Part shown: positions 1 to 64,000 of the stretch, one piece after another
Layout of the letters: each line of letters opens with the position of its first letter
Numbering within the stretch: the first letter of the stretch is position 1
NCBI RefSeq assembly: GCF_032191835.1
Contig: NC_083227.1
Span: forward strand, 10,478,001 to 10,542,000
DNA length: 64,000 nucleotides
Source of the DNA: Heteronotia binoei
Lineage: Eukaryota
Direction of reading: 5' to 3'
Position numbers and translations under genes: made by a program
Notes under the pieces: model-generated
The model's database searches: none
Seen by the model: only the letters and a program-made list of their open reading frames with translations
What the model was told of the DNA's origin: nothing

Positions 1-533
1 TGTGTGGATTCTTTGATGGCAAGTAAGTTCTGTGCTGTTCTTAAAACATTTCCCACACTCCAGGCATTTGTGTGGTTTCTCCCCTCTGTGGCTACTTTGA
101 TGGACAGTAAGGTATGAACTCCAACTGAAGTTTTCCCCACACTCCAAGCATTTGTGTGGTTCCTCCCCTGTGGGAATTTTCTGATGACAAAAAAGGTGTG
201 AATTCTGACTGACGCTTTCCCCACCCTCCAGGCATTGATATATTCCCTTTCTGTTACGTATCCTTTGTTGAATATTAATAACTGATATTTCAGTCAAAGT
301 TTCCCTGCGTGCATTGCACTCATTCCTGTCCTCTGCTTGATATATTTTTTGCAATAGAGAGTCATCCCCCTGTAAAAGACTAGATTTAGTCCTCCCTTTA
401 GTTGGGAGTTTTCCCTTCTCCTCCTTTGGTACATCCAAATATTCAAACTTCCCTTTCATAACTGAATCTGTATCCTCTTTTTCCGTCAACCGGCGTTCTC
501 CTGCTTCATTCTCTGACTGCCAGACATCTCCTG
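1..533 (-). CDS. KRAB-ZNF gene A, zinc-finger exon (5' part; runs off left edge)
   Basis: Acceptor tttctttcag| at 534-543. Open frame [13 protein letters not shown]...CLECGENFSWSSYLTVHQSSH...CLECGKCFKNSTELTCHQRIHT. Reverse-complement paralog of 48877 onward. Confidence 0.9.
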
Positions 534-888
534 CTGAAAGAAAGTTATACCTGGTGTGATAATATGACACTTTTCACTAATACCTTATTTTGATTCCAGT
601 ATCACCTAAAGACTAACAAGGTTTTCCAGGTATACGTTTTTGGAGTTAAGGCTCCCTTTGTTGTATTTGATTCAGTCTTTCCATCCCAGTCAGAGGGTGA
701 GAGGGGTGCTGCGAAAGTGGAACTAAGAGGCAGAGGTACCGTACACATGGTAGTTAGTCTTTTTTTTTTAAGAACAAAAGAGAAATGCTTAGGGGAAGAA
801 GAGGAATGCTTAGGGGCCGAAAATTAGCACCTGTGAGATAAGAATACTATGTTCAGCCCCGGAAGGTCCACTATTCTGAATTAACTTA

Positions 889-1277
889 AGAAGAAGATGA
901 TGATATTGGATTTATATCCCGCCCTCCACTCCGAAGAGTCTCAGAGCGGCTCACAATCTCCTTTCCCTTCCTCCCCCACAACAGACACCCTGTGAGGTGG
1001 GTGGGGCTGAGAGGGCTCCCACAGCAGCTGCCCTTTCAAGGACAGAGGCTCAGAGTGGCCTACAATCTCCTTTATCTTCCTCCCCCACAACAGACACCCT
1101 GTGAGGTGGGTGGGGCTGAGAGGGCTCTCACAGCAGCTGCCCTTTCAAGGACAACCTCTGCCAGAGCTATGGCTGACCCAAGGCCATTCCAGCAGGTGCA
1201 AGTGGAGGAGTGGGGAATCAAACCCGGTTCTCCCAGATAAGAGTCCGCACACTTAACCACTAGACCAGACTGGCTCT
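889..1277 (-). mobile_element. tRNA-derived SINE (Squam2-like), with internal duplication
   Basis: Head GCCAGTxTGGTxTAGTGGTTAAG and tail GGAGGGCGGGATATAAAT. Same family at ~12470-12695, 27175-27462, 32315-32545, 41725-41945, 48241-48520, 53380-54080, 57226-57600. Family name is from memory. Confidence 0.8.
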
Positions 1278-1486
1278 ACTTAAGAACATAAGAAAAGCCA
1301 TGTTGGAGCAAGCCAAGGGCCATGCAATCCAACACTGCATCATGCAGTGCCCCCCCCCCAACCCCTCCCCACCAGCTGCAATCAGGTCCACCAGCAAGTC
1401 CAGAACTCCAGAAACCCCACCACCACTGCCTCACAACCACCAAGAATACTGAGCATCACTCGCCCCAGACAGACAGTTCTGTCTAT

Positions 1487-1750
1487 AAAGGTAAAGGTAG
1501 TCAGTCATTTCCAACTCTGGGGTGATGTCGCATCATGTTTTCACGGTAGACTTATTACAGGGTAGTTTGCCATTACTATTTCCCCCCAAGCAAGCTGGGT
1601 ACTCATTTGACCGACCTCGGAAGGATGGAAGGCTGAGTCAACCTGGAGCCGGCTACCTGAACCCAGCTTCCGCCGGGATCGAACTCAGGTCATGAACAGA
1701 GAGTTCAGACTGCGGTACTGCAGCTTTACCACTCTGTGCCACAGGGCTGC
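1487..1750 (-). mobile_element. Sauria-SINE-like element
   Basis: tRNA-like head and Bov-B-like 3' end with (ACCTTT)n tail. Inverted paralog at 47759-48027; partial copy at ~28684-28890. Confidence 0.75.
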
Positions 1751-2545
1751 TGGTTCCATATATACTTTGTGGCTAACGGCCACTCATGGACCTCCTGTCT
1801 GCTCTATATATTTATCCAATCCCTTCTTGAAGTTGTCATAGGAACATAAGAGCCCTGCTGGATCAGACCATCTAGTCATAAGAACATAAGAGAAGCCATG
1901 TTGGATCAGGCCAGTGGCAAAGTAAATTTTGCAAATGTGATTGCTTAAGAACATAAGAGAAGCCATGTTGGATCAGGCCAATGGCCCACCCAGTCCAACA
2001 GTCTGTGTCACAGAGTGGCCAAAAACATGCTTAAAACGTTAGCGCTCACTGGTCTTAAGGATGCTTTCTTTGTATTTCTCCCATGGGAGTCAGGGAACTG
2101 GGCAAAGGAAGCTCTGCCTCTTTCCTTCCTTCCCCAGGGAACCAGGAGGGGGAGAAGCCTCAGCCAATGGAGAAAATAGAGGTTTTGCTCTGTAGCTCCT
2201 GTACAATTGATCGAGCCTTGCAAAGCAAGCTGTGATGCAGAAGGAAGCAAAAAGAAAGGGAGAAGGAAGCAGATGACAGCCAGTTGCTCGGGGGCCTGAT
2301 AGGAGCCCTCCGGGGGCCTGATTTGGCTCCTGAACTGCATGTCTGAGACCGCAGTCTACTCCATATGCTTATCCAATCCCCTCTTGAAGCTGGCTCTGCT
2401 TGTAGCAGTCACTGCTTTTAGTTTCAAATAGTCTCCAGGCTTTTTGAAGAGGTTTGACCCTCCTTACGTTTCCTTTCAGTTTCTTCTTCACCAGCCCTCT
2501 CAGCTGAAAGAAGTTACCCCTTTGAAAGTTAAAACCGGTTGTGTA

Positions 2546-3112
2546 CCGTGTTCGCTATAAAGTGCTGGTTATCACCTTTAAAGCCCTATATGGCCGGGGA
2601 CCTGCCTACCTAAGGGACCACCTCTCCCCATATGTTCCCCAGAGAGCACTGAGATCTAGCTCTCAAAACCTTCTAACAATCCCTGGGCCAAGAGAGGCTA
2701 GATTGAAGGCTACTAGGGAGCAAGCCTTCTCAGTAATGGCCCCTCGATGGTGGAATCATCTTCCAGAGATGGTGCGAGCCCTGCGGGACCTGAACCAATT
2801 CCGCGGGGCTTGCAAAACATTTCTTTTCCAGCTCGCTTTCGAGGCAGAACCTGACTAATCTGACGTGTAGCCATTTAGCCGTCTGTGGATATTATGACTT
2901 ACAGTATTTTTAGCACCTATTTATCTGTTTTACCTAATTTAAATAACTTATTATGAAACTGACTATATTTAAAACTGTTTACATTGTTTTACTTGAATTC
3001 TGGAATTTTACTTGAATTTACTGGAATTCCATGTTTGTGAGCCGCCCTGAGCCCGCCTTTGGCGGGGGAGGGCGGGATATAAGAATAAATTTATTATTAT
3101 TATTATTATTAT
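2546..3112 (+). mobile_element. 5'-truncated L2 LINE (gene A-specific)
   Basis: ORF2 C-terminus KVLVITFKALYGRGPAYLRDHL...AFSVMAPRWWNHLP; tail gagccgccctgag...gggcgggatat(ATT)n. Absent at the homologous gene B site (~26970). Confidence 0.85.
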
Positions 3113-3174
3113 TGTGTTGGTCTTTTTGGGCAACTCCCCAGCATTTACATCAACGTTAGGCTTAATAACATTAT

Positions 3175-3470
3175 GAGAACAAAACAAGAAGTCAAGTTGC
3201 ACCTTTTAAGGCCAGCTTAGTGTGGCCGGACCTGCCTGTCCCACATTGGTCTTGTCAGCCACCAGCGAGCCTGCAGCAAACGTGGACTATTGCACCCTTC
3301 TTAAATCTTCGTTCGCGAAGCCAAGCCGAGAGAGAGTTTTATTCAGAACGCAAGCTTTCGTGTGCTCTCTAAGCTTACGTCCTGAATAAAACTAAGTTGG
3401 TCTTAAAGGTGCCACTGGACTCCTATTTTGTTCTACTACTTCAGACCAACACGGGTGACCACTTGGACCT
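3175..3470. mobile_element. Penelope-like terminal-repeat remnant
   Basis: Motif aagcttacgtcctgaataaaact...cttaaaggtgccactggactcc...ttcagaccaacacgg. Related pieces at 15245-15445, 59085-59490, 62020-62090. Confidence 0.65.
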
Positions 3471-3471
3471 A

Positions 3472-6400
3472 CCGTATATACTCGAGTATAAGCCGACCCG
3501 AATATAAGCCGAGGCTTCTAATTTTACCCCCAAAATCTGGGAAAACTTATTGACTCGAGTATAAGCCGAGGGTGGGAAGCGCAGCAGTTACTGGTAAATT
3601 ACAAAATTAAAACACTGGTAGATACCAATAAAACGACATTCATTGAGGCAGTAAACTATTGTTCTGCAAGTAGAAAAGAGGGTCAACCTAAACAATATGG
3701 TATCAACAATAACTAAAAAGTACAAAACCTTAGCTCAATCAGCAACTACGGTAAGCTAAAACACAAGAGCTAAAATCCTTCAAAACTGGATTCCTCCTCA
3801 TCATCTGTATGCCCAAATAGAGCTTCAGCTTCAGTCGGTGTGAGGGTATCAGCGTAGATATTGCCATCACCACTGAGTTCGCAATCATCGCCATCACTGC
3901 TGTCATTTCTCATACACAGCGCTGTCTTCACTGCCCTCCATAGCATTACTAATGCCACATTTCTTAAAGGCACGTTGCACCATGTCTTCTGGAATATCTT
4001 CCCATGCATCACGAACCCACGTTGCTATCAGTTCTATGTGGGGCTTCTTTAGATTTCCAACTTTTGTCAGTTGGGCTTGACCAGATGACATCCATTCATG
4101 CCACATCTTTCGCACACGGTCTTTGAAAGGTTTATTTAAACACACATCTAGGGGCTGTAATACAGATGTAAGCCCACCTGGAATAACGGCCAAAGTAACT
4201 TGAGAAGACTTTGCCAATTTTTTTATGTCATCAGATGTGTGAGCCCTGAACATATCCCAAACTAGCAATGAAGGTTTTTTCTTCAAGGCTGCTCCTGGTC
4301 GTCCTTTCCAAATTTCTTCCAGCCATTTTTTTTGTTCCTTGTTCATCCATCCAGCCTTTAATATGTGCCCGCACGTTTATTCGTGGTGGAAATTTCACCT
4401 TTTTAGGCAATGTCTTCCTTTTAAAAATAATGACAGGCCGCAGCTTAGTTCCATTAGCCAAACATGAGAGAACGGCTGTGAAATGGGTTTTTTCATTTCC
4501 TGTGGTCCTGAGTAAAATAGTTTTGTCTGCCAAACTTGCCACAGTTCTGTTGCTGGGAAGATCAAAGGTCATAGGTGTTTCATCCATATTCCCAATATCT
4601 CCCAAGTCGTAGTTATGGCTCCTTCTTTGTTTTATGATGAATTAATGGAATGACATCACTTTTTCATCAAGGTCTTTTGGCAACTTCTGTGCAATCTTTG
4701 TTCTTTGCCGCAAACATAGGTCAAACCTGTTCATGAAGCGGGAACACCATCCTGCTGTCGCAGCAAAATTTTCAATGCCTGGTGCTTTTAGTTTGTCGTC
4801 TTTAGCCATTTGAAGGGCACGTAAGCGAATTCCCATGCGTGTTACACAGTAGCCATTTTGACGACACTCCATAACCCACTTATGCAATTCAGTCTCTAGA
4901 GCCCCATAGGGACTCGTTAAACCACGTCGAGCTTTTTTTGCCTTTGGGATTTTTTCCAAGTCAGCTTTCATTTTCCGCCAGTCCCTCACTTGTTTTTCAG
5001 CAACACAAAATTCCCTACTTGCAATGCTGTTATTGCTTTCTTCTGCTCTTGCCACAACTTTAAGTTTGAAACCAGCTTCGTATGACCTGCGTTTTTGTTT
5101 TGATCCAGTATTAGAGGTAGTGGGATCCATTTCTAACGGAATTAAAAAAAAGCATAGCGTATATTTCCCAATATATACGGTACATATGGGCACATATGGG
5201 CATTATACACAGGACAGCGGCATAAAATTGTTTGGGTGTGAATCCAGGGGTAAATGACAACCCCTGGATCTGTCACTGAGGAAGGGAGGGTGCTTCCGCG
5301 GCTCCCGCCTATGCACTCATCTCGAGTCCCTACTGGCCGCCTCACGCCCGCCATCTCCCCGCCCGCTGAAATGGCTTGCATCTGTTTCAGTCTGAGGTGA
5401 TAGGCACACCAGCCCTGCTGTTAGGCTGAAATTGATGCAAGCCATTTTAGCGATTCCTCTCGATTTCCCCCATCCCCAAGCTGCACAGACCTCCTGATAA
5501 CCACGTGGAGGGTTGTGGGAAGGGTTGTTAACAGGGATGGGCATGAGCCTTGGTTTGTGAACCGCGACTCAAGACAGTTTTTGTGATGAAATTAGGGTTG
5601 TGGGGAGGTTCATGGCCATTCCTAATCTTGATTTAGTCAAAGACTAAATTAGGATGATCTTGTTAATGACAATCTTTTTGGGTCTCTCAGATCTTAAATG
5701 TTTTGATGCAATGTAAACAGAAAATGTGTCACCGTACTTATTCTTTCTACAATTTAGACATCAGAGCTAGCTAATGTTACTACTTCCATCTTTATTTTGC
5801 AGAAATGGATGGCAGAGGCAATCAGCCTGAAGAATTCCTGTCCAGTGGAAACTCTCAGTGAAAGCTTTAAACTTAAACTGAGAGCTAAAAACTAATTTAT
5901 TTTTATTTAAATAGTATGGACATAATTTTTGTTTCAAAAGGGCTAATACAATTAAATTTTGTATGAGAATATTTTTTAGGAAAACTCTAGTCCTATAGAA
6001 AAAGAGTTATACTGATGTTACTTTTGTCTAGAAAGGGAAAATTTTGCCCACAAAATTCCAAACATACTCATCTGTTCTGAAAATGAACTTTAGTGTAGGT
6101 AGTAGATCCACTTAACAAACACAGAATCATCCCATTCTTAAATAGATCATATGAGTTTCTGTGCTGTCCTTAACAGTGTTGTTCACTGAACCCAAACCTG
6201 AAGCAATAACTTGTTTTACTCACTTTGTCTGTAGGAAGATTGGCTGGCCCAAAGGAGCCAATCCTGCAGGGAGAATTCTTCCTGCAGGGTGGGCTGGACC
6301 ATTAACACAATTCAAAGGAGGGAGAGCAAAATAGAGGGCAGCCATTTACCGTAAACAGAAAAGCTGATGGGCAGACCCTTTCAGCTGGTAGGTTTAAATT

Positions 6401-6826
6401 CTTGTAAGCCATTAAACCCCCTGGTTTGCTCCCCCTGCTTTGAAGGGGGGGTGGTGGTAAGAAAGATTGCTGAAATGGCCTCACGGCCGCCATCTCCCCA
6501 CCCGCCTCACGGCCGCCATCTCCCCGCCCGCCTCACGGCCGGAGGTTTGCCGCGAATCTGGTTCTGCATTTGCGTTCAGAACCCCGGGGGGGAGACCCTG
6601 AAAAAGTTACTCCCGCTGCATCTCGGGAAGGGGATTGTAGCTGCCTCGCTCACATAGGCGGAAACGTCTGCAATGCCTTTCGAAACCCTGGCTGCCGAGG
6701 AGCTGCCAACGCAAACACCGCCATCTCCCCGCCCGCCTCACGCGTGAGTCGAGTATAAGCCGAGGAGGGGGTTTTTCTGCCCAAAATTTGGGCAGAAAAA
6801 CTCAGCTTATACTCGAGTATATACGG
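3472..6826 (-). mobile_element. Full-length pogo-superfamily (Passer-type, DD35D) DNA transposon
   Basis: 22-bp perfect TIRs CCGTATATACTCGAGTATAAGC; TA target duplication at 3470-3471 and 6827-6828; subterminal repeats of the TIR core; transposase inside. Confidence 0.95.
3770..5130 (-). pseudogene. Passer/pogo transposase (Brinker-like + CENP-B HTH + DDE_1) with three lesions
   Basis: MDPTTSN...KRRSYEAGFKLKVV...LRQRTKIAQKLP is intact up to an in-frame TAA at 4642-4644. Then DETP, +1 frameshift in T8 (4326-4333), LVWDMFRAH...LQPLD (35 residues between the two D), and +1 frameshift at 3906-3908. Confidence 0.92.
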
Positions 6827-7044
6827 TATTTATTAACATTACGGTCACTGTTCCCGACCGGTATTATCGCATTTACATCTGATGACCCTGAAGCAGGGGG
6901 AGGGCCTCCAAACTGAGGGAACCCCTGCCCCCACCTGGGGATTAAACACAACGGGAAACCACAGTCCACAGATAATTCGAAATTTACAGAACCCACAGTG
7001 TACTAACAGGGTTGCCACTAAAATTTTATTTTTCATTTCCCGGA

Positions 7045-8290
7045 CTTAACATAAGAGAAGCCATGTTGGATCAGGCCAATGGCCCATCCAGTCCAACACT
7101 CTGTGTCACATAAGAACATAAGAGAAGCCATGTTGGACCAGGCCAGTGGCCCATCCAGTCCAACACACCGTGTCACATAAGAACATAAGCGAAGCCATGT
7201 TGGACTAGGCCAGTGGCCCATCCAGTCCAACACACTGTGTCACATAAGAACATAAGAGAAGCCATGTTGGATCAGGCCAGTGGCCCCTCCAGTCCAACAC
7301 ACTGTGTCACACAGTGGCCAAAAACCCCCAAGTGCCATCAGGAGGTCTACCAGTGGAGTTAGAAGTCCTTCCACTGTGCCCCTCTCCCAAGCACCAAGAA
7401 TACAGAGCGTCACTACCCCAGACAGAGTTCCAACAATACGCTGTGGCTAATAGCCAGTGATGGACCTCTGCTCCAGTTGTTGATCCAATCCCATCTTGAA
7501 GCTGGTTATGCTTGTAGCCGCCACCACCTCCTGTGGCAGTGAATTCCGCATGTTAAAAATCCTTTGGGTGAAGAATTACTTCCTTTTATCCGTTCTAACC
7601 TGACTGCTCAGCAATTTCATTGAATGTCCACGAGTTCTTGTATTGTGAGAAAGGGAGAAAGGGACTTCTTTCTCTACCTTCTCTATCCCATGCATAATCT
7701 TGTAAACCTCTATCATGTCACCCCGCAGTCAACGTTTTTGTAAGCTAAAGAGCCCCAAGTGTTTTAACCTTTATTCATAGGGAAAGTGTTCTGCCCCTTG
7801 AATCATTCTAGTTGCCCTTTTCTGTACTTTTTCCAATGTTATAATATCTTTTTTGAGGTGCAGTGACCAAAATTGTACATAGTACTCCAAATGAGATCGC
7901 ACCATCAATTTATACAAGGGCATTATGATACTGGCTATTTTCAGTTCCCTTCCTAATAATTCCCAGCATGGCGTTGCCCTTTTTTATTGCAATTACAGCA
8001 CACTGTCTTGACATTTTCAGTGAGTTATCCACCATGACCCCAAGATCTCTCTCTTGGTCAGTCTCTGCCAGTTCACACCCCGTCAACTTGTATTTATAGC
8101 TAGGATTTTTGGCCCCAATGTGCATTACTTTGCACTTGGTCACACTGAACATCATCTGCCACGTTGACGTCCACTCACCCAGCCTCGATAGATCTCTTCG
8201 GAGTGCCTCACAATCCTCTCTGGTTCTCATCACCCTGAATAACTTAGTTTCATCTGCAAACTTAGCCACTTCACTGCTTACTCCCAACTC
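7045..8290 (-). mobile_element. CR1 LINE 3' fragment with tandem 3'-tail units
   Basis: RT motif VAKFADETKLFR and (CATAAGAA)n tail. Paralog at 45345-46660 in the same + strand orientation. Confidence 0.9.
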
Positions 8291-9796
8291 CTAATCGTTA
8301 ATGAACAAGTTAAATTGCTTGTTCCTGTTGGAGTTTACAGAGTACCAGCTCTCTCACCCGCTTCCTGATTTCTCCCTTGCATAAAGGTTGCAAATGAGGG
8401 TTGTCTGCTTCTCTAGATTGCAGAAACCACCTCCTTTCTTGATGCTGATCTGCTTATTACACTTTCTGGAACCTGAAAGTGAAACTTTCCCAGCTTTGGA
8501 AAGTTCCTATTTGTTAGCATTGAGAGTTTACTTGAATTGAAGTTTGTATCTTGGTGTAATTTTTGGGACAATTGCAAAACAGATGTCCCTGCAGTTAATT
8601 TTGAAAGAAGCTGATATTGAATGTCTTTCTTCGACAAATATTTTTGCAGTTGAGACCTGTGTAGTTGTAGAGTGGAACATTTCCTTAAGGCTTGCATTTA
8701 TGCAACATGACCTATTCATTTTTTTTAAACTTGCTGTTATGTTTGAATGGTGGTCAGGGAAAGTCACTGCCACGGAAGGTGGTGGCGGCTGCAAGCATAG
8801 CCAGCTTCAAGAGGGGGTTAGATAAAAATATGGGGCAGAGGTCCATCAGTGGCTATTAGCCACAGTGTGTTTGTGTATATATATTGGCCACTGTGTGACA
8901 CAGTGTTGGACTGGATGGGCCATTGGCCTGATCCAACATGGCTTCTCTTATGTTCTTAAGCAATCACATTTGCAAAATTTACTTTGCACAGTGCAGAGTA
9001 GAAAGTGCTAGTTGTCTGTGAAATCCAACAGCAGCGAAACCCATTTGCAACCCTCTGCTGGATTTTAGCAGGAGACAAAACATCAATTCCAGACAGAAGC
9101 ATGACCCAAAAAACAGGCTTATCTTTATATGTAAGTTAAATGCAGTACTAACAGGTAGGGATGAAAACAGTTAGATGTTTAAAGTTTGTGAACTGCTAAA
9201 TGCTTAAACTAGCCTTGCTTTGAAAATGCTACAGGCAGACCATGGAAATCATGCAGGGACAGAGCTCAACAAACACATTAGGCTGGTCGCTGGGGGTGGA
9301 GCTGAGAAAAAGGTGGACTGGGAAAGGGCATCATTAAGCGGCTCACAATCTCCTTTATCTTTCACCCCCGCACAGACACCCTGCGAGGTAGGTGAGGCTG
9401 AGAGAGTTCTCCCCAAAGCTCCCCTTCCAAGGACTGCTCTGCAAGAGCTATGGCTGACCCACAATTGGAGGAGTGGGGAGTCAAACCTGGTTCACCCAGG
9501 TAAGAGTCCACACGCTTAACCACTACACCAAAACAAAATGCACAATTCTATCATCCTGAAACCATCACCGCCGCCCCTCCCCCTGGTCAGTGGAAAAATT
9601 GTCTTCCACAAAACCGGTCCTTGGTGCCAAAAAGGTTGGGGAACGCTGTTCCAAGGAATAACGTTTGGCTGTTTCTTTAAACAGATGCAGTTATATGGTG
9701 CATGTTTGCTTTAACCGATACCATGTTGCATCCAGTGCTTATTACAAAAAAACGCAGGCGACGCACAGTCCCAAGAGAGATATTTTCAGCCCTTAC

Positions 9797-9892
9797 CTGC
9801 CAATCCTTCCTCTTCATCGCAGCCCAAGAGAAACAGCCCTTCCTCCTCTTCTTCCAGCCGGGATATGAGGTCAGGTTTAGCAATCAGAGGTC
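9797..9892 (-). CDS. Gene A KRAB-B exon (96 bp, phase 1-1)
   Basis: aaacag|GA...GCAG|gtaagg; encodes (G)PLIAKPDLISRLEEEEEGLFLLGCDEEEGLA. Confidence 0.9.
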
Positions 9893-10843
9893 CTGTTTAT
9901 CACGGAAGCACACACACAAAATTAGACACCTTCTGTGTACCCATAGATTCAGCAATTCCATGCCAATAAGAACATAAGAGAAACCATGTTGGATCAGGCC
10001 AACGGCCCATCCAGTCCAACACTCTGTGTCACACAGTGGCAAAAAAATTTATATATACACACACACTGTGGCTAATAGCCAGACTCCTGTCCCTCTAGAA
10101 GAGGGGCGGCCAAACTTGCTTAATGTAAGAGCCACGTTGAATAAATATCAGATGTGTGAGTGCCGCAACGTGAACATAGGGAGGGAGGGAGGAATTAATT
10201 AATTGCTGAGCAGTCGGGTTAGAACAGATAAAAGGAAGTCCTTCTTCACCCAAAGGGTGATTAACACGTGGAATTCACTGCCACAGGAAGTGGTGGCGGC
10301 TGCAAGCATAGACAGCTTCAAGAGGGGATTGGATAAAAATATGGAGCAGAGGTCCATCAGTGGCTATTAACCACAGCATATTGTTGGAACTCTCTGTCTG
10401 GGGCAGTGATGCTCTGTATTCTTGGTGCTGGTGCGGGGTGGGGGGGCAACAGTGCAGGGCTTCCAGTGTTCTGGCCCCACTGGTGGACCAGACTGGAGGG
10501 AAGCCCCTGTTTAGATTACCCCACCATCTCCAGACTAGGCCTCCCCTGCTGGCACCTCTTCCGATGCCCTCGCTCACTCAGGGATTGCGTTTCCTGCATT
10601 GTGCAGGGGGTTGAACTAGATGGACCCTAGAGGTCCCTTCCAACTCTATGATTCTTTGACTGCCAGGCAGGGGCTCCCTCTCTGCAAAGAAGGCACAGAA
10701 CCCTCCTCACATCAGGAGGAGGAGAGTGGAGGGAGGCAGAGACCAGCCACTGGGACCAGGGCAGACAGCCTGGCCACGCCCTCCCTCCTGAAGGGCTTCT
10801 TTATCCTCACTCCTCACTGCAGGAAGGAGCAAAGGATCCTCAC

Positions 10844-10970
10844 CCAGAGAGGCCACGTTCCCATAATTCTCCAGCATGACTTCCTTGTACAGAGCTCTTT
10901 GCGTTGGACTCAGCAGGCTCCACTCCCCCGGGGTGAAATTCACGGCCACCTCTTCGAAGGACACCCCCGC
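10844..10970 (-). CDS. Gene A KRAB-A exon (127 bp)
   Basis: cttgcag|...CTGG|gtgagg; encodes [42 protein letters not shown]. Confidence 0.95.
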
Positions 10971-11444
10971 CTGCAAGACAGAGAAGGAAGTGTTTCTTTA
11001 CACCTGGAAAGCCGGTTCATTGGGGGCAGCCAGAAACAGAGTGAGGCAATTCAGAGGGAAAGGACGGCACAAAGAGGCGGGGAGAAGAGCCCCGTGGGGA
11101 CGTCTCCCTGTTCATCCCTCCTTGGGGGACTCTTGGAACTTAGGGGGGCTGTCCTCACCCCCAGTGGGGTAGCAGCCTTGTGGGGAAGAGGCCAGAGATG
11201 TCTGGATGATAAAAGGACTAAACCATATGCCATGGGAAATTCTATATTGTTATGGGAACATTTGGAGTTTGGACAAATCAATAGTTACGTTCTAATTTTC
11301 TGGCTTCTCCACAACAACCATCCTAGACAGGAGGGGGGTGACCGTTTTTCAGCCTCCCCAGTGGGGAATGCTAGACACAATGGGAAGGGGCCTGATCCTC
11401 TGAGCATTACAAGAGAGGAGACGTCCTTACTGTCTGCTGTACGT

Positions 11445-11990
11445 CTCCCCAGTGATTCTGGAGAGAAGGTGGCTGAGAGGCGATATGATCACCATCTTCA
11501 AAGACTTGAAGGGCTCTCCTATAGAGCAGGGGTGGCCAACGGTAGCTCTCCATGTTTTTTTTGCCTACAACTCCCATCAGCCCTAGCCAGCATGGCCAAT
11601 GGCTGGGGCTGATGGGAGTTGTAGGCAAAAAAAGCATCTGGAGAGCTACCGCTGGCCACCCCTGTTATAGCGGATGGTGTGGAATTGTTTTCTGTGGCCT
11701 CAGAAGGGAGGACTGGAACCAAGGGGTTGAAATTAAATCAAAAGAGTTTCCGGCACAACATTAGGAAGAACTTCCTGACCGTTGGAGCAGTCTTTCAGTG
11801 GAACAGGCTTCCTTGGGAGGTGCTGGGCTCTCCTTCCTTGGAGGTTTTTAAACAGAGGTTAGGTGGCCATCTGACGCAATTAAGAGCCTGTGAATTTAGG
11901 GGATGGTATTTGTGAATTTCCTGCATTGGGCAGGGGGTTGGACTAGATGACCCTGGAGGTCCCTTCCACCTCTTACAGTTCTATGATTCT
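11445..11990 (+). mobile_element. CR1 3' fragment with nested hAT MITE (11527-11664)
   Basis: CR1 ORF2 end (ELFSVASEGRTGTKGLKL) and CTATGATT tail. Paralogs at ~31300-31860 and ~42410-42960. Confidence 0.85.
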
Positions 11991-12028
11991 TCCCCTCCAC
12001 ACACACACACACACACACACTCACATAC

Positions 12029-12043
12029 CTGAGCGGACTGCAT
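12029..12043 (-). CDS. Gene A start exon, coding part (MQSAQ)
   Basis: GCCGCC-ATG CAG TCC GCT CAG|gtatgt; phase 0 joins KRAB-A in frame. Conserved in all four paralogs. Confidence 0.75.
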
Positions 12044-14458
12044 GGCGGCTCTCTTCCCTTCAGCAGACAGGGGAGACGGTGGAGGAGGCATCCAGGGAGT
12101 CCTTTTGCATGGGAGGGAGAGAAAGAAAGAGGGGGGAAACCCTATTAATCCATCCTCCTCCACCTCCCCTGGAAATGTTTCCTTCCAACCCCTTCCTGGG
12201 AGAGGAGTCCTTTTCCCTGCCTGAAACCACACTCCTCCCTCCTCCCCTCTGAGGGGGCCAAGACCTTCCCACTCCCCCCCCCCCGCAAAGAGAATGTGAG
12301 GGGAATGAGGTGAGAGAGTCCCTAGGGCAGGGGTCTCCAGCCCCCCAGCAGTGTACCGGTACTGGTCCATGTTCTATTAGCAACCAGGCCGTGAGTTGTA
12401 TAATTATTACATTATATATTACAATGTAATAAGACGACATTGTCCTGCCCTCCACTTCAAATTTTAAGAGTCTCAGAGCGACTCACAATCTCCTTTCCCT
12501 TCCTCCGCCACAACAGACACCCTGTGAGGTGGGTGGGGCTGAGAGGGCTCTCACAGCAGCTGCCCTTTCAAGGACAACTCCTATGAGAGCTATGGCTAAC
12601 CCAAGGCCATTTCCAGCAGCTGCAAGTGGAGGAGTGGGGACTCAAACCCCGTTCTCCCAGATAAGAGTCCGCACACTTAACCACCACACCAAACAAATAG
12701 AAATGAAGTGCACAATTGTATCATCCCGAAATCATCCCCCGACCCTGGTCTGTGGAAAAATTGTCTTCCACAAAACCAGTCCCTGGTGCCAAAAGACCAC
12801 TGCCTTAGAACAGGGGTGCCCAATGGTAGATCTCCAGATGTTTTTTTGCCTACAACTCCCATCAACCCCAGCCATTGGCTATGCTGGCTGGGGTTGATGG
12901 GAGTTGTAGGGAAAAAACATCTGGAGAGCTACCGTTGCCCACTCCTGCCTTAGAGGATGGGAGGGAGTGCCTGACTGGGAGAAGCCAGCTCAAAATTCAT
13001 TTCTCCCCGCACACAGAACACTAGCCCCACAAGGAAAAAAGTTCACCTGTGAGGCTTTTTTCTTGCGAGGAGATTTCCATGGAGGGAAGCCTCAAGGAAA
13101 GATGTCTTGAATCCAGGTGTGGATAAATCAGGAGAAAAGAGCATCTACTTTAAAACGTTCCTTGAATGATTATTGTCATAATAAAGCCTTGCTTCCATCA
13201 TACTTTTAAAATTACTTTCTCCTATGTGGTCACAGTGGCATGACGAAGATTTCCATCTGTCTACTTGATACGTTTGGGTTATTTCCCCGTTTTTTATGGG
13301 GAAAATATGAGAAAGTTTGTCAGATCTTAAGAGTTCAGAAAAATTCTCACAGGGGGGTTGATTTAATGGTTCTAACTGTTTGTTTTATTGTTGGTTTTGA
13401 ACTGCCGTATTGTGTTGTAATCCACCTTGGGCCCATTATGGGAAAGGGCAGACTATAAATTCGCAAAAATAGATTAAAAAAAATAAGCTGAACAATGGAG
13501 CCCAGATGCAAGGGGCGGGTTTGAGAAGGGGGAGAGTTAAGAAAAAAAGAACACAATAAAATTTAGAGGTTCTGAAGATCTACTCCTGTGAGCTCCTGCC
13601 CAAAAGGAGACCTGTGTAACCAGATTATAGATGCACTAGTCATTTGGCAAATTAATAAAAGAGAAGAGAGGAAGGAAAACTAGCAGCCATTGGGGCAGGC
13701 CTGGGGAATCTGAAATGGCCGCCTTCCCGCCTGGCTTGCGAAATTCAGCTCCACCCCAAAGCACCGGGCAAGATGGCAGAAAAGCCACGTGGAAACTCCG
13801 GCAGGGCCCCCAAATCCTGCAGGGTGCTGTGCAGAAGCAGGCAAATGCATCCCCCCCCCCCCCCCCAAGCATCAAACCTGGAGCAAATCCCCGGTGGGGA
13901 GAAGATCTGGCCCTCCAACTTCCATTCCCCCAGGACAGAAGGGGCACAGTCTTTGGATGCTTTAGATCTCCTCCAAAAATCCCCCCTTCTGCACTCTTCA
14001 GATTCCTCGTGTGGGTCTTCTGAGGGTCCAGTGACAAGGTCCTTCTGCCCCCCTGAGCCTTTTCTTCAGCCTCTCCGTCCCTGTCCCCCCCCCTCCCAAA
14101 TCCGCTCCTCAGCCCCCCACCCCACCCGTGCCCCCTTCTCCCCACCCCAAATCTCACTCTCCCCCCCCCCAAAAAAAAACTCCTTCCTAAATGTGCCTCT
14201 GGCAGCCACTTCGACTCCCTCCAGTCTCCCAAGGTGCCGCATTCGAATCCTGCGCTCCAGTCCGCTGATGGAACCACGTGACTCTGTGCAAAGGGGACCA
14301 GCGTGGGGCAGGAGGGAGGGTACCAAAGGAGGCAAGGAAGACACTGGGGGGGAGGGCGGGTGCTCTCTTTCAACCCCACTTCTTGACCCCCCCCCCCTGC
14401 TTTAAATCTTGCATTGCAGCCCCCAACCCACATTTCCCTACCTCCAAAGGCAGCTCAC

Positions 14459-14600
14459 CGGGTTCCCTCCCAGCCAGTGAAGCGGAAGCCAGACTCCAGG
14501 GCGCTTTCTTGCAAGGGGGCGGGGAAGGAAATAGTGCCCCCCCTTCTCCACAGCCCCGCCCTAAGTGCCTCTCTAGGACTGCCCCCCTCTCTCTTTCTCT
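14459..14600 (-). promoter_or_regulatory. Gene A GC-rich promoter / non-coding exon 1
   Basis: Donor CCG|GTGAGC conserved in A (14459), B (34183), C (39941) and D (59654), with GC-box and GGAAG motifs. TSS not determined. Confidence 0.55.
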
Positions 14601-14674
14601 CTGACCCTTCCAGACAGTCCTCATTTGGGGAAAAGGAAAGTTGGTGGAATTCACGAGCCGTGTTCCCTCTAAGC

Positions 14675-15005
14675 CAGGGGTGGCCAAATTTGCTTAATGT
14701 AAGAGCCACATAGAATACACATCAGATGTTTGAGAGGAGCAAGAAATGAACGTCAGATGTTTGAGAGCTGCAAGGAAGGCCGATAGATGTACCTGTGGTA
14801 TGTGGTATGGAGGGAGAGGTGGTAAGAAAGCAACTTGAACTTTAAATGCATTCTCCAAGCTGTTGGCTGGCTTGGCTTGGAGAAGTGACTTAAAGAGACA
14901 GCCTTCTCCGAGCTGGCTGATGGGGCAGTGGGGCCTTCAAGAGCCACACGATATGTGTGAAAGAGAGCCACATGTGGCTCCCGAGCCGAAATTTGGCTAC
15001 CCCTG
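14675..15005. mobile_element. hAT-type MITE nested in a second hAT MITE (~14659-15190)
   Basis: Ends CAGGGGTGGCCAAA...TTTGGCTACCCCTG; 8-bp TSD ctctaagc/ctctaaac. Confidence 0.8.
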
Positions 15006-15491
15006 CTCTAAACTGAGTTGGCATAAACTAGATCACAGATTTTTAGCCTCCAGCTCGCACGTTTTTGACTTCGCTCAGGAAGAATGGCCCCAGGGCGCAC
15101 TAATTAATGCAGGAGCTCACCACTTGAAGGCCAGGAGCTTGCAAAGTAGAATTTTGGCTCACAACACTCTGCAGCTGAGAGGGAACATTCTTCGTGAGTC
15201 ACATCTAAGGTGGCATTGAGTTCCCCCCTCAGGGACTGAGACCAACACAAAACGAAGTTGGCCTTAAAGGTGCAATCGACTCCTATTTCGTTCTATTCAG
15301 AAGGGAAGCTTTCGTGTGCATGCCCACTTCTTCAGACGAGGAATGAGGTACAGGAAGCAGAGCCACATAGAGCTGGCGGGGTTTGGAAAGCTGACGTTCT
15401 GAATAAAGGGAAGTTGGTCTTAAAGGTGCAATCGACTCCTATCCTTTTTTATGCGCTCCCAGCCGAGTTCCCGCTGCCGGCAGCGGCTCTG

Positions 15492-15560
15492 CCCAGCGAC
15501 TCGTGACGCTTTCAAGAGCGCGTCTCACCGATTGGAGAGAAATTGCCCCCCTCGGCCAAT
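15492..15560 (+). promoter_or_regulatory. MHC-type SXY promoter module (X1X2 box, Y box, CCAAT)
   Basis: CCCAGCGACTCGTGACGC (15492-15509), ATTGG (15531-15535), CCAAT (15556-15560). Same order as the HLA class I proximal promoter as recalled, with similar spacing. Confidence 0.7.
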
Positions 15561-15649
15561 CCCGACTCTCGCCCTGTGTGTTCCTCCCCTCAACCCCTCC
15601 GCTCCTCTCCCTGGGGCGAAAGGGCATTGCAAGAAGCGCACGGATCGAA

Positions 15650-15719
15650 ATGGGTTTGCCCCCGAGGGGGCTGCTGCTGAGAGGCGTCGTCCTCCTGCTG
15701 GTGGCGCTGCGGGGCTCCG
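15650..15719 (+). CDS. Signal-peptide exon, MHC class I-like leader; downstream exons not found
   Basis: MGLPPRGLLLRGVVLLLVALRGS + G|gtgagt; 70 bp, phase 1, in a CpG-rich island 90 bp after the CCAAT box. Confidence 0.65.
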
Positions 15720-16169
15720 GTGAGTCCCTCCCTCCGCGGGTGCAAAGTGTTCCAGGAGGGGCAGTGTAGAATTTACACGGGGGATACTGTGCAAAGTTTG
15801 GGGGTCGTTGTGAAACGCGTTTCCTGGGCTCCAAAACGGGGTGGGGGAAGGAGTCTGTTTCCTTCCGCTCCAGTGTTTGGAAGCGCTCCGGGGCGGAGAC
15901 CTGGCAGAAGTCCCGCCTAACTCAGAGGTGTCGAACCCATTTGTTAGAAGGGCCAGATTTGATATAAATGAGACCTTCTGGGGCCAGGGCATGTTTTATT
16001 TAAAGCTAGGTAGCAGAGATACAAACTTTATAAAGGATACAGACAATTAAATTAAATTTAAAAAAGACATTTAAAACATGCTTGAAATGTTAGCGCTTTT
16101 TGGTCTTAAAGGTGCTTGCTTTGTATTTCTCCCATGGGATCCAGGGAACTGGACAAAGGGAGCTCTGGC

Positions 16170-16220
16170 TCCTTCCTTCCTTCCTTCCTTCCTTCCTTCC
16201 TTCCTTCCTTCCTTCCTTCC
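16170..16220 (+). repeat. (CCTT)n microsatellite
   Basis: Direct reading. Confidence 0.95.
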
Positions 16221-16562
16221 TTCCTTCCTTCCTTCCTTCCTAGGGGACCAGGAAGAGAGGCTTGGCTCAGTAGCTCTGCTGTGTGATTGAGAAAGTATAC
16301 ACAAGCTCTGCCTTCAAGACTGAATCAAGACCTAGGTTTCCTGTCTCATTACCAATGCCAGTTTCTACTACCTCTCTGCATATTACATCTGATCCAATCA
16401 TCCCTGTTGTTGTCATTCGCCTGCTAATCTCATCTGCCATCTGAGATCACTCCACTTTCCGCTATATAGGAGAAATGGGCTCATATTCTAGCTGCATCCG
16501 AAAAAGTGATGGACCCAGGGTCTGATTCAGTAGAAGGCAGCTTCATATGTTCATATATGTAT

Positions 16563-16778
16563 GGGGAGGGACGGTGGTTCAGTGGTAGAGCACCTGCTTG
16601 GTAAGCAGAAGGTCCCAGGTTCAATCCCCGGCATCTCCAACTAAAAAGGGTCTAGGCAAGTAGGCGTGAAAAACCTCAGCTTGAGACCCTGGAGAGCCTC
16701 TGCCAGTCTGAGTCAACAATACTGACTTTGATGGACCCAGGATCTGATTTGGTATAAGGCAGCTTCGTATGTTCTCAT
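16563..16778 (+). mobile_element. tRNA-derived SINE (Squam3-like)
   Basis: Head GGGGAGGGACGGTGGxTCAGTGGTAGAGC and tail AAGGCAGCTTCATATG. Copies at ~36977-37179, 55368-55581 (-), 58614-58828. Confidence 0.8.
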
Positions 16779-17005
16779 AAGATGCCAAAATTTGGCCTGG
16801 ATTGTGTATCAGTGATCGCCACTGTCACAGTTCCCATAATGGGCTAAAAAAAAAAAAAATCCCCATTATGATTTCTTGGAAGGCAGCTGAGATTATTTCT
16901 GCTGGGTCTGTAAAAGCCTGGCAGAAAGCTTGGTGCACAACAGGGAAGAAATCCAACAGATCAGCCATAGCACCACCGTTAAAGCTGCCCCTAATGACTT
17001 TCTAC

Positions 17006-17420
17006 TAGGGTTGCCAATCCCCAGGTGGGGGCAGGGGATCCCCCGGTTTGGAGGCCCTCCCCCCACTTCAAGATCATCATAAAGGGGGTGCAGGAAATGT
17101 TTGCTGGGCACTCCGTTATTCCCTATGGAGACTGGGTATTCCCAAAGGGTATAATGGAGAATGGATCCATGGATATCTGGGGCTCGGGGGGATTTTTTTT
17201 TAATGTACAGGCACCAAATTTGCAGCATAGCATTCCATACCTCTTCTCAAAGTACACTCCAAGTTTCAAAAAGATTGGACCGGAGGCCCAATTCTATGAG
17301 CCCCAAAAGGTGCCCCTATCCTTCATTGTTTCCAGTGGAGTTCAATGATGCTTGTCACACCCTTGCTCCTGGCTCCACCCCACAGTCCCCAGATATTTCT
17401 TGAATGGGACTTGGCAACCC
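17006..17420. mobile_element. hAT-type MITE (TAGGGTTGCCA ends)
   Basis: Inverted ends TAGGGTTGCCAA/TTGGCAACCCTA; TSD ctttctac/ttttctac. Another copy at ~61502-62008. Confidence 0.8.
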
Positions 17421-18904
17421 TATTTTCTACCTGTGTTTGAAGATCGGAGCGGCCCAGCCTAGAAGAATAAAAGAAAGGCACCCTGTTGTGTATGTGGGCT
17501 CACACAATACATTTTAGCAGTGTTCCTGCCTGGCTCATTGGAGCCATGTGGACTGAGCTTGGGGACTCGGGAACAATGGGCAGTTGGTTCCAAATTCTTG
17601 CTGCCCTGAACCAGTCACAGGTGCGAAAGACTGAATGAGTTTTTAACATAATTTTTTTACATAATAATGTTAAGAGCTGAACTGGCCTATATTTCACTTG
17701 TTTACCTCATCCATTGCAACACCGTCTTCTATGGGAGTTTAAAACATTTCAAAATCATACCGGAACCCTGTATTACTACCATAAGAATCTAATGGAACCC
17801 CATTTGAAATTGTAGATACTTTCTTAACATTAAGACTATAACCAGTGAACTAATCCTAATTGGTTGCCATCCTCTAAATAGGAAATTTCCTTCTGAAAAG
17901 GTTGTTCCATAGAAAAGTCTCTCAGAACTTCTATGATTCCAGTTATGACAATTCCCACATTAGAACTCTCTTAACGGGGTACAGATTGTTTCTGCTGGTG
18001 TCTTTTAAATTTTACTGCAGATAAGCAGCTCTTAAAATTATTATGTAAAAAAATATTATGGTAAAGGGCCATTCAAGTGGAGGTATTGCAATGGGTTTCA
18101 GCCTAGAAGTTTTGTTAATGTTATACCTTTAAGAAACTAATGTGTAACACACAGCTGCATGGAATCATCAGCATGGTCTTTAAAGCAGAGTTAGCGGTTC
18201 AGTTTTTTACATAGAACATTTGTTAGTAGACTCTAAGAGGTTTTTGCATTCATTTATAGAAGAGGCACAGGACTGGCCTTAAAATTATACACTTAAGTGG
18301 TTTTGAGCTGATTTGCTGTCAAAATAATGGTTTGCTCAAAATTAAGAATAAATAATAATTATAGATAGTATAAGAGAAATTGGCCATCTAAGAGAACAGC
18401 TTGCCGCTAATAAAAAATATTGCAGAGAGCTATATTGGCCAGCAAACTCCAGAAGACTTGTGCATCTGGTTAAATTAATAAGTTTGGACTGGTTTAAGCT
18501 TCTAATACAAATGCACTTAAGTGTTATCGAGTGGTAAGTTTTTTACAACTATATATAAAATTAAGCATTACCTGTTTCCATGCAGCTTTGTGGTATGTCT
18601 TCTTGTAATTACCTTGATTTATTCCAAGATGAGAAAAACTGAGATAGAAGATGCTGCAGAAGAGCATTAGCACTGGGTTGTTACAAGAAACTGGTAACCC
18701 TGGAAGAAATACTCCTGAGGAAGTCCACTGATGAAATGAGCTCGTAGGACCTTTCTTGTAATATTGGAATGTGAGAATGGACCTCTGTGATAGTATTGTT
18801 ATGTGAATGGATATTGCTAGTGAAGTATACAAAGATATTGAAAAAAGGTTGTTAATGGTTTTATTAAACATTGTTAGCCAGTACATCACAGTATTTGTTT
18901 CTTT

Positions 18905-19530
18905 CACCGCCTCCAATCTTTCAGCACCTCACCTGTTCTCCAAGAATTCTCAAAAATATTGGCCAGAGGCTCAGAAATTACATCCACAAGTTCTTTTAGC
19001 ACCCTTGGTTGCAGTCCATCTGGCCCTGCGGACTTAGTTTCACTTCACAAAACTTGGTGTTTATGTACTACCCCTATGCCGATCCTAGGCTGCAGCGCTT
19101 TTCCTTCACCACGTGTTCTGTTTTTGACATGTTAAGCACCTTTTTCCTCATAAGAGAAGACTGAGGAAAAGTGGGAATTGAGCAGTTCTGCCCTCTTCAT
19201 CCCGTTACAATTTCACTTTTCTGTTCTCACAATGGACCTACCATGTCCTTGCTTTTTTTCTTGCTTTCTACATAAGAAAAGAACTCTTTTTTGTTGTTTT
19301 TAGCATCTCTCACTAGCCTAAGCTCATACTGGGCTTTAGCTTTCCTAATTCTTTCTCTACAAGCACTGGTGATTTGTTTATATTCATCCTTGGTTATAAG
19401 GCTCTCCTTCCATTTCCTAAGTGAGCCTTTTATATTTCTCAAATCCTTAGAAAACGGTTTATGGAGCCACCTTGACTTCTTTACGCTTCTCCCATTCTTC
19501 CTTCTCACAGGAATCATTTCTGATCGTGAT
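18905..19530 (-). mobile_element. Old CR1 ORF2 fragment
   Basis: RERIRKAKAQYELRL...KKEFFSYV. Inverted paralog of 54190-54800. Confidence 0.8.
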
Positions 19531-20191
19531 GTTGAGGGCTTTTTTTGTAGCAGAGTTAGACTCTAACCTTTGCATATTTGGCCACACACCCCTGATGTAG
19601 CCAATCCTCCATGAACTTACAGTAGGCCCTGGAAGAAGAGCCCTGTAAGCTCTTGGAGGATTGGCTACATCAGGGAGGTGTGGCCTAATATACAAAGGAG
19701 TTCCTGCTACAAAAAAAGCCCTTCTGCAGGCAAGAAGGACCAAGATATGTGATCATCAGTTGCTTCAATAAAGCCCGATAAGAACACCAATTCAAGTAGA
19801 ACCACCAATTTGGGTTTAACTGAACAAAGTTTCTGAGAGACTTCACTCTTCCAGTAAAATGAAATATTCAGCATCAGACTTTAGATCTTGTGTCAGCAGA
19901 ACAAACAGTGAACTCTTAAGGATCATAATGTATTAATTTAAAATAAAGCGTTACACAGGCAAGAATTTGATGTACAGGTACAAGTTTATCAAGTACAGCA
20001 AAATGTATACACTAAAATCTAGTAATGTTTTTCAAACTTTAAAATACATTGCACATTGATTTAAATGAATTACATTAGTTTACATTAATTTACATTTGTT
20101 TAAAATACATTACACAGGAGCAACACACCCCACACAGTAGTTTGTGCACATTTGTTACAGCATTTTGTAGAAAAAGAACAAGGGCCCCCTG

Positions 20192-20720
20192 TGTCAGTGT
20201 TGAGTTCCTTTAAGAACTAAACTGCTGAGTCAAGGTTATGCAACTAAAACTATACAGCTGTGATAGAAGTCACGAGAAGCACAGGTGTAGCTCATGTTAC
20301 CAATCAGGCTTAGGATTGGGTGGCTGCACTATATCTGTGGTAGCATTACCCACAGCACTTTGCCTTGGCTTACATGCCGTGCCTTGGCCTTGGGCGATGC
20401 TGGATGAATAACATATGTGAAGGAGAAACTCTGTTGAACTGTTACTTTGGAGGACTGACTGACTGACTACTTTGCTGATTCATGTAATGTATTGGACTGA
20501 CTTTGACTTCTCTATTGGACTGTGATTTGGTGCTGCATATTGGAGGACTGCTATTCTGTGTATGACCATTGCCTGCTTTGACTGCCTCTTACGTTTAACC
20601 CAAAATATATCTGTTAACTGGCTGTTGTGGAGTCTTTGTTTTTACCACAGTGTTCTGGAGTGCACTAAACTGTCTACTCACTCAGGGGACCACACCTTCC
20701 TACGCATTCAAACTCTGTCA
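20192..20720. mobile_element. Solo LTR (gene B 3' flank only)
   Basis: TG...CA ends and 5-bp TSD CCCTG (20187-20191, 20721-20725). Empty site in the gene C paralog (~50905). Confidence 0.8.
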
Positions 20721-20791
20721 CCCTGCTTTCAATTTTGGAGGTTTATATACATCTCACCATCATAATGAAAAAGTTAAGACAGGAAATCGAG

Positions 20792-22196
20792 TACCATACC
20801 ATACCAAACCTTTAACGGTGTAACAGTTGCAAATAAAAATACACAGAATATAAAAATTCAAACATTGGAGATATAATCAAAATGAAACTCAAAATGGAGC
20901 TTACAGATGCATTCATACATGGTCAGATTTAAATTGAAGGATGTCAGCCAAAAATTTTGCCACTGCCTCGCTAACCTCCCCCTCAGTATCGTTCAATAAA
21001 TAATAACAGGGTGGCAGAATAGACAAATCTGGGGAGAAAGAAAGCTTGCAAAATAAATCTTTACGGAGATTATGATGAAAGGAACAATCAGGCAATATGT
21101 GCTGAATGGAGTCAGGAATATTCGCTCCACAGGAACAGAGTCTGTCGCCTAAAGGGACTCGATGATATCTCCCTTGTAAAACTTTGGAGGGAAACGCATT
21201 TAGTCTAGTTAACATAAATGCCCTGTGATGACGTCGAATGGTTAAGTCTGATAGATAATGGGGCATTTTGCCGCAGAACGCATAAAGACCTAAGGAAGCT
21301 GGGGAGCAAATATAAGGGTCTGTTGGCCGTAGTTTCGTTTCCTCCAACTCCAACAGTCTCAATTTAATACATCTGAAGATATATGACTCATCAGAGGTAA
21401 AAAAATCAACCTCTATCCCCAACTGGTTAAGTTTGGACATAAGCACTGCTGTCCAGGATGAAATATATGGGTCTCTGTTCATACACTCAAGAAGGCTGTT
21501 AGGATCTGTTCTAAAGTGAATTTTGAGCCAGAATTTAAACACTGCAATCCAGGCTTTTGTCTCCACCAAAGACTGACCCACTTCAGAGCGGAGAGCAAAG
21601 TAGGGCACACATTTTGGCATACCAAGAATTTGTCTAAAGAATGAGGCTTGAATGCCCTGCTCTTTCCTGGTAAATGCTGAGATCCATATAGGGGTCCCAT
21701 AGAGAATTTGGGTTAGCGTTTTAGCTTTGAACACCTTAATTGCTGCCGGAACTAATTGGTTGCCCCTTGCAAAGAAAAACTGTTTGATATGAGCAACCGA
21801 ACATTTAGCCAAGTTGATGATGTTGTGACGATGTGAAACCCAGCTTGTGATTAAAAGTGATCCCCGAGTATTTAAAAAAAATTGTTTGCTCAATTGTTGA
21901 GTTGCCAATAAACCATCTCTGTGGGCGCCAGCAATTTGAAAAGACAACTACTTTAGATTTGGCATAATTGATAGAGTGAACTACAATTACAGCAGTCATA
22001 GAAGGCATTCAAATACCTTTGCAGGCCCACGCTTGTGTAAGAGAGGATGGTAGTATCATCAGCATAAAGTAATAAGGGGACCGCTCGGCCTGCTAGTTTA
22101 GGTGGATGACCATTAGTAGGGTTCAAAAATTGTACCAGGTCAGTTAAAAATAAATTTAAAAGATGCGGGGCCAGCACGCAACCTTGTTTAACCCCG
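20792..22196 (-). mobile_element. 5'-truncated non-LTR retrotransposon (RT end plus C-terminal Cys/His motif), clade unassigned
   Basis: LLLYADD motif; RLCSCGANIPDSIQHILPDC; 10-bp TSD GGAAATCGAG (20782-20791, 22197-22206); (TGGTA)n tail. Related older fragment at ~22560-23140. Confidence 0.85.
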
Positions 22197-22798
22197 GGAA
22201 ATCGAGATTTTAAGGTTGCATACTTTGGCAGCTCATGAGTTAAACTCTGATCTGGGACTTCTGACCTTGCTCAGCTAATGGATGCGTACATAAAAAATGT
22301 GGGGTCATTCCCCACTGCAAAAGAATTCATTTGTTGTGGACAGCTCCAGCAGTAGGTGAATGTGCTGGTCAGTATTTACTTCATATTTATTCCGTATTTT
22401 TATTGTCTTGCTTCATGCCCAAAGTATAGTTTATTTCATGTTGTATACTGACCAATATCTCTCTCTATCCATCCATCTATATCCGTTTTTGGAAATCAAT
22501 TTTGAACCTGTCTCTTAAATACTATTTTTTCTTATTCTCCACTTTTCCTAGAACAGCAGTGGCAAATTTAGCCACTTGGATACTGATATATTTTACCCTA
22601 TCTGACAATAGAAAGACCAATTTCTCTTGGTCTGTTTTTTTTAAGAGAGGTGAGATATAATGGGACATAAAAACCTACTTCGTTCAGCTTCATGTTTTAT
22701 GCAATGAAATACAGCATGAGGTAAGTCTTCAATGGACTTTTGATCACAAGCACATACTCTTTGCCCATATGGCAACCCTTTGTAACGACCTTCTATGG

Positions 22799-22935
22799 CA
22801 GGGGTGGCCAACGGTAGCTCTCCAGATGTTTTTTTGCCTACGATTCCAATCACCCCCAGCCATTGGCCATGCTGGCTGGGGCTGATGGGAGTTGTAGGCA
22901 AAAAACATCTGGAGAGCTACCGTTGGCCACCCCTG
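22799..22935. mobile_element. 137-bp palindromic hAT MITE (type copy)
   Basis: Long TIR CAGGGGTGGCCAACGGTAGCTCTCCAGATG; perfect 8-bp TSD TTCTATGG. Copies at 11527, 12811, ~31381, ~36128, ~41465, ~42744. Confidence 0.92.
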
Positions 22936-23349
22936 TTCTATGGCCATGACTGGTAGACTATCAAAACGAGCCCAAGTAAAGGCCTTTCTATATTTAGGAT
23001 TGTTTAAATTGGCAAAATATGGAGAGGATGTCAAGGGAGATGGAGATAATTGTTTATAGATCACGGTGGTTCTCAGTTTGTCAAATAAAACCATATCAGT
23101 CTGTGCACTCTGGTCAAGCAATCTTTGTTTAATAAGAGATTTGGCATCATCATTAAGATGGACAAATACTATTTTAATAACTTTGTAGTAATTTTTATTA
23201 AGGGGTGTTTTTATTATCTGTTATTAAATACAAAATTATTTTTTTCATAGATTCCACCCCCCCCCCCCCCCGGCAAAGCCTGCATGGCGAAACACATAGG
23301 GATTCTGTATAATTCAGTCATCTATCGCCGAGTATTTATATTTTATCCC

Positions 23350-25812
<2,463 letters not shown>

Positions 25813-27599
25813 CTGAAAGAAAGGGATACCTGAGGTGATAATATGACACTTTTCACTTATACCCTATTCTGATTCCAGTATCACCTAAAGACTAACAAGA
25901 CTTTCCAGGGAGAAGTTTTTGGAGTTAATTCTCCCTTTGTTGTATTTCATTCAGTCTTTCTATCCTAGTCAGGGGGTGTTGCAGATATGGAACTCAGAGG
26001 CAGAGGTATCATACACATGGAAATTAGCTTGATTAGAACAAGAGAGAAATGCTTAGGGGAAGAACAGAAATGCTTAGGAGCAGAAAATTAGCACCTGTGA
26101 GATAAGAATACTATGTTCAGCCCCGGAAGGTCCATTGTTCTGAATGAACTTAAGAACATAAGAGAAGGCATGTTAGATCAAGCCAACGGCCCATGCAGTC
26201 CAACACTGCGTCATGCAGTACCCCCCAAAAAGCCCCCCAACCAGCTGCAATCAGGTCCACCAGCAAGCCCAGAAACCCCACCACCACTGCCCCAAAAGCA
26301 CCAAGAATACAGAGCATCATTTGTCCCAGACAGACAGTTCCATCTATACCTTGTGCCTAATAGCCACTCACAGACCTCCTGTCTGCTCTATACGTTTATC
26401 CAATCCTTTCTTGAAGTTGTCATAAGAACATAAGAGCCCTGCTGGATCAGACCATCTAGTCATACTATAAGAGAAGCCATGTTGGATCAGGTCAGTGTCC
26501 CATCCTGTCCAACACTCTGTGTCACACAGTGGCCAAAACCCAGGTCCCATCAGGACGTCCACCAGCAGGCAGGGCCAGCCCTAGACTGTCTGGCACCCTA
26601 GATAAGGCTAATTTCTGCCCCTTCCCCACTGATAACATCACTTAAGTCACATGGGGGAACCCAATTCGGTGCCCCCAGAACTCCAGAAGCTCTCCCACAG
26701 TTGCCCCTCAAGCACCAAGAATACACAGCATCACCACCCCCAGAGTGCTCCATCTAGACTTTGTGACCGGTAGCCACTGATGGACCTCTACTCCATATGT
26801 TTATCCAATCCCCTCTTGAAGCTGTCTATGCTTTTAACAGCCACCGCTTGTAGTTTCAAATCGTCTCCAGGCTTTCTGAAGGGGTTTGACCCTCCTTGCC
26901 TGTCCTTTCCGTTTCTTCTTCATTAGCCCTCTCAAGTCGAGAGAAGTTACCCCTTCGAAAATTAAAAGTGGTTGTGCTGGTCTTTTTGGGCAACTCCCCA
27001 GCATTTACATAAATGTTAACCTTAATAACATTTCTGGTCACTGGTCCCAACTGGTATTATCACATTTACAGCTAATGGCCCTGAAACAGGGGGAGGGCGC
27101 CTCCAAACCAAGGGATCCCGCCCCTCTCAGGACTTCCTTGCCTGAAGCGCCCCTTTCTTGCATTGGGTTGCTTTTGAAGAAGAAAAAGAAGAAGATATTG
27201 GATTTATATCCCGCCCTCCACTCTGAAGAGTCTCAGAGCGGCTCACAATCTCCTTTACCTTCCTCCCCCACAACGGACACCCCGTGAGGTGGGTGGGGCT
27301 GGAGAGGGCTCCCACAGCAGCTGCCCTTTCAAGGACAACCTCTGCCAGAGCTATAGCTGACCCAAGGCCATCTCAGCAGGTGCAAGTGGAGGAGTGGGGA
27401 ATCAAACCCGGTTCTCCCAGATAAGAGTCCGCACACTTAACCACTACACCAAACTGGCTCTCCTGGGGGCGGTGGCGGCATATGCTAATGGGCTATGCTA
27501 TTGAGCTCCCCCACCTATTTTTCTACAAAACAACCCCTGGCATACTGTATGCACCAGACTCCTTCACAATCACATGCAACTTCACTCCATGCTCAGTTG

Positions 27600-27960
27600 C
27601 CCTTCTATCACGAGGCAGGGCCTTCTGAGTGGCAGCACCAGCAACGTGGAACACCCTCCCAGAGGCCATAAGGACCCTGCAGGATCTCTCCCAGTTTCGC
27701 AGGGCCTGTGAAACTGAACTATTTTGACAGGCCTTTAATACTTAAATGAGAGAGGACTGCTCCCCTACACCGCTGAACTACGACTACTCTAGGAGCACTG
27801 TCAGAAGAAAGAAAGTTACGATCCCGCCTATATTGAAGTTTTGAGCAGCACCATGAAAATGTATTTCAATCGTTATTTTAGCGTTTTCAGTTATAATCTT
27901 AAATGGTTTTAAATTTTCCGTTAGCCGCCCTGAGTCCGCTTGCGGATAGAAAATTAAAGT
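27600..27960 (+). mobile_element. Old L2 3' fragment
   Basis: RAFxVAAPATWNTLPEAIRTLQDL-like frame and gccgccctgag tail. Confidence 0.65.
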
Positions 27961-28378
27961 AATAAAAAAATAAAATAAAAAAGCAGCAATTCCTACAGCA
28001 GACCCCTCTGATTAAGACCAGCAGCAAGAGAGAATTACAAGAGAGGATCATTGCTAGCAAGGAATGCAGCAGGACAATATTTTTGTTTGTTTGGAAGACA
28101 GCATCGTGGGACTATTTACGGTTACTGTTATAATTTCTTGTCGGGAAGGGCATCGTAAGCCCAGGTGGCGATAAGAGCTGTATGTTTTTGTGACACTGGA
28201 GGTTAGTTTATAAAAGTCGGCATAAGAATTCTAGGTATAATGTTTGGCTTTTTCTTTAAATAGATGCAGCTGCATTGTGCGTGTTTGCTTTAACTGATAC
28301 CGTGTTGCATCCAGCGGTCGTTTATTACAAAAAAAGAAGGCGAAGCACAGTCCCAAGAGAAGTATCTTTAGTCCCTAC

Positions 28379-28465
28379 CTGCCAATCTGTCCTCTTGATT
28401 GCAGTCCAGGAAAAACGGGTCTTCTTCCAACTGGGATATGAGGTCAGGTTTAGCAATCAGAGGTC
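28379..28465 (-). CDS. Gene B KRAB-B exon (87 bp)
   Basis: aaacag|...GCAG|gtaggg; encodes (G)PLIAKPDLISQLEEDPFFLDCNQEDRLA. Confidence 0.88.
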
Positions 28466-30705
28466 CTGTTTATCACGAAAACATACACATAAATTAGATA
28501 TCTTCTGTGTACCCAAATATTCAACAATTCCGTCCCTCTAGAAGAGGGGTGGCCAAACTTGCTTAATATAAGAGCCACATAGAAGAAACATCAGATGTTT
28601 CAGAGCTGCAAGACATGAACATAGGGAAGGAGGGATAATAGATGGGGGAGGGAAGGAGAGGTAGAAAGAAAGCAACTTTAACTTCGGTTTGCCACTGCCT
28701 TCCCCAGTCATCTATACTCCCCACCCCCAGCAAGCTGGGTACTCATTTTACCAATCTCAGAAGGATGGAAGGCTGAGTCAACCTTGAGCCGGCAACCTGA
28801 ACCCAGCTTCTGCCGGGATCGAACTCAGGTCGTGAGCGGAGAGGCTGGAGTGCAGTACTGCACCTTTACCACTCTGCGCCACGGGGCTCTGGCCTTACAT
28901 ATTTAATTTCCCATTAAAATCAACTTTCTCATTTGCAAGATTCAACTATAGTTTCCTTTGCCCATACTGGTTTGGGACAATGTGAACTAGGATATGAAAT
29001 CCACTCAAAAGCAACCATTTAGTACTTGCTTACAGATCTCTCCAGAGTCTGAAGATGAGTTTTCCTTTTATAATTAACTCTGGAAATAGACCAGCTTGCT
29101 CACTTAAATGTGTTAAGATGTTTAGCCAAAGGGCATCCTTTTAAGTCTTCAGTAAAATGTGCCCTTTGTTCCCACAAAAACTAACAATTTCTTGTGCCTG
29201 GAAACAATTTCTTGTGCCTGGAATCTGAAATGATCCTAGCTAGTCACAATCAACGTTCCCTCTGACCTCAGAGCCTTGTGAGCAAAATTCTACTTTGTGA
29301 TCCACTGGTATTAAAGTTGTGAGTTACTGGCATTAAAAAGTTGTGAGCTGCTGCGTAAACGATTGTGCTCTGGGGTTATCCTTCCTGAACTAAGTCACAA
29401 ATGTGTGAACTGGAGGCTAAAAATCTGTGAGCTCACTCACGCTAACGCAGCTTAGAGGGAACACTGGTTGTGATCCTTTGCTTTTAAAAGGAGCTTTCTT
29501 GCAAAGGGTCATTCTGCATTTTAAAGGATCTGGGCAAGTATTTCCTCTGAATCTGATCAAACTGCTTCTTACCTTTGGGGTTTTAGGCATCTCTTCTCTG
29601 GGAATGAAGGCAAGGTACGGATGGAGAAGCTTTAAGCCAACCTTTTCCCCCCTGGCATTAGAGGGATGATGGCATAACACTGGCAGTTCTGTGCCTCTTC
29701 TCTGCCAAGCCGAGATGGAAATGCCAGCAGAGGACAAAGACGCCAGAGTTCCTCCTTCCACGGCCACTTCTCAGCCCAGGTTGGAGGGAAGGCCCTGCAC
29801 AGACGACCCCACCATCTGCACACCAGGCCTCCCCCCTGCTGGCACCTCTTCCGATGCCCTCTCACTTGGCTCAGGCTCAGAAGTGCCAGGCGGGGGCTCC
29901 CTCTCTGCAAGGAGAGCCCAGAACTCCTCCCCACATCAGAGGAAATAGAGGGATACGGAAGGTAGAGAAAGAAGAATTTTTCTCGCTTTCAACACAATAC
30001 CAAGAACTCGTGGGCATTCAATGAAATTGCTGAGCAGTCGGGTTAGATCGGATAAAAGGAAGTCCTTCTTCACACAAAGAGTGATTAACACGTGGAATTC
30101 ACTGCCACAGGAGGTGGTGGCGGCTGCAAGCATAGACAGCTTCAAGAGGGGATTGGATAAGCATATGGAGCAGAGGTCCCTCAGTGGTTATTAGCCACAG
30201 TGTATAGATGGAACTGTTTGGGGCAGTGATGCTCTGTATTCTTGGTGCTTTGGGGGGCACAGTGGGAAGGCTTCTAGTGTCCTGGCCTCCCTGGTGGACC
30301 TCCTGATACTACCTGGTTTATTTTGCCACTGTGTGACACAGTGTTGGGCTGGCTGGGCCACTGGCCTGATCCAACATGACTTCTCTTATGTGACACAGAG
30401 TGTTGGACTGGATGGGCCATTGGCCTGATCCAACGTGACTTCTCTTATGTTCTTATGTGACAGCGTGTTGGACTGGATGGGCCATTGGCCTGACCCAACA
30501 TGGCTTCTCTTATGTGACACAGAGTGTTGGACTGGATGGGCCATTGGCCTGATCCAACAGGGCTTCTCTTATGTTCTTATGAAAAATCATGGAGGGAGGC
30601 AGAGACCAACATTCAGACCAGGGCAGACAGCCTGACGACGTCCTTTCTCCTGAAAGGCTGCCTTATAGTCATTCCTCACTGCAGGAAGGAGCAAAAGATC
30701 CTTAC

Positions 30706-30832
30706 CCAGAGAGGCCACGTTCCCATAATTCTCCAGCATGACTTCCTTGTACAGAGCTCTTTGCATTGGACTCAGCAGGCTCCACTCCCCCGGGGTGAAA
30801 TCCACGGCCACCTCTTCGAAGGACACTCCAGC
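30706..30832 (-). CDS. Gene B KRAB-A exon (127 bp)
   Basis: ccttgcag|...CTGG|gtaagg; encodes [42 protein letters not shown]. Confidence 0.95.
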
Positions 30833-31885
30833 CTGCAAGGAGAAGGAAGTGTTTCTTTACACCTGGAAAGCCGGTCCATTGGGGGCAGCCAGAAACAGTG
30901 AGGCAATTCATAGGGAAAGAACGGCACAAAGAGGTAGGGAGAAGAGCCCCGTGGGGACGTCTCCCCGTTCAGCCCTCCTTGGGGGGCTCTTGGAACTTAG
31001 GGGGGCTGTCCTCACCCCCAGTGGGGTAGCAGCCTTGTGGGGAAGAGGCCAGAGATGTCGGGATGATAAAAGGACTAAACTGTTTGCCGCGAGAAATTCA
31101 GTATTGTTATGGGCACATTTGGAGTCGGGACAAATCAACAGTTACGTCTTTATTTTCTGACTTCTCTACAAAAACCACCCTAGAGAGAGGGGTGACCGTT
31201 TTTCAGTCTCCCCAGTGGGGAACGCTAGACTCAATGGATAGAGGCCTGGTCCCCTGGGCATTACAAGAGAGGAGACGTTCTAACTGTCTGCCGCACATCT
31301 CCCCAGTGATTCTGGAGAGAAGGTGACTGAGAGGCGATATGATCACCATCTTCAAGGACTTGAGGGGGTGTTCTATAGAGCAGGGGTGGCCAATGGTAGC
31401 TCTCCAAATGTTTTTTTGCCTACAACTCCCATCAGCCCTAGCCAGCATGGCCAATGGCTGGGGCTGATGGGAGTTGTAGGCAAAAAAAGCATCTGGAGAG
31501 CTACCGCTGGCCACTCCTGTTATAGAGGACGGTGTGGAATTGTTTTCTGTGGCCTCAGAAGGGAGGACCGGAACCAAGGGGTTGAAATTAAATCAAAAGA
31601 GTTTCCGGCTCAACATTAGGAAGAACTCCCTGACCGTTGGAGCGGTCCCTCAGTGGAACAGGCCTCCTTGGGAGGTGGTGGGCTCTCCTTCCTTGGAGGT
31701 TTTTAAAAAGAGGTTAGGTGTCCATTTGGCACAATGAGAATCCTGTGAATTTAGGGGATGGTATTCTTGAGTTTCCAGCATTGGGCAGGGGGTTGGACTA
31801 GATGACCCTGGAGTTCCCTTCCACCTCTTACGGTTCTATGATTCTTCTATTCTATGATTTCCCCTCCACACACACACACACATAC

Positions 31886-31900
31886 CTGAGCGGGCTGCAT
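31886..31900 (-). CDS. Gene B start exon, coding part (MQPAQ)
   Basis: GAC-ATG CAG CCC GCT CAG|gtatgt; acceptor catgcag at 31962. Confidence 0.75.
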
Positions 31901-34900
31901 GTCGGCTCTCTTCCCTTCAGCAGACAGGGGAGACGGTGGAGGAGGCATCCAGGGGGTCCTTCTGCATGGGAGGGAGAGAAAGAAAGAGGGGGGAAATCCT
32001 ATTAATCTATCCTCCTCCTCCCCGGAAATGTTTCCTTCCAACCCCCTCCTGGGAGAGGAGTCCCTTTCCCTTCTTGAAGCCGCACCCCTCCCTCCTCCCC
32101 TCTGAGAGGGCCAAGACCTTCCCACTGTCCCCCCCAGGAGAACGTGTGGGGAATAAGGTGAGAGAGCCCTTAGGGCAGGGGTGCCCAACCCCCCAGCAGT
32201 GTTCTGGTACCGGTCCATGTTCTGTTAGCAACTGGACCGTGAGTTGTATAATTGTTACATTATATATTACAATGTAATAAGAAGACGACATAGTCCTGCC
32301 CTCCACTTCAAATTTTAAGAGTCTCAGAGCGACTCACAATCTCCATTACCTTCCTCTCCCACAACAGGCACCCTTTGAGGTGGGGAGGGCTGAGAGGGCT
32401 CTCACAGCAGCTGCGCTTTTAAGGACAACCTCTGCGAGAGCTATGGCTGACCCAAGCCTATTTCAGCAGCTGCAAGTGGAGGAGTGGGGAATCAAACTGC
32501 GTTCTCCCAGATAAGAGTCCGCACACTTAACCACCACACCAAATGAACGCGAAATAAAGTGCATAATTGTATCATCCCGAAAACATGCCCCCACCCCGGT
32601 CTGTGGAAAAATTGTCTTTCACAAAACCGGTCCCTGGTGCCAAAAGACCACTGCCTTAGAGGATGGGAGGGAGTGCCTGACTGGGAGAAGCCAGCTCAAA
32701 ATTCATTTCTCCCTGCACACAGAACACTAGCCCCACAAGGAAAAAAGTTCACCTGTGAAGCTTTTTTCTTGTGGGGAGATTTCCGTGGAGGGAAGCCTCA
32801 AGGGAAGATGTCTTAAATCCAGGTGTGGACAAATCAGGAGAAAAGAGCATCTACTTTAAAACTTTTCTTGAATGATTATTGTCATAATAAAGCCTTGCTC
32901 CCGTCATACTTTTAAAATTACTTTCTCCTGTGTGGCCACAGTGGCATGATGAAGACTTCCATCTGTCTGCTTGATACGTTTGGGTTATTTCCCCGTTTTT
33001 TATGGGGAAAATATGAGAAAGTTTGTCAGATCTTAAGAGTTCAGAAAAATTCTTGCAGGGGGGTTGATTTAATGGTTCTAACTGTTTTAACTTTTAGCTG
33101 TTTTATTGTTGGTTTTTAACTGCCCTATTGTGCTGTAATCCACCCTGAGCCCAATATTGGAAAGGGCAGACCATAAATTTGCAAAAAATAGATTAAAAAA
33201 ATAAACTGAACAATGGAGCCCAGACGCAAGCTGGGTTTGTGTGTGTGTGTGGGGGGGGAAGAGTTAAGAAAAAAAGAACACAATAAAATTTAGAGGTTCT
33301 GAAGCTCTACTCCTGTGAGCTCCTGCCCAAAAGGAGACCTGTGTAACCAGATTATAGATGCACTAGTCATTTGGCAAATTAGAGAGAGAGAGAGAGAGGA
33401 AGGGAAACTAGCAGCCATTGGGGCAGGCCTGGGGAATCTGAAATGGCCGCCCTCCCGCCTGGCTTGCGAAATTCAGCTCCACCCCAAAGCACCGGGCAAG
33501 ATGGCAGAAAAGCCACGTGGAAACTCCCACAGGGGCCCCCAAATCCTGCAGGGTGCTGTGCAGAAGCAGGCAAATGCACCCCCCCCACACACACACAAAG
33601 CATCAAACCTGGAGCAAATCCCCGGTGGGGAAAAGAGCTGGCCCTCCAACTTCCATTCCCCCAGGACAGAAGGGGCACAGTCTTTGGATGCTTTAGATCT
33701 CCTCCAAAAATCCCCCCTTCTGCACTCTTCAGGTTCCTCGTGTGGGTCTTCTGAGGGTCCAGTGACAACGTCCTTCTGCGCTCCTGAGCCTTTTCTTCAG
33801 CCCCTCCGTCCCTGTCCTCCCCCCCAAATCCGCTTCTTGGCCCCCCCACCCCACCCGTGCCCCCCTTCTCCCCCACCCCAAGTCTCACTCTCCGCCCCCC
33901 CCAAACTCCTTCCTAAATGTGCCTCTGGCAGCCACTTCGACTCCCTCCAGTCTCCCAAGGTGCCGGATTCGGATCCTGCGCTCCTGTCCGCTGATGGAAC
34001 CACGTGGCTCTGTGCAAAGGGGACCAGCGTGGGGCAGGAGGGAGGGTGCCAAAGGAGGCAAGGAAGACCCGGGAGCGGGGCCGGGTGCTCTCTTTCAACC
34101 CCCCTTCTTCACCCCCCCCCCTGCTTTAAATCTTGCATTGCAGCCCCCAACCCACATTTTCCTACCTCCAAAGGCAGCTCACCGGGTTCCCTTCCAGCCA
34201 GTCAAGCGGAAGCCAGACTCCAGGGCGCTTTCTTGCAAGGGGGCGGGGAAGGAAATAGTGCCCCCCCCTTCCCCGCAGCCCCGCCCTAAGTGCCTCTCTA
34301 GGACTGCCCCCATCTCTCTTTCTCTTTGACCCTTCCAGACAGTCCTCATTTGGGGAAAAGGAAAGTTGGTGGAATTCACGAGCAGTGTTCCCTCTAAGCC
34401 AGGGGTGGCCAAACTTGCTAAATGTAAGAGCCACATAGAATACACATCAGATGTTTGAGAGCCGAAAGACATGAACGTCAGATGTTTGAGAGCTGCGAGG
34501 AAGGCAGGCAGGCAAATAGATGTACCTGTGGTTGTACCTGTGGTATGGAGGGAGAGGTGGTAAGAAAGCAACTTAATAGCTCAGGAAAAATGGCCCCAGA
34601 GTGCACTAATTGATGCAGGAGCTCACCACTTGAAGGCCAGGAGCTCACAAAGTAGAATTTTTGCTCACAACACTCTGCAACTTAGAGAGAACATTCCTCA
34701 TGAGTCACATCTAAGGTGGCATTGAGTTCCCCCATTTCCCTACTCAGGGATTGAGACCAATGCTCCCTCTAAGACAGGGGTGGCCAAACTTGCTTAACGT
34801 AGGTTTGCCAAGTACAATTCAAGAAATATCTGGGGACTTTGGGGGTGGAGCCAGGAGACACTGGGGGTGGAGCCAGAAGCAAGGTTGTGACAAGCATAAT

Positions 34901-35156
34901 TGAACTCCACATTGAAAGGGACACCATGCCTTTTAAATTCCTACCCTCCATTAGAAATATTGAAGGATAGGGGCACCTTCTTTTGGGACTCGTAGAATTG
35001 GACCCCCCCCCCCCGGTCCAATCTTTTTGAACCTTGGAGGGTATTTTGAAGAGAGGGGTTGGATGCTATGCTGCAGATTTGGTGCATCTACCTCAAAAAA
35101 AAGCCCCCCCCCCCAAACCCCAGATATCCACAGATCAATTCTCCATTATACCCTAT

Positions 35157-35594
35157 TGTCAAGTCTCTGTAAAACCTTGGTCAAGTCTGTACTGTACTTT
35201 GGTTCAAGCAAAGAGCCTTCTGGGTAAAGCCTTTCTGTATACCAATGCTGCTAGCTAAACCTCTCCTTAACCCCCCTCCTTTTCCTTTGTTATGTAGCCT
35301 TGCTTTGAAATGGGAATATGGGAAGCTATAATCTGTGCCTTCTCAGGCTGGGCATTGGGGGAGGTTGGAGCCAGAAGACGCTCAAGGCCAAAGTCGGCCT
35401 GAGAAAGAAATTGTAACACCAATGTGTGAATGTGCTCTGCATAGTACCCCTCCTTAAGAATCCCTTTGAAGTGTACCTTATATGATGGCATTGTACTGAA
35501 TGATCTTTAGTCTTTCAATTTGAATCTACCCAAGGGCATCCTTATCAATAAACTAGCAACTTTGTTTCAACAACTTGAATTTGGAGACTTGACA
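35157..35594 (+). mobile_element. Solo LTR inserted in a hAT MITE
   Basis: TGTCAA...TTGACA ends, 5-bp TSD CCTAT, AATAAA near the 3' end. Confidence 0.85.
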
Positions 35595-37230
35595 CCTATG
35601 GGAATTGGTCTGCATAGGGAATAATGGAGTGCCCAGCAGACATTTCCCTCCCCCCACACACACACACTTTCTGATGACCCTGAAGCAGGGGGAGGGCCTC
35701 CAAACTGGGGGATCCCCTGCCGCCACCCCCACCTGGGGATTGGCAACCCTAGCTTAATGTAAGAGCTGCACAGAATAAATGTCAGATGTTTGAGAGCCAC
35801 AAGACATGAATGTCAGATGTTCGAGCACTGCAAATATGAACATCAGATGTTTGTTTGAGAGCCGCAAGACTGGAGCAAATAGATGGGGGGAGGGAAAGAA
35901 GTGGAAAGAAAGCAACTTTAATTTTACATGAATTCTCCAAGACAATGGGCTGGGTTGGCTTGGAGAAGTGATTTAAAGAGACAAACGCCTTCTCCAAGCC
36001 AGCCAATGGGGCCGTGGGGGTTTCGAGAGGCACACAATATGTGTGAAAGAGCCACATGGAGCTGTGGAGTCTTGTGAGCAAAAATTATATTTTGTGAGCA
36101 ACTGGCATTAAAGCATTGACCTACAGCATGGGTGGCCAACGGTAGCTCTCCAGACTTTTTTTGCCTACAACTCCCATCAGCCCCAGCCACTATGGCCAAT
36201 GGCTGGGGCTGGTGGGAGTTATAGGCAAAAAACATTGGGAGAGCTACCATTGGCTACCCCTGAGCTACAGCATAAGTTACGTAGTTTGCTCTGGGGCCAT
36301 TTTTCCTGAGCTGAGACAAAGACGCGAGAGCCAGAGGCTAAAAAACTGTGAGCTAGCTCATGCCAACTCAGTGTAGAGGGAACACTGATTGAGACCCCCC
36401 CGTCCTCAAAGGCGCCGGCACACCACGCTGGTGAGAAATGCCACAAAAAGTCCCCCAAACAACTTCTGCTTAGAGAGCATTTCAGCCCTTCAGGTGGGGG
36501 GGGGGGGCAAACAGATGAAATAAGCGATGATATCATTCTGCAAAGGGTCGAGTCTATTTTAAAGGGATGGATATTTTTTAAAACCTCTCGTGTGGGGCTT
36601 GCCTCTGCCAGCCTCCAAGTGGGATGTGGGGATCCTCTGGAATGGCCGCTCATCTTCAGACTCTAGGGATCAGTTCCCCAGGAGAAGGAGACCAAAAGCT
36701 ACAGGCCATGGAGGGAGTGAGTTTCTCTGCCAGCTCTTCCTCCAAGGAACTGAGGGTGGTGTGTTGATATTTCTATGTATATCCCAACCTCTTCTAGGGT
36801 TGCCAAGTCCAATTCAAGAAATTAATAACTTTATTAATTACACGTTTTATACGAAAATTTCCCAAGAACTTATAGGCCAGTTTTTTTAGATGTCTGTGGT
36901 AAGGGTAAGTTCTTGGTAGGTAGGAATACTGTATCTCCTACTTTAAAATCCCAAGATGGAGCGTGATGTTTGTCATACGGTGGCTCAGTGGTAGAGCATC
37001 TGCTTGGGAAGCAGAAGGTCCCAGGTTCAATCCCCGGCATCTCCAAAAAAGGGTCCCAGCAAATAGGTGTGAAAAACCTCAGCTTGAGACCCTGGAGAGC
37101 CGCTGCCAGTCTGAGAAGACAATACTGACTTTGATGGACGCAGGGTCTGTTTCAGTATAAGGCAGCTTCATATGTTCATAATGTTTTTGATACATCTCTT
37201 TAGCCAATTCTAGGTTCTCTTGGATGTTTC

Positions 37231-37678
37231 TGTCAGACAATGGGTTTGCAAATCAACCAGACCTTGAATTGTTGCAAAGTTAGGCTTTATTCGATAATCC
37301 ATAAGTATCTGAGCGAAGGAAAATTGGAACTGATACACTGTGACATTAGGAGGCTGGCTATATTAGAATACATCAAAAGGAACTACACAAAACCACTATT
37401 CTAAACATTGTAGAGTGGAGGTGTAAAGATTTACACAGTCTTGCTCTCTTATTTTATTATCACCGCTAGTCTTCCGGGGACATCCAAGGAATTATCTTCA
37501 AAGAGGGGAATTTCTTCCTTTGTTAGTATCAAGGGAAAGAAAGGTTCACATTAAACATTGGTAACATCTACATTCTCTACTTTGATATGCAAGGTCTTTT
37601 CTCATGGTTAGTAACAGGGTTCAAAGATGGCTTCAGTTCAGCTAAGCATTTTATTCAGTAAGGTTACATCAGCTGACA
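37231..37678 (-). mobile_element. Solo LTR
   Basis: TGTCAG...CTGACA ends, TSD GTTTC on both sides, AATAAA on the minus strand near the element 3' end. Confidence 0.87.
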
Positions 37679-38263
37679 GTTTCCCCAGGCTTTCCCCAAC
37701 TTCCCCCACCACTGTTCAAAAGTAGATGGTCTGTCTGTGCCCCTATCCTTCAATATTACTAATGGAGGGAAGGCATTTAAAAGGCATGGTGTCCCTTTCA
37801 GTGTGATGGCCAGAACTCCCTTTGGAGTTAAATTATGCTTGTCACAACCTTGCTTCTGGCTCCACCCCCAAAGTCCCCAGATATTTCTTGAATTGGACAT
37901 GGCAACCCTACGTTAAGCAAGTTTGGCCACCCGTGTCTAAGAGGGAGCATTGGTCTCAATCCCTGAGTAGGGAAATGGGGGGAAATCGATGCCACATTAG
38001 ATGTGACTCATGAGCAATGTTCCCTCTAAGCTGCAGAGTGTTGTGAGCACAAATTCTACTTTGTGAGCTCCTGGCCTTCAAGTGGTGAGCTTCTGCATCA
38101 ATTAGTGCGCTCTGGGGCCATTTTTCCTAAGCTAATTCAAAAATGTGTGAGCTGGAGGCTAAAAATCTGTGAGCTACTTCATGCCAACTCAGCTTAAGAA
38201 GATAAGAACATAAGAGAAGCCATGTTGGATCAGGCCAATGGCCCATCCAGTGCAACACTCTGT

Positions 38264-38477
38264 NNNNNNNNNNNNNNNNNNNNNNNNNNNNNNNNNNNNN
38301 NNNNNNNNNNNNNNNNNNNNNNNNNNNNNNNNNNNNNNNNNNNNNNNNNNNNNNNNNNNNNNNNNNNNNNNNNNNNNNNNNNNNNNNNNNNNNNNNNNNN
38401 NNNNNNNNNNNNNNNNNNNNNNNNNNNNNNNNNNNNNNNNNNNNNNNNNNNNNNNNNNNNNNNNNNNNNNNNNNNNN
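38264..38477. other. Assembly gap (214 N)
   Basis: N run inside CR1 tail repeats. Confidence 1.
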
Positions 38478-38479
38478 TG

Positions 38480-39640
38480 ATGGACCTCTGCTCCATATAA
38501 GAACATAAGAACATAAGAGAAGCCATGTTGGATCAGGCCAACGGCCCATCAAGTCCAACACTCTGTGTCACACAGTGGCAAAAAATTTTATATACACACA
38601 TACACTGTGGCTAATAGCCACTGATGGACCTGTGCTCCATATTTTTATCTAAACCCTTCTTGAAGGTGGCTATACTTGTGGCCGCCACCACCTCCTGTGG
38701 CAGTGAATTCCACATGTTAATCACCCTTTGGGTAAAGAAGTACTTCCTTTTATCCGTTTTAACCTGTCTGCTCAGCAATTTCATCGAATGCCCACGAGTT
38801 CTTGTTTTATCTAACCCCCTCTTGAAGCTGTCTATGCTTGTAGCCGCCACCACCTCCTGTGGCAGTGAATTCCACATGTTAATCACCCTTTGGGTGAAGA
38901 AGTACTTCCTTTTATCCGTTCTAACCTGACTGCTCAGCAATTTCATCGAATGCCCACGAGTTCTTGTATTGTGAGAAAGGGAGAAAAGTACTTCTTTCTC
39001 TACTTTCTCCATCCCATGCATTATCTTGCCAACCTCTATCATGTCACCCCACAGTCGACGTTTCTCCAAGCTAAAGAGCCCCAAGCGTTTTAACCTGTCT
39101 TCATAGGGAAAGTGTTCCAACCCTTTAATCATTCTAGTTGCCCTTTTCTGGACTTTTCCCAGTGCTATAATATCCTTTTTGAGGTGCGGTGACCAGAATT
39201 GCACACAGTATACCAAATGAGACCTCACCATTGATTTATACAGGGGCATTATGATACTGGCTGATTTGTTTTCAATTCCCTTCCTAATAATTCCCAGCAT
39301 GGCGTTGGCCTTTTTTATAGCAATCGCACAGTCTTGACATTTTCAGTGAGTTATCTTCCACGACCCCAAGATCTCTCTCTTGGTCAGTCTCTGCCAGTTC
39401 ACACCCCATCAACTTGTATTTGTAGCTGGGATTCTTGGGCCCAATGTGCATTACTTTGCACTTGGCCACATTGAACCTCATCTGCCACGTTGATGCCCAC
39501 TCACCCAGCCTCAACAGATCCCTTTGGAGTGCCTCACAATCCTCTCTGGTTCTCACCACCCTGAACAATTTAGTGTCATCTGCAAACTTGGCCACTTCAC
39601 TGCTCATTCCCAACTCTAAATCATTTATGAACAAGTTAAA
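38480..39640 (-). mobile_element. CR1 3' fragment (chimeric 3' end)
   Basis: LFNLFINDLELG...FADDTKL RT motif; duplicated C-terminal segment; CATAAGAA tail. Confidence 0.9.
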
Positions 39641-42367
39641 GAGCCTATTTGCCTTCCTTGCAGCTCTCAAACATCTGATGTGTATTCTATGTAGCTCTTA
39701 CATTTAGCAAGTTTGGCCACCCCTGGCTTAGAGGGAACACAGCTCTGAATTCCACCAACTTTCCTTTTCCCCAAATGAGGACTGTCTGGAAGGGTCAGAG
39801 AGAAAGAGAGAGGGGGGGCAGTCCTAGAGAGGCACTTAGGGCGGGGCTGTGGGGAAGGGGGGGCACTATTTCCTTCCCCGCCGCCTTGCAAGAAAGCGCC
39901 CTGGAGTCTGGCTTCCGCTTCACTGGCTGGAAGGGAACCCGGTGAGCTGCCTTTGGAGGTAGGAAAATGTGGGTTGGGGGCTGCAATGCAAGATTTAAAG
40001 TGGGTGGGTGTTTGTGTGTGAAGAAGTGGGGATGAAAGAGAGCACACCCCCCCCCCCAGGGTCTTCCTTGCCTCCTTTGGCACCCTCCCTCCTGCCCCAC
40101 GCTGGTCCCCTTTGCACAGAGCCACGTGGTTCCATCAGCGGACTGGAGCGCAGGATTCGAATGCGGCACTTTGGGAGACTGGAGGGAGTCGAAGTGGCTG
40201 CCAGAGGCACATTTAGGAAGGAGTTTTTTTTGGGGGGGGGTGGAGAGTGAGCTTTGGGGTAGGGAGAGGGGCGGCACGGGTGGGGTGGGGGGGCCGAGAA
40301 GCGGATGGGGGGGGGAGGACAGGGACGGAGGGGCTGAAGAAAAGGCTCAGGGGGACAGAAGGACCTTGTCACTGGACCCTCAGAAGACCCACACGAGGAA
40401 TCTGAAGAGTGCAGAAGGGGGGATTTTTGGAGGAGATCTAAAGCATCCAAAGACTGTGCCTCTTCTGTCCTGGGGGAATGGAAGTTGGAGGGCCAGCTCT
40501 TCTCCCCACCGGGGATTTGCTCCACGTTTGATGCTTTGGGGGGGGGGGGGTTGCATTTGCCTGCTTCTGCACAGCACCCTGCAGGATTTGGGGGCCCCTT
40601 TGGGAGTTTCCACGTGGCTTTTCTGCCATCTTGCCCGGTGCTTTGGGGTGGAGCTGAATTTCGCAAGCCAGGCGGGAAGGCGGCCATTTCAGATTCCCCA
40701 GGCCTGCCCCAATGGCTGCTAGTTTTCCTTCCTCTCTTCTCTTTTATTAATTTGCCAAATGACTAGTGCATCTATAATCTGGTTACACAGGTCTCCTTTT
40801 GGGCAGGAGCTCACAGGAGTAGATCTTCAGAACCTCTAAATTTTATTGTGTTCTTTTTTTCTTAACTCTCCCCCCTCTCAAACCCGCCCCTTGCTTCTGG
40901 GCTCCATTGTTCAGCTTATTTTTTTATTATTTTTACGAATTTATAGTCTGCCCTTTCCCATATTGGGCTCAGGGTGGATTACAACACAATACGGCAGTTA
41001 AAAACCAACAATGAAACAATTAAAAGTTAAAACAGTTAGAACCATTAAATCAACCCCCCTGTGAGAATTTTTCTGAACTCTTAAGATCTGACAAACTTTC
41101 TCATATTTTCCCCATAAAAAACGGGGAAATAACCCAAACGTATCAAGTAGACAGATGGAAATCTTCATCATGCCACTGTGACCACATAGGAGAAAGAAAT
41201 TTTAAAAGTATGGTGGGAGCAAGGCTTTATTATGACAATAATAATTCAAGGAACGTTTTAAAGTAGATGCTCTTTTCTCCTGATTTGTCCACACCTGGAT
41301 TCAAGACATCTTCCCTTGAGGCTTCCCTCCACGGAAATCTCCTCGCAAGAAAAAAGGCTCACAGGTGAACTTTTTTCCTTGTGGGTCTAGTGTTCTGTGT
41401 GCAGGGAGAAATGAATTTTGAGCTGGCTTCTCCCAGTCAGGCACTCCCTCCCATCCTCTAAGGCAGGAGTGGGCAACGGTAGCTCTCCAGAATTTTTTTT
41501 TTTGCCTACAACTCCCATCAACCCCAGCCAGCATGGCCAATGGCTGGGGTTGATGGGAGTTGTAGGCAAGAAAACATCTGGAGAGCTACCGTTGGGCACC
41601 CCTGCTCTAAGGCAGTGGTCTTTTGGCACCAGGGACCGGTTTTGTGGAAGACAATTCTTCCACAGACCAGGGTGGGGGGATGATTTCGGGATGATACAAT
41701 TGTGCACTTCATTTCTATTCGATTGGTGTGGTAGTTAAGTGTGCGGACTCTTATCTGGGAGAACGGGGTTTGATTCCCCACTCCTCCACTTGCAGCTGCT
41801 GGAATGGGCTTGGGTCAGCCATAGCTCTCGTAGTTGTCCTTGAAAGGGCAGCTACTGTGAGAGCCCTCTCAGCCCCACCCACCTCACAGGGTGTCTGTTG
41901 TGGGAGAGGAAGGTAGTGGAGATTGTGAGTCGCTCTGAGACTCTTAAAATTTGAAGTGGAGGGCAGGACAATGTCGTCTTATTACGTTGTAATATATAAT
42001 GTAATAATTATACAACTCACGGCCCGGTTGCTAACAGAACATGGATCGGTACCGGTACACTGCTGGGGGGTTGGGGACCCCTGCCCTAAGGACTCTCTCA
42101 CCTCATTCCGCACAAATTCTCTTTGCGGGGGGGGGGGGGGAGTGGGAAGGTCTTGGCCCCCTCAGAGGGGAGGAGGGAGGAGTGTGGCTTCAGGCAGGGA
42201 AAAGGACTCCTCCCAGGAGGGAGTTGGAAGGAAACATTTCCAGGGGAGGTGGAGGAGGATGGATTAATAGGGTTTCCCCCCTCTTTCTTTCTCTCCCTCC
42301 CATGCAGAAGGACCCCTGGATGCCTCCTCCACCGTCTCCCCTGTCTGCTGAAGGGAAGAGAGCCGAC

Positions 42368-42382
42368 ATGCAGCCTGCTCAG
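42368..42382 (+). CDS. Gene C start exon, coding part (MQPAQ); exon 42308-42382
   Basis: Pyrimidine tract catgcag|; ATG CAG CCT GCT CAG|gtatgt. An in-frame upstream ATG at 42320 is possible. Confidence 0.75.
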
Positions 42383-43440
42383 GTATGTGTGTGTGTGGAG
42401 GGGAAATCATAGAATAGAAGAATCATAGAACTGTAAGAGGTGGAAGGGACCTCCAGGGTCATCTAGTCCAACCCCCTGCCCAATGCAGGAAATTCACAAA
42501 TACCATCCCCTAAATTCACAGGCTCTTAATTGCGTCAGATGGCCACCTAACCTCTTTTTAAAAACCTCCAAGGAAGGAGAGCCTAGCACCTCCCAAGGAA
42601 GCCTGTTCCACTGAGGGACCGCTCCAACAGTCAGGAAGTTCTTCCTAATGTTGTGCCGGAAACTCTTTTGATTTAATTTCAACCCCTTGGTTCCGGTCCT
42701 ACCTTCTGAGGCCATAGGAAACAATTCCACACCATCCTCTATAACAGGGGTGGCCAACGGTAGCTCTCCAGATGATTTTTTGCCTACAACTCCCATCAGC
42801 CCGAGCCATTGGCCATACTGGCTAGGGCTGATGGGAGTTGTAGGCAAAAAAAAACATTTGGAGAGCTACCGTTGGCCACCATTGCTCTATAGGAGAGCCC
42901 TTCAAGTCCTTGAAGATGGTGATCATATCGCCTCTCAGCCGCCTCCTCTCCAGAATCACTGGGGAGACGTGCAGCAGACAGTAAGGATGCCTCCTCTCTT
43001 GTAATGCTCAGAGGATCAGGCCCCTTCCCATTGAGTCTAGCATTCCCCACTGGGGAGGCTGAAAAACGGTCACCCCCCTCCTGTCTAGGATGGTTGTTGT
43101 GGAGAAGCCAGAAAATAAGAACGTAACTGTTGATTTGTCCAAACTCCAAATGTGCTCATAACAATATAGAATTTCCCATGGCAAATGGTTTAGTCCTTTT
43201 ATCATCCGGACATCTCTGGCCTCTTCCCCACAAGGCTGCTACCCCACTGCGGCTGAGGACAGCCCCCCTAAGTTCCAAGAGGCCCCCAAGGAGGGCTGAA
43301 CAGGAAGACGTCCCCACGGGGCTCTTCTCCCCGCCTCTTTGTGCCGTCCTTTCCCTACGAATTGCCTCACTCTGTTTCTGGCTACCCCCAATGGACCGGC
43401 TTTCCAGGTGTAAAGAAACACTTCCTTCTCTGTCTTGCAG

Positions 43441-43567
43441 GCGGGGGTGTCCTTCGAAGAGGTGGCCGTGGATTTCACCCCGGGGGAGTGGAGCCTGCTG
43501 AGTCCAACGCAAAGAGCTCTGTACAAGGAAGTCATGCTGGAGAATTATGGGAACGTGGCCTCTCTGG
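43441..43567 (+). CDS. Gene C KRAB-A exon (127 bp)
   Basis: tcttgcag|GCG GGG GTG TCC TTC...CTG G|gtgagg. One substitution versus gene A, three versus gene B. Confidence 0.95.
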
Positions 43568-44404
43568 GTGAGGATCCTTTGCTCCTTCCTGCAGTGAGGA
43601 GTGAGGATAAAGAAGCCCTTCAGGAGGGAGGGCGTGGCCAGGCTGTCTGCTCTGGTCCCAGTGGCTGGTCTCTGCCTCCCTCCACTCTCCTTCTTTTGAT
43701 GTGAGGAGGGTTCTGTGCCTTCTTTGCAGAGAGGGAGCTCCTGCCCGGCAGTCATAGAATCATAGAGTTGGAAGGGACCTCCAGGGTCATCTAGTCCAAC
43801 CCCCTGCACAATGCAGGAAACGCAATCCCTGAGTGAGTGAGGGCATCGGAAGAGGTGCCAGCAGGGGAGGCCTGGTCTGGAGATGGTGGGGTAATCTAAA
43901 CAGGGGCTTCCCTCCAGTCTGGTCCACCAGTGGGGCCAGAGCACTAGAAGCCCTGCACTGTTGCCCCCCCCCACACACACACACACCAGCACCAAGAATA
44001 CAGAGCATCACTGCTCCGGACAGAGAGTTCCAATAATACACTGTGGCTAATAGCCACTGATGGACCTCTGCTCCATATTTTTATCCAATCCCCTCTTGAA
44101 GCTGGCTATGCTTGTAGCCGCCACCACCTCCTGTGGCAGTGAGTTCCACGTGTTAATCACCCTTTGGGTGAAGAAGGACTTCCTTTTATCTGTTCTAATC
44201 CGCTGGTTCAGCAATTAATTTATCCCTCCCTCCCTATGTTCACGTTGCGGCACTCACACATCTGATATTTATTCGACGTGGCTCTTACATTAAGCAAGTT
44301 TGGCCGCCCCTCTTCTAGAGGGACAGGAGTCTGGCGTGGAATTGTTAAATCTATGGGTACACAGAAGGTGTCTAATTTTGTGTGTGTGCTTCCGTGATAA
44401 ACAG

Positions 44405-44503
44405 GACCTCTGATCGCTAAACCTGACCTCATATCCCGGCTGGAAGAAGAGGAGGAGGAAGGGCTGTTTCTCTTGAGCTGCGATGAAGAGGAAGGATTGG
44501 CAG
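44405..44503 (+). CDS. Gene C KRAB-B exon (99 bp)
   Basis: aaacag|GA CCT CTG ATC GCT AAA CCT GAC...GCA G|gtaggg. Confidence 0.9.
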
Positions 44504-47500
44504 GTAGGGGATGAAAATATCTCTCTTGGGACTGTGCGTCGCCTGCGTTTTTTTGTAATAACCACTGGATGCAACACGGTATCGGTTAAAGCAAACATGC
44601 ACCATATAGCTGCGTCTGTTTAAAGAAACAGCCAAATGTTATTCCTTAGAACAGCGGTCCCCAACCTTTTTGACACCAAGGACCGGTTTTGTGGAAGACA
44701 ATTTTTCCACTGACCAGAGGGAGGGGTGGCGGTGATGGTTTCAGGATGATAGGATTGTGCATTTTGTTTTGGTGTAGTGGTTAAGCATTCTTAACTGGGT
44801 GAACCAGGTTTGACTCCCCACTCCTCCAATTGCAGCTGCTGGAATGGCTGTGGGTCAGCCATAGCTCTTGCAGAGCAGTCCTTGGAAGGGCAGCTTTTGG
44901 GAGAACTCTCAGCCTCACCTGCCTCGCAGGGTGTCTGTTGTGGAGGTGGAAGATAAAGGAGATTGTGAGCCGCTTAATGATGCCCTTTCCCAGCTCCACC
45001 TTTTTCTCAGCTCCACCCCCAGCGACCAGCCTAATGTGTTCGTTGAGCTCTGTCCCTGCATGATTTCCATAGTCTGCCTGTAGCATCTGCAAAGCAAGGC
45101 TAGTTTAAGCGTTTAGCAGTTCACAAACTTTAAACATCTAACTGTTTTCATCCCTACCTGCATTTAACTTACATATAAAGATAAGCCTGTTTTGGGGTCA
45201 TGTTTGTGTCTGGAATGGATGTTTTGTCTCCTGCTAAAATCCAGCAGAGGGTTGCAAATGGGTTTCGCTGCTGTTGGATTTCACAGACAACTAGCACTTT
45301 CTACTTTGCATTGTGTAAAGTAAATTTTGCAAATGTGATCGCTTAAGAACATAAGCCCTGTTAGATCAGGCCATTGGCCCATCCAGTCCAACACTCTGTG
45401 TCACATAAGAGAAGCCATGTTGGATCAGGCCATTGGCCCACCCAGTCCAACACTCTGTGTCACAGAAGAACATAAGAGAAGCCCTGTTGGATCAGGCCAG
45501 TGGCCCATCCAGTCCAACATGCTGTGTCACACAGTGGCCAAAAACCCCCAAGTGCCATCAGGAGGTCCACCAGTGGAGCTAGAAGTCCTTCCACTGTGCC
45601 CCCCCCCCAAAGCACCAAGAATACAGACCGTCACTGCCTCAGACAGAGTTCCAACAATACGCTGTGGCTAATAGCCACTGATGGACCTCTGCTCCAGATG
45701 TTGATCCAATCCCATCTTGAAGCTGGTTATGCTTGTAGCCACCATCACCTCCTGTGGCAGTGAATTCCGCATGTTAAAAATCCTTTTGGTGAAGAATTAC
45801 TTCCTTTTATCCGTTCTAACCTGACTGCTCAGCAATTTCATTGAATGTCCACGAGTTCTTGTATTGTGAGAAAGGGAGAAAAGGACTTCTTTCTCTACCT
45901 TCTCTATCCCATGCATAATCTTGTAAACCTCTATCATGTCACCCCGCAGTCAACGTTTCTGTAAGCTAAAGAGCCCCAAGCGTTTTAACCTTTCTTCATA
46001 GGGAAAGTGTTCTGCCCCTTGAATCATTCTAGTTGCCCTTTTCTGTACTTTTTCCAATGTTATAATATCTTTTTTGAGGTGCAGTGACCAGAATGTTTTA
46101 AATGTTTTGACTATTCTAACTGTTTATATATGCATATGTTAATTCAAATTGTTTTATTATCTGTTGTGAGCCGCCCTGAGCCATCCTTGTGGGAAGGGCG
46201 GGATACAAATCATAAAATAAAATAAATTAAAAATTGTACACAGTACTCCAAATGAGACCGCACCATCGATTTATACAAGGGCATTATGATACTGGCTGAT
46301 TTGTTTTCAGTTCCCTTCCTAATAATTCCCAGCATGGCATTGGCCTTTTTTATTGCAAACGCACACTGTCTTGACATTTTCAGTGAGTTATCCACCATGA
46401 CCCCAAGATCTCTCTCTTGGTCAGCCTCTGCCAGTTCACACCCCATCAACTTGTATTTATAGCTAGGATTTTTGGCCCCAATATGCATTACTTTGCACTT
46501 GGCCACACTGAACATAATCTGCCACGTTGACGACCACTCACCCAGCCTCGACAGATCTCTTCGGAGTGCCTCACAATCCTCTCTGGTTCTCACCGCCCTG
46601 AACAATTTAGTTTCATCTGCAAACTTAGCCACTTCACTGCTCACTCCCAACTCCTAATCATTAATGAACAAATTAAATTGCTTGTTCCTGCTGGAGTTTA
46701 CAGAGTACCAGCTCTCTCACTCACTTCCTGATTTCTCCCTTGCATAAAGGTTGCAAATGAGGGTTGTCTGCTTCTCTAGATTGCAGAAAATCCACCTCCT
46801 TTCTTGATGCTGATCTGCTCATTACACTTTCTGGAACCTGAAAGTGAAACTTTCCCCGCTTTGGAAAGTTCCTATTTGTTAGCATTGAGAGTTTACTTGA
46901 ATTGAAGTTTGTATCTTGGTGTAATTTTTGGGACAATTGCAAAACAGATGCTACTGCAGTTAATTTTGAAAGAAGCTGATATTGAATGTCTTACTTCGAC
47001 AAATATTTTTGCAGTTGAGACTTGTGTAGTTGTAGAGTGGAACATTTCCTTAAGGCTTGCATTTATGCAACATGACCTATTCATTTTTTTTTTTTTTTTT
47101 TGCTGTTATGTTTGAATGGCGGTCAGGGAAAGTCACTGCCACAAGAAGTGGTGGCGGCTGCAAGCATAGCCAGCTTCAAGAGGGGGTTAGATAAAAATAT
47201 GGAGCAGAGGTCCATCAGTGGCTATTAGCCACAGTGTGTGTGTGTGTATTGGCCACTGTGTGACACAGAGTGTTGGACTGGATGGGCCATTGGCCTGATC
47301 CAACATGGCTTCTCTTATGTTCTCCCTCCATACCACATACCACAGGTACATCTATTTGCCTTCCTTGCAGCTCTCAAACATCTACCTACCTACTGGTGGA
47401 CATCCTGATGGGACCTGGGTTTTGGCCACTGTGTGACACAGACTGTTGGACAGGATGAGACACTGGCCTGATCCAACATGGCTTCTCTTATGTTCTTATG

Positions 47501-48876
47501 TGACACAGAGTGTTGGACTGGATGGGCCACTGGCCCGATCCAACATGGCTTCTCTATGTTCTTAGGTGACTCAGAGTGTTGGACTGGATGGGCCATTGGC
47601 CTGATCCAACATGGCTTCTCTTATGTTCTTATGACTAGATGGTCTGATCCAGTAGGGCTCTTATATTCCTATGACAACTTCAAGAAGGGATTGGATAAAT
47701 ATATAGAGCAGACAGGAGGTCCATGAGTGGCCGTTAGCCACAAAGTATATATGGAACCAGCAGCCCCGTGGCACAGAGCGGTAAAGCTGCAATACTGCAG
47801 TCGGAGCCCTCTGTTCATGACCTGAGTTCGATCCCGGCAGAAGCTGGGTTCAGGTAGCCGGCTCCAGGTTGACTCAGCCTTCCATCCTTCCGAGGCCGGT
47901 AAAATGAGTACCCAGCTTGCTTGGGGGGAAATAGTAATGGCAAACTACCCTGTAATAAGTCTGCCATGAAAACATCATGATGCGACATCACCCCAGAGTT
48001 GGAAACGACTGACTACCTTTACCTTTATAGACAGAACTGTCTGTCTGGGGCGAGTGATGCTCAGTATTCTTGGTGGTTGTGAGGCAGTGGTGGGGGGGTT
48101 TCTGGAGTTCTGGACTTGCTGGTGGACCTGATTGCAGCTGGTTGGGGGGGGGGTTTGTGGGGGGGGGGCACTGCATGACGCAGTGTTGGATTGCATGTCC
48201 CTTGGCTTGCTCCAACATGGCTTTTCTTATGTTCTTAAGGAGAGCCAGTTTGGTGTAGTTGTTAAGTGTGCAGACTCTTATCTGGGAGAACCGGGTTTGA
48301 TTCCCCCACTCCTCCACTTGCACCTGCTAGCATGGCCTTGGGTCAGCCATAGCTCTGGCAGATTGTCCTTGAAAGGGCAGCTGCTGTGAGAGCCCTCTCC
48401 AGCCCCACCCACCTCACAGGGTGTCTGTTGTGGGGGAGGAAGGGAAAGGAGATTGAGGCCGCTCTGAGACTCTTTGGAGTGGAGGGCAGGATATAAATCC
48501 AATATCATCGTCTTCTTCTTAAGTTAATTCAGAATAGTGGACCTTCCAGGGGTGAACATAGTATTCTTATCTCACAGATGCTAATTTTCAGCCCCTAAGC
48601 ATTCCTCTTCTTTCGCTAAGCATTTCTCTTTTGTTCTAAAAAAAAAAAAGACTAACTACCATGTGTACGGTACCTCTGCCTCTGAGTTCCATTTTCGCAA
48701 CACCCCTCCCACCCTCTGACTGGGATGGAAAGACTGAATCAAATACAACAACGGGAGCCTTAACTCCAAAAACGTATACCTGGAAAACCTTGTTAGTCTT
48801 TAGGTGATAACTGGAATCAAAATAAGGTATTAGTGGAAAGTGTCATATTATCACACCAGGTATCACTTTCTTTCAG

Positions 48877-50000
48877 CAAGAGATGTCTGGCAGTCAGAGG
48901 ATGAAGCAGGAGAACACCGGTTGACGGAAAAAGAGGATACAGATTCAGTTATGAAAGGGAAGTTTGAATATTTGGATGTACCAAAGAAGGAGGAGGGAAA
49001 ACTCCCAACTAAAGGGAGGAATAAGTCTAGTCTTTTACAGGGGGATGACACTCTATTGCAAAAAATATATCAAGCAGAGGACAGGAATGAGTGCACTGCA
49101 CGCAGGGAAACTTTGACTGAAATATCAGTTATTAATATTCAACAAAGGATATGTAACAGAAAGGGAATATATCAATGCCTGGAGGGTGGGGAAAGCGTCA
49201 GTCAGAATTCACGCCTTTTTTGTCATCAGAAAATTCCCACAGGGGAGAAACCACACAAATGCCTGGAGTGTGGGAAATGTTTCAAGAACAGCACAGAACT
49301 TACTTGCCATCAAAGAATCCACACAGGGGAGAAACCATATAAATGCCTGGTGTGTGGGAAAAGCTTCAGGTGCAGTTCACACCTTTATATTCATCAGAAG
49401 ATTCACACAGGGGAGATACTATTTAAATGTCAGGAGTGTGGGGAAAGCTTCAATCACAGTGGAACATTTACTGCTCATCGGAGAATTCACACAGGGGAGA
49501 AACCATACAGATGCATAGAGTGTGGAAAAAGCTTCAGTCACAGTTCACACCTTAGTGTCCATCAGAGAATTCACACAGAAGAGAAACCATATAAATGCCT
49601 GGACTGTGGGAAAAGCTTCAAGAGCATTTCATGCCTTAGTGTCCATCAGAAAATGCACACGGAGAAACCATATGAATGTCCAGTGTGTTGGAAAAGCTTT
49701 AGTCACAGTTTTAGTCTTACTGTCCATCAGAGAATTCACAGAGAGGCGAAAACATATAAATGCCAGGTGTGTGGAAAAAGCTTCAGGCAGAGTTCACACT
49801 TGTTTTGTCATCAGAAAATTCACACAGGGGAGAAACCATATAAATGCCTGGAATGTGAGAAAAGCTTCAAGAGTAGTACAGAACTTACTTCCCACCGAAG
49901 AACTCACACAGGGGAGAAACCATACAAATGCTTGGAGTGTGGGGAAAGCTTCAGTCACTTTGTATCCCTTATTGCTCATCAAAGACTTCACACACGGTAG
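48877..50000 (+). CDS. Gene C zinc-finger exon, 9 intact C2H2 fingers plus one degenerate
   Basis: tttctttcag| acceptor; ORF 48840-50000; TAG created within a linker (HTR*). Confidence 0.93.
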
Positions 50001-50360
<360 letters not shown>

Positions 50361-50414
50361 ACCTAATACAGATAATAAAAACACCTCTTAATAAAAATTA
50401 CTACAAAGTTATTT

Positions 50415-50595
50415 AGGTAGGTAGGTAGAGATATAGGTAGATAGATAGGTTGGTAGATGTAGGTGGATAGGTAGAGATAGATTAGGTAGGTAAGTAGATA
50501 TAGATAGGATAGATAGTAGGTAGGTAGATAGCTAGATAGATATATAGATAGATATAGATAGGTATGTGGATAGGTAGAGAGAGATAGACAGAGGT
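50415..50595 (+). repeat. (TAGA/TAGG)n microsatellite
   Basis: Direct reading. Confidence 0.95.
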
Positions 50596-51569
50596 GGGTC
50601 ACTATATGATATGCAATATGAAATAAACTATAGTTTGGGCATGAAGCAAGACAAAAAAAATACGAAATAAATACTGGCCAGCACATTCACCTCGTGCTGG
50701 AACTGTCCACAGCAAATGAATTCTTTTGCCGTGGAGAATGACTCAGCATTTCTTATGCATGCCGCAATTGGCTGCACAAGGTCAGAAGTCCCAGCTCAAA
50801 CCCACGAGTTGCCAAAATCTGCAAACTTAAAAATCTACTTGATTTCCTTTCTTAACTTTTTCATTATGATGGTGAGATTTATATAAACCTCCAAAGTTGA
50901 GATCAGGTGGGGTCCTTGTTCCTTTTCTATAAAATGCTGTAACAAATGTACACCAGCTGTTGTGTGGGGTATCTTGCTCCTGTGTTCTATTATTTGTGTC
51001 TTTCACTTTCTGGAGGTCTTCCCTGCACAGATCTTATCGCAATAACTTCTGATGACAGCTATATCTGAATTGCACGTTGTGAAGTTTTTTAGAACGTATT
51101 GCATTTTGTCAAAGGGACTGATCAAATGTTTCATATTTTGAGTTAGGTTATGACACTTGCAGTGTCCACATCTGAAATGGCTTTTGGGCAGAGCTGCTGG
51201 AATGGTCCTTTTTAGGCTCGTGGGAACGAATGTGTTACTCTGAATGAATTTGGCTTTTAAATTGGATGTTTTTATCATAAAGCAATACATCATATAGTGT
51301 ATTTTCATCCACCGCCCCCCCCCCCCAGGGGTCTTTACCTCTGGCAAGAGGCTTCACTTACAGCAAAATAACATGTTTTCTCCAGCAAAGCTAACCATAA
51401 GATGTTCTAAATGGAACCTTGATTTGGCAAATCAGGGCTGTGTGCCTTGTGGCTAGCTGCCCAAAAAGATGAACTGCTCTGCACCGGCAGTTCTCTGCTT
51501 TTCTTCTTAGACCCTAAACTTTTGATTAACTCCAATAATTGTCAATTATTAAGGCATGGCCTATGTTTC

Positions 51570-52370
51570 CCATCAAAAAATTCACACGGGAGAAACCATA
51601 TAGATGCCTAAAATGTGAAAAAAGCTTCAAGAATAGTGGGCATCTTACTATCCCATCTAAAACAGGGGCAGGGAACCTTTTTTTCTGCTAAGGGCCATTT
51701 GGATATTTATAACATCATTTACGGGCCATACAAAATTTGGATATTTATAACATTCACGGGCCATACAAAATTATCAACCTAAAAAACAGTGCTCCGCCGA
51801 GGAAGAATGATTCAGGCCGGCAAAATTAATGCAAATAATTGCTTTACTATTTGAATTCACGTGAGGAGAGCCTAATTCAGCACATACACACCGACCCACT
51901 GCCCTAGACAAATGCCTAGGTCCAGGCATATTAGACCACATCCCCTAATATTAGCATATTAGGCCACACCATCTGGGATAATCACATGCAAACTGAACTG
52001 GCTCCCACCCCTGCCAGCTCTCCCTTCAGCTGCTCCCAGCAGACCTTTAAAGGCACCCATATATTCCAGCAGTAGTCCTTCACAATGCCCATGAGAGAGG
52101 GGGGGGGGAGGCTCAGCCCAAGGGCCAGGCCAAGTGATCTCAGCCCTCGGGCCTGATGTTCCCCACCCCTCATCTAAAACTTCAGAGGTCCAAAGCCATA
52201 GAAATACCTGGAGTGTGGAAGAAACTTCCGTGTGAAACAAAGACTTACTTCTCATCAAAGAATTCACATAGGGGAGAAACTGTACGAATGTCCGCAATGT
52301 GGAAAAAGGTTCCCTCAGAGTGCACACCTTCCTTCTCATCAAAGGACGCACACAGGGAAGAGGAAATATG
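51570..52370 (+). pseudogene. Detached relic zinc fingers split by a hAT MITE (51663-52171)
   Basis: HQKIHTGE...KCEKSFKNSGHL and [34 protein letters not shown]; TSD ATCTAAAA. Confidence 0.75.
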
Positions 52371-54189
52371 TCATATATTATTGTAATTATGTTTATGAAT
52401 GTTTATACGTTATGTATTTTCCAACCTCTGTAAAGTTCAATTTCTGGTCAGGAAAAGTACCAAAAGCGTCTCAGCTTTGACATTTCATTGGTATAACTGA
52501 AGAAATAGGAGATTTACTGTTCTGGAATTACGAACAAGTGCTGTCTTTTGCCTTAGAGCCTTGCTTTGAGAATTTAATAGCAGATATCAGGGTGTATTCT
52601 AGTCTAGGGTGGCCAAACTTGCTTAACATAAGAGCCACATAGAATAAATGTCAGATGTTTGAGAGCCACAAGCCATGAATGTCAGATGTTAGGGAGGGAG
52701 GGAGGAAGATGGCGGAGGGAAGGAGAGGTGGAAAGAAAGCAACTTTAAATGCATTCTCCAAGCACCTAGCTGGCTTGGTGTAGAGGAGGGAGCCCATTTA
52801 GTATAGTTACTCGTTTGTACAATCACTTTAGGGTCCAATAGCTTTATTTGAAGGATAATCGCATGCTCAGATTCAAAACTTTTATTTCTCTTCCTCTTAA
52901 AAACTGACTCTCCTAAAACTTAGAGAATTGTACTGCTTACATATTTAGCTAAGTTTGAAAAACATTACTGGACCTGATTTTTATTGCATACATTTTGCTG
53001 TCCTTCTATGATAAACTTGTACCTGTTCATCAAATTCTTGCCTGTGTAATGCTTAATTTTAAATAAATACATTATTATCCCTAAGAGTTCGCTGTTTGTT
53101 GTACTGACACAAGATTTAAAGTCTGACGTTGAATATTTCGTTTTACTGAAAGAGAGAAATCTCTTGGCAAGTTTGCTCATTTAAACCCAAACTGGTGGTT
53201 CTGCTTGAATTGGTGTTCTTATCGGGCTTAATTGAAACATTGATGATCACATACTTTGGTCCTTCTTGCCTGCAGAACTGTCTTTGCTCCTCTGACATCG
53301 CCAGGGCTTTTTTTGGTAGCAGGTACTCCTTTGCATATTAGGCCGCACCTCCCTGATGTAGCCAATCCTCCAAGAGCTTAAGAAGAAGAAGATATTGGAT
53401 TTATATCCCGCCCTCCACTCCGAAGAGTCTCAGAGCGGCTCACAATCTCCTTTACCGTCCTTTCCCACAACAGATACCCTGTGAGGTGGGTGGGGCTGGA
53501 GAGGGCTCTCACAGCAGCTGCTCTTTCAAGGACAGAGGCTCAGAGTGGCCTACAATCCCCTTTCCCTTCCTCCCCCACAACAGACACCCTGTGAGGTGGG
53601 TGGGGCTGAGAGGGCTCTCACAGCAGCTGCCCTTTCAAGGACAGAGGCTCAGAGCAGCCTACAATCTCCTTTCCCTTCCTCCCTCAACAGACACCCTGTG
53701 AGGTGGGTGGGGTTGAGAGAGCTCTCATAGCAGCTGCTCTTTCAAGGACAGAGGCTCAGAGCGGCCTACAATCTCCTTTCCCTTCCCCACAATAGACACC
53801 CTGTGAGCTGGATGGTGCTCTCATAGCAGCTGCTCTTTCAAGGACAGAGGCTCAGAGCAGCCTACAATCTCCTTTCCCTTCCTCCCCCACAACAGACACC
53901 CTGTGAGGTGGGTGGGGCTGAGAGGGCTCTCACAGCAACTGCCCTTTCAAGGACAACCTCTGCCAGAGCTATGGCTGACCCAAGGCCATGCTAGGTGCAA
54001 ATGGAGGAGTGGGGAATCAAACCCGGTTGTCCCAGATAAGAGTCCGCGCACTTAACCGCTACACCAAACTGGCTCTCCTCTTCCTACAGGGCCTACTGTA
54101 AGCTCATGGAGGATTGGCTACATCAAGGTGTGTGTGGCCTGATATGCAAAGGAGTTCCTGCAACAACAAAAAAGCCCTGGACATCACAA

Positions 54190-64000: not shown

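Follow-up and report, generated by a model that had tools for sequence, protein, structure and literature searches.

Gene A and the Passer element in its intron

The window is the 64,000-nt stretch of the Heteronotia binoei assembly GCF_032191835.1 at positions 10,478,001 to 10,542,000 of NC_083227.1, forward strand, and coordinates are given relative to it. Gene A and all features described below lie on the minus strand. Its KRAB-A box (Pfam KRAB, 1.2e-22) and C2H2 finger array identify gene A as a KRAB zinc-finger gene. The coding part of exon 1 (12029–12043, ATG to CAG) encodes MQSAQ and ends at a GTATGT donor. The 127-nt KRAB-A exon (10844–10970), whose boundaries were read from the sequence and rebuilt by script, is followed by the 96-nt KRAB-B exon (9797–9892), which has homologs in gene C (95%) and gene B (80%). 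Direct reading and the script both reproduce the phase-1 donor, GCAG|gtaagg, that a first-pass annotation of this DNA had given to KRAB-B, and the introns after KRAB-A or KRAB-B are all phase 1 in these genes. The zinc-finger exon (1–533) begins after a tttctttcag acceptor at 535-534 and continues beyond the window start; its frame is open for 191 aa up to the window edge, and the H/C links are present. The intron that separates KRAB-B from the zinc-finger exon is 9.26 kb long.

This intron contains a whole 3355-bp Passer-type element (3472–6826) in sense orientation, in the place and on the strand where the annotation had put it. The element is flanked by TA at 6828-6827 and 3471-3470, and its 22-bp 5′ terminal inverted repeat (6805–6826) is the perfect complement of the 22-bp 3′ repeat (3472–3493). 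A long composite region of 1.7 kb separates the 5′ repeat from the transposase ATG. The first 162 aa of the transposase contain both BrkDBD (PF09607, 2.1e-13) and HTH_Tnp_Tc5 (PF03221, 3.1e-11). The catalytic DDE_1 part (3770–4641, 4.1e-20) is broken and its DD35D spacing is still readable: the first catalytic aspartate lies within NMDETP, and a hand count in the translation of ORF 3903–4346 gives 35 residues from the D of VWDMF to the D of QPLDV.

Passer (PS) transposons are 1.6–4.0 kb long, have inverted repeats of <30 bp and a TA duplication, and carry one ORF of 400–500 aa that encodes BrkDBD, HTH and a DD35D catalytic domain (PMC7386202, PMC9976928). Every one of these structural features was found in the element, including a 452-codon ORF in its open copies; the window copy departs from the description in having one stop, two frameshifts and the composite 5′ region. 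Judged by these structural criteria and by its nearest matches, the element is a transposon of the Passer family (pogo superfamily).

The genome contains about 16–18 long copies of the element that are 94–98% identical. All 452 codons are open in 5 of the 15 other copies compared, and the first 162 codons are open in 10. The insertion in gene A is a young copy that is already inactivated. It is the only copy in the 64-kb window, in agreement with the earlier statement that paralogs B and C lack the element. A search of the paralogs for an empty site returned nothing recognizable, the flanks of the element being other repeats, and KRAB was not found in the examined flanks of the other copies.

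Lesions and substitutions in the window copy

The window copy carries three private lesions, all of them at or after the first stop as the annotation had stated. A TCA to TAA change at 4643 creates a nonsense codon (4642–4644) where all 15 other copies have TCA. The remainder of the coding sequence also contains two private 1-nt insertions, each of which adds one A to an A-run (4326–4333 and 3906–3908) and shifts the frame. The chance that all three lesions fall after codon 162 is ~0.27 under uniform placement (875/1361 nt).

A lower dN/dS in 4645–5130 than in 3770–4641 had been proposed as a check for selection. Private substitutions number 4/486 nt in the N-terminal part vs 12/875 in the rest (Fisher p = 0.44), a comparison of very low power that is based on 16 substitutions. 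The four N-terminal changes are two replacements (D44A and S74P), both at positions that vary among relatives, and two silent nucleotide changes. Within the low power of this sample, the private substitutions look neutral.

A family-borne splice acceptor precedes the transposase start codon

A putative 3′ splice site (5133–5263) lies directly before the transposase ORF. In minus-strand order it includes a T8 tract (5151-5144) and an AG (5134-5133) that completes a TAG, after which come the dinucleotide AA (5132-5131) and the ATG (5130-5128). The T8, the AG-free run and the AG followed by AA-ATG are all as first described, with the AG-free run measuring 129 nt (5263-5135). This is the longest gap among the 644 AGs of the intron, where gaps of that length are expected by chance 0.08 times. 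A crude pyrimidine count ranks the AG at 5134-5133 within the top 4 of 651 intron AGs, and it is located 4.6 kb upstream of the canonical zinc-finger acceptor.

An identical copy of the acceptor-plus-ATG string occurs at five other loci, and the T-run and AG-free zone are common to the nearest subfamily. The T-run and AG-free zone are unusual, but they came with the transposon family and did not evolve at the gene A locus. The annotation took the acceptor, its AG-free zone and the intact N-terminal frame for marks of a new gene; other genomic copies share all three, and that reading is not sustained. Some copies join 6166-5986 straight to the ATG and were considered as intron-loss forms that would record native splicing at 5133. 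This idea is unproven: precise GT..AG removal predicts ...ggactagaaa-ATG, unlike the ...ggactagat-ATG junction observed.

The predicted KRAB-transposase product

Script reconstruction of the join from 9797 to 5132 gives G+AA = Glu followed by MDPTT..., and the frame continues to the TAA at 4644-4642 for a total of 242 aa. The alternative exon is predicted to be coding over 4642–5132: AA, 162 codons that include BrkDBD and HTH_Tnp_Tc5, and the TAA. The in-frame KRAB plus 162-aa transposase product proposed earlier is therefore correct as a joined frame. Since the family acceptor is TAG|AA-ATG, which supplies Glu and Met, it could be joined in frame to every phase-1 host donor with a terminal G, such as those of KRAB-A and KRAB-B. 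Sense orientation together with frame is about a 1-in-2 matter, because the introns after both KRAB exons share that phase.

Two internal motifs bear on how such an exon could end. A donor-like GTGAGG (4984–4989, CAA|GTGAGG) is present in all copies and would define a cassette exon of 143 nt (5132-4990). The AATAAA that the annotation placed at 4131–4136 is present, and its value as a locus-specific sign is lost: it encodes part of L-N-K-P in the DDE domain and is found in each of the 15 copies compared as well as in the Xenopus element, where the gene model reads through it. It was rejected as the poly(A) site on these grounds, and no clear poly(A) signal was found after the stop inside the element. 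Candidate ends for a fusion RNA lie near 4110 or beyond an AATAAA at 3343, which is outside the element.

Searches for the product were negative within their scope. Over the length range searched, a 5.8-billion-protein collection contains nothing that reaches 90% identity to the N-terminal part, whether KRAB is attached or not. The exact 162-aa and 183-aa products have no record in public assemblies, and the H. binoei genome contains no processed copy of the fusion junction. The junction string is absent from metagenome contigs, where the canonical KRAB-B/zinc-finger control junction is absent too.

Amphibian gene models use the homologous acceptor

A Xenopus laevis element belongs to the same family, with 87% nucleotide identity, 21/22 identity in the inverted repeat and a TA duplication. 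The annotated X. laevis model XP_018105792 ('plectin isoform X1') joins ...ACT G|gtaagt to ...cctgttag|AA-ATG, and the Pyxicephalus adspersus model XP_072279403 (KRAB + Passer) joins ...ACA A|gtaagt to ...tgctag|AA-ATG. Both models, like the window prediction, attach a phase-1 host exon at the homologous AG|AA-ATG. The Pyxicephalus transposon is of the same lineage, its transposase being 69% identical in amino acids to that of the window, and the host part of this model carries KRAB, as at gene A, whereas the host part of the X. laevis model is a chromodomain protein. Both are automatic annotations, and unlike the window prediction both keep the whole open transposase. The X. laevis model reads through GTGAGG as well as AATAAA, both of which the Xenopus element contains. 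That two annotated models join host exons at the homologous acceptor supports the proposed capture mechanism.

Discussion

Transposase capture by splicing into host genes is an established mechanism (Cosby et al., 10.1101/2020.05.07.082677), and POGK is an established case of KRAB joined to a Passer-derived transposase (PMC7386202). The annotation's appeal to KRAB-transposase fusion by splicing as a known route is sound on the strength of these published cases and the two amphibian models. KRABINER, formed from ZNF112 and the Mlmar1 mariner in vespertilionid bats (Cosby et al., 10.1101/2020.05.07.082677), likewise involves a transposon within a KRAB zinc-finger gene intron. As in the splicing proposed for gene A, the upstream KRAB exons are joined to an acceptor that the ancestral transposon already had, instead of to the zinc-finger exon. 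In contrast to the window candidate, KRABINER is ~45 My old, common to nine species, and verified both at the RNA level and in functional tests. Its frame opened only through a 1-nt deletion, whereas the frame at gene A is open by default; its element is a mariner, whereas the pogo/Passer element here would contribute its DNA-binding part only. POGK resembles the prediction in joining KRAB to a Passer-derived BrkDBD and HTH_Tnp_Tc5 module, but it is ~610 aa long, retains DDE (DN35D) and shows strong purifying selection. The annotation had called the candidate POGK-like. Kinship by descent was rejected: the DNA-binding part matches platypus POGK at 41% identity, the predicted product lacks the DDE domain, and the element is 96-98% identical at the nucleotide level to a young repeat family. 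By these identities the window element is a separate recent insertion and not a POGK ortholog.

The preferred explanation starts from a Passer copy that inserted, in sense orientation, into the phase-1 intron that separates KRAB-B from the zinc-finger exon. Its family carries what appears to be a strong 3′ splice site directly before the start codon, made up of the T-run, the AG-free zone and TAG|AA-ATG. The outcome would be a 242-aa protein of KRAB-A, KRAB-B, BrkDBD and HTH that is cut off by the private stop before the catalytic domain. We infer splicing at gene A, the position of the RNA end and the activity of the protein from this arrangement, and the built-in acceptor probably gives rise to a KRAB-transposase transcript as a minor by-product, a judgment held at just under even confidence. 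We give an even chance to the fuller reading, in which the insertion is a young, inactivated Passer copy that is fusion-competent and probably neutral and its transcript is a minor by-product rather than a selected gene.

The element may instead be removed with the 9.26-kb intron and yield no measurable KRAB-transposase transcript, which we consider a serious possibility short of likely. Most intronic transposon copies are not exonized, and a terminal exon requires a poly(A) site, none being evident after the stop within the element; the protein collection and the genome likewise lack a fusion-like protein and a processed junction. Set against such silence are an acceptor among the best-looking of the intron, far upstream of the canonical one, and the use of its homolog in two annotated fusion models. 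If the acceptor is used, the exon could also close at CAA|GTGAGG (4989). An exon of 143 nt between a good acceptor and a GTGAG donor agrees with exon definition in vertebrates, and it would shift the zinc-finger frame to give a computed 142-aa product of KRAB and partial BrkDBD. This 'poison' exon is unlikely, and so is its product: GTGAGG belongs to the coding sequence (K-Q-V-R) of all copies and is passed over in the Xenopus model.

A new functional repressor, with the element as an alternative last exon, would bind Passer inverted repeats and silence the family via TRIM28. The parts join in frame, BrkDBD and HTH_Tnp_Tc5 are both complete, and the two amino-acid changes fall at variable positions. 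Open 452-codon copies persist in the cognate family and provide a target, published KRAB-transposase fusions repress through cognate inverted repeats, and Pyxicephalus has a KRAB + Passer model. No feature is specific to the window copy, however; the N-terminal frame is open in most of the other copies compared, substitution density and type look neutral, the lesion placement has a sizable chance probability, and selection could not yet be visible in so young an insertion. A functional repressor is the least probable reading. It is quite improbable, too, that a KRAB-transposase repressor has been caught at birth as a lineage-specific 242-aa isoform while its cognate family retains open copies in the same genome, and equally hard to credit that the host now fights an active invader with the acceptor and DNA-binding domain of the element itself. 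Nothing points to the fusion being a selected gene. On the by-product reading, the locus is a candidate for a nascent host-transposase fusion that has taken the first one or two steps of the published capture route and has not reached domestication.

Should the isoform exist, it would show transposase capture at an unusually early stage, with a fusion in frame without an enabling mutation, the DNA-binding part only, and a source family that is possibly still mobile. If it is not made, the insertion is an ordinary intronic transposon copy. Independent of the outcome at gene A, the Passer lineage has a conserved acceptor two bases before its start codon. The fusion models of two amphibians have their junction at this acceptor, which is a more solid result than the gene A isoform. 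Because of it, Passer insertions in phase-1 KRAB introns would be pre-adapted to KRAB fusion, with POGK as an old example.

A Passer-type element in the KRAB-B to zinc-finger intron of gene A

Gene A is encoded on the minus strand by a first coding exon (MQSAQ, 12043-12029), a 127-nt KRAB-A exon (10970-10844; Pfam KRAB, 1.2e-22), a 96-nt KRAB-B exon (9892-9797) that ends in phase 1 (GCAG|gtaagg), and a zinc-finger exon that runs from near 533 past the window start. The intron between the last two is 9.26 kb and holds, also on the minus strand, a 3355-bp Passer-type element (6826-3472) with perfect 22-bp terminal inverted repeats and TA at both flanks. The BrkDBD and HTH pair, DD35D catalytic spacing (counted by hand in the translation of ORF 3903-4346), short repeats, TA duplication, length and ORF agree with every structural criterion of the Passer family (PMC7386202, PMC9976928), which would place the element there. 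A POGK relationship by descent was rejected for this element.

The genome has approximately 16-18 long copies of the family at 94-98% identity and many short derivatives that retain the two ends only. The 452-codon ORF is entirely open in 5 of the 15 long copies compared, and in one more behind an ACG start; the family has therefore been active recently. The ORF is 98% identical across other genomic copies (loci L002-L018 and L031-L036), and the region from the 5' inverted repeat to the ATG varies from ~0.7 to 2.1 kb and is mostly non-homologous between them. Two types of upstream sequence give way to the ORF no more than 2 nt from the ATG, and one copy carries a GC-rich, CpG-island-like stretch (L036:5020-5480). 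In the window, a ~260-bp repeat with a palindromic tail, part of which matches both strands, is nested in the 5' region (5365-5624) and has dozens of copies in the genome at 70-75% identity. A second locus (G000:C3:53793925-53795560) matches 6479-5365 at 96-97% identity in permuted order and lacks the transposase ORF.

CR1/L2-like reverse-transcriptase fragments lie in introns of the KRAB zinc-finger paralogs (7050-8300, 38600-39700 and 46200-46650), and a ~67-bp tail repeat (…gttggactggatgggcc…cttatgttcttat) occurs in many copies in the introns of all three. Positions 38264-38477 consist of 214 N, a gap or a mask.

A splice acceptor two bases upstream of the transposase ATG

Within the intron, AA and the transposase ATG come directly after an AG at 5134-5133. 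Joining 9797 to 5132 reads Glu-Met and gives a 242-aa frame that stops at a TAA (4644-4642). Its 162 transposase residues contain BrkDBD (2.1e-13) and HTH_Tnp_Tc5 (3.1e-11), and the DDE_1 pieces lie downstream of the stop. The first-pass annotation had proposed this joint as a KRAB-transposase fusion, and its exons, acceptor, frame and stop were all reproduced on re-reading. The 129 nt from 5263 to 5135 without AG are the longest such gap in the intron (644 AGs; 0.08 gaps of this size expected), and a crude pyrimidine count ranks the acceptor among the best 4 of 651 intron AGs.

The string from acceptor through first codons has exact matches at five other genomic loci, and the T-run and AG-free zone are common to the window copy and its nearest subfamily. 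In a second 5' variant in the genome (...ctttttctataggactagat-ATG) the spacing from an AG to the ATG is the same. Tandem units of ~26 bp (…gtgaggcgggcggggagatggcgg…) occupy 6541-6478 and 5366-5337 of the 5' region. Every unit holds a donor-like GTGAGG, one of them ~210 nt upstream of the acceptor, and a short native 5' intron from such a donor to the acceptor is conceivable.

Amphibian gene models with the same junction

Searching 1.84 billion representative proteins turned up relatives that carry host parts at their N-termini. Xenopus laevis XP_018105792 joins a chromodomain to BrkDBD-HTH-DDE, with 82% identity across the DNA-binding part. Its last intron ends ...ttttttttatcctgttag|AA-ATG, the exon before ends ...ACT G|gtaagt, and the joint, D-N-T-E-M-D, matches the protein exactly. 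The underlying element (locus L049) has TA duplications and an inverted repeat identical at 21 of 22 positions. Pyxicephalus adspersus XP_072279403 is a KRAB domain with a full Passer transposase (69% identity) and joins ...ACA A|gtaagt to ...tgctag|AA-ATG, reading T-K-M-A-S. The AG|AA-ATG site is absent from more distant Passer elements at 45-54% identity. Together these comparisons indicate that this Passer lineage conserves an acceptor two bases 5' of the ATG; as annotated, that acceptor is the junction in two fusion models, one with KRAB. This agrees with the published rule that splice sites used for capture are usually already present in the transposon (Cosby et al., 10.1101/2020.05.07.082677).

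In four Pleurodeles waltl models (P0001, P0041, P0182 and P0034) differing N-termini all meet the transposase at ...E-MDPS. These joints are compatible with splicing at AG|AA-ATG and also with unspliced read-in, since the G+AA of genomic TAG-AA also reads Glu. The Cyprinodon tularosa model XP_038139413 (P0113, 'chromobox protein homolog 1b isoform X1') has a Passer BrkDBD and HTH between its chromo and chromo-shadow domains, a possible internal exonisation of the DNA-binding part.

Pleurodeles waltl and the turtle Pelusios castaneus have proteins 82-88% identical to the family's. This similarity, like the 87% nucleotide identity to the Xenopus element over 1440 bp (3472-6826 versus L049:10600-13198), is far too high for vertical descent between hosts of this kind, so horizontal transfer is likely.

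The window copy compared with its family

A site counted as private if 70% or more of the other copies differed there from the window copy. The 486-nt N-terminal part has four private changes (D44A, one silent, and two giving S74P), and the other 875 nt have 12 private substitutions, TCA to TAA among them, plus two single-A insertions. The substitution counts do not differ significantly (Fisher p = 0.44) in a comparison of low power. The first-pass annotation had named a neutral pattern across the N-terminal region as evidence against its proposal, and neutrality could not be rejected here. Relatives vary at D44 and S74, so the DNA-binding part has probably kept its function, which at ~1% private divergence is expected without selection.

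The first 162 codons are also open in 10 of the 15 other copies, and the AATAAA (4136) and a donor-like CAA|GTGAGG (4989) were found in all copies compared. Acceptor, AG-free zone, AATAAA and open N-terminus thus lose their standing as marks of this locus, and nothing is special about the window copy relative to its family. The AATAAA (4131-4136), previously read as a 3'-end signal, is coding sequence for L-N-K-P in the catalytic motif, and the Xenopus model continues through it. A separate AATAAA lies in the 3' untranslated part of the Xenopus element and has no counterpart in the window family; in the window, the next signal downstream (3343) is outside the element.

Discussion

The element is most likely a neutral, recent insertion whose fusion competence comes from an acceptor carried by the whole lineage together with the constant phase 1 of KRAB introns. 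Joining of this acceptor to the phase-1 KRAB exon would produce a minor isoform of KRAB plus DNA-binding part, and we infer that it is probably made, in what is close to an even call. The main rival, a silent insertion, is somewhat less likely. Exact look-ups of the predicted products gave no match, a collection of 5.8 billion proteins contained, in the length range searched, none with 90% or higher identity to the N-terminal part, and the H. binoei genome yielded no processed copy of the fusion junction. Metagenome contigs had no match to this junction and equally none to the control, the canonical KRAB-B/zinc-finger junction.

The acceptor could instead pair with GTGAGG at 4989 to bound a 143-nt cassette exon, shifting the zinc-finger frame and giving a 142-aa product. 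The same GTGAGG is present in the Xenopus element and read through by its model, and this outcome is improbable. The selected KRAB-transposase repressor of the first-pass annotation is slightly more improbable still.

Known host-transposase fusions number at least 94, one third of them with KRAB (Cosby et al., 10.1101/2020.05.07.082677), and lineage-specific examples have been described in anole and python; the candidate belongs to this well-described kind. The birth of a fusion could be tested at this locus by RT-PCR, inexpensively and with clearly defined outcomes, and the conservation of the Passer acceptor is of general use.

Follow-up and report, generated by a model that had tools for sequence, protein, structure and literature searches.

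We identified, in a 64-kb stretch of DNA from the gecko Heteronotia binoei (the whole of which is hereafter called the window), a promoter whose X1-like, X2, Y and CCAAT boxes are laid out in a manner consistent with MHC-type S-Y modules, followed within the same CpG island by a leader exon and an intact splice donor. The leader exon is an orphan within the 64-kb window, and transposon pieces adjoin the island on both sides. We tentatively read the island as the stranded 5′ remnant of an MHC-family gene of SXY type, hypomethylated and probably still open, an explanation that we favour without being confident of it.

Table 1 Features of the promoter-leader island and its surroundings, in window coordinates.
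Feature	Position	Strand	Details
5′ duplicon of KRAB-ZNF gene A	10078-15245	-	KRAB-A exon 10844-10970
CpG island	15201-16050	.	GC 0.55, CpG o/e 0.72, 46 CpGs
Two copies of a transposon end, adjoining the 5′ side of the promoter	15235-15445	+	
X1-like box (putative RFX site)	15492-15500	+	CCCAGCGAC
X2 box, TGACGC, CRE half-site	15504-15509	+	gap to X1, 3 nt
Y box, ATTGG (inverted CCAAT, NF-Y site)	15531-15535	+	21 nt after X2
CCAAT box	15556-15560	+	20 nt after Y, 89 nt before ATG
Putative core promoter and 5′UTR	15561-15649	+	pyrimidine-rich, without TATA, without upstream ATG
Leader exon, coding part (23 codons from the ATG, plus one base of the next, split codon)	15650-15719	+	70 coding nt
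Splice donor GTGAGT, preceded by CCG	15720-15725	+	phase 1
AT-rich repeat, then (GGAA)n run	15921-16241	+	repeat copy at 2022-2133
tRNA-headed SINE, earlier labelled 'tRNA-Thr'	16563-16782	+	copies at 36977, 55365-55581 (-), 58615
tRNA-like SINE heads (ARAGORN Thr-GGT, Pro-GGG)	16568-16639, 36980-37038, 55505-55576 (-), 58619-58690		

The promoter-leader block is single-copy within the window, and its four boxes precede a putative core promoter (Table 1), with 158 nt separating X1 from the ATG. The string formed by the CRE half-site, the Y box and the CCAAT box (searched as TGACG, 15-25 nt, ATTGG, 10-30 nt, CCAAT) occurred once in the 64-kb window versus 0.013 times expected per window in 300 composition-matched simulated windows, while the joint degenerate promoter pattern, which was set after the sequence had been seen, was expected 0.003 times per window. 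Within 14800-15760 the only second TGACG lies at 15392, inside the flanking transposon end. For the X1-like box we compared the HLA-DRA X box, which has been printed as an XBP1 probe (PMC4806502), and found that 7 of 9 bases are shared with its X1 core, CCTAGCAAC, and that the 3-nt gap between X1 and the TG of X2 is identical in HLA-DRA. The canonical RFX half-site, GYAAC, is absent from the X1 box. No match to an ISRE, a kappaB site (enhancer A), a GAS or a TATA box was found in 14800-15760, where the transposon ends at 15235-15445 occupy the position expected for an ISRE or enhancer A, and no S box was recognisable at 15465-15476, the place expected for it about 16 bp upstream of X.

The leader exon encodes the 23-codon peptide MGLPPRGLLLRGVVLLLVALRGS. 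Its ATG, flanked by G at both -3 and +4 (a good Kozak context), is the first within the 160 nt before the donor and likewise the first to follow the CCAAT box. Judged by inspection against the features of a cleavable signal peptide (a basic n-region, an h-region of 7-15 residues and small residues by the cleavage site), the peptide carries basic R6 and R11, a hydrophobic run of VVLLLVAL and an end, RGS plus the split G-codon, that places small residues near the cleavage site. We counted as a leader-like exon any ATG that opens 15-33 stop-free codons with a basic N-end, a hydrophobic stretch of 7 or more and no acidic residue, and that leads to a GTRAGT donor; the window holds one, versus 0.08 expected per window in composition-matched simulation. 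Around a donor set in simulated sequence of the same dinucleotide make-up as the island, such a leader had a probability of 6e-4; both chance figures are somewhat optimistic, the criteria having been fixed after the peptide was seen. Even after a tenfold correction, a chance reading frame stays unlikely. Because such a leader is this rare by chance, the exon was almost certainly coding at some time.

Searches for relatives of the leader were of little use at this length. A word search of the frame returned none, and an exhaustive search with the leader plus its read-through (39 aa) gave 0 matches, results made uninformative by the shortness of a 23-residue signal peptide and of the query. Exact-product look-ups of three ORFs (two across the island, plus the ZNF exon) found no record. 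The RNA fold of the exon region was less stable than that of shuffled sequences (z +1.9), and we therefore see no structured RNA there. Leader exons in phase 1 are a feature of class II genes and B2M, of most members of the immunoglobulin superfamily and of many genes for secreted proteins.

The CpG island satisfies thresholds of at least 200 bp, a GC content of at least 0.5 and a CpG o/e of at least 0.6, and is the sole island in the 64-kb window outside transposon sequence. Its unique core spans about 15453-15920 (about 470 bp), and CpG o/e reaches a maximum of 0.93 at 15400-15599 versus 0.29 on average over the window. Elsewhere in the window, CpG-rich sequence occurs only at 5101-5400 and 6351-7000, both inside a pogo-type transposon with DDE_1 and Tc5 domains (Pfam). 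The 5′ units of the zinc-finger genes (13.6-14.8 kb) are rich in GC and poor in CpG, with o/e values of 0.06-0.57. The earlier note had described an intact X1X2-Y-CCAAT module, a hydrophobic 23-codon leader and a phase-1 GTGAGT donor in CpG-rich sequence. The module is present at the positions given for it, with the amendments that X1 lacks a canonical RFX half-site and that no S box is recognised; the leader and donor are indeed intact and correct in coordinates and content, and the CpG richness was borne out by the o/e of the island as a whole, which is likewise far above the window mean.

Pfam scans of stop-free translated segments found no MHC_I, C1-set, V-set, Ig or MHC_II exon on either strand, the segments covered being those of at least 50 aa in 15240-64000, at least 30 aa in 15.7-23.4 kb and at least 55 aa in 1-15240 on the + strand, and those of at least 70 aa on the minus strand with zinc-finger arrays left out; scans of this kind could miss badly decayed exon remnants broken by stops. 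The families matched in the window were KRAB, C2H2 fingers, RVT_1, DDE_1, HTH_Tnp_Tc5 and BrkDBD. In the 48 kb downstream of the leader on the + strand, Pfam detected no recognisable domain exon that would continue the gene. An initial statement that alpha1, alpha2 and alpha3 exons are missing was thus upheld and now extends to both strands and to any Ig-type exon, and for MHC_I itself the interval 15720-23300 yielded no + strand match with segments down to 30 aa (15.7-23.4 kb).

On the 5′ side, the KRAB-ZNF duplicon terminates at 15245. The 5′ unit of gene A recurs directly at 30590-34760 and in inverted orientation at 44335-37950, with 86-95% identity, and on this sequence likeness the three 5′ units are a recent segmental duplication of the KRAB-ZNF cluster. 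Homology of copy A to both paralogues ends at 15245, while copies B and C run on together for 216 bp, which places the island a little way beyond the duplicon; the possibility that it forms part of the duplicon was rejected on the same ground. An assembly gap at 38264-38477 falls within the flank of the inverted copy. Just upstream of the promoter, a 33-nt stretch is found at both 15254-15286 and 15410-15442, 156 nt apart and with 97% identity. Both copies carry CAATCGAC, unlike other copies of this transposon end, which have CCACTGGAC or similar, and this suggests that the 33-nt repeat arose by local tandem duplication of the transposon end.

On the 3′ side, intron 1 is cut off about 200 nt after the donor by the AT-rich repeat and the (GGAA)n run, the left edge of the repeat being placed at about 15921 from the drop in CpG and GC. 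Repeats, the SINE and a reverse-transcriptase remnant fill the interval from the island to about 23300, where gene B has its 3′ end. The LINE remnant, at 20916-22270 (-), has an RVT_1 match at 21956-22270, and its 344-aa open frame at 20916-21947 (-) has no Pfam match and is probably a C-terminal part of ORF2. The zinc-finger exon of gene B (23314-25852, -) is open over 513 aa (24311-25849), with more finger-coding stretches in other frames at 23474-24088 and 23691-24176, so that from its reading frames the finger array looks frameshifted or in possession of a decayed tail. We also considered and rejected a solo-LTR identity for the island: its termini and flanks show no target-site duplication and the donor is misplaced, retroviral splice donors not being located in LTRs.

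Four of the five tRNA matches in the window proved to be the heads of a single SINE family, with copies of about 200 bp that are 89-92% alike (Table 1). The only match outside a SINE copy, a tRNA-Leu(AAG)-like one at 55595-55676 (-), lies directly beside one, and an Rfam search returned tRNA-like SINE heads only. An argument that tRNAs mark an extended-MHC-like region finds no support here, with four of five matches being SINE heads and no tRNA cluster present.

The S-X-X2-Y enhanceosome serves MHC class II, class I, Ii and B2M genes, where RFX, CREB and NF-Y act with CIITA or NLRC5. The gecko block resembles these modules in the order and orientation of X1, X2 and Y, but differs in that its S box is unrecognisable, its X1 has a G where RFX half-sites have an A, it is accompanied by neither an ISRE nor enhancer A, and its factor sites are putative. 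In NLRC5-bound modules the S box lies 16 bp and the Y box 20-22 bp from the X box, the spacing is critical, and the S box is the element that confers NLRC5 specificity (PMC4374748); the gecko gap of 21 nt from TGACGC to ATTGG falls inside their 20-22 bp, on a count that varies with the choice of motif edges. In HLA class I promoters the SXY module lies no more than 200 bases from the start codon (PMC3987962), and the gecko module is likewise less than 200 nt from the ATG. An S-Y module has also been described at the non-MHC gene RAB4B, where vertebrates in general have kept it and ChIP experiments show it occupied (PMC1802633). Modules of this type can thus act at genes unrelated to the MHC, and one left without its gene may still respond to CIITA.

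What stands of the earlier interpretation is therefore a non-random promoter and leader unit, orphan and of MHC-type S-Y layout; what lacks support is its class I identity, with no ISRE, enhancer A, recognisable S box or class I exons in evidence, and likewise the argument from tRNAs. The caveat attached to that interpretation, that a class II or other SXY gene was possible, sets the right level of claim: class I, class II and beta2-microglobulin-like genes cannot be told apart as the source.

Ordinary CpG-island promoters often combine a CRE with paired NF-Y sites, and the unit could instead be the first exon and an ordinary promoter of this kind from some other gene for a secreted or membrane protein, for example a butyrophilin-like or immunoglobulin-superfamily gene. 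That gene would be either cut short at this site or continued by exons outside the window, and the resemblance to SXY would be coincidental. We consider this possible but on the whole doubtful. Real as they are, the leader and the phase-1 donor are of a generic kind, the S box, ISRE and canonical RFX half-site are all missing, and S-Y-like modules are known at non-MHC genes such as RAB4B (PMC1802633). Coincidence would nevertheless have to produce an X1-like box in exact HLA-DRA register to X2, together with a fitting X-to-Y spacing, in a joint degenerate pattern (post hoc, as stated) with an expectation of 0.003 per window. The 48 kb downstream on the + strand hold no recognisable domain exon, and intron 1 of such a gene would have to contain three KRAB-ZNF genes.

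The position of the island, about 200 nt past the 5′ duplicon of gene A, would suit a promoter for non-coding transcription, or one that serves KRAB-ZNF gene A (-) in an alternative or bidirectional role, and the leader would then be a chance frame. A donor-like GTGAG on the minus strand at 15528 also agrees with this, as does the lack of a CpG island in the three duplicated ZNF 5′ units (o/e 0.06-0.57). However, a leader-like frame ending at a donor has a chance of only about 6e-4 in island-like sequence, no other ATG lies between the CCAAT box and its own, which is in a good Kozak context, and paralogues B and C have no such island past their duplicon ends, which indicates that a ZNF unit can do without one; we judge a non-coding or zinc-finger promoter unlikely. 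Undecayed CpGs could further mean that the fragment arrived recently, as a captured or duplicated gene piece or as part of a young transposon or LTR, and has no function here. The remaining two CpG-rich stretches in the window do sit in a young pogo-type transposon, and transposon ends are found on both flanks of the island. Yet the window contains just one copy of the island, transposon protein domains are missing from it and from the adjoining sequence, and its candidate LTR ends are not bounded by a matching target-site duplication, so that a recent arrival appears improbable.

Under the favoured reading of a stranded MHC-family 5′ end, the surviving parts would be the proximal promoter, the 5′UTR, the exon for the signal peptide and the first 200 nt or so of intron 1, and the gene body would have been lost or separated as transposons and the KRAB-ZNF duplicon accumulated around the island. 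The NF-Y, CREB and possibly RFX sites probably hold the island unmethylated in the germ line, and we propose that the island CpGs survive because of this hypomethylation driven by bound sites. If the sites do hold the island unmethylated, the promoter is probably still firing, and its transcript would use the donor at 15719, end in downstream transposon sequence and encode no MHC protein; as an alternative course, the transcript might extend toward zinc-finger gene B, antisense to its 3′ end. The retained CpGs are the one observation that points to an active promoter. A more far-reaching possibility is that the promoter outlived its MHC gene and is interferon-, CIITA- or NLRC5-responsive, and that through the donor at 15719 it drives transcription, non-coding or antisense, over the 3′ end of gene B. 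We hold this to be very unlikely; if true, it would mean that an antigen-presentation regulatory circuit is tied to the control of a zinc-finger gene.

Truncated MHC fragments are already a known kind and are common in well-studied MHC regions. Human MHC class I fragments of this sort comprise HLA-N, -P, -S, -T, -U, -V, -W, -X, -Y and -Z (PMC2848993). Like them, the gecko stump would be a partial MHC-type gene among unrelated genes with incomplete coding capacity, and HLA-Z, a class I fragment situated in the class II region, offers a parallel. It differs from the human fragments in keeping the promoter and leader exon only, so that its MHC class is unnameable, and in still forming a CpG island.

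A stump alone leaves the understanding of MHC regulation unchanged. Gene predictors may fuse the leaders of such stumps to unrelated exons, and a promoter left open can send antisense transcription into neighbouring genes. If the favoured reading is true, the island would be a dated relic of MHC-family gene turnover on a gecko chromosome, and it would mean that a growing KRAB-ZNF cluster, together with transposons, can strand a promoter and its leader exon.
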